Assembly (NCBI GenBank): GCA_049315325.1
Contig: JBMOKJ010000003.1
Span: 30,913 to 54,912, forward strand
Source: Bacteroidales bacterium
GTDB lineage: Bacteria > Bacteroidota > Bacteroidia > Bacteroidales > UBA7332
Direction: 5' to 3'
Length of the DNA: 24,000 nt
This document shows positions 1 through 24,000 of the stretch, in pieces. The stretch's first letter is position 1, and each line of letters begins with the position of its first letter. The notes under the pieces were generated by a model, which saw only the letters and a program-made list of their open reading frames with translations, was not told where the DNA came from and ran no database searches. Made by a program: the position numbers and the translations under genes.

Positions 1-68
1 ATTTGGAGGAGTTTACAGACCCCGAATTAGAGGATGGCTTCGATTTTGATTTCGACTTTGAAGAGTGA
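1..68 (+). CDS. 3' end of a CDS cut by the window edge; product unknown (acidic tail ...LEEFTDPELEDGFDFDFDFEE*)
   Basis: Frame 3 is open from the window edge to TGA at 66-68. It is too short to identify, and frame 2 is also open to 47-49, so the frame call is tentative. Confidence 0.25.
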   Translation, partial: LEEFTDPELEDGFDFDFDFEE

Positions 69-133
69 TTTTGTCGTGTAAATTTAATTCTGTTTTTCTT
101 CACTATTTGTTGAATAATATTGGATATTATTTC

Positions 134-141
134 TAAATTTG
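134..141 (+). promoter_or_regulatory. Candidate Bacteroidota primary-sigma -7 box (TAnnTTTG)
   Basis: TAAATTTG lies 77 nt upstream of the ATG at 218 in an AT-rich intergenic region. Confidence 0.4.
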
Positions 142-217
142 TTTCAGGATTTATCCATTTTACAAAATAAAATATTGTGTTGTAATTTGTTGATAATCTA
201 TTACTTGTATAAATTTT

Positions 218-652
218 ATGGAGGATAAATTAGATAAACAAACGGCTTTGGATTTGCGCTATTTACGTATGGCACTCATCTGGGCTGAAAATTCTTACTG
301 CAAACGTAGACAAGTAGGGGCATTGGTTGTCAAAAATAAGATGATTATCTCAGATGGATACAATGGAACTCCCTCTGGTTTTGAAAATAATTGCGAAGAC
401 GAAAATGGAATCACATTCCCGTTTGTGCTTCATGCGGAGGCAAATGCGATTACAAAACTTGCCACATCGCACAACAGTAGCAAGGGCGCTACGCTCTACA
501 TCACTACAGCTCCGTGTATCGAATGTTCAAAATTGATTATTCAATCGGGCATTGAGCGTGTTGTTTATGCCGATAAATACCGTTTTGAAGATGGATTGTT
601 GTTGCTCCAAAAATCGGGTATTGATGTGGTAAATTTAAAATTGACAGAATAA
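218..652 (+). CDS. Deoxycytidylate (dCMP) deaminase, cytidine/deoxycytidylate deaminase zinc-binding family
   Basis: ATG start, 144 aa. Zinc-binding motifs HAEANAI (H-A-E) and PCIECSKLI (P-C-x2-C) are at the spacing typical of ComEB/dCMP deaminases. Confidence 0.85.
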   Translation: MEDKLDKQTALDLRYLRMALIWAENSYCKRRQVGALVVKNKMIISDGYNGTPSGFENNCEDENGITFPFVLHAEANAITKLATSHNSSKGATLYITTAPCIECSKLIIQSGIERVVYADKYRFEDGLLLLQKSGIDVVNLKLTE

Positions 653-658
653 GACTGA

Positions 659-2299
659 ATGAATATGAATTCGAATAAACGCTATATTTTATACCTCGTA
701 CTTACATTGATTGTAGGTCTGTTTTTGGGTGTCTATTTCTCAAATGCACTTTTAAAGAAGCTTCCGATTCTCAATAACAACAAGTTTGGGGCCATTCTCA
801 ACTTGGTTTCTAAGAAATATGTTGACTCGATTTCTGTAGATGATTTAACGGAAAAGGCTATACCGTTGGTTATCGCGGGTCTTGATCCCCATTCTGTCTA
901 TATTCCAGCATCCGATTTGCAGAGTGTGAACGAAGATTTAGAAGGTCGTTTCAGTGGAATCGGAGTGCAATTCAACATTACGCGAGATACCGTTACTGTG
1001 GTGAGTGTGATTACGGGTGGACCCTCAGAAAAAGTTGGCTTGATGCCAGGCGACCGCATTGTGACAATCAACGATACTACGTTTGTTGGCAAGAAAGTGA
1101 CCAACGAGCGAGTGATGAAAAAACTGCGAGGAAAAGACGGCTCAATCGTTAAGATTGGCATCAAACGCTCTTCTTCACCGAAGCTGCTCTCGTTTAAAAT
1201 CGAGCGAGGCGAAATTCCAGTGAATAGTGTCGATGTGGCCTATCGCGTTGAATCAAATATTGGCTACATCAAAATCAGCAAGTTTGGCGAAACTACGTAC
1301 GACGAGTTTGTATCGGCGTTAGCGAAACTCCAAAATCAAAAGTGTACTAGCTTTGTGATTGATTTGCGTGGAAACCCTGGTGGATTCTACAATATGGCCG
1401 TGCAAATGGTGAACGAATTTATGCCCGAAGGTCGCTTGTTGGTCTACACCGAAGGTAAAACAATGCCTCGTGAAGATGCAGTTTCTGACGGTACGGGTAC
1501 GATGCAAAACAACCAAATCGTGGTGTTAATTGATGAATTTTCAGCATCTTCGAGCGAGATTTTCGCTGGAGCAATTCAAGATAACGACCGAGGTTTGATC
1601 ATTGGACGACGCTCGTATGGCAAAGGATTGGTGCAACAGCAATACCCATTGGCTGATGGATCAGCATTGCGTCTGACCATAGCACGCTACTACACCCCAT
1701 CGGGTCGATGCATTCAGAAGCAGTATCAAATGGGCGGTGGCGAAGACTACGAGCAGGATATTGTAAAGCGCTATCTACATGGCGAGTTTGACTCGCAAGA
1801 CAGTGTGAAACTGAACAAGAAGAAAGCCTTTAAAACCATTACAGGCCGTAAGGTCTATGCTGGTGGTGGCATTATGCCCGATATATTTGTCCCAAGAGAT
1901 AAAACTGGGTTGAATTCGTACTACAACAGCTTATTTGACAGCGGAGCAATTTACCAGTTTTGCTTCGAATATGCCGATAAAAACCGTGCAACATTGTCGC
2001 AATTTAAGAATTACAAGCAGTTGGTTGAATATTTGAAAACGCAAGATATTGTGGGTGAAGTGACTGATTATGCCAATGAAAAAGGGGTGAGAAGACGTCC
2101 GATTTACATTGAAATGTCGCGTCGTTTAATTGAATTGCAAGCACATGCACTCATAGCAAGGAATCTAATGGGTGACGATGCATTTTACCCTATCTTCTTG
2201 CAAGATGATGCCACATTGAAAAAAGCCGTTGAGGTTTTAAAGAATAGAGAAGCACAGAAGCTAGCGGCTAAGGCACTTGCTGTAGCTCCGTCAAAATAA
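659..2299 (+). CDS. S41 family C-terminal processing (tail-specific) peptidase with PDZ domain
   Basis: 546 aa with an N-terminal TM anchor (ILYLVLTLIVGLFLGVYF). PDZ-like GIGVQF...GGPSEKVGLMPGDRIVTIN. S41 core DLRGNPGG. Catalytic Ser context DEFSASSSEIFAG and Lys context SYGKGLVQ. Confidence 0.9.
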   Translation: MNMNSNKRYILYLVLTLIVGLFLGVYFSNALLKKLPILNNNKFGAILNLVSKKYVDSISVDDLTEKAIPLVIAGLDPHSVYIPASDLQSVNEDLEGRFSGIGVQFNITRDTVTVVSVITGGPSEKVGLMPGDRIVTINDTTFVGKKVTNERVMKKLRGKDGSIVKIGIKRSSSPKLLSFKIERGEIPVNSVDVAYRVESNIGYIKISKFGETTYDEFVSALAKLQNQKCTSFVIDLRGNPGGFYNMAVQMVNEFMPEGRLLVYTEGKTMPREDAVSDGTGTMQNNQIVVLIDEFSASSSEIFAGAIQDNDRGLIIGRRSYGKGLVQQQYPLADGSALRLTIARYYTPSGRCIQKQYQMGGGEDYEQDIVKRYLHGEFDSQDSVKLNKKKAFKTITGRKVYAGGGIMPDIFVPRDKTGLNSYYNSLFDSGAIYQFCFEYADKNRATLSQFKNYKQLVEYLKTQDIVGEVTDYANEKGVRRRPIYIEMSRRLIELQAHALIARNLMGDDAFYPIFLQDDATLKKAVEVLKNREAQKLAAKALAVAPSK

Positions 2300-2834
2300 T
2301 ATCGACCGATTGGTCAAAGTCTAAGGTGGGAATTGTTTCGAAAAGTTGAAAATCGAAGCAGATTCCCACTTTTTTTGCCTTGATTTTGGGCAGTAGTCTG
2401 TCGTAAAACCCTTTACCATAACCGATGCGCTGCCCATTTTTGTCGAACGCAACTCCGGGCACGATGACTAAGTCTATAATTGAATAGCCTACTATCGTTT
2501 CGCCCATCGGCTCCTGTACGCCAAAGGCTCCTTCTTTTAGCCGATCTTCTCCTTCGAATGGCTTAATCAGAAGTTCATCATCTGATACAACTGGTAGAAA
2601 AATGTTTTTAGTGGTAGAATTCCGAAGAATTGCATTACGAGTTTCCACTTCAAACGGAAGAGCATCGTAGAATAGGATGTTTTTTGCGGATTGAAACTCA
2701 GGCAACAATTCCAGTTTTGCCAAGATAATTGTAGACCAATGATTCAGTTGCTCTTTGCCAAATTCTCGCTTTTGACGAAAAATGGCACTTCTTAGCAATC
2801 GCTTTTCGTCTGCAATCGTGTTAGCGGTTTTCAT
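2268..2834 (-). CDS. 5-formyltetrahydrofolate cyclo-ligase (MTHFS)
   Basis: 188 aa, ATG at 2834. C-terminal signature VPGVAFDKNGQRIGYGKGFYDRLL is typical of the family. The 3' end overlaps the convergent S41 gene by 32 nt. Confidence 0.8.
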   Translation of the reverse strand: MKTANTIADEKRLLRSAIFRQKREFGKEQLNHWSTIILAKLELLPEFQSAKNILFYDALPFEVETRNAILRNSTTKNIFLPVVSDDELLIKPFEGEDRLKEGAFGVQEPMGETIVGYSIIDLVIVPGVAFDKNGQRIGYGKGFYDRLLPKIKAKKVGICFDFQLFETIPTLDFDQSVDIILTELQQVP

Positions 2835-3234
2835 ATTGGTCTATTGCTTCACGCCATTCGTCAGAAATCACTTTCGATTGCTTCAATTCGGGGTGATAGC
2901 CCACCATAACGGTGTGACAGATGCTTTTGACTTTGTTGGTCTCTAAATTCACCAAGTGCTGCAGTATTTTTACACTTTTGTTTCCAATGCCTGTCACTTT
3001 GGTCTGTACTTCGAGCTTTTCGTGCATATAAGTCGGTTCGAAAAAGTCGATGTTCACATTGGCAACAACAATGTCTATTTTTGTCCAGTCTATGATCTCT
3101 TTCTTTACCGTTTGAAAGTAGTCAGACTTTCCTAAATCGAAGTAAGTGAGGTATATTGCGTTGTTCACGTGACCGAGCGAGTCGATGTCGTTGAATCTGA
3201 GTTGAATGGGTAAGTGATGATTGAAATTTTCCAT
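2821..3234 (-). CDS. Acyl-CoA thioesterase, 4HBT/YbgC-like hotdog fold
   Basis: 137 aa. N-terminal RFNDIDSLGHVNNAIYLTYFD matches the hotdog thioesterase catalytic-Asp region. The stop overlaps the downstream MTHFS start by 14 nt, which suggests an operon. Confidence 0.75.
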   Translation of the reverse strand: MENFNHHLPIQLRFNDIDSLGHVNNAIYLTYFDLGKSDYFQTVKKEIIDWTKIDIVVANVNIDFFEPTYMHEKLEVQTKVTGIGNKSVKILQHLVNLETNKVKSICHTVMVGYHPELKQSKVISDEWREAIDQYENR

Positions 3235-3247
3235 AATTTGTTGTTAT

Positions 3248-3538
3248 TTATCTGAATACGATTTCTGAAATTACCTCTCTTCCGACGTGTTCGTTTAGAC
3301 GAAAGAGGATTTTTTCGCGATTCATCTGGAGTTCTTGCCTTAAAACCGATGAATTTAGTTGCACATAAAGTACGCTGTTTTTTATAAAGAGCGATTTCGT
3401 GTAACTTGCCACCGATTTGCCCAATACAGCTTCCCACGCACTCACCAAATGAGTTTCGTCGAAACGCTTATCCAGCTTGTTCTCCTTGAGGAATTGGCTG
3501 ATAGCTTCGCCTATTGATAGGGCATTTTTGTGCTGCAT
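3248..3538 (-). CDS. DUF721 (DciA-like) protein
   Basis: 96 aa, directly downstream of recF, which is the usual position in Bacteroidota. The length and the W..VLG....YT......N..L.V...SS.....L pattern fit DUF721. Confidence 0.7.
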   Translation of the reverse strand: MQHKNALSIGEAISQFLKENKLDKRFDETHLVSAWEAVLGKSVASYTKSLFIKNSVLYVQLNSSVLRQELQMNREKILFRLNEHVGREVISEIVFR

Positions 3539-3544
3539 TTATTC

Positions 3545-4642
3545 TTATAATTGCGTAAATCCACCATTCTCAACTTGATAGAGGTGGTAGTTTTGATGTG
3601 CTTCTGCTATTATTTTGTCGAGGTATTTTCGGTTGGTGTCGGTGATAAAAATCTGACCGAACGTTTCGCCAGAAACCAAACGAATAATTTTCTCTACCCG
3701 AAGCGCGTCAATTTTATCAAATATATCATCAAGTAAAAGAATGGGAGTAGTTTCACTCGCACGCTTCAGAAACATAAACTGAGAAAGCTTCAGCGCAATC
3801 AAGTAGGTCTTGTTTTGACCTTGAGAACCAACCCGTTTGAGTGGGTATTCGCCAAGTTGCATCTCCAAGTCATCTTTATGGATTCCTTTGGTTGTGAAGC
3901 CAAGTATTTGGTCCTTTTGTCGAGAAAGGCGCAGTTGTTCCATCAGATTTCCATCCTTTAGATGTGAGTCGTATTCTAGCGAAACGCTCTCGTTGCCATC
4001 GCAAATAAAGGTGTAATATTCTTGGAAAATTGGGGTGAAATCGGTGATAAACTTACACCGCTTTTCGTAAATATATTCGGCTGCTTGGGTCATTTGCTCT
4101 TCGAGAATTTCCATCAGCGAGAAGTCGTTTCCAGAAACACTGTTTTTGAGCATGGCATTACGTTGGGTCAACGCTTTGTTGTAACGAATCAGGGCATCAA
4201 GATAGATGCGGTCTGATTGCGAAATCACCTGATCGATGAATTTTCGGCGCTCTTCACTGCCTCCGAGAATCAAAACCGAATCTTCGGGCGAAATCATCAC
4301 CAAAGGCAGTAGCCCGATGTGATCGGAGAGGCGTTCGTACTCTTTTTTGTTTCGCTTAAACTGCTTTTTCTGCTTCCGTTTCATGCCGCAGTATAGTTCT
4401 TCGTCTTTACCTTGAAGGTCGTAAAACCCTTGAATCATAAAAAACTCTTCTTCGTGACGAATGTTCTGATTGTCAATGGTATTCGAAAAACTTTTACAAA
4501 AGGAGAGGTAGTAGATGGCATCCAACACGTTCGTTTTTCCCATACCATTGTTTCCCAAAAAACAGTTTATTTTTGGAGAAAATAAGAAATCTGCCTGAAT
4601 AATATTTTTGTAATTTACAATCGAAATCTGCTTCAGAAACAT
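3545..4642 (-). CDS. recF: DNA replication and repair protein RecF
   Basis: 365 aa. Walker A GNNGMGKTNVLDAIYY, SMC-like signature GSQGQNKT, Walker B ILLLDDIFDKID. Confidence 0.93.
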   Translation of the reverse strand: MFLKQISIVNYKNIIQADFLFSPKINCFLGNNGMGKTNVLDAIYYLSFCKSFSNTIDNQNIRHEEEFFMIQGFYDLQGKDEELYCGMKRKQKKQFKRNKKEYERLSDHIGLLPLVMISPEDSVLILGGSEERRKFIDQVISQSDRIYLDALIRYNKALTQRNAMLKNSVSGNDFSLMEILEEQMTQAAEYIYEKRCKFITDFTPIFQEYYTFICDGNESVSLEYDSHLKDGNLMEQLRLSRQKDQILGFTTKGIHKDDLEMQLGEYPLKRVGSQGQNKTYLIALKLSQFMFLKRASETTPILLLDDIFDKIDALRVEKIIRLVSGETFGQIFITDTNRKYLDKIIAEAHQNYHLYQVENGGFTQL

Positions 4643-4686
4643 AGTTGTAGCGGCTTTTGCTGTGCAAGTTTGGGTTGCACTTCCGA

Positions 4687-4694
4687 CAAAGTTA
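4687..4694 (-). promoter_or_regulatory. Candidate -7 box (TAACTTTG on minus strand) for recF operon
   Basis: The plus strand reads CAAAGTTA, 45 nt upstream of the recF ATG (4642). Confidence 0.4.
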
Positions 4695-4789
4695 CAATTT
4701 TTCCGAACAATCTTCGATAAACTCCTTGATTTTGGCTTTCGATTGCGAAAAAAGTTTGGTCTAAATTTCGTTTATATCCATAAAAAAAC

Positions 4790-4797
4790 TACTTTTG
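4790..4797 (+). promoter_or_regulatory. Candidate -7 box (TACTTTTG) for TPR-ribH operon
   Basis: It matches TAnnTTTG 43 nt upstream of the ATG at 4840 and lies inside the longer 4795 ORF version, which argues for the 4840 start. Confidence 0.45.
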
Positions 4798-4839
4798 CCT
4801 TCCAAACTAAAAAACATTTGTCAAAAAATAAAAACGAAT

Positions 4840-5529
4840 ATGGCTGAAAAAAGTAACAAACCAACAGGTACAGATTTGGAGAATGTTCAAGAAGTTCTTA
4901 CTAAATCGGAACAATTTATCGAAAAATATCAAAAGCAAATCCTAATTGGATTGGCCGTTGTCGTTATTGCCGTATCTGGTGGAATGGCATTTAAATATGC
5001 ATACCTGAAGCCAAAAGAAGAAAAAGCTGAAGCTGCGATGTACAAATGTGAGATCTTCTTCCAACAAGATTCATTCAAATTGGCTCTTAACGGAAATGGT
5101 GCTGATGTGATTGGTTTCGAAGGCGTGATTGACGAATATGGAATTACCAAAACATCGAATGTTGCTAAATTTTACGCAGGTATTTGCCACAAAAACTTGG
5201 GTGATTACGCCAAAGCAATCGACTATTTGAGCGACTTTAGTTCAGACGATAAAATGCTGAAACCTGCTGCAATCTCTGCAATCGGCGATTGTCAAGTAGA
5301 GATGGGCAATGTAGCTGATGCTGCCGAGTCTTTCGAAAAAGCGGCAAAAGTGGCAAACAACGAACTACTATCTCCAATCAACTTGAAGAAAGCAGGATTG
5401 GCTTACGAAAATCTGAAGAAATTCGACAAAGCAATCGAGGTTTATACTACCATTAAAGAGAAATACTTCAATACTCAGGAAGCTGCTGACATCGACAAAT
5501 ACATCGAAAGAGCGAAATTGAATCAATAA
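4840..5529 (+). CDS. Membrane-anchored tetratricopeptide-repeat protein (YfgM-like)
   Basis: Start chosen at [10 protein letters not shown] (4840). Single [20 protein letters not shown] followed by TPR-like helices ([43 protein letters not shown]). Its stop overlaps the ribH ATG (TAATG). Confidence 0.7.
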
Positions 5530-6020
5530 TGGCAACAGCTTATCAGAATCTCTCTTCCTACAATGCCGATTTAGTGCCTGATGCGTCTGAAATGCATTTT
5601 GGTATTGTGGTGGCAGAGTGGAACCCCAATATTACCGAACCTTTGCTTGAGGGCGCTGTGAACACGCTCGAAAAGCATGGTGCAAAAGCAGAAAACATAC
5701 TTGTTACACGAGTGCCTGGCACTTTTGAATTGACTTTTGGTGCACGCGAAGTGGCAGAAAGTGCTGAAGTGGATGCTGTAATCGTGCTCGGCTGTGTTGT
5801 TCGAGGCGATACACCGCACTTTGATTACGTTTGTCAGGGAGTTACGCTTGGTATCACGAAACTGAATTTGCTTTTTACTATTCCGTTTATATTCGGTGTT
5901 TTAACTACCGATACGATGCAACAATCGCTCGATAGAGCAGGCGGAATCCACGGTAACAAGGGCGATGAAGCTGCAATTACTGCAATAAAAATGGCAAATT
6001 TCTCTTGCCAGATTAAATAA
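5529..6020 (+). CDS. ribH: 6,7-dimethyl-8-ribityllumazine synthase
   Basis: 163 aa. [36 protein letters not shown] and GNKGDEAA are characteristic RibH segments. Confidence 0.92.
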
Positions 6021-6026
6021 AAGGAT

Positions 6027-6034
6027 TACCTTTG
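6027..6034 (+). promoter_or_regulatory. Candidate -7 box (TACCTTTG) for the tRNA pair
   Basis: It matches TAnnTTTG 16 nt upstream of the tRNA-Tyr 5' end. Confidence 0.45.
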
Positions 6035-6049
6035 CAACGCATTTAAAAA

Positions 6050-6131
6050 GGGCGATTACCAGAGTGGCCAAATGGGGCAGACTGTAAATCTGCTGGTAGT
6101 ACCTTCGGTGGTTCGAATCCATCATCGCCCA
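6050..6131 (+). tRNA. tRNA-Tyr (anticodon GTA), class II long variable arm
   Basis: Folded by hand. Acceptor GGGCGAT/ATCGCCC, anticodon stem GCAGA/TCTGC with loop CTGTAAA, variable-arm hairpin GGT-AGT-ACC, T arm GGTGG-TTCGAAT-CCATC, discriminator A. Confidence 0.9.
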
Positions 6132-6165
6132 CAACCGATTTGTAATTTACAGTTGCAAATCACCC

Positions 6166-6238
6166 GCGGGAGTAGCTCAGTTGATAGAGCATTAGCCTTC
6201 CAAGCTGAGGGTCGCGGGTTTGAGTCCCGTCTCCCGCT
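6166..6238 (+). tRNA. tRNA-Gly (anticodon TCC)
   Basis: Folded by hand. Acceptor GCGGGAG/CTCCCGC, D arm GCTC-AGTTGATA-GAGC, anticodon loop CTTCCAA, T arm GCGGG-TTTGAGT-CCCGT, discriminator T. Confidence 0.9.
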
Positions 6239-6245
6239 CACAAAT

Positions 6246-6275
6246 AAAAAAGCACCTCATTGAGGTGCTTTTTTT
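6246..6275. terminator. Bidirectional rho-independent terminator
   Basis: Stem AGCACCTC / GAGGTGCT with a 3-nt loop, flanked by an A5 run upstream and a T7 run downstream. It sits between the tRNA pair (+) and the convergent rhodanese gene (-). Confidence 0.8.
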
Positions 6276-6297
6276 GTTTCGGTATATGCTTGTTGTA

Positions 6298-6642
6298 CTA
6301 TTCGTCTTCAATGTCATCCACTGGTTTGCCGCTATCGAGCCATTCCATAATGCCACCGCCAAGTTCATATACTTGCAATCCAATGGATATCATCTCTTTA
6401 GCTGCCAGTTTACTTCTTACGCCACTGCGACAATAGATGGCGACAGGCTTTGTTTTATCTAACTCAGCAATTTGCTCTGTGAAGAATCCAGTAGGGTCAG
6501 TCACATTCATATTTACTGCACCAGAAATGTGTCCGTTGATGTACTCTTCAGTGGTTCTCACATCCACCAATTGCATATCGGGCTGTTGTATCAGTTGCTC
6601 AAACTCATTTGCATGAACCGATGTAAAGCTGTTGTTGCTCAT
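6298..6642 (-). CDS. Rhodanese-like domain protein (sulfurtransferase)
   Basis: 114 aa single rhodanese domain. LVDVRTTEEYINGHISGA and the active-site loop YCRSGVRS (Cys-x5 loop). Confidence 0.85.
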   Translation of the reverse strand: MSNNSFTSVHANEFEQLIQQPDMQLVDVRTTEEYINGHISGAVNMNVTDPTGFFTEQIAELDKTKPVAIYCRSGVRSKLAAKEMISIGLQVYELGGGIMEWLDSGKPVDDIEDE

Positions 6643-6736
6643 TCGTTAACTGTTTTAATTGATTAGGTATTCTGATTTTATAACAACATTGTATTGAAAT
6701 GGTTTATTCTCTTTTGAAAAACTGATGTTAATTAAA

Positions 6737-6774
6737 CCGCTGCACACCTTCGATTTTCTGGTAAGGACGTGCGG
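6737..6774 (-). terminator. Possible terminator hairpin after the lipoprotein gene
   Basis: On the minus strand, CCGCAC-G-TCCTT...AAGG-T-GTGC(A)GCGG is followed by TTTAATTAA. The stem is imperfect and the loop large, so support is weak. Confidence 0.3.
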
Positions 6775-6777
6775 AAA

Positions 6778-8514
6778 TTATCGTTCTTGATATTCAAATA
6801 AGGCAGGGGAGTACCCTGAGGTTGAACTTGAGGTTACATTGAAATATGCTTTATTCCCAATTACGAAAACAGTTTTATTACTATCACTACCTCTAATCAC
6901 TGGATAATTTGAAACTTCAACCCATAAATCTATAAGAGAGTTATATTTATATAACTTCATACCTGAATGAAGGATGTAAGCACTATTATTTAATGTAAAT
7001 CCTACATCCGAATAAGATGAATAAGGATAACTGTTTTTTTGAGTCCATGTGTTGTTTGTAATGTCATATTTATATGTATGACCATCGCTTGCAATATACA
7101 ATTCATTGTTAATATTAAATGCAAATAGAAATCCTCTCTCGACTTTTTTCGGGAAGTTACTTGATTTGGTGTACTTTTCGTTTTCAAAATCACATTTCCA
7201 TAGTTCACCTACATCAGAAATCACAAATAATTCGTCATCAATCCAAGAATAGTTACAGATGCCTGAACTAAATGGTGTGTTATTTTTTCTTTTCCAAGAT
7301 TGATTGATAAAGTCAAACTCCCATAATTCATTCATTTTATTGTGTAAATAATCGATTCCACCAAATTTATAAATTTTGTTGTCTATCACAACAAATTTGC
7401 ACCAATCAGATCTTTCTCCTGGAAAGGTAGAAGTTGTGATTTCATGCCAGTCATTTGTTTGAGGATTATATTCTACAAAATTTTTTGAACTGACTTCGTA
7501 AATATATCCTTTACCTGAGTATACAAATGATTGATAATAATATGACCAATCGAATGGAGGTGATTTTAATTGGCTCCAAGATTTTATACACTTTAATGGG
7601 TGAGAAAATTTTATAGTTTTTAGACCATTTTGATAGTGTAATGTGTCTTCGTAGTCGGAAAATAAATTGTTTAAATTATAGGGTACAATAAAGTTTATTG
7701 AATTGTCGTTTGCTGATATTATGGTTGTTGGAAGAGATCCAATAAATAGCGACTTATAAGACCCATTTTTTAATAAATTATTTCCTTCTATTGTCAAAAT
7801 TTCTCCTGAATGTGCACTTGTTTTTGTGATAGATTCAATAGTTGGACCAATTATGTTAAATGTTTCATTCAACTCAGATACTTTATCTCCATTACTAATC
7901 GCTATTTGAGCTTTTCCAACTTTAGTATTGTCAGGAATCCAAAATATTATGGAATCATTTGAGATGCGTTTAATGCTTGCATGTGCATTGTTAACATAAA
8001 TATTATTCTCAGTCGCAATATGATTCATGTATTTGCAGGTCATTATTATACTGCTTCCGTCATATCCTTCTAGTGGAGAAATATTTTTAATTTGAGGGGT
8101 CTCTGAACCTTGGCTGGTAAATGCTACTGTATTCCCTTTTACAAAATAATTTTCTGTTTTTATGTAAGAGTAGCAGCTATATGTATAATTTTTTCTAAAA
8201 TCAGACTCAATGATGATATTGAAATCAGTTACATCTTTTTTCTTTAATAAACTGTATGTGAATTCATTATTATATTTTTTATCATTACAAATAAAACCAT
8301 AATCTAATATTTTATCTGTTCCAGTTGTTAAAACTTTAGCCTCAAGTTTAACTCCGTATTGTCCAATACTCGAAGCTTCCATCGTTGTTAAAACAGGGTA
8401 TTTTCTATTTTTAAATAATTCTTCGTTCTGACATCCAAAAAGAAAAATTAATTGACTTAGCAAAAAAATTGTTACCCCGCAAATTTTTAAAATGTCAATC
8501 CTACAATTAAACAT
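6778..8514 (-). CDS. Surface lipoprotein with an N-terminal Ig-like domain, two IPT/TIG-like domains and a C-terminal Kelch-like beta-propeller
   Basis: 578 aa. Signal peptide with lipobox LFGC. Two IPT/TIG-like segments (PQIKNISPLEGYDGSSII... and GPTIESITKTSAHSGEILTIEGNNL...). The C-terminal ~260 aa carry repeated W-containing blades (TNDWHEITT, NQSWKRKNN, NNTWTQKNS, IDLWVEVSN). Strongly AT-rich codon usage. Confidence 0.6.
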   Translation of the reverse strand: MFNCRIDILKICGVTIFLLSQLIFLFGCQNEELFKNRKYPVLTTMEASSIGQYGVKLEAKVLTTGTDKILDYGFICNDKKYNNEFTYSLLKKKDVTDFNIIIESDFRKNYTYSCYSYIKTENYFVKGNTVAFTSQGSETPQIKNISPLEGYDGSSIIMTCKYMNHIATENNIYVNNAHASIKRISNDSIIFWIPDNTKVGKAQIAISNGDKVSELNETFNIIGPTIESITKTSAHSGEILTIEGNNLLKNGSYKSLFIGSLPTTIISANDNSINFIVPYNLNNLFSDYEDTLHYQNGLKTIKFSHPLKCIKSWSQLKSPPFDWSYYYQSFVYSGKGYIYEVSSKNFVEYNPQTNDWHEITTSTFPGERSDWCKFVVIDNKIYKFGGIDYLHNKMNELWEFDFINQSWKRKNNTPFSSGICNYSWIDDELFVISDVGELWKCDFENEKYTKSSNFPKKVERGFLFAFNINNELYIASDGHTYKYDITNNTWTQKNSYPYSSYSDVGFTLNNSAYILHSGMKLYKYNSLIDLWVEVSNYPVIRGSDSNKTVFVIGNKAYFNVTSSSTSGYSPALFEYQER

Positions 8515-9623
8515 ATTTCTCTATTATTTAGATGATCGCCTCCCGAATAAATTGCCTCAAGTTTGTTATATCTTAATTCAAATGACGGTTTAAACTTTCC
8601 AAAGAGTTGGTGCCCAAATCCAAATCCAATTGTATATCCAATTAACCAGTCATTTAGAATGTTGGGTTGAGTTGGTTCTAATATTTCAACTCTATTGTCA
8701 GAAATCAAAGCTGCATACAAAGTACTTTTTTTCTTGAAATTATAGCCGGCTATTGGTCCTAAACTTATGTAAGGACTATATGCTCTTTTGGTTAGAAGGT
8801 ATTTTAATTGGACTGGAAACTTGATAGATGAATAATCCCCCAACAAATCGTAATCAGTTGTTTTATTATTAATGTTTACATTCATTGCATGATATATAAA
8901 AGAATATCTTGAAAAATAAATTTCTGTTTTTATCGAAAAAGAACTATATTCTATTGGTATTTCATTAAAAAGTCCAATCGAAAAAGAATTCAAAAATAAA
9001 AAATTCATATTTGCGATACCCACAAGCGACATTTGATCAGAATTTACAAATTTGCTAAATTCAAATGAAGCTCTAACACCCCATTTATATTTGGAAAGTT
9101 CATATACTTTACCTTTGTTCAGCCTGCTTAAAAATTCCGAAATCGAACCAAGATTATATTCTACAGTTTGAATTATTTCATTAATATTTTTATAACTCTG
9201 TGAGATTTCAAGTAATTTATCACGATAGTTGTCTTTAGTCAATTCACAAAATAATATATTTTTGACTGAGTTCTGCTCCAAAAAATATCTATTGTTTGAA
9301 TTTTGGTATAAACAATACAAGTTATAGTCGCCTTGTACTACTAACTCCATGAAAAAATTTTCATTCTTCGAACCATTAATAATGCTTTTAGATCTGAAGA
9401 TTCGGCCGTCCGCATAGCCAAATTCTTTAATTTCATACGGAGAATACTTTTGGAGTTCACCATTTTGTTTTTTCTCAATTAAGTAAAAAGTGTTTTTAAT
9501 ACCCCATTCCTCTACAATATTAATACCGGTATAAAGGATCGAGTCACTAAGGATATAATTCTTTTGTGAGAAAGATGATAAAGACAAAGCCCAAAATACA
9601 AAAGCGATTTTATAACACTTCAT
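8487..9623 (-). CDS. Outer-membrane beta-barrel protein with an N-terminal soluble domain (family unknown)
   Basis: Start placed at MKCYKIAFVFWALSLSSFSQ (signal peptide, ATG 9623) because a -7 box lies inside the longer ORF version. The C-terminal half has alternating aromatic/hydrophobic strands and ends in ...IVGLTF (terminal Phe, typical of OMPs). The 3' end overlaps the downstream lipoprotein start by 28 nt. Confidence 0.5.
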   Translation of the reverse strand: MKCYKIAFVFWALSLSSFSQKNYILSDSILYTGINIVEEWGIKNTFYLIEKKQNGELQKYSPYEIKEFGYADGRIFRSKSIINGSKNENFFMELVVQGDYNLYCLYQNSNNRYFLEQNSVKNILFCELTKDNYRDKLLEISQSYKNINEIIQTVEYNLGSISEFLSRLNKGKVYELSKYKWGVRASFEFSKFVNSDQMSLVGIANMNFLFLNSFSIGLFNEIPIEYSSFSIKTEIYFSRYSFIYHAMNVNINNKTTDYDLLGDYSSIKFPVQLKYLLTKRAYSPYISLGPIAGYNFKKKSTLYAALISDNRVEILEPTQPNILNDWLIGYTIGFGFGHQLFGKFKPSFELRYNKLEAIYSGGDHLNNREICLIVGLTF

Positions 9624-9659
9624 AGAGTGATTTAATATATTATTTTTTTTTACTTTCAG

Positions 9660-9667
9660 CAAAATTA
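9660..9667 (-). promoter_or_regulatory. Candidate -7 box (TAATTTTG on minus strand) for the OMP-lipoprotein operon
   Basis: The plus strand reads CAAAATTA, 37 nt upstream of the ATG at 9623. Confidence 0.4.
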
Positions 9668-9910
9668 CAAACATTAATCAATAATATGAAATTTTTCAGT
9701 ATTTATATATAAGGTTTTTCACAATAATTTTTAAACTCTTTGCATATTACATTTTAGATATAATCTATAATGTTCTTTTGATTCATCTTTTTCTAGTCGG
9801 GTTGGATTTGCTGTGGGTTACTTTCAATAACACAAGAATCTGTCTTTCTATAATATATTGATTGGATTTTTGGATTGAAAACATGATTGTCGCAGGCAAG
9901 TTCTTATATA

Positions 9911-9941
9911 AAGAAAAAGGCAGATTTAAATCCGCCTTTTT
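9911..9941 (-). terminator. Rho-independent terminator of the ABC exporter operon (bidirectional shape)
   Basis: Stem GGCAGAT / ATCCGCC (one A-C mismatch), 4-nt loop, flanked by A5 and T5 runs. About 90 nt downstream of the ABC stop codon at 10031. Confidence 0.6.
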
Positions 9942-9986
9942 CAAAGTCACAAACTCTAGTAATCTGTGGCTGATGTTATTTGTCAA

Positions 9987-10013
9987 CCGCTAAGCGCATA
10001 ACGCGCTAAGCGG
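9987..10013. repeat. REP-like palindromic element CCGCTAAGCGC-ATAAC-GCGCTAAGCGG
   Basis: 11-bp stem with a single central A-A mismatch. An inverted copy of the same unit occurs at 13726-13752 on the other side of the ABC operon. Confidence 0.7.
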
Positions 10014-10030
10014 ATATGGATAGTGGTTGT

Positions 10031-11797
10031 TTAACTCTCTCTCTTCCCGTGTAGCAAGAGATTCACGGCATCGTGGAGTGAACCGGCTTTGGTGACTGCT
10101 CCCGAGTTGATAAAGTAGATTTCGTCGGCATTCTCGATGGTGTTGAGGCGGTGCGCGATGATGATTTTGGTGGTCGAAGCAGGCAGTTTCTTTAGAATGT
10201 CGTCGAGCAGTTGCTCGGTCACGGTGTCGATGTTGGCCGTTGCTTCGTCAAGAATCAGCAGTTTGGGTTTGCGCAGCACCGCACGGATGAAGGCGATGAG
10301 TTGCTTTTGTCCGAGGCTAATTCCGTCGTTCGATGCCTGCACCGATGTTTCCAATCCGTTTTCGAATCGGTCGAGCAATCCGTTGAGACCAGCTGCTTTC
10401 AGCACATTCACTAACTCTTCATTGGTAAGTGACTGATATTCTGCGTTTCCGTAGAGAATATTCTCGCGAATGGTGCCTGTGAAGAGGAATGGGTCTTGCA
10501 GGATAAAACCAATCATCGACGTGCGCACTTCGGGGTCGATGGAGCGAATGTCTTCGCCATCGAGGTAGATTTGTCCCGAAGTGGGGTCGTAGAGTCGGGC
10601 AATGAGTGAGGCGGTGGTTGTTTTTCCACCTCCGGTAGGTCCAACGAATGCGTATGTTTTCCCGCTTTCGAGGTTGAAGCTGATGTTGCTCAGGATTTCT
10701 TTATCGGGAGTGTATGAAAACGATACGTTGCGGAATGAGAGCAGCGACGCTTTGGCTTCTGCTTTTGCTGCAGGCTCCACATTCAGATTGTTCTCCATAT
10801 TCAATATTTTGGAGATGCGATCCCATCCAGCGAGTGCGGTTTGGAAATTCGCCCAAAGCGAAGCAATCTGACGAAGCGGATTGTAGAACTGCGCAATGTA
10901 AGAGAGGAAACTGATGAGCAACCCGACCGAGAATTGACCGATGGTAATGAGGTAAATCCCGAATGCGAGCACAATCATCTGCCCGATGCTCGACAAAAAG
11001 CTGTAAACCGGCATAAAGAGGTTGTTGGCAACGCCAGCTTTCACCGCGGTATCGTAGTTTTGGTTGTTCACTTCCTCGAAGCGTTTGCGGAAGTAGTCCC
11101 GCCGATTGAAGGCAATCACCACTTTGAAGTTCGCCAAACTCTCTTGAATCTCCGAACTGAGGCTTCCGGTGCTCTTCATATTGGTTGCATTCCGGCTCTT
11201 CACCCAAGGGGAAATACTGCGAGTGAAAATCAACAGCAAAAGGGCAGGAGCAAGCGCTGCAAAGGCTAACTTCGCATTGATAGAAAAGAGGAAGATGCCT
11301 GCACCAATCATCGTGAAAATGCTGCTCAGAAACTGCACAGACGATTGCGCGAAGAACTGATTGATTTTGTCGGTGTCGTTGTTGATACGCGAAATCAAAT
11401 CTCCGGCTTTATTTTGGTTAAAAAAGTCGATGGGCAACTCCTGCAACTTACCAAAAACAGTGTTGCGCAGGTTGAAGAGCATGCGTTGTGCCACGCGCCC
11501 CATCAGTTGCGTTTGGGTGTAACCACTCACCACAGCGAGCAGAAAAATACCCAACAGAATGATGGAATATTCAATCACACCGTTGTATTGCTTGGTGACG
11601 ATAAACTGATCCACCGCATGACCAATCAAGTAAGGGCCAATCAAGTTCAACCCCGAATTCAGAAAGATAAAGAAGAGCGCAAAATAGAGATTTCTTCGCT
11701 CCGAACCAATCAGGGTGATGAAGCGAGTGAAAGTGGTTTTTGCACCCGATTTGTGCGCCGTTTCCGACTCTGAATGATCGTAGAGATTATAGTTCAT
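10031..11797 (-). CDS. ABC exporter permease/ATPase fusion (type I exporter half-transporter, canonical ATPase site)
   Basis: Start taken at MNYNLYDH (ATG 11797), which overlaps the upstream stop by 11 nt (ATGAACTATAA); the ORF track start is 11836. Six-TM region, Walker A GPTGGGKTT, Q-loop ILQD, degenerate signature ISLGQ, Walker B LLILDEATANID, H-loop IIAHR. Confidence 0.9.
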   Translation of the reverse strand: MNYNLYDHSESETAHKSGAKTTFTRFITLIGSERRNLYFALFFIFLNSGLNLIGPYLIGHAVDQFIVTKQYNGVIEYSIILLGIFLLAVVSGYTQTQLMGRVAQRMLFNLRNTVFGKLQELPIDFFNQNKAGDLISRINNDTDKINQFFAQSSVQFLSSIFTMIGAGIFLFSINAKLAFAALAPALLLLIFTRSISPWVKSRNATNMKSTGSLSSEIQESLANFKVVIAFNRRDYFRKRFEEVNNQNYDTAVKAGVANNLFMPVYSFLSSIGQMIVLAFGIYLITIGQFSVGLLISFLSYIAQFYNPLRQIASLWANFQTALAGWDRISKILNMENNLNVEPAAKAEAKASLLSFRNVSFSYTPDKEILSNISFNLESGKTYAFVGPTGGGKTTTASLIARLYDPTSGQIYLDGEDIRSIDPEVRTSMIGFILQDPFLFTGTIRENILYGNAEYQSLTNEELVNVLKAAGLNGLLDRFENGLETSVQASNDGISLGQKQLIAFIRAVLRKPKLLILDEATANIDTVTEQLLDDILKKLPASTTKIIIAHRLNTIENADEIYFINSGAVTKAGSLHDAVNLLLHGKRES

Positions 11798-13538
11798 AGT
11801 GGTTTGTGCTGCGTTGTGAGTTGTAAATTTGAACATATTCGGGGCAAGATGCCATCAGCGATTCGTGTGTGCCACGTGCCAATATTTCGCCCTCTTCGAG
11901 CAGAATAATCTGTCCGTAATCGATAACCGATGCAATCTTTTGAGTCACCGACAGCAGGGTAATGTCGGGATAGTTCTTCGCTACGTTAGCGAGAATCTTC
12001 TGTTCTGTTTGGTTATCCACCCGAGCCGTAAAGTCGTCGAGCAGCAGAATCTTTGGATTGATTGCCAAGGCACGTGCAAGCATGATGCGTTGTTTCTGAC
12101 CACCTGACAGACTGGTGCCTCGTTCGCTCACGATTGTTTCGAGTCCGTTTGGCAATGAGGCAATAAAATCGCTTAGCTCGGCTGTTTCAATCGCTTTCGC
12201 TATCAATTCGTCGGTCACCTTTTCGTTGAACGCAATGTTTTCGCGCAGACTCATATTGAATATCACACTGTCTTGAAACACAAACCCGATTTGGTGCTGA
12301 AACAGCTCTTTGTCGAATGCGTTGATGTCTGTGTCGTCGAAGAGGATTTGTCCTTCTTTGGGATGAATCAATCCGGTGAGCAGGTAGAGCAACTGCGTTT
12401 TGCCCGCAGCCGTTGGACCAATGATGGCAGTGCGAGTATTCGGAGCGATGTGCAGAGAAACACTTTTCAATGCCGCTTTTTCGCCATACGTCACCGTGAT
12501 GTTTTGCAGTTCGATTTCGCCGTGCAGCGGAGTGGTAATGGTTCCAGTGTCGCGCGTGTCGGGAGCATGCAGAATCTCGTGGATGCGACCATACGAAACC
12601 GAAGCTTGTGTGATAAAGTTACTGATAAACCCCATCACCATAATAGGGAAAATCAGAATCACCAAATACGAACTAAACGCAGCAAAATCGCCCAACGACA
12701 TCGCTCCTGTGATGACGAAGTGACCACCCAACAGCAGAATGGTGAGCGAAGCAATGTTGCTCACAAATACCACAATCGGTATCAGCGTGGCAAACAGACT
12801 CAAAATCGAAATACCAATGTTTTTGGCTTGCGTGCTGGCATCTATAAATTTCTTGTATTCAAACGTTTGCGCATTGAGCACCCGCACAATGGCAGCACCC
12901 ATCACACTCTCCACAATCACTTTGTTGAGCCAATCCACCACTTCGCGGCTTTTCTTAAACAGCACACCCACTTTGCCAAATACAAATACAAACGAGGTGA
13001 TAATAATCGGGATGATAGTGAGGATGGCGAGAGCCAGTTTCCAGTCGATGGAAATGAGCAAGATGCTTGCTCCAATAATGATGAAGAGCGAAGAGGCCAT
13101 CGTAACGACTGCCATCGAAACAAAGAATTTAATCGAATCGATATCGGCTGTGAGGTTGGTGAGCAACTTCGACGGATTGGCTTCCTGAATAAAAGTATAG
13201 CTCTGACGCGAAATCTTGTCGGTCAGTTGGGTGCGAAGGTCGCGCGCTACCTTTTCCGATGCATAAGTTTGCAATATGCCTTGCAGAAAGGTAAAGATAA
13301 AGATGATGAGTGCTGCTACCACAAACTCGATAATGACTTTTTCGTACGAGAAGTTTCCGCTCGTGAAGTCGTCTATGCTGTGTGATATGAGTTTCGGAAT
13401 CACGAGGTTCACGGCGTTGGCCAACAGCGCAAAACCAATTAAACCATACACCATCTGTTTGTAGGGTTTCAGCACCTCAAACACGCTGGGCTTGCGAGGT
13501 CGCTTCTCCTTTTTCTGCTTTATATCTTTTTTTGCCAT
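11787..13538 (-). CDS. ABC exporter permease/ATPase fusion (half-transporter with degenerate catalytic residues)
   Basis: 583 aa. TM domain, Walker A GPTAAGKTQ, canonical signature LSGGQKQR, Walker B ILLLDDFTARVD (Asp in place of the catalytic Glu), H-loop position LSVTQK (Gln in place of His). Confidence 0.9.
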   Translation of the reverse strand: MAKKDIKQKKEKRPRKPSVFEVLKPYKQMVYGLIGFALLANAVNLVIPKLISHSIDDFTSGNFSYEKVIIEFVVAALIIFIFTFLQGILQTYASEKVARDLRTQLTDKISRQSYTFIQEANPSKLLTNLTADIDSIKFFVSMAVVTMASSLFIIIGASILLISIDWKLALAILTIIPIIITSFVFVFGKVGVLFKKSREVVDWLNKVIVESVMGAAIVRVLNAQTFEYKKFIDASTQAKNIGISILSLFATLIPIVVFVSNIASLTILLLGGHFVITGAMSLGDFAAFSSYLVILIFPIMVMGFISNFITQASVSYGRIHEILHAPDTRDTGTITTPLHGEIELQNITVTYGEKAALKSVSLHIAPNTRTAIIGPTAAGKTQLLYLLTGLIHPKEGQILFDDTDINAFDKELFQHQIGFVFQDSVIFNMSLRENIAFNEKVTDELIAKAIETAELSDFIASLPNGLETIVSERGTSLSGGQKQRIMLARALAINPKILLLDDFTARVDNQTEQKILANVAKNYPDITLLSVTQKIASVIDYGQIILLEEGEILARGTHESLMASCPEYVQIYNSQRSTNHYEL

Positions 13539-13568
13539 TCTTTTTTACGATTCTAAATAATGTGCTGG

Positions 13569-13576
13569 CAAAGTTA
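13569..13576 (-). promoter_or_regulatory. Candidate -7 box (TAACTTTG on minus strand) for the ABC operon
   Basis: The plus strand reads CAAAGTTA, 31 nt upstream of the ATG at 13538. Confidence 0.45.
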
Positions 13577-13725
13577 CAAAGAAGGATAGTTTCTCAATTG
13601 TGGATAAATCCTAAAATCGTTCTTCGAACTGTGAAACTTTGTAGATTTTTTCGCGGATGAGTCAGAAGTGTTGGAAATTGATGGAGAAAGAATGTGTTGA
13701 AAATGGGGTAGAATGGTTGCCAAAA

Positions 13726-13752
13726 GCGCTTAGCGATTAATCCGCTTAGCGC
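13726..13752. repeat. REP-like palindromic element GCGCTTAGCG-ATTAAT-CCGCTTAGCGC; probable terminator of the DUF559 gene
   Basis: 10-bp stem with one central T-T mismatch. On the minus strand it is followed by TTTT and lies 22 nt after the DUF559 stop. It is an inverted copy of 9987-10013. Confidence 0.65.
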
Positions 13753-13773
13753 ATTTCTTAGGCAAATGGCTTT

Positions 13774-14136
13774 TTACAGCCTCATATTCTGTTTGATCTC
13801 CTCCAATACCTGCATCGGGTAATTGAAGATTAAATTGTTTTCGAAGCGAATCACGCGAACGCCTACCGAGTTCAGGTAGTTTGTGCGCAGTGTATCATAT
13901 TTCCGGCCTTCTTCTGTGAAATGTCCTGCGCCATCGAGTTCGATAGCCAGTTTGTGTTTGTGGCAGTAGAAATCTACAATGTAATGACCAATGCTGAATT
14001 GTCGCAGAAAACGCTCACCGTTCAATTGCCGATTCTTAATCATCATCCAGAGCGCAACTTCTGCAGCCGTCATACGGTTGCGGAGTTCGCGGCGGTAAGG
14101 CTTCATCTCGGGTAGGGTGTTTATTGGGCTTGGCAT
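13774..14136 (-). CDS. DUF559 endonuclease-domain protein (Vsr/restriction-endonuclease-like fold)
   Basis: RELRNRMTAAEVALW...LNGERFLRQFSIGHYIVDFYCHKHKLAIELDGAGH...YDTLRTNYLNSVGVRVIRFEN matches the DUF559 pattern. Start set at M32 (ATG 14136). The longer ORF to 14229 would translate the upstream G4/C4 repeat, so the start is uncertain. Confidence 0.75.
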   Translation of the reverse strand: MPSPINTLPEMKPYRRELRNRMTAAEVALWMMIKNRQLNGERFLRQFSIGHYIVDFYCHKHKLAIELDGAGHFTEEGRKYDTLRTNYLNSVGVRVIRFENNLIFNYPMQVLEEIKQNMRL

Positions 14137-14156
14137 GGTGGGGGATTTTTTTAATA

Positions 14157-14208
14157 ACCCCTCCGCTTCGCGGTATACCCTTGAAAAAAGGGGAAAGGGG
14201 ACATTTAC
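14157..14208. repeat. G4/C4-rich repeat, left (shorter) copy
   Basis: ACCCCTCCGCTTCGC ... CCCTTGAAAAAAGGGGAAAGGGGACATTTAC. This is the reverse complement of segments of 14365-14440. Confidence 0.7.
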
Positions 14209-14364
14209 GCGGTGCGAAGAGATATACAATAAATTTTTATGCTACTATTATTGAGACTGAATTTAGATATATCCTATTTAAAAAAAATAAATCATTTAAA
14301 CATTATTCGTTTCTGCATCTTACAATACTAATTCACAAACAAAACCCACAAATTCCCGAACTTG

Positions 14365-14440
14365 GTAATGTCCCCTATCCCCTTTTTAAGGGGAAACCAC
14401 CCAGTGGTGGGGTTATAGGGGACGAGCGAAGCGGAGGGGT
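14365..14440. repeat. G4/C4-rich repeat, right (longer, multi-hairpin) copy
   Basis: GTAATGTCCCCTATCCCCTTTTTAAGGGG...ATAGGGGACGA-GCGAAGCGGAGGGGT. Outer 9-bp stem GTCCCCTAT/ATAGGGGAC encloses hairpins CCCCTT-TTT-AAGGGG and CCACC-CAGT-GGTGG. Confidence 0.7.
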
Positions 14441-14572
14441 CAGAAACCTACAAACATCACTAATCTTCCTAATTACATCACCAATTCTCGCAAGTTTTTA
14501 TCTAATTATTTTTGTCTCCGACTTTTAATTAAAAAGTACAAGTTACGCTCGTTAGGCGTAGTATAGTTGTCG

Positions 14573-16459
14573 CTATTTCAGTATGATTTTCGTTGTCAGC
14601 ACGTTACCGTTTCTGTCTATCGCTTTAAAAATTCCCATTTGTCTACAAAGTTTGAACGAACTTCCTTTTCCTTGTTGTAAAAGTTGTCCTTCTAACGAAT
14701 AAAATTTCAAATTCACTTCGTTGTCGAACTGCAATTTGTTGTCAACAAGTCGATAATTTATATTTCCTTCTTTTGTCTTGTCTAAAGCAGTCGCTTCGCC
14801 GACATCAAAATAACCATACGGATAAACTGCTGTATGAATTCCTAGAGTTGTTGTCAGTTTATATTTTCCGTCTGTAAGTGTTATGTTCTTTGCATTTCCG
14901 TCACCTACAAAGTTTTGTGTTTCTGTCCATGTAGTGTCAGTTCCACTAATAGAGCTAGCTTTCAATAGTTTATAAGTAATCCCAGTCGTTGTTGTCGGAA
15001 AATTAAGCGTTTTAGCCGTGCTGTTGAATGTCGGTTTTTCAAGAATTGAAATAGTATCACTAGATTCAGAGTTGTCATTAAATGTTTTATCCATTGTGTG
15101 AGACACATAAGAACCAAATGTAAATGTCTTTGTACTGTCTGTCTCACTTGTTGAAAAATAATTTCCATGCATATCTAACCAACCATATAAAACAAAATTT
15201 CTACCTGCAGAAACCTGTGCACTACTTCCTTGTGTTACCCAAATAAAATCGGGATAATTTCCGTAGGTAGCAGAACCAATTGTTTGGTCTTGTAGATCGG
15301 CTTGGTAGTTGACATAAAGTTCAATAGTTTTAGGATTTGATATTGTATTGAAATTTAATTGCCAATGTCCAGGAAGATTACAAAGAAAAGAACTTCCATA
15401 TAATGTTTTTCCGTCAGGAGTTAACACTATATATGAATTTATATCCATTCCACTATTTGTAATATAAACTGATTTCCCAGTTTTAATAGATAAATTTATT
15501 AGTGACTTATCTGGAAGGTTTGGGATTACATATGGATTTACTTGAGAATAATTCCGTGGGTCAATAGTTGCATGACCAAGAGGTGAACTTACAACAAAAT
15601 AACCATACGGATAAACTGCCGTATGAATTCCAAGTGTTGTTGTCAGTTTATATTTTCCGTCTGTAAGTGTTATGTTCTTTGCATTTCCGTCACCTACAAA
15701 GTTTTGTGTTTCTGTCCATGTAGTGTCAGTTCCACTAATAGAGCTAGCTTTCAATAGTTTATAAGTAATCCCAGTCGTTGTTGTCGGAAAATTAAGCGTT
15801 TTAGCCGTGCTGTTGAATGTCGGTTTTTCAAGAATGGAAATGGTGTCTCTTGACTCTGAGTAATTATTAGCGGTTGCATCCATTGTGTGCATTTCATAAT
15901 TGCCAAATGTCAATGTCTTAGTACTGTCACTTACATAATTGTTAGAAATTATCACCCTTACTCCATCTATACAACTCCATTCATGGACAGCAAATATTGA
16001 TCCGCTACTTGCTGTTGCAATACCACCTTGTGTTACCCAAATAAAATCGGGATAATTTCGATAGGTAGCCGAACCATTTGTTTGGTCTTGTATGTCGACT
16101 TGGTAGTTGACAATACAAGCAATTGATCTTTCTGCTCCGCTTTGATACCATGTTAAACCCCATGTTCCAGGTACATCAATAATGAAAGTTGAAACATTTA
16201 CTAAATTTCGACCATCAGGAGTGCCATGTCTTCCAGTTCCCAAGTTTGCAAATTGAATAACAGCAGGTATTGGTTTGCCAGTTTTAATTTTTAAATAAAA
16301 AGTACTTCCATTTGGTAAACTTGGAATAACATAAGGATTTGCTTGAGAATAATTACGTGGGTTGATTGTCGCCGAATTTTGTCCAAAAGAACTAAAAATT
16401 GTGCTTCCAAGTAAAATCGCAAACAGAAAGAATCGAAATGAGTTAAAAAGTTGTTTCAT
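14573..16459 (-). CDS. Secreted protein of unknown function with two 263-aa tandem modules and a probable T9SS C-terminal sorting domain
   Basis: 628 aa. Signal peptide MKQLFNSFRFFLFAILLGSTIFSSFGQ. Two modules repeat at a 789-nt offset. The C-terminal ~70 aa (NLKFYSLEGQLLQQGKGSSFKL...GIFKAIDRNGNVLTTKIILK) resemble a Por_Secre_tail (type A CTD). Confidence 0.75.
   Translation of the reverse strand: MKQLFNSFRFFLFAILLGSTIFSSFGQNSATINPRNYSQANPYVIPSLPNGSTFYLKIKTGKPIPAVIQFANLGTGRHGTPDGRNLVNVSTFIIDVPGTWGLTWYQSGAERSIACIVNYQVDIQDQTNGSATYRNYPDFIWVTQGGIATASSGSIFAVHEWSCIDGVRVIISNNYVSDSTKTLTFGNYEMHTMDATANNYSESRDTISILEKPTFNSTAKTLNFPTTTTGITYKLLKASSISGTDTTWTETQNFVGDGNAKNITLTDGKYKLTTTLGIHTAVYPYGYFVVSSPLGHATIDPRNYSQVNPYVIPNLPDKSLINLSIKTGKSVYITNSGMDINSYIVLTPDGKTLYGSSFLCNLPGHWQLNFNTISNPKTIELYVNYQADLQDQTIGSATYGNYPDFIWVTQGSSAQVSAGRNFVLYGWLDMHGNYFSTSETDSTKTFTFGSYVSHTMDKTFNDNSESSDTISILEKPTFNSTAKTLNFPTTTTGITYKLLKASSISGTDTTWTETQNFVGDGNAKNITLTDGKYKLTTTLGIHTAVYPYGYFDVGEATALDKTKEGNINYRLVDNKLQFDNEVNLKFYSLEGQLLQQGKGSSFKLCRQMGIFKAIDRNGNVLTTKIILK
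14807..15058. repeat. Near-identical 252-bp intragenic repeat, copy in module 2
   Basis: Encodes DTISILEKPTFNSTAKT...HTAVYPYGYF (84 aa), identical to the copy 789 nt away. Over 14807-15046 I count only 3 nucleotide differences, all synonymous. Confidence 0.9.
15596..15847. repeat. Near-identical 252-bp intragenic repeat, copy in module 1
   Basis: Partner of 14807-15058 at an exact 789-nt offset. Confidence 0.9.
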
Positions 16460-16547
16460 AATGTCGTTGTTTTGTTGTTATATTTTCGTTTTCAGATTAA
16501 TTTTTGCTCTGTCTTTTTTTTTTGAATGGGGCATAATTTCGTCGTGG

Positions 16548-16562
16548 CGGAATTGCATTCCG
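16548..16562. promoter_or_regulatory. Palindromic operator-like site CGGAAT-TGC-ATTCCG
   Basis: Perfect 6+6 inverted repeat centred 96 nt upstream of the T9SS-cargo ATG (16459). Confidence 0.4.
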
Positions 16563-16580
16563 TCTCTTTTTATATTATCA

Positions 16581-16593
16581 GGAATTGTATTCC
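16581..16593. promoter_or_regulatory. Second palindromic site GGAAT-TGT-ATTCC
   Basis: Perfect 5+5 inverted repeat with the same half-sites, centred 32 bp from the first site (three helical turns). Confidence 0.4.
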
Positions 16594-16647
16594 GAAAAAT
16601 TATAATATTCCTTTACAAAACAGAAAGTAGCCTTCAATATTTTCCCC

Positions 16648-16655
16648 CAAATATA
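16648..16655 (-). promoter_or_regulatory. Possible -7 box (TATATTTG on minus strand) for the T9SS-cargo gene
   Basis: The plus strand reads CAAATATA, about 190 nt upstream of the ATG. I found no TAnnTTTG match closer to the start. This position would put the GGAAT palindromes in the leader. Confidence 0.25.
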
Positions 16656-16859
16656 CAAATTATCATAAAACCATCAAATAGAATTTTAGAATTGGGTGTA
16701 GATTGGCAATTATTTATCGAAATAGGGGTGATATGTTAAGAAAATGAGTTCTTTATTTACACCATTTGTTTAACATTTCCATGAACTCATTCATTTTTCT
16801 GGGCAATTAGGTTTGGTAAACGCTAAGTTCTTATCTCAGCTTAGTGTAAGTCTATGTTG

Positions 16860-17211
16860 TTGAGGTTGTATTCTATTATTTGTCTGCTACAATCGAACGG
16901 ATGCGACCTCAATATTCGTTGTTCGTCCTCCACAAATGGTCGTTTGTGACCTCAAACCCGTGTGTTTGTCTTGCTCAATTCATCTGTATTGAGGTCAATC
17001 TCGGTGTTTTGTCTTCTTAAAAAGTCGGTTTTGACCTCGTATCTTACTATTTGCCTTGCTCAATGGATGGGTTTTGAGGTCAATCACTATCATATTTCTT
17101 GAAAAATAGGTGGATTCTACCTCAATCATAAGCATTTATTTGCGATGAAATGGCGGTTTTGAGGTCAATTACTATCGTTTGTAGTAATCAAAATGCCGAT
17201 GTCAAGGTCGA
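16860..17211. repeat. Array of nine TTGA-SS-TCAA sites at a 42-43 bp period (non-coding)
   Basis: 10-mer starts: 16860 TTGAGGTtgt, 16903 gcGACCTCAA, 16946 gTGACCTCAA, 16989 TTGAGGTCAA, 17031 TTGACCTCgt, 17074 TTGAGGTCAA, 17116 TctACCTCAA, 17159 TTGAGGTCAA, 17202 TcaAGGTCgA. A G/T-rich run such as GGTTTT precedes most copies (clearest at 17031, 17074 and 17159). No credible ORF covers the region. Confidence 0.8.
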
Positions 17212-17320
17212 TAGTTGGTATAAGTGCAACACTGTTTATTGATCTCACAGATAATGCTGCATATTCTTTCTTGCAGTGGGGAGTGGTTTAGTTTCATTTG
17301 ATTTTGACTTTCTCGAAGTA

Positions 17321-17380
17321 CTGACAGATTTGGCAGATTTCTGACAGTTTGGCAGATGTGGTTTGTCAGATTTCTGACAC
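17321..17380. promoter_or_regulatory. Cluster of helically phased TCTGACA/TGTCAGA half-sites forming two 16-bp palindromes (enhancer/UAS-like)
   Basis: CTGACAG 17321, TGGCAGA 17331, CTGACAG 17341, TGGCAGA 17350, TGTCAGA 17364, CTGACAC 17374. The palindromes are TGGCAGATTTCTGACA (17331-17346, one mismatch) and TGTCAGATTTCTGACA (17364-17379, perfect), with centres 33 bp apart. Confidence 0.5.
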
Positions 17381-17532
17381 GCTCGAGTTGTCGCAAATTC
17401 TAAACATAGAATCATTCTATTTTACATACTTCAACTATTTTATTAAAGTATCAGACTATCAGCTAAATACGATTGGGTGTTTGTGAGTTTTACGTGCTTG
17501 AAATTAAAATATATTGTGTTTATTTCACACTT

Positions 17533-17548
17533 TGGCACACCGTTTGAT
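17533..17548 (+). promoter_or_regulatory. Sigma-54-like -24/-12 element TGGCAC-ACCGT-TTGAT
   Basis: Perfect -24 TGGCAC with correct 5-nt spacing to TTGA (consensus TTGC, so one mismatch in the -12 GC). It lies 182 nt upstream of the ATG at 17730, and I found no TAnnTTTG box between 17400 and 17730. Confidence 0.35.
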
Positions 17549-17729
17549 AATATGCTGATAGACATTTCTGACGACGGATTTGAAAACCTCGGGGGATGTT
17601 TATGTCGAAACTATGTGCGTGAGATAGCATGTAAACTCTTGAAAAGCGCAACAGGCAGTTTGATTGGTTTATCCGCTCCGCACGATAGCAAAACGGCATC
17701 TAATTATTTATTTTAAAAAACTTTTTACA

Positions 17730-18524
17730 ATGAGAAAATTTATTACTTATGTTTCGTTTGCCAGGTTGGCCAATCTAGAATTTATGCGATTGGTGATGAA
17801 GCTGGTGCATGTGGTTGCCAAACACGATCCGGCAGCCCTCAAAATTGAAGGAGTGTATAACTTGTTGGTGGCTTTACTCCCCAAGCTGAAAACCCTACAA
17901 GTGAAATCGAGTAAACATCCGAACAGCACGGAGCTAAAGGTTTTGCGACTAAAACGTCGAAGCCTGTTGGTGGTGATTACGGGTAAAATGCGTCTGCTGC
18001 CCAAGGCTCAGGTAGATGTGTTGAGTGCACCTTCTGCTTTGGTATTGCCGCTGCTCGAGAAGTATCTCAAAAACATCGTGGCCGACAAGCTGAATACGCA
18101 GTCGGAGAAAATCAACGAACTGTTTGATGAGTTGAACGGCAATGCGGCGGTGAATGCGGCACTTGCGACCCTCGGTCTGAAGCCTTATTTCGATGAGTTG
18201 AAAGCGATACAAAGCTCTATTGAGCAGACGGGCGACGCGCAGTTGGAAAATAAATCGGTAAAAAAATTGAAGGTGTTGAATCACGAGATCAGAGCTGAGT
18301 TGTACGATGCGATGACAGATTTGTTCAATGCTATCGAAATTGCCAAAAAAGAGAACAAAGAGTTGGACTACACTGCGCTAATCAGTGAGGTGAACGAATT
18401 GTTGAAGCCTTACCAGACGGACATTAAATCGCGCAGCACGCGTTCGAAAAATGCGTTATTAGCTGCTGATAAGTCAGACGCAGAAATTGCTGCATCACCT
18501 ACCACCGATAGCTTGGCGGTGTAG
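17730..18524 (+). CDS. Alpha-helical hypothetical protein, DUF6261-like (assignment from memory of the family pattern)
   Basis: Start set at MRKFITY (ATG 17730). The N-terminus SFARLANLEFMRLVMKLVHVVAKHDPAALKIEGVYNLLVALL resembles the ..L.RLRN.EHFQF....L.....P.ALKI..L...L motif I recall for the Bacteroidota DUF6261 family. The rest is predicted helical or coiled, with no catalytic motifs. Confidence 0.55.
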   Translation: MRKFITYVSFARLANLEFMRLVMKLVHVVAKHDPAALKIEGVYNLLVALLPKLKTLQVKSSKHPNSTELKVLRLKRRSLLVVITGKMRLLPKAQVDVLSAPSALVLPLLEKYLKNIVADKLNTQSEKINELFDELNGNAAVNAALATLGLKPYFDELKAIQSSIEQTGDAQLENKSVKKLKVLNHEIRAELYDAMTDLFNAIEIAKKENKELDYTALISEVNELLKPYQTDIKSRSTRSKNALLAADKSDAEIAASPTTDSLAV

Positions 18525-18530
18525 GATTTG

Positions 18531-18611
18531 ATTCTTATTCCCTTTTTTAATTGATTGCCCCACATGCCTGTTTGTGGGGCTTTTTTTGATTAGTATAATC
18601 ACGGTAGGCAG
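18531..18611. repeat. Direct repeat of about 75-80 bp, copy 1 (contains the terminator)
   Basis: CTTATTCCCTTTTTTAATTGATTGCCCCACATGCCTGTTTGTGGGGCTTTTTTTGATTAGTATAATCACGGTAGGCAG aligns with 21312-21387 at roughly three quarters identity by eye. Confidence 0.6.
18557..18587 (+). terminator. Rho-independent terminator
   Basis: Stem GCCCCACA / TGTGGGGC, 8-nt loop, followed by T7. It starts 33 nt after the stop at 18524. Confidence 0.85.
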
Positions 18612-18729
18612 AATAGCAAGATCTGAGGGCTATGTGGAACTACACATGACAATTAATACATTTTTTGGCAAATATTCTCATAAAAACCAAAATGATTAGT
18701 AGAGCTCATCTTATAGCCAACTCAATTAG

Positions 18730-18737
18730 TAACTTTG
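18730..18737 (+). promoter_or_regulatory. Possible -7 box (TAACTTTG) far upstream of the histidine kinase
   Basis: It matches TAnnTTTG but lies 316 nt upstream of the ATG at 19053, which would imply a long leader. Confidence 0.25.
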
Positions 18738-19052
18738 CTTTATTTGTGATTATAAATTTCTAAGTCGCACCTCTATTTTTAATTTTACACATCAAAGCCA
18801 CAAGAATAGTCTGAAAAATAGTCGTGTTTTTTTTGAAAGAAAATTGTTTTAATTTTGTTATATCGAAAAAAACGATTTGTTAAATTTCTTTTGCACGGTT
18901 TCTTTTTGTTTTTACGCATTTGAATTATATCGTTTAACAAATGATCAATTCTTGCAGAGTTGAAGTTTGATTGAGCTTGTTCAATGCTTTATTTTTATTG
19001 TATTATTTTGTTTTTCTGCTAAATATCAATTTGATTATCATTTAATTTTCTT

Positions 19053-21155
19053 ATGAATAAGTCTTTGAAAGAATTTGATCTTGGTAAAAAAAAGTGGTTT
19101 CTTTTTTTGATTTTAATGATTGCTACCTTTCATCATGGTTTTGGAAAGAATATAATGAAAAATTCTATCCTTGAACAGAAATTGGCTAAATGCCTACAAC
19201 TAATTCAGAATCAGAAATACAGTGAATTACTTCCTATTGCACGTGCAGGTGCAGCAATGAGCGGAACTAATTTAGAGAAACTATCATCTTTTTACTATTA
19301 TGAAGGATGTGCGTTTCAATTTTCTGAAAAACTAAATGATTCGGCCACTTATTGTTTCGAAAAAAGTTTGTATTTTTCAAAAAAATCTAACTTCGTAGGT
19401 CAACTGGCAATAACCAGTCGTCAGTTAATGTTTTTGTATTATATTCAAAATGAAAGAAAGAAACAGACTTTATTGGCAGAAATTCTTCAATCGATTTACA
19501 AAAAAACAACCAATAAAAAGATTTGTGCATCTTTACTTTATGCTATCTGCGATTACGATTTATATAACGAGCACTTTGATACTTTTACCAATCATGCATT
19601 AGACTGCATCAATCTGCTTCAATCCGACACCGTTATCACGCCTCAATCTAGAAAAGATATAGGTGGACTGTATATCAAAATATCGCGTTCTTTTGATAGT
19701 ATGCATCAACTTGATAAGGCGATTGAGTATTGTCAGTTGGCTGAAAATCAGTTTGAATCTTTAGATCTGGAAGAAATTTCTATAACCAATAATCTATTTG
19801 TCCGTTATTATGTGCAGAAAGGAAGCATTGAAAAAGCGCTGTTATATCTTTCGAAAATTGAAGCTCTAAATACAAATTCTTCGTTTAAAGAACTAGCTTT
19901 GGGCAATTCTTATAATTGTTTGGCTGAATACTACATTAAGGTAAATAATCTAAATCAATCGATGAGTTTTTCGAAAAAAGCGATTAAATTTAGTGAGTTG
20001 TCGAAGGATGGAGAATTATTATCGATAGCCAAAGTGCTATTTGCGAAAATATTATACTATAAGAAAGAATACGACAAAGCCATTTTGGTTCTAAAAGCAG
20101 TCGAATATGAAACAAAAAAATACAACAAACAAACTTATTTATTTTTGACAGATATTCTTGCAAAGTGTTATAAAGCAAAAGGCGATTACAGAAATGCATC
20201 CATTTATCAAGATAAAACATCGCTGCTTAACGATTCAATATTGAAAGCATCTTCAAATGAAAATATAGCCAAAGCCGAAGCAACTTTTCAAAATAAACTG
20301 AAACAGGAGAAGATAAATTCCTTGATTGCACAGAACAAAATAGCTACTTTGGAAAAAATGGAGGCAAAATCAAAATTATTGGTTCTTCTTTTGTGTATGA
20401 TTATTGCAATGTTGGTGGGAGGGGCACTATACTTTCAGGGTAGAAATCGAAAAAAAGCTAACGTCCGTTTACAAAAGCTTAATGATGAGTTGGACGAGGC
20501 CAATCGAGTTAAGATGCGATTTTTTGGCATACTTAATCACGACTTGCGAAGTCCGCTTTCTAATTTGATTCAAATAATTGAGCTAAAAAACTCAGAATCT
20601 GAATTAATTGATAGACCTACAATGTCTCGATTGGAGCAGAGTGCGCTACTATCGGCAACAAATTTACTAACGTCGATGGAGGATATGCTTTTGTGGGGAA
20701 AAGGGCAGATGAGCAATTTTGAGCCCCATATAGAAGTTGTTTCAGTGGGAGATTTGTTTAGCTACATTGCTACATACTTCGAAAGTGAAAAAGAGGTGTC
20801 GTTTCAGTTTGAAGATTACGAAAGTTTATTGGTGACAACCGACGAAAATATTTTGAAGACCATTCTTCGCAATCTTACATCTAATGCGATTAAAGCTTTA
20901 AAAACAACAGAAACCCCGCTGATAATCTGGAAGGCTTGGAAGCAAGAAAACTGCATTTGTCTTTCGATTACCGACAATGGTCCAGGTATTTCTAATAATC
21001 AACTTAAAGCACTTTATAATGTGAATGAAGTAATTGGTGTGAAAAATGGTTTAGGGCTTCATCTGATACGAGATCTGACCGTATTATTATCTTGCCAGAT
21101 TGAGCTTGAAAGTAACAATTCTATTGGCACTTCTTTTGTCTTGAAATTTAACTGA
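19053..21155 (+). CDS. TPR-repeat sensor histidine kinase (orphan; no response regulator adjacent)
   Basis: 700 aa. N-terminal signal/TM (WFLFLILMIATF), ~400-aa TPR-like helical region, coiled coil, TM LLVLLLCMIIAMLVGGALYF. HisKA H-box FFGILNHDLRSPLSNL. HATPase N-box LRNLTSNAIKA, G1 DNGPGI, G2 GLGLHL. Confidence 0.85.
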   Translation: MNKSLKEFDLGKKKWFLFLILMIATFHHGFGKNIMKNSILEQKLAKCLQLIQNQKYSELLPIARAGAAMSGTNLEKLSSFYYYEGCAFQFSEKLNDSATYCFEKSLYFSKKSNFVGQLAITSRQLMFLYYIQNERKKQTLLAEILQSIYKKTTNKKICASLLYAICDYDLYNEHFDTFTNHALDCINLLQSDTVITPQSRKDIGGLYIKISRSFDSMHQLDKAIEYCQLAENQFESLDLEEISITNNLFVRYYVQKGSIEKALLYLSKIEALNTNSSFKELALGNSYNCLAEYYIKVNNLNQSMSFSKKAIKFSELSKDGELLSIAKVLFAKILYYKKEYDKAILVLKAVEYETKKYNKQTYLFLTDILAKCYKAKGDYRNASIYQDKTSLLNDSILKASSNENIAKAEATFQNKLKQEKINSLIAQNKIATLEKMEAKSKLLVLLLCMIIAMLVGGALYFQGRNRKKANVRLQKLNDELDEANRVKMRFFGILNHDLRSPLSNLIQIIELKNSESELIDRPTMSRLEQSALLSATNLLTSMEDMLLWGKGQMSNFEPHIEVVSVGDLFSYIATYFESEKEVSFQFEDYESLLVTTDENILKTILRNLTSNAIKALKTTETPLIIWKAWKQENCICLSITDNGPGISNNQLKALYNVNEVIGVKNGLGLHLIRDLTVLLSCQIELESNNSIGTSFVLKFN

Positions 21156-21311
21156 TGGTTCAATGCAATCTTTATTTATGTTTCAGAAGTCAAATAGTAT
21201 GTTCATAGGCAGCGAATAGTTTTTAAAGCTAGTTTTCGCTATTTATAATCTTGATGGAATTCTTTTTTATGGTTCTTAATAATGTTTTGGAAAAGTTAAA
21301 AAGAAGGAGAG

Positions 21312-21387
21312 TATCCTTATTTCCGTTTTAATTAGATTGCTCCACTACTGTTTGCGGGGCTTTTTTTGTTTAGCATTAACAGGCAGG
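21312..21387. repeat. Direct repeat of about 75-80 bp, copy 2
   Basis: CCTTATTTCCGTTTTAATTAGATTGCTCCACTACTGTTTGCGGGGCTTTTTTTGTTTAGCATTAACAGGCAGG. It shares CTGTTTG and GGGGCTTTTTTTG with copy 1. Confidence 0.6.
21339..21367 (+). terminator. Probable rho-independent terminator (degenerate stem)
   Basis: GCTCC...GGGGC stem with a G-T wobble, followed by T7. It is homologous to the 18557-18587 terminator but the stem is weaker. Confidence 0.45.
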
Positions 21388-21470
21388 AGGTTATATTGTG
21401 TTGGATACAATAGTCCATGAACCCACTTGTCGGAGAAGTAGAGAGTGATTATTGCATAATAACACCTTTT

Positions 21471-22421
21471 TTAATTGGCTTTCAATATCTCTTTCAAAGC
21501 TAATGAATATTTCAATTCCATTGGTATCACTTTATGAGGTGCTACACCTTTATCTTCAATTAAATTATGCTCTACGTCGGCTTCTTGCCACGTTGAAATC
21601 GTATAGCTCCACCCATTATCAAGCACGAAATTCTCAGGAAACCCTGATGCTCCACCAGTATTGACTCCAATAAGTGTGCAACCGGGTATTGATTTTAGCA
21701 TCAAGGCAAAAGCTTCGGTAGAACTGAAACAATTGGCATTGATAATAGTCACTAATGGTTTAGAATAAAAGATGCAATGATCGGGTACTAATTTGGCATT
21801 TACCCAGTCGGTAAAGTGATTTCGACCTTCTCCTGTTGTGTAACGGACTGACTTAAATGTTATCGTATCTTTTACAAATCGTTGCACAAAATTCCTTGCA
21901 TACTTTTCGTTGCCACCATAGTTATCAGATAGGTCTACAATTAACCCTTTTGATTTTGAAATATTATTCCAAAACCGATTATTAAAGATTATTTCAGCAC
22001 CAAGACTTTTAATTCTTAGTAGCAGGACGCTATCACTGTTCATCAACATATCTGCCGCTTTGTTTGTGAAAACAACAGTTGGGAATAATTTCTTGAAACC
22101 CTCTTCTTTACTTGTATTCTGAAGTTTTGAATAACGATAAACCCCATAAGAAGTAGTCAACGAAACATGACAATCCTTTAGACAGCCAATGACTTCGGCG
22201 AATAAGAGCGCCTCTTTTTTAGCAGTAAGTCTTTTCGAAAATTTAGTAGAGTACACTTTTTTGATAGAATCCCAATCAATGTTTTTTTCTTTAAAATAGG
22301 AATAATTCAAATCAAAATCGCTCCAAAGTTTTTGAAACCTTGAATTTGCAATCTGCTCATTTTGGCTGTAACAAGCAATGGCACTAACCCAAATCAGTAA
22401 AGTCAAAATCCTCAAATTCAT
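21471..22421 (-). CDS. S41-family peptidase-like protein (short, PDZ-less subgroup)
   Basis: Start set at MNLRILTLLIWVSAIACYSQ (signal peptide, ATG 22421). GLIVDLSDNYGGN matches the S41 DLRxNxGG motif. Ser context INANCFSSTEAFALML, followed by IGVNTGGASG. Paralogous to 23148-24000. Confidence 0.7.
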   Translation of the reverse strand: MNLRILTLLIWVSAIACYSQNEQIANSRFQKLWSDFDLNYSYFKEKNIDWDSIKKVYSTKFSKRLTAKKEALLFAEVIGCLKDCHVSLTTSYGVYRYSKLQNTSKEEGFKKLFPTVVFTNKAADMLMNSDSVLLLRIKSLGAEIIFNNRFWNNISKSKGLIVDLSDNYGGNEKYARNFVQRFVKDTITFKSVRYTTGEGRNHFTDWVNAKLVPDHCIFYSKPLVTIINANCFSSTEAFALMLKSIPGCTLIGVNTGGASGFPENFVLDNGWSYTISTWQEADVEHNLIEDKGVAPHKVIPMELKYSLALKEILKAN

Positions 22422-22428
22422 GATAGTA

Positions 22429-23124
22429 TTAGTTATTTTTTTTTTCGAATTTAAGATCGCAGCAGCACGCTCCATTTGCTAAAGTGCCTTGCCGACTGTA
22501 TTTGATTCCGTATTTCTCGAAATAGAGTGGATACGCCAAGTCATCGGCATAACAATTTGGAATGCAAGCTTCGGGCACGACCATTTTCGTTGCTAGTTCG
22601 AGCCATATACACCATCGTATATCCAACTGAAAAACATCTTTGTTGTTCTTGGTCAGATGCATATCTAGGCAACCGGCTTTGCGACATGATTCTGGCAGTG
22701 GCGCGAAATAGTTTCGGAAAAATTCAAAATTATTGCCGTATTCATCTATAGCCTCTTGTTCGGGTGTAGACTTGGAGAAAGCTTCCACCACGGTGGCCTC
22801 CATTACACGTTTCATAATATCGATAGCACGCGCAGTATTCAATACTTTCGATAAAGCAGAGAACATCGAAATATATTCCAATTGCTGATTTAGAAATGCC
22901 ATATTGGTCATTCCTCTAGCTTTAATATCCGAAAGATCTAGTTTTTGAGCTTTTCGATTCTCCTTGTAATACAAGAATACCAATTTCAGCTTTTGCATAA
23001 AAGAGAGCTCTTGAAATATTATCTTTTGCGAAACGGCTTTTAGTTTTTTCTTAAAGGTATCGTCCCAATTAGCCTCTAAATCGCTGATTGCAATACCATA
23101 TCCTTTCACTTCTTCTATTTTCAT
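22429..23124 (-). CDS. Cys-rich protein resembling the ATC_hydrolase (L-2-amino-thiazoline-4-carboxylic acid hydrolase, PF14196) family
   Basis: 231 aa, no signal peptide. The C-terminus CIWLELATKMVVPEACIPNCYADDLAYPLYFEKYGIKYSRQGTLANGACCCDLKF fits my recollection of the family end motif (C...C..D.......R..TL..G...CDFRF). Confidence 0.45.
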   Translation of the reverse strand: MKIEEVKGYGIAISDLEANWDDTFKKKLKAVSQKIIFQELSFMQKLKLVFLYYKENRKAQKLDLSDIKARGMTNMAFLNQQLEYISMFSALSKVLNTARAIDIMKRVMEATVVEAFSKSTPEQEAIDEYGNNFEFFRNYFAPLPESCRKAGCLDMHLTKNNKDVFQLDIRWCIWLELATKMVVPEACIPNCYADDLAYPLYFEKYGIKYSRQGTLANGACCCDLKFEKKNN

Positions 23125-23147
23125 ACTTTTTGTGTGCGTGTTGTTAT

Positions 23148-24000
23148 CTATTTCAGTAATTTAATTGCTTGTTCGAGCTGCTTATCTACTCCGTTGGCAA
23201 CATCGGCAGCGGTCTGAGGCACCACAATATCAGGAACGATGCCGTTCCACTCTACCATTTTGCTATCTTTTGATTGCACGAAAAAGGCATACGGCATTCT
23301 GATTCTTTTTCGGCTGGGTAGTGTGAAGAATTGAGTTGATCCACCGCCTCCACCTGTCGTATCGCCTACGGTAGTTACATTTGGCAATTGCTTCATCAGA
23401 TCGGGTAGCAGCTCAGCACAACTAAAACTCGCACCATTGATAAGTATCACAACTGGTTTGTAATACTTTACAAAACCTGATGGTTGTATTTGCAGTTGAC
23501 TATTTATCGTTCCGTCTTTGTAATAAAAGGTTTCGGTGATGTGTGTCGATATGAAGCGACTAATGATGACGTCTGAAATGTTGGATGAACCGCCACCGTT
23601 GTTTCGCACATCGAGAATAAGCCCTTTTGTGTTTGATAAGTCGCGCAATATCTTGTCAATATCGGTAGCCCAATCGCCCTCTTCGAACGACGACAAATAG
23701 ATGTATCCAGCGTTATTGGGTAAAATACCGTACGCAAAATTACCCTCACCAGCTAATTGTAGTTTTTGATTGAAATAGGTGCTTATCACCACTTGGCTAA
23801 ACGAGGTATGATCTTTGTAGCGCGGCCAGATGTAGGTCTGCATAGGAAAACCACCTTCGGTAATCAGTTGGATATGACCGTCTTTGAGGTTGCTGAGCAA
23901 CGAATGAAAAACAGGATAAACCTCATCGCCCTGCGCCTGATCTACACGCGGTTGATAAGCACTGACTAAACTATCCCAATTGATGTGTTTGAATTTCAAA
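23148..24000 (-). CDS. S41-family peptidase-like protein, 5'-truncated by the window edge
   Basis: GLILDVRNNGGG (S41 motif), INGASFSCAELLPDLM, VGDTTGGGGG. The apparent start at 23999 is a TTG at the window edge. Alignment with the paralog (NIDWDSIKKVY vs HINWDSLVSAY) implies about 50 N-terminal residues lie outside the window. Confidence 0.7.
   Translation of the reverse strand, partial: LKFKHINWDSLVSAYQPRVDQAQGDEVYPVFHSLLSNLKDGHIQLITEGGFPMQTYIWPRYKDHTSFSQVVISTYFNQKLQLAGEGNFAYGILPNNAGYIYLSSFEEGDWATDIDKILRDLSNTKGLILDVRNNGGGSSNISDVIISRFISTHITETFYYKDGTINSQLQIQPSGFVKYYKPVVILINGASFSCAELLPDLMKQLPNVTTVGDTTGGGGGSTQFFTLPSRKRIRMPYAFFVQSKDSKMVEWNGIVPDIVVPQTAADVANGVDKQLEQAIKLLK

Follow-up and report, generated by a model that had tools for sequence, protein, structure and literature searches.

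A phased array of dyad-symmetric 42–43-bp repeats recurs upstream of DUF6261 genes in Bacteroidota

Results

The window, by which we mean the whole 24-kb stretch of DNA that was analysed, carries at 17730–18524 (plus strand) a gene for a 264-residue, all-alpha protein of the family DUF6261 (Pfam PF19775, E = 5e-14), and about 500 bp upstream of this gene lies an array of tandem repeats (16848–17232). The Bacteroidetes −7 promoter box has the consensus TAnnTTTG. On the far side of the array, a divergent gene (14573–16459) is putatively served by a leftward −7 box, TATATTTG (16648–16655, minus strand), whose promoter role is judged from the published Bacteroides consensus and which is kept in the window, at the related loci L002 and L004, and also at L005 and L134. 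On the other side, a promoter-like segment (17514–17549, plus strand; TTG at −33, then TTCACAsTTTGGCAC-N5-TTTG) is conserved in four loci, and the array is bracketed by the leftward −7 box and this rightward promoter-like site. Directly after the segment comes a leader hairpin, ACATTTCTG..CGGGGGATGT (17561–17600, plus strand), predicted by RNAalifold from four loci and containing three invariant U.G pairs. Because this hairpin is conserved, the mRNA is expected to start between the array and 17561, and because it follows immediately on the promoter-like motif, the distance from the array to the likely transcription start downstream is 300–690 bp. In the window clade, the array is thus positioned upstream of a conserved mRNA leader.

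A block of GGCAGA and TGTCAG-N4-CTGACA repeats (17321–17380; repeat families D3, D11, D12 and I10) separates the array from the gene, and equivalent TGTCA-rich blocks are present in L002–L005, L007, L009 and L013. A sigma-54 promoter was rejected: GG at −24 and GC at −12 are not kept family-wide, and the likeness is limited to the window clade (TGGCAC-N5-TTGA/T), as L005 has TTGCAC-N5-TTGC and L009, L007 and L013 have TTGCAT, TAGCAT and TCGCAT, respectively, each followed by N5-TTGT. A rightward −7 box that matches TAnnTTTG exactly, TAGGTTTG (16808–16815, plus strand), precedes the array by 40 bp and could be a candidate start of an array transcript; in L002, L005 and L102, too, a box of this type precedes the array, by 15–42 bp (four arrays, including the window). 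Such a box directly upstream is not a general property of arrays in Bacteroidota, being found in 1 of 48 others. The first-pass annotation had called the region free of open reading frames, which holds insofar as nothing supports coding, but two small ORFs (16362–16739, plus strand, and 17202–17396, minus strand) do touch the edges of the array. Tiny conserved upstream ORFs starting from the ATG of a recurrent CAAAATG box were also rejected, since the window clade does not keep this ATG and the frames differ.

The array consists of about nine degenerate direct tandem repeats with a unit of 42–43 bp and a higher-order unit of 85 bp, as delimited by autocorrelation, by a stack of its units and by unit-wise alignment, in which it matches L002 3998–4425 and L004 676–1090 unit by unit. 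Each unit holds a dyad, TTGA-SS-TCAA: three copies are perfect, seven have at most two mismatches and the two at the ends are weak. The nine sites listed in the first-pass annotation were all found where it had placed them, with spacings along the array of 43, 43, 43, 42, 43, 42, 43 and 43 bp. The outermost two, TTGAGGTTGT (16860–16869) and TCAAGGTCGA (17202–17211), are degenerate with three mismatches each, and are counted as units solely because they are in phase and have orthologous units in L002; the L002 unit orthologous to the former has ATAGAGGTTGA, and the L004 orthologue of the latter is a different perfect palindrome, TGCCAATCGTTGGCA. Between them lie GCGACCTCAA (16903–16912), of which the identical variant GCGACCTCAATATT forms the last unit of L002; GTGACCTCAA (16946–16955), with CC at its centre; TTGACCTCGT (17031–17040); TCTACCTCAA (17116–17125); and three perfect copies of TTGAGGTCAA (16989–16998, 17074–17083 and 17159–17168), which have GG centres and, as previously noticed, start 85 bp apart. 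The first of these perfect copies corresponds to ATAGAGGTCTAT in L002 and GATAAAAGTTTATC in L004, a series with two symmetric double changes.

The clustering of these sites far exceeds chance: seven sites within two mismatches of TTGASSTCAA are packed into 266 bp, and seven in 270 bp were obtained in 0 of 1000 shuffles (Poisson P = 4e-8), although across the whole window matches at this threshold are rarer than expected (27, against 41 by chance). Direct autocorrelation of the array peaks at lags 43 (0.47) and 85 (0.44); shuffles reach 0.37 at most. Tandem Repeats Finder did not detect the array, because identity between units is below 70%. Most neighbouring sites had been described as mutually inverted; in fact, only the central dinucleotide flips, and the flanks (..AAATGG.GGTT before the site, TCACTATC..TTTGTCTTGCTC after it) point the same way whether the centre is GG or CC, so that the units are direct repeats. 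Unit stacks further reveal a second, weaker dyad in the spacer, TTTG-N7-CAA[A/T] (16965–16979, with further clear copies at 17049–17064 and 17178–17192), about 21 bp off the main dyads. Its 3' arm is a CAAA(A)TG box that is common to distant DUF6261 arrays and that is invariant, as CAAAATG, in the arrays of L005 and L009. Tandem promoters within the units were rejected, as TTTG recurs at 20 or 43 bp, which is incompatible with the −33/−7 geometry. In the window, L002 and L004, the periodicity of A3/T3 tracts is strongest at 10.75 bp, which is the fourth harmonic of the unit; this signal is not universal among other lineages.

Comparison of the three orthologous arrays (window, L002 and L004) indicates what is being maintained. 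They align with 0–1 gap columns in 379, but their identity (46–58%) is no higher than that of four-fold degenerate sites (53–61%), and the combination of near-zero indels with identity at or below four-fold sites argues that selection keeps length and phase. This alignment bears out the earlier view that preservation is limited to the sites and their phase. Dyad symmetry is retained by two-sided change: within these three arrays, from which all covariation counts are drawn, both positions had changed in 17 of 54 symmetric pairs, a number reached in 0 of 500 shuffles and compared with 3–8 in slid controls. The resulting variants, related by symmetric double substitution, are TTGA..TCAA, ATAGA..TCTAT and GATAAA..TTTATC, and their centres of 0–3 nt flip freely (GG/CC, GGG/CCC/GCC). 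Moreover, the change from TCAA to TCTA affects all units while the spacers of units 1–4 are still orthologous in order (diagonal scores 4, 8, 13 and 12): such concerted change of the dyads without homogenisation of the spacers points to a trans-acting factor that reads the dyad, not to repeat homogenisation. The later units of the window array and of L002 are rearranged relative to each other. The order of GG and CC centres also differs between orthologous units (unit 3 has CC in the window and GG in L002), and the alternation is absent from L004, L005 and L135. Two properties of phased operators are thus present, namely whole-helical-turn spacing and, over three sequences, dyad symmetry sustained in evolution.

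DUF6261 is the only gene consistently linked to the array, which we found upstream of it at every locus with enough upstream DNA, even though the proteins are only ~23–35% identical. Among loci derived by homology, the period is 85 bp in the window and L002, 43 bp in L004, L007 and L141, and 42 bp in L005, L009 and L136/L137; the 42–43-bp period is kept although unit sequences are unrelated between clades. A scan for three CAAAATG boxes spaced by 41–43 bp placed arrays directly upstream of eight further DUF6261 genes, with periods of 41–42 bp in Bacteroidaceae, Parabacteroides, Marinifilaceae, Prolixibacteraceae and Roseivirgaceae; the scan being circular for motif and period, the link to DUF6261 alone is independent evidence here. 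The long upstream region of nearly every member examined combines three elements: palindromes arrayed in four-turn phase, a block rich in TGTCA, and a structured leader. The arrangement of these parts varies: L136/L137 have the array, an intrinsic terminator on the sense strand right after it, a canonical −33/−7 promoter and then the gene, and in L102 and L129 canonical promoters likewise sit between array and gene. In L115 and L035, only 64 and 45 bp, respectively, separate the end of the array from the start codon, with no intervening promoter box, and these two arrays are probably transcribed.

DUF6261 itself is a widespread Bacteroidota family without known function, and a full-text literature search gave no paper that discusses it. 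An AlphaFold2 model of the protein (pLDDT 82) has ten helices. Foldseek found no match at E 0.001 or better among solved and viral structures, a profile search of the sequences of solved structures yielded chance matches only, NCBIfam and PHROGs returned nothing for the DUF6261 proteins, and PADLOC gave a single marginal match (L074, E = 0.002); neither the model nor these fold and sequence searches revealed a recognisable DNA-binding fold. Members are basic solely in the close clade and acidic in distant ones, which rules out, family-wide, an obviously basic DNA binder. A protein search with one genome per species detected no relatives of the window's subfamily, and viral contigs carried no relatives either.

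Discussion

The array is real, recurs upstream of DUF6261 genes across Bacteroidota and is previously undescribed: searches of the literature on Bacteroides tandem-repeat RNAs and 42-bp repeats turned up nothing relevant except BrickBuilt, which is discussed below. We tentatively favour, with confidence a little short of even, the view that it is a phased, dyad-symmetric binding platform for a putative protein in an upstream control region. The array would be a cis-acting element working as double-stranded DNA, offering seven to nine dyad sites, one per four helical turns (42.7 bp), and a second, weaker dyad half a period off; whole-turn spacing places all sites on one face of the helix. A putative dimeric, sequence-specific protein would bind cooperatively along this shared face, forming a nucleoprotein complex, extended or wrapped, within the 890 bp that separate two outward-facing promoters, and the complex would control DUF6261 and possibly the divergent gene as well. 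We infer that a protein reads the array, as DNA and not as RNA, and that the output is transcriptional control. The 10.75-bp phasing of A3/T3 tracts fits same-face binding and is meaningful for duplex DNA only, freely flipping centres of 0–3 nt suit the site of a symmetric dimer, and we count in the same direction the lack of a consistent strand preference in predicted folding (12 arrays) and the promoters that lie between array and gene in L136/L137, L102 and L129. Counting against a binding array are the lack of a recognisable DNA-binding fold in DUF6261, the promoter-less gap in L115 and L035 together with the −7 box upstream of four arrays, the L005-type units found away from DUF6261 and the non-universal 10.75-bp signal; the differing palindromes of L004 (TGCCAATCGTTGGCA, ACAAGCGATTGT) also fit selection for hairpins better than selection for one binding sequence. 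A same-face binding array had been proposed in the first-pass annotation, and phase, symmetry and A3/T3 tracts lend it partial support, though not the iterons and partition centromere named as its forms.

Phased operators and upstream activating sequences, like the array, comprise dyad-symmetric or repeated sites for which cooperative binding on one face is expected, and LytTR-type direct repeats (21-bp period), Lrp and OmpR arrays and the sites of enhancer-binding proteins share its whole-turn spacing upstream of a promoter. The array differs from such operators in that its sites are unusually many (7–10 over 350–430 bp) and unusually far upstream (300–690 bp), in that no cognate regulator is encoded next to it, and in that the −24/−12 resemblance of the nearby promoter-like motif is not conserved family-wide. 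A bolder and rather doubtful proposal is that the 41–43-bp arrays and DUF6261 form a previously unrecognised, co-diversifying Bacteroidota pair, in which a lineage-specific palindrome would be matched by a fast-evolving reader, perhaps DUF6261 itself, or else that the arrays are a new class of tandem-hairpin regulatory RNA. Were the pair real, extra arrays such as that upstream of clpB (L134) would be a regulon or chromosomal docking sites, and the pair would amount to a new protein–nucleic-acid recognition system with a new fold. More generally, the upstream array gives the DUF6261 family a concrete experimental handle, and lineage-specific dyads predict a reader that co-evolves with them; its discovery would give Bacteroidota, in which transcriptional control is still poorly mapped, a further regulator or architectural system, and would explain the recurrent assembly breaks beside DUF6261 genes.

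The array might instead act as RNA, an explanation we regard as unlikely. Its sense-strand transcript (a long leader or a separate non-coding RNA) would then consist of serial modules, each with one hairpin around the CAAA(A)UG box and a second, lineage-specific hairpin, and these modules would bind or titrate an RNA-binding protein or stabilise the transcript. This explanation would account for the constant orientation of CAAAATG, which is on the sense strand of the gene in all homology-derived and seven of eight scan-derived loci (in L023 the box itself is palindromic), for the arrays of L115 and L035 that abut the start codon with no promoter box between, for the TAnnTTTG boxes upstream of four arrays, including TAGGTTTG at 16808, and for the sense-strand terminator immediately after the L136/L137 array. 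Palindromy is also kept with different sequences among the L004 units, one of which has a GCGA loop, and predicted folding of the sense strand of the window array is better than that of shuffles (z = −4.5 and −4.2, with −2.4 for the antisense strand). However, across 12 arrays folding energy has no consistent strand preference, the window dyads as RNA give local stems of just 3–4 bp with loops of 2–4 nt, G.T and A.C mismatches are about equally frequent in the imperfect dyads, and the four-turn period and the 10.75-bp phasing of A/T tracts have no obvious RNA rationale; nor is a promoter box general upstream of the Bacteroidota arrays (1/48). A known Rfam RNA was rejected: at a permissive threshold, 16300–17900 gave only chance-level matches (E ≥ 0.44), and at gathering thresholds the arrays of 10 related loci had no match. 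The specific form suggested at first, serial hairpins of 8–10 bp with 33-nt loops, is not supported: it needs GG/CC partners, but their order differs between orthologues, pairing between units is not conserved, and L004, L005 and L135 have no alternation; an RNA role in some other form is possible.

Setting the favoured binding platform against mobile repeats, we consider it improbable that the array is a minisatellite-type element (compare BrickBuilt and REP/BIME) that spreads among intergenic regions, in which case effects on promoters or terminators would be incidental at most and the link to DUF6261 historical. In favour of spread, the L005-type unit (GGTCACTCyrCAAAATG plus AGCGTA-NNN-TACGCT) occurs in three genomic contexts in metagenomes, one of them upstream of a clpB-like ORF (L134) and another flanked by lpxH-like and T9SS-domain genes (L135); L005 and L134 share a homologous upstream leader of ~100 bp, and their downstream flanks are unrelated. 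Many other CAAAATG arrays in Bacteroidota lie in convergent intergenic regions without a DUF6261 gene, contigs frequently break in or at arrays, the window and L002 differ by rearrangement of later units, and BrickBuilt provides a precedent in Bacteroidales (PMC4596501). Against spread stand the presence of the array upstream of DUF6261 at every checkable locus despite protein identities of ~23–35%, the near absence of indels, unlike neutral intergenic DNA at comparable divergence, and the concerted change of dyads without spacer homogenisation, which needs selection by a trans factor. In addition, we saw no terminal inverted repeats or transposase remnants and no variation in copy number among contigs with identical proteins, and the window dyad was found solely in the array within the 24 kb. 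The BrickBuilt element of Porphyromonas gingivalis, a minisatellite/MITE, is built of 23-nt units, carries terminal inverted repeats in its leader and tail segments, and is present 19 times per genome (PMC4596501). The array resembles it as an apparently dispersed family (here L134 and L135) of intergenic Bacteroidales tandem repeats that is associated with promoter regions and troubles assembly, but differs in its 42–43-bp units with internal dyads, its lack of visible terminal inverted repeats, its orthologous position, its indel-free conserved length and its link to one gene family. REP/BIME and the array are both extragenic arrays of palindromic units with seemingly alternating orientation. 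In enterobacterial BIMEs, whole palindromic units are inverted, GC-rich and present in hundreds per genome; in the array, only the central dinucleotide flips, the flanks are direct, the dyads are short and the 24 kb hold no other copy. Even as RNA or as selfish minisatellites, the arrays would be an annotatable repeat class instead of blank intergenic DNA.

A replication or partition role, whether through iterons or through a sopC-like centromere with a ParB-type binding protein, is very improbable and largely refuted. The sopC site of the F plasmid consists of twelve direct repeats of 43 bp with a short inverted repeat in each, and the anatomy of the array resembles it: direct tandem units with a 43-bp period, about ten copies, and one dimer-bindable inverted repeat per unit, all on one face. 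Yet sopC is plasmid-borne beside sopA and sopB and its units are nearly identical, whereas the array is chromosomal among ordinary housekeeping neighbours, its units are degenerate except for dyad and phase, and in many genera it tracks the 5' region of one chromosomal gene family. Neither parA nor parB nor rep was found among the window ORFs, for which Pfam scans covered 19 of the 24 of at least 130 aa (ORFs outside the scans were 10701–11207 on the minus strand and 10841–11269, 11345–11773, 12273–13385 and 12739–13188 on the plus strand, which overlap ABC-transporter genes, and also 14124–14528, plus, and 23148–23999, minus), and neither DNA nor protein showed similarity to plasmids or phages. 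Plasmid iterons are direct repeats of 17–22 bp beside a rep gene and an AT-rich unwinding element, an arrangement at odds with dyad-symmetric sites at 42–43 bp. An oriC was rejected, there being no cluster of DnaA boxes and no change of sign in GC skew. A CRISPR array was rejected as well: there are no cas genes, the repeats are degenerate, and the spacers are mutually homologous, with the lag-43 autocorrelation extending over the whole unit.

Structure and conservation of the array

The nine sites lie at the positions reported in the first-pass annotation, with spacings of 43, 43, 43, 42, 43, 42, 43 and 43 bp: three are perfect copies of TTGAGGTCAA at 85-bp intervals, four more have one or two mismatches to TTGASSTCAA, and the first and last, with three mismatches each, count as units by phase and orthology only. 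The motif (≤2 mismatches) shows no overall enrichment in the window (27 found vs. 41 expected); seven of these matches are clustered within 266 bp, which none of 1000 shuffles equalled (Poisson P = 4e-8). Because direct autocorrelation (16820-17260) peaks at lags 43 (0.47) and 85 (0.44), against a shuffle maximum of 0.37, the array (16848-17232) consists of degenerate ~43-bp units repeated directly in tandem, with a higher-order unit of 85 bp. Tandem Repeats Finder did not call it, the divergence between units being too great, and Rfam returned no match for the region. Neighbouring sites had been described as mutually inverted: the central dinucleotide does flip between GG and CC, but the site as a whole does not, since its flanks run in the same direction in both kinds of unit (..AAATGG.GGTT[site]TCACTATC..TTTGTCTTGCTC). 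Each unit also carries a second, weaker dyad, TTTG-N7-CAAA, ~21 bp off the main one.

Seven proteins in the protein collection are 73-100% identical to the DUF6261 protein of the window, and two of their contigs, L002 and L004, extend sufficiently far upstream. The left-hand neighbour genes of both are unlike those of the window, and the full 1.1-1.2-kb upstream region can still be aligned. Unit-by-unit alignment of the three arrays gave gaps in 0-1 of 379 columns, and identity between orthologous arrays was 46-58%, not exceeding the 53-61% measured at the gene's four-fold degenerate positions; length and phase are far more strongly conserved than sequence, which bears out the earlier statement that only sites and phase are preserved. 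The main dyad is (A)TTGA-SS-TCAA(T) in the window, ATAGA-SS-TCTAT in L002 and GATAAA-SS-TTTATC in L004, where there are further palindromes (e.g., TGCCAATCGTTGGCA and ACAAGCGATTGT). Across the nine aligned dyads, 17 of 54 symmetric pairs changed on both sides, a number reached in 0 of 500 shuffles (3-8 when the partner was slid). By spacer comparison, units 1-4 are orthologues standing in the same order in the window and L002 (diagonal scores 4, 8, 13 and 12), with rearrangement among the later units; the dyad therefore underwent the same change in units already distinct in their common ancestor, and a trans factor reading the dyad sequence would be the simplest cause of this concerted change. 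The array is thus genuine as well as conserved; we found no description of it.

The region between array and gene

The array sits within the 1270 bp that separate a leftward gene (14573-16459) from the rightward DUF6261 gene (17730-18524; PF19775, E = 5e-14). Between array and gene lies a dense block of GGCAGA and TGTCAG-N4-CTGACA repeats (17321-17380; TTTGGCAGATTTCTGACA twice, 33 bp apart), and comparable TGTCA/TGACA-rich blocks are found at the equivalent position in L002, L003, L004, L005, L007, L009 and L013; this block may be a second cluster of binding sites. Exactly 52 nt after a conserved promoter-like motif, TTCACAsTTTGGCAC-N5-TTTG (17514-17549), comes GGGGGAT, which takes part in a leader hairpin (17561-17600) whose three U.G pairs are invariant. 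The conserved stretch 17514-17729, within which there is also a long-range pairing (TGTCG...CGACA), looks like a structured 5' leader, and parts of the leader region, ATCGATGTTTACA and AACAGGACGTTTT, turn up again at three distant loci, L005, L009 and L013. This succession of motif and hairpin places the array upstream of the likely promoter. In contigs L136 and L137 the array is followed by an intrinsic terminator, then a canonical -33/-7 promoter and then the gene.

Arrays across the DUF6261 family and beyond

Profile searches extended the set to DUF6261 proteins that share 23-40% identity with that of the window, and an array was found at every DUF6261 locus with enough upstream DNA: three 42-bp units in L005 (CAGCGTA-GGG-TACGCTG plus an invariant CAAAATG box), six 42-bp units in L009 and two 43-bp units in L007. 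Because some contigs start inside arrays (L136 and L137, 42-bp units; L141, 43-bp units) or exactly at an array edge (L003, where the L002 array ends), the arrays appear to break assemblies systematically next to DUF6261 genes. Contig ends within arrays recur (L136 1-110, L137 1-125, L141 1-95 and L003 1; further, L017 1-227, L059 1-173 and L037 6848-7022), and the L136 and L137 breaks, from two independent samples, are at most 13 bp apart.

Scanning for three CAAAATG boxes at 41-43-bp spacing, one genome per species, returned at least 120 loci, about half of them Bacteroidota among the matches listed, with a DUF6261 ORF directly downstream in at least eight (L023, L035, L061, L074, L102, L109, L115 and L129); the scan is circular for motif and period, not for the DUF6261 link. 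Palindromes among these DUF6261 arrays are lineage-specific: CTTCCACAAAATGTGGAAG in L115, TTCCAG-GAG-CTGGAA in L035, GGTCC-N6-GGACC in L074 and TGTAC-CC-GTACA in L102.

No gene other than DUF6261 consistently accompanies the array. The AlphaFold2 model of DUF6261 is confident (pLDDT 82) and all-helical, and the structure, sequence and family searches run yielded neither a significant relative nor an annotation. A basic patch (residues 61-100) is confined to the close clade, distant members being acidic, some with long acidic tails, and DUF6261 is at most a candidate nucleic-acid binder; the array would gain in interest if a co-evolving reader were found, be it DUF6261 or another protein. The gene divergent from DUF6261 encodes an FHA + LytTR DNA-binding protein in L009 (3324-4040, minus strand), L010 and L011, and this neighbour is missing from other DUF6261 loci; LytTR regulators typically target direct repeats with a ~21-bp period. 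The divergent region of L005 contains two DUF805b RNA motifs (RF02914, above gathering score; 4561-4593 and 4910-4944, minus strand).

A metagenome scan with the L005-type 42-bp unit revealed two more arrays of that unit with no DUF6261 gene nearby, one (L134, 2170-2440) preceding a clpB-like ORF by 270 bp and the other (L135, 10550-10770) flanked by an lpxH-like gene and a T9SS-domain gene. Within the L134 and L135 palindromes the central triplet varies (GGG, CCC, GCC, GGC). Among the matches listed, many further CAAAATG arrays of Bacteroidota are not next to a DUF6261 gene and are mostly found where two genes converge, some of these with 21-bp units; the repeat class thus extends beyond DUF6261. 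Tannerella and Flavobacteriales arrays (L017 1-227, L086 7088-7328 and L040 3446-3670) have 21-bp units, half of 42, with CAAAATG in each. Chloroherpeton (Chlorobi) and a Verrucomicrobiaceae MAG carry 42- and 41-bp CAAAATG arrays ~100 bp upstream of ORFs that have no Pfam match (L018, array 3769-3863, ORF 3969-4592, 208 aa; L022, array 5098-5192, ORF 5289-5996, 236 aa).

Competing readings of the array

We tentatively place first, as a candidate, an array of phased, dyad-symmetric sites that a protein would bind on duplex DNA, in the control region upstream of DUF6261, because the period is four helical turns in all clades, the arrays are almost free of indels, A3/T3 tracts peak at 10.75 bp (window clade), dyad centres of 0-3 nt flip freely, folding energy has no consistent strand preference (12 arrays), and the array precedes the likely promoter. 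The same-face binding proposed earlier is consistent with the period, near-absence of indels and tract peak; the iteron and centromere forms suggested for it found no support. A transcribed tandem-hairpin RNA, which we rank second, is less likely. In its favour, the CAAAATG box keeps a fixed, sense orientation, the L004 units are palindromic though their sequences differ, and the L115 and L035 arrays end 64 and 45 bp before the start codon with no intervening promoter box. Also in favour of RNA, four arrays, that of the window among them (16808), have an exact TAnnTTTG box 15-42 bp upstream; this is not general, since such a box precedes 1 of 48 others. The RNA model first put forward, with adjacent GG and CC sites pairing, is not conserved, since the CC of unit 3 in the window corresponds to GG in L002, and the alternation is missing from L004, L005 and L135.

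Rather improbable, and third, is a dispersed minisatellite-type or mobile repeat whose function would be incidental. The extension of the repeat class beyond DUF6261 keeps it alive, with L005-type arrays at L134 and L135 and a ~100-bp homologous stretch upstream of the array shared by L005 and L134, and BrickBuilt of P. gingivalis offers a precedent (PMC4596501). Last, and very improbable, comes a replication or partition element: the window has no detected rep or par genes, plasmid or phage similarity or DnaA-box cluster, and its GC skew does not change sign. The closest match by anatomy is sopC of plasmid F; tests of centromere membership nonetheless came out negative.

Other features of the window

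The window, from a MAG, is ordinary Bacteroidales chromosome, with genes for a dCMP deaminase, S41 peptidases, 5-FTHF cyclo-ligase, DciA, RecF, lumazine synthase, two tRNAs, two ABC exporters and one DUF559 protein; no cas genes were detected. The DciA-family gene directly adjoins recF (3248-4642, minus strand), with no origin signs (DnaA boxes, skew change) nearby. G+C swings sharply at 6500-9700 and 10000-13500, from ~29% over a Kelch/IPT protein and a 395-aa unknown protein to 47-50% over the two ABC exporter genes (~35-42% elsewhere). The minus-strand gene at 14573-16459 encodes a 628-aa protein with no Pfam match, a signal-peptide-like N-terminus and a ~270-aa internal duplication (ATINPRNYSQANPYVIP.. 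/ ATIDPRNYSQVNPYVIP..); its 5' region contains the palindrome GGAATTG[C/T]ATTCCG twice, 32 bp apart (16549-16594), and the first copy additionally scored as a terminator-like feature of the plus strand.
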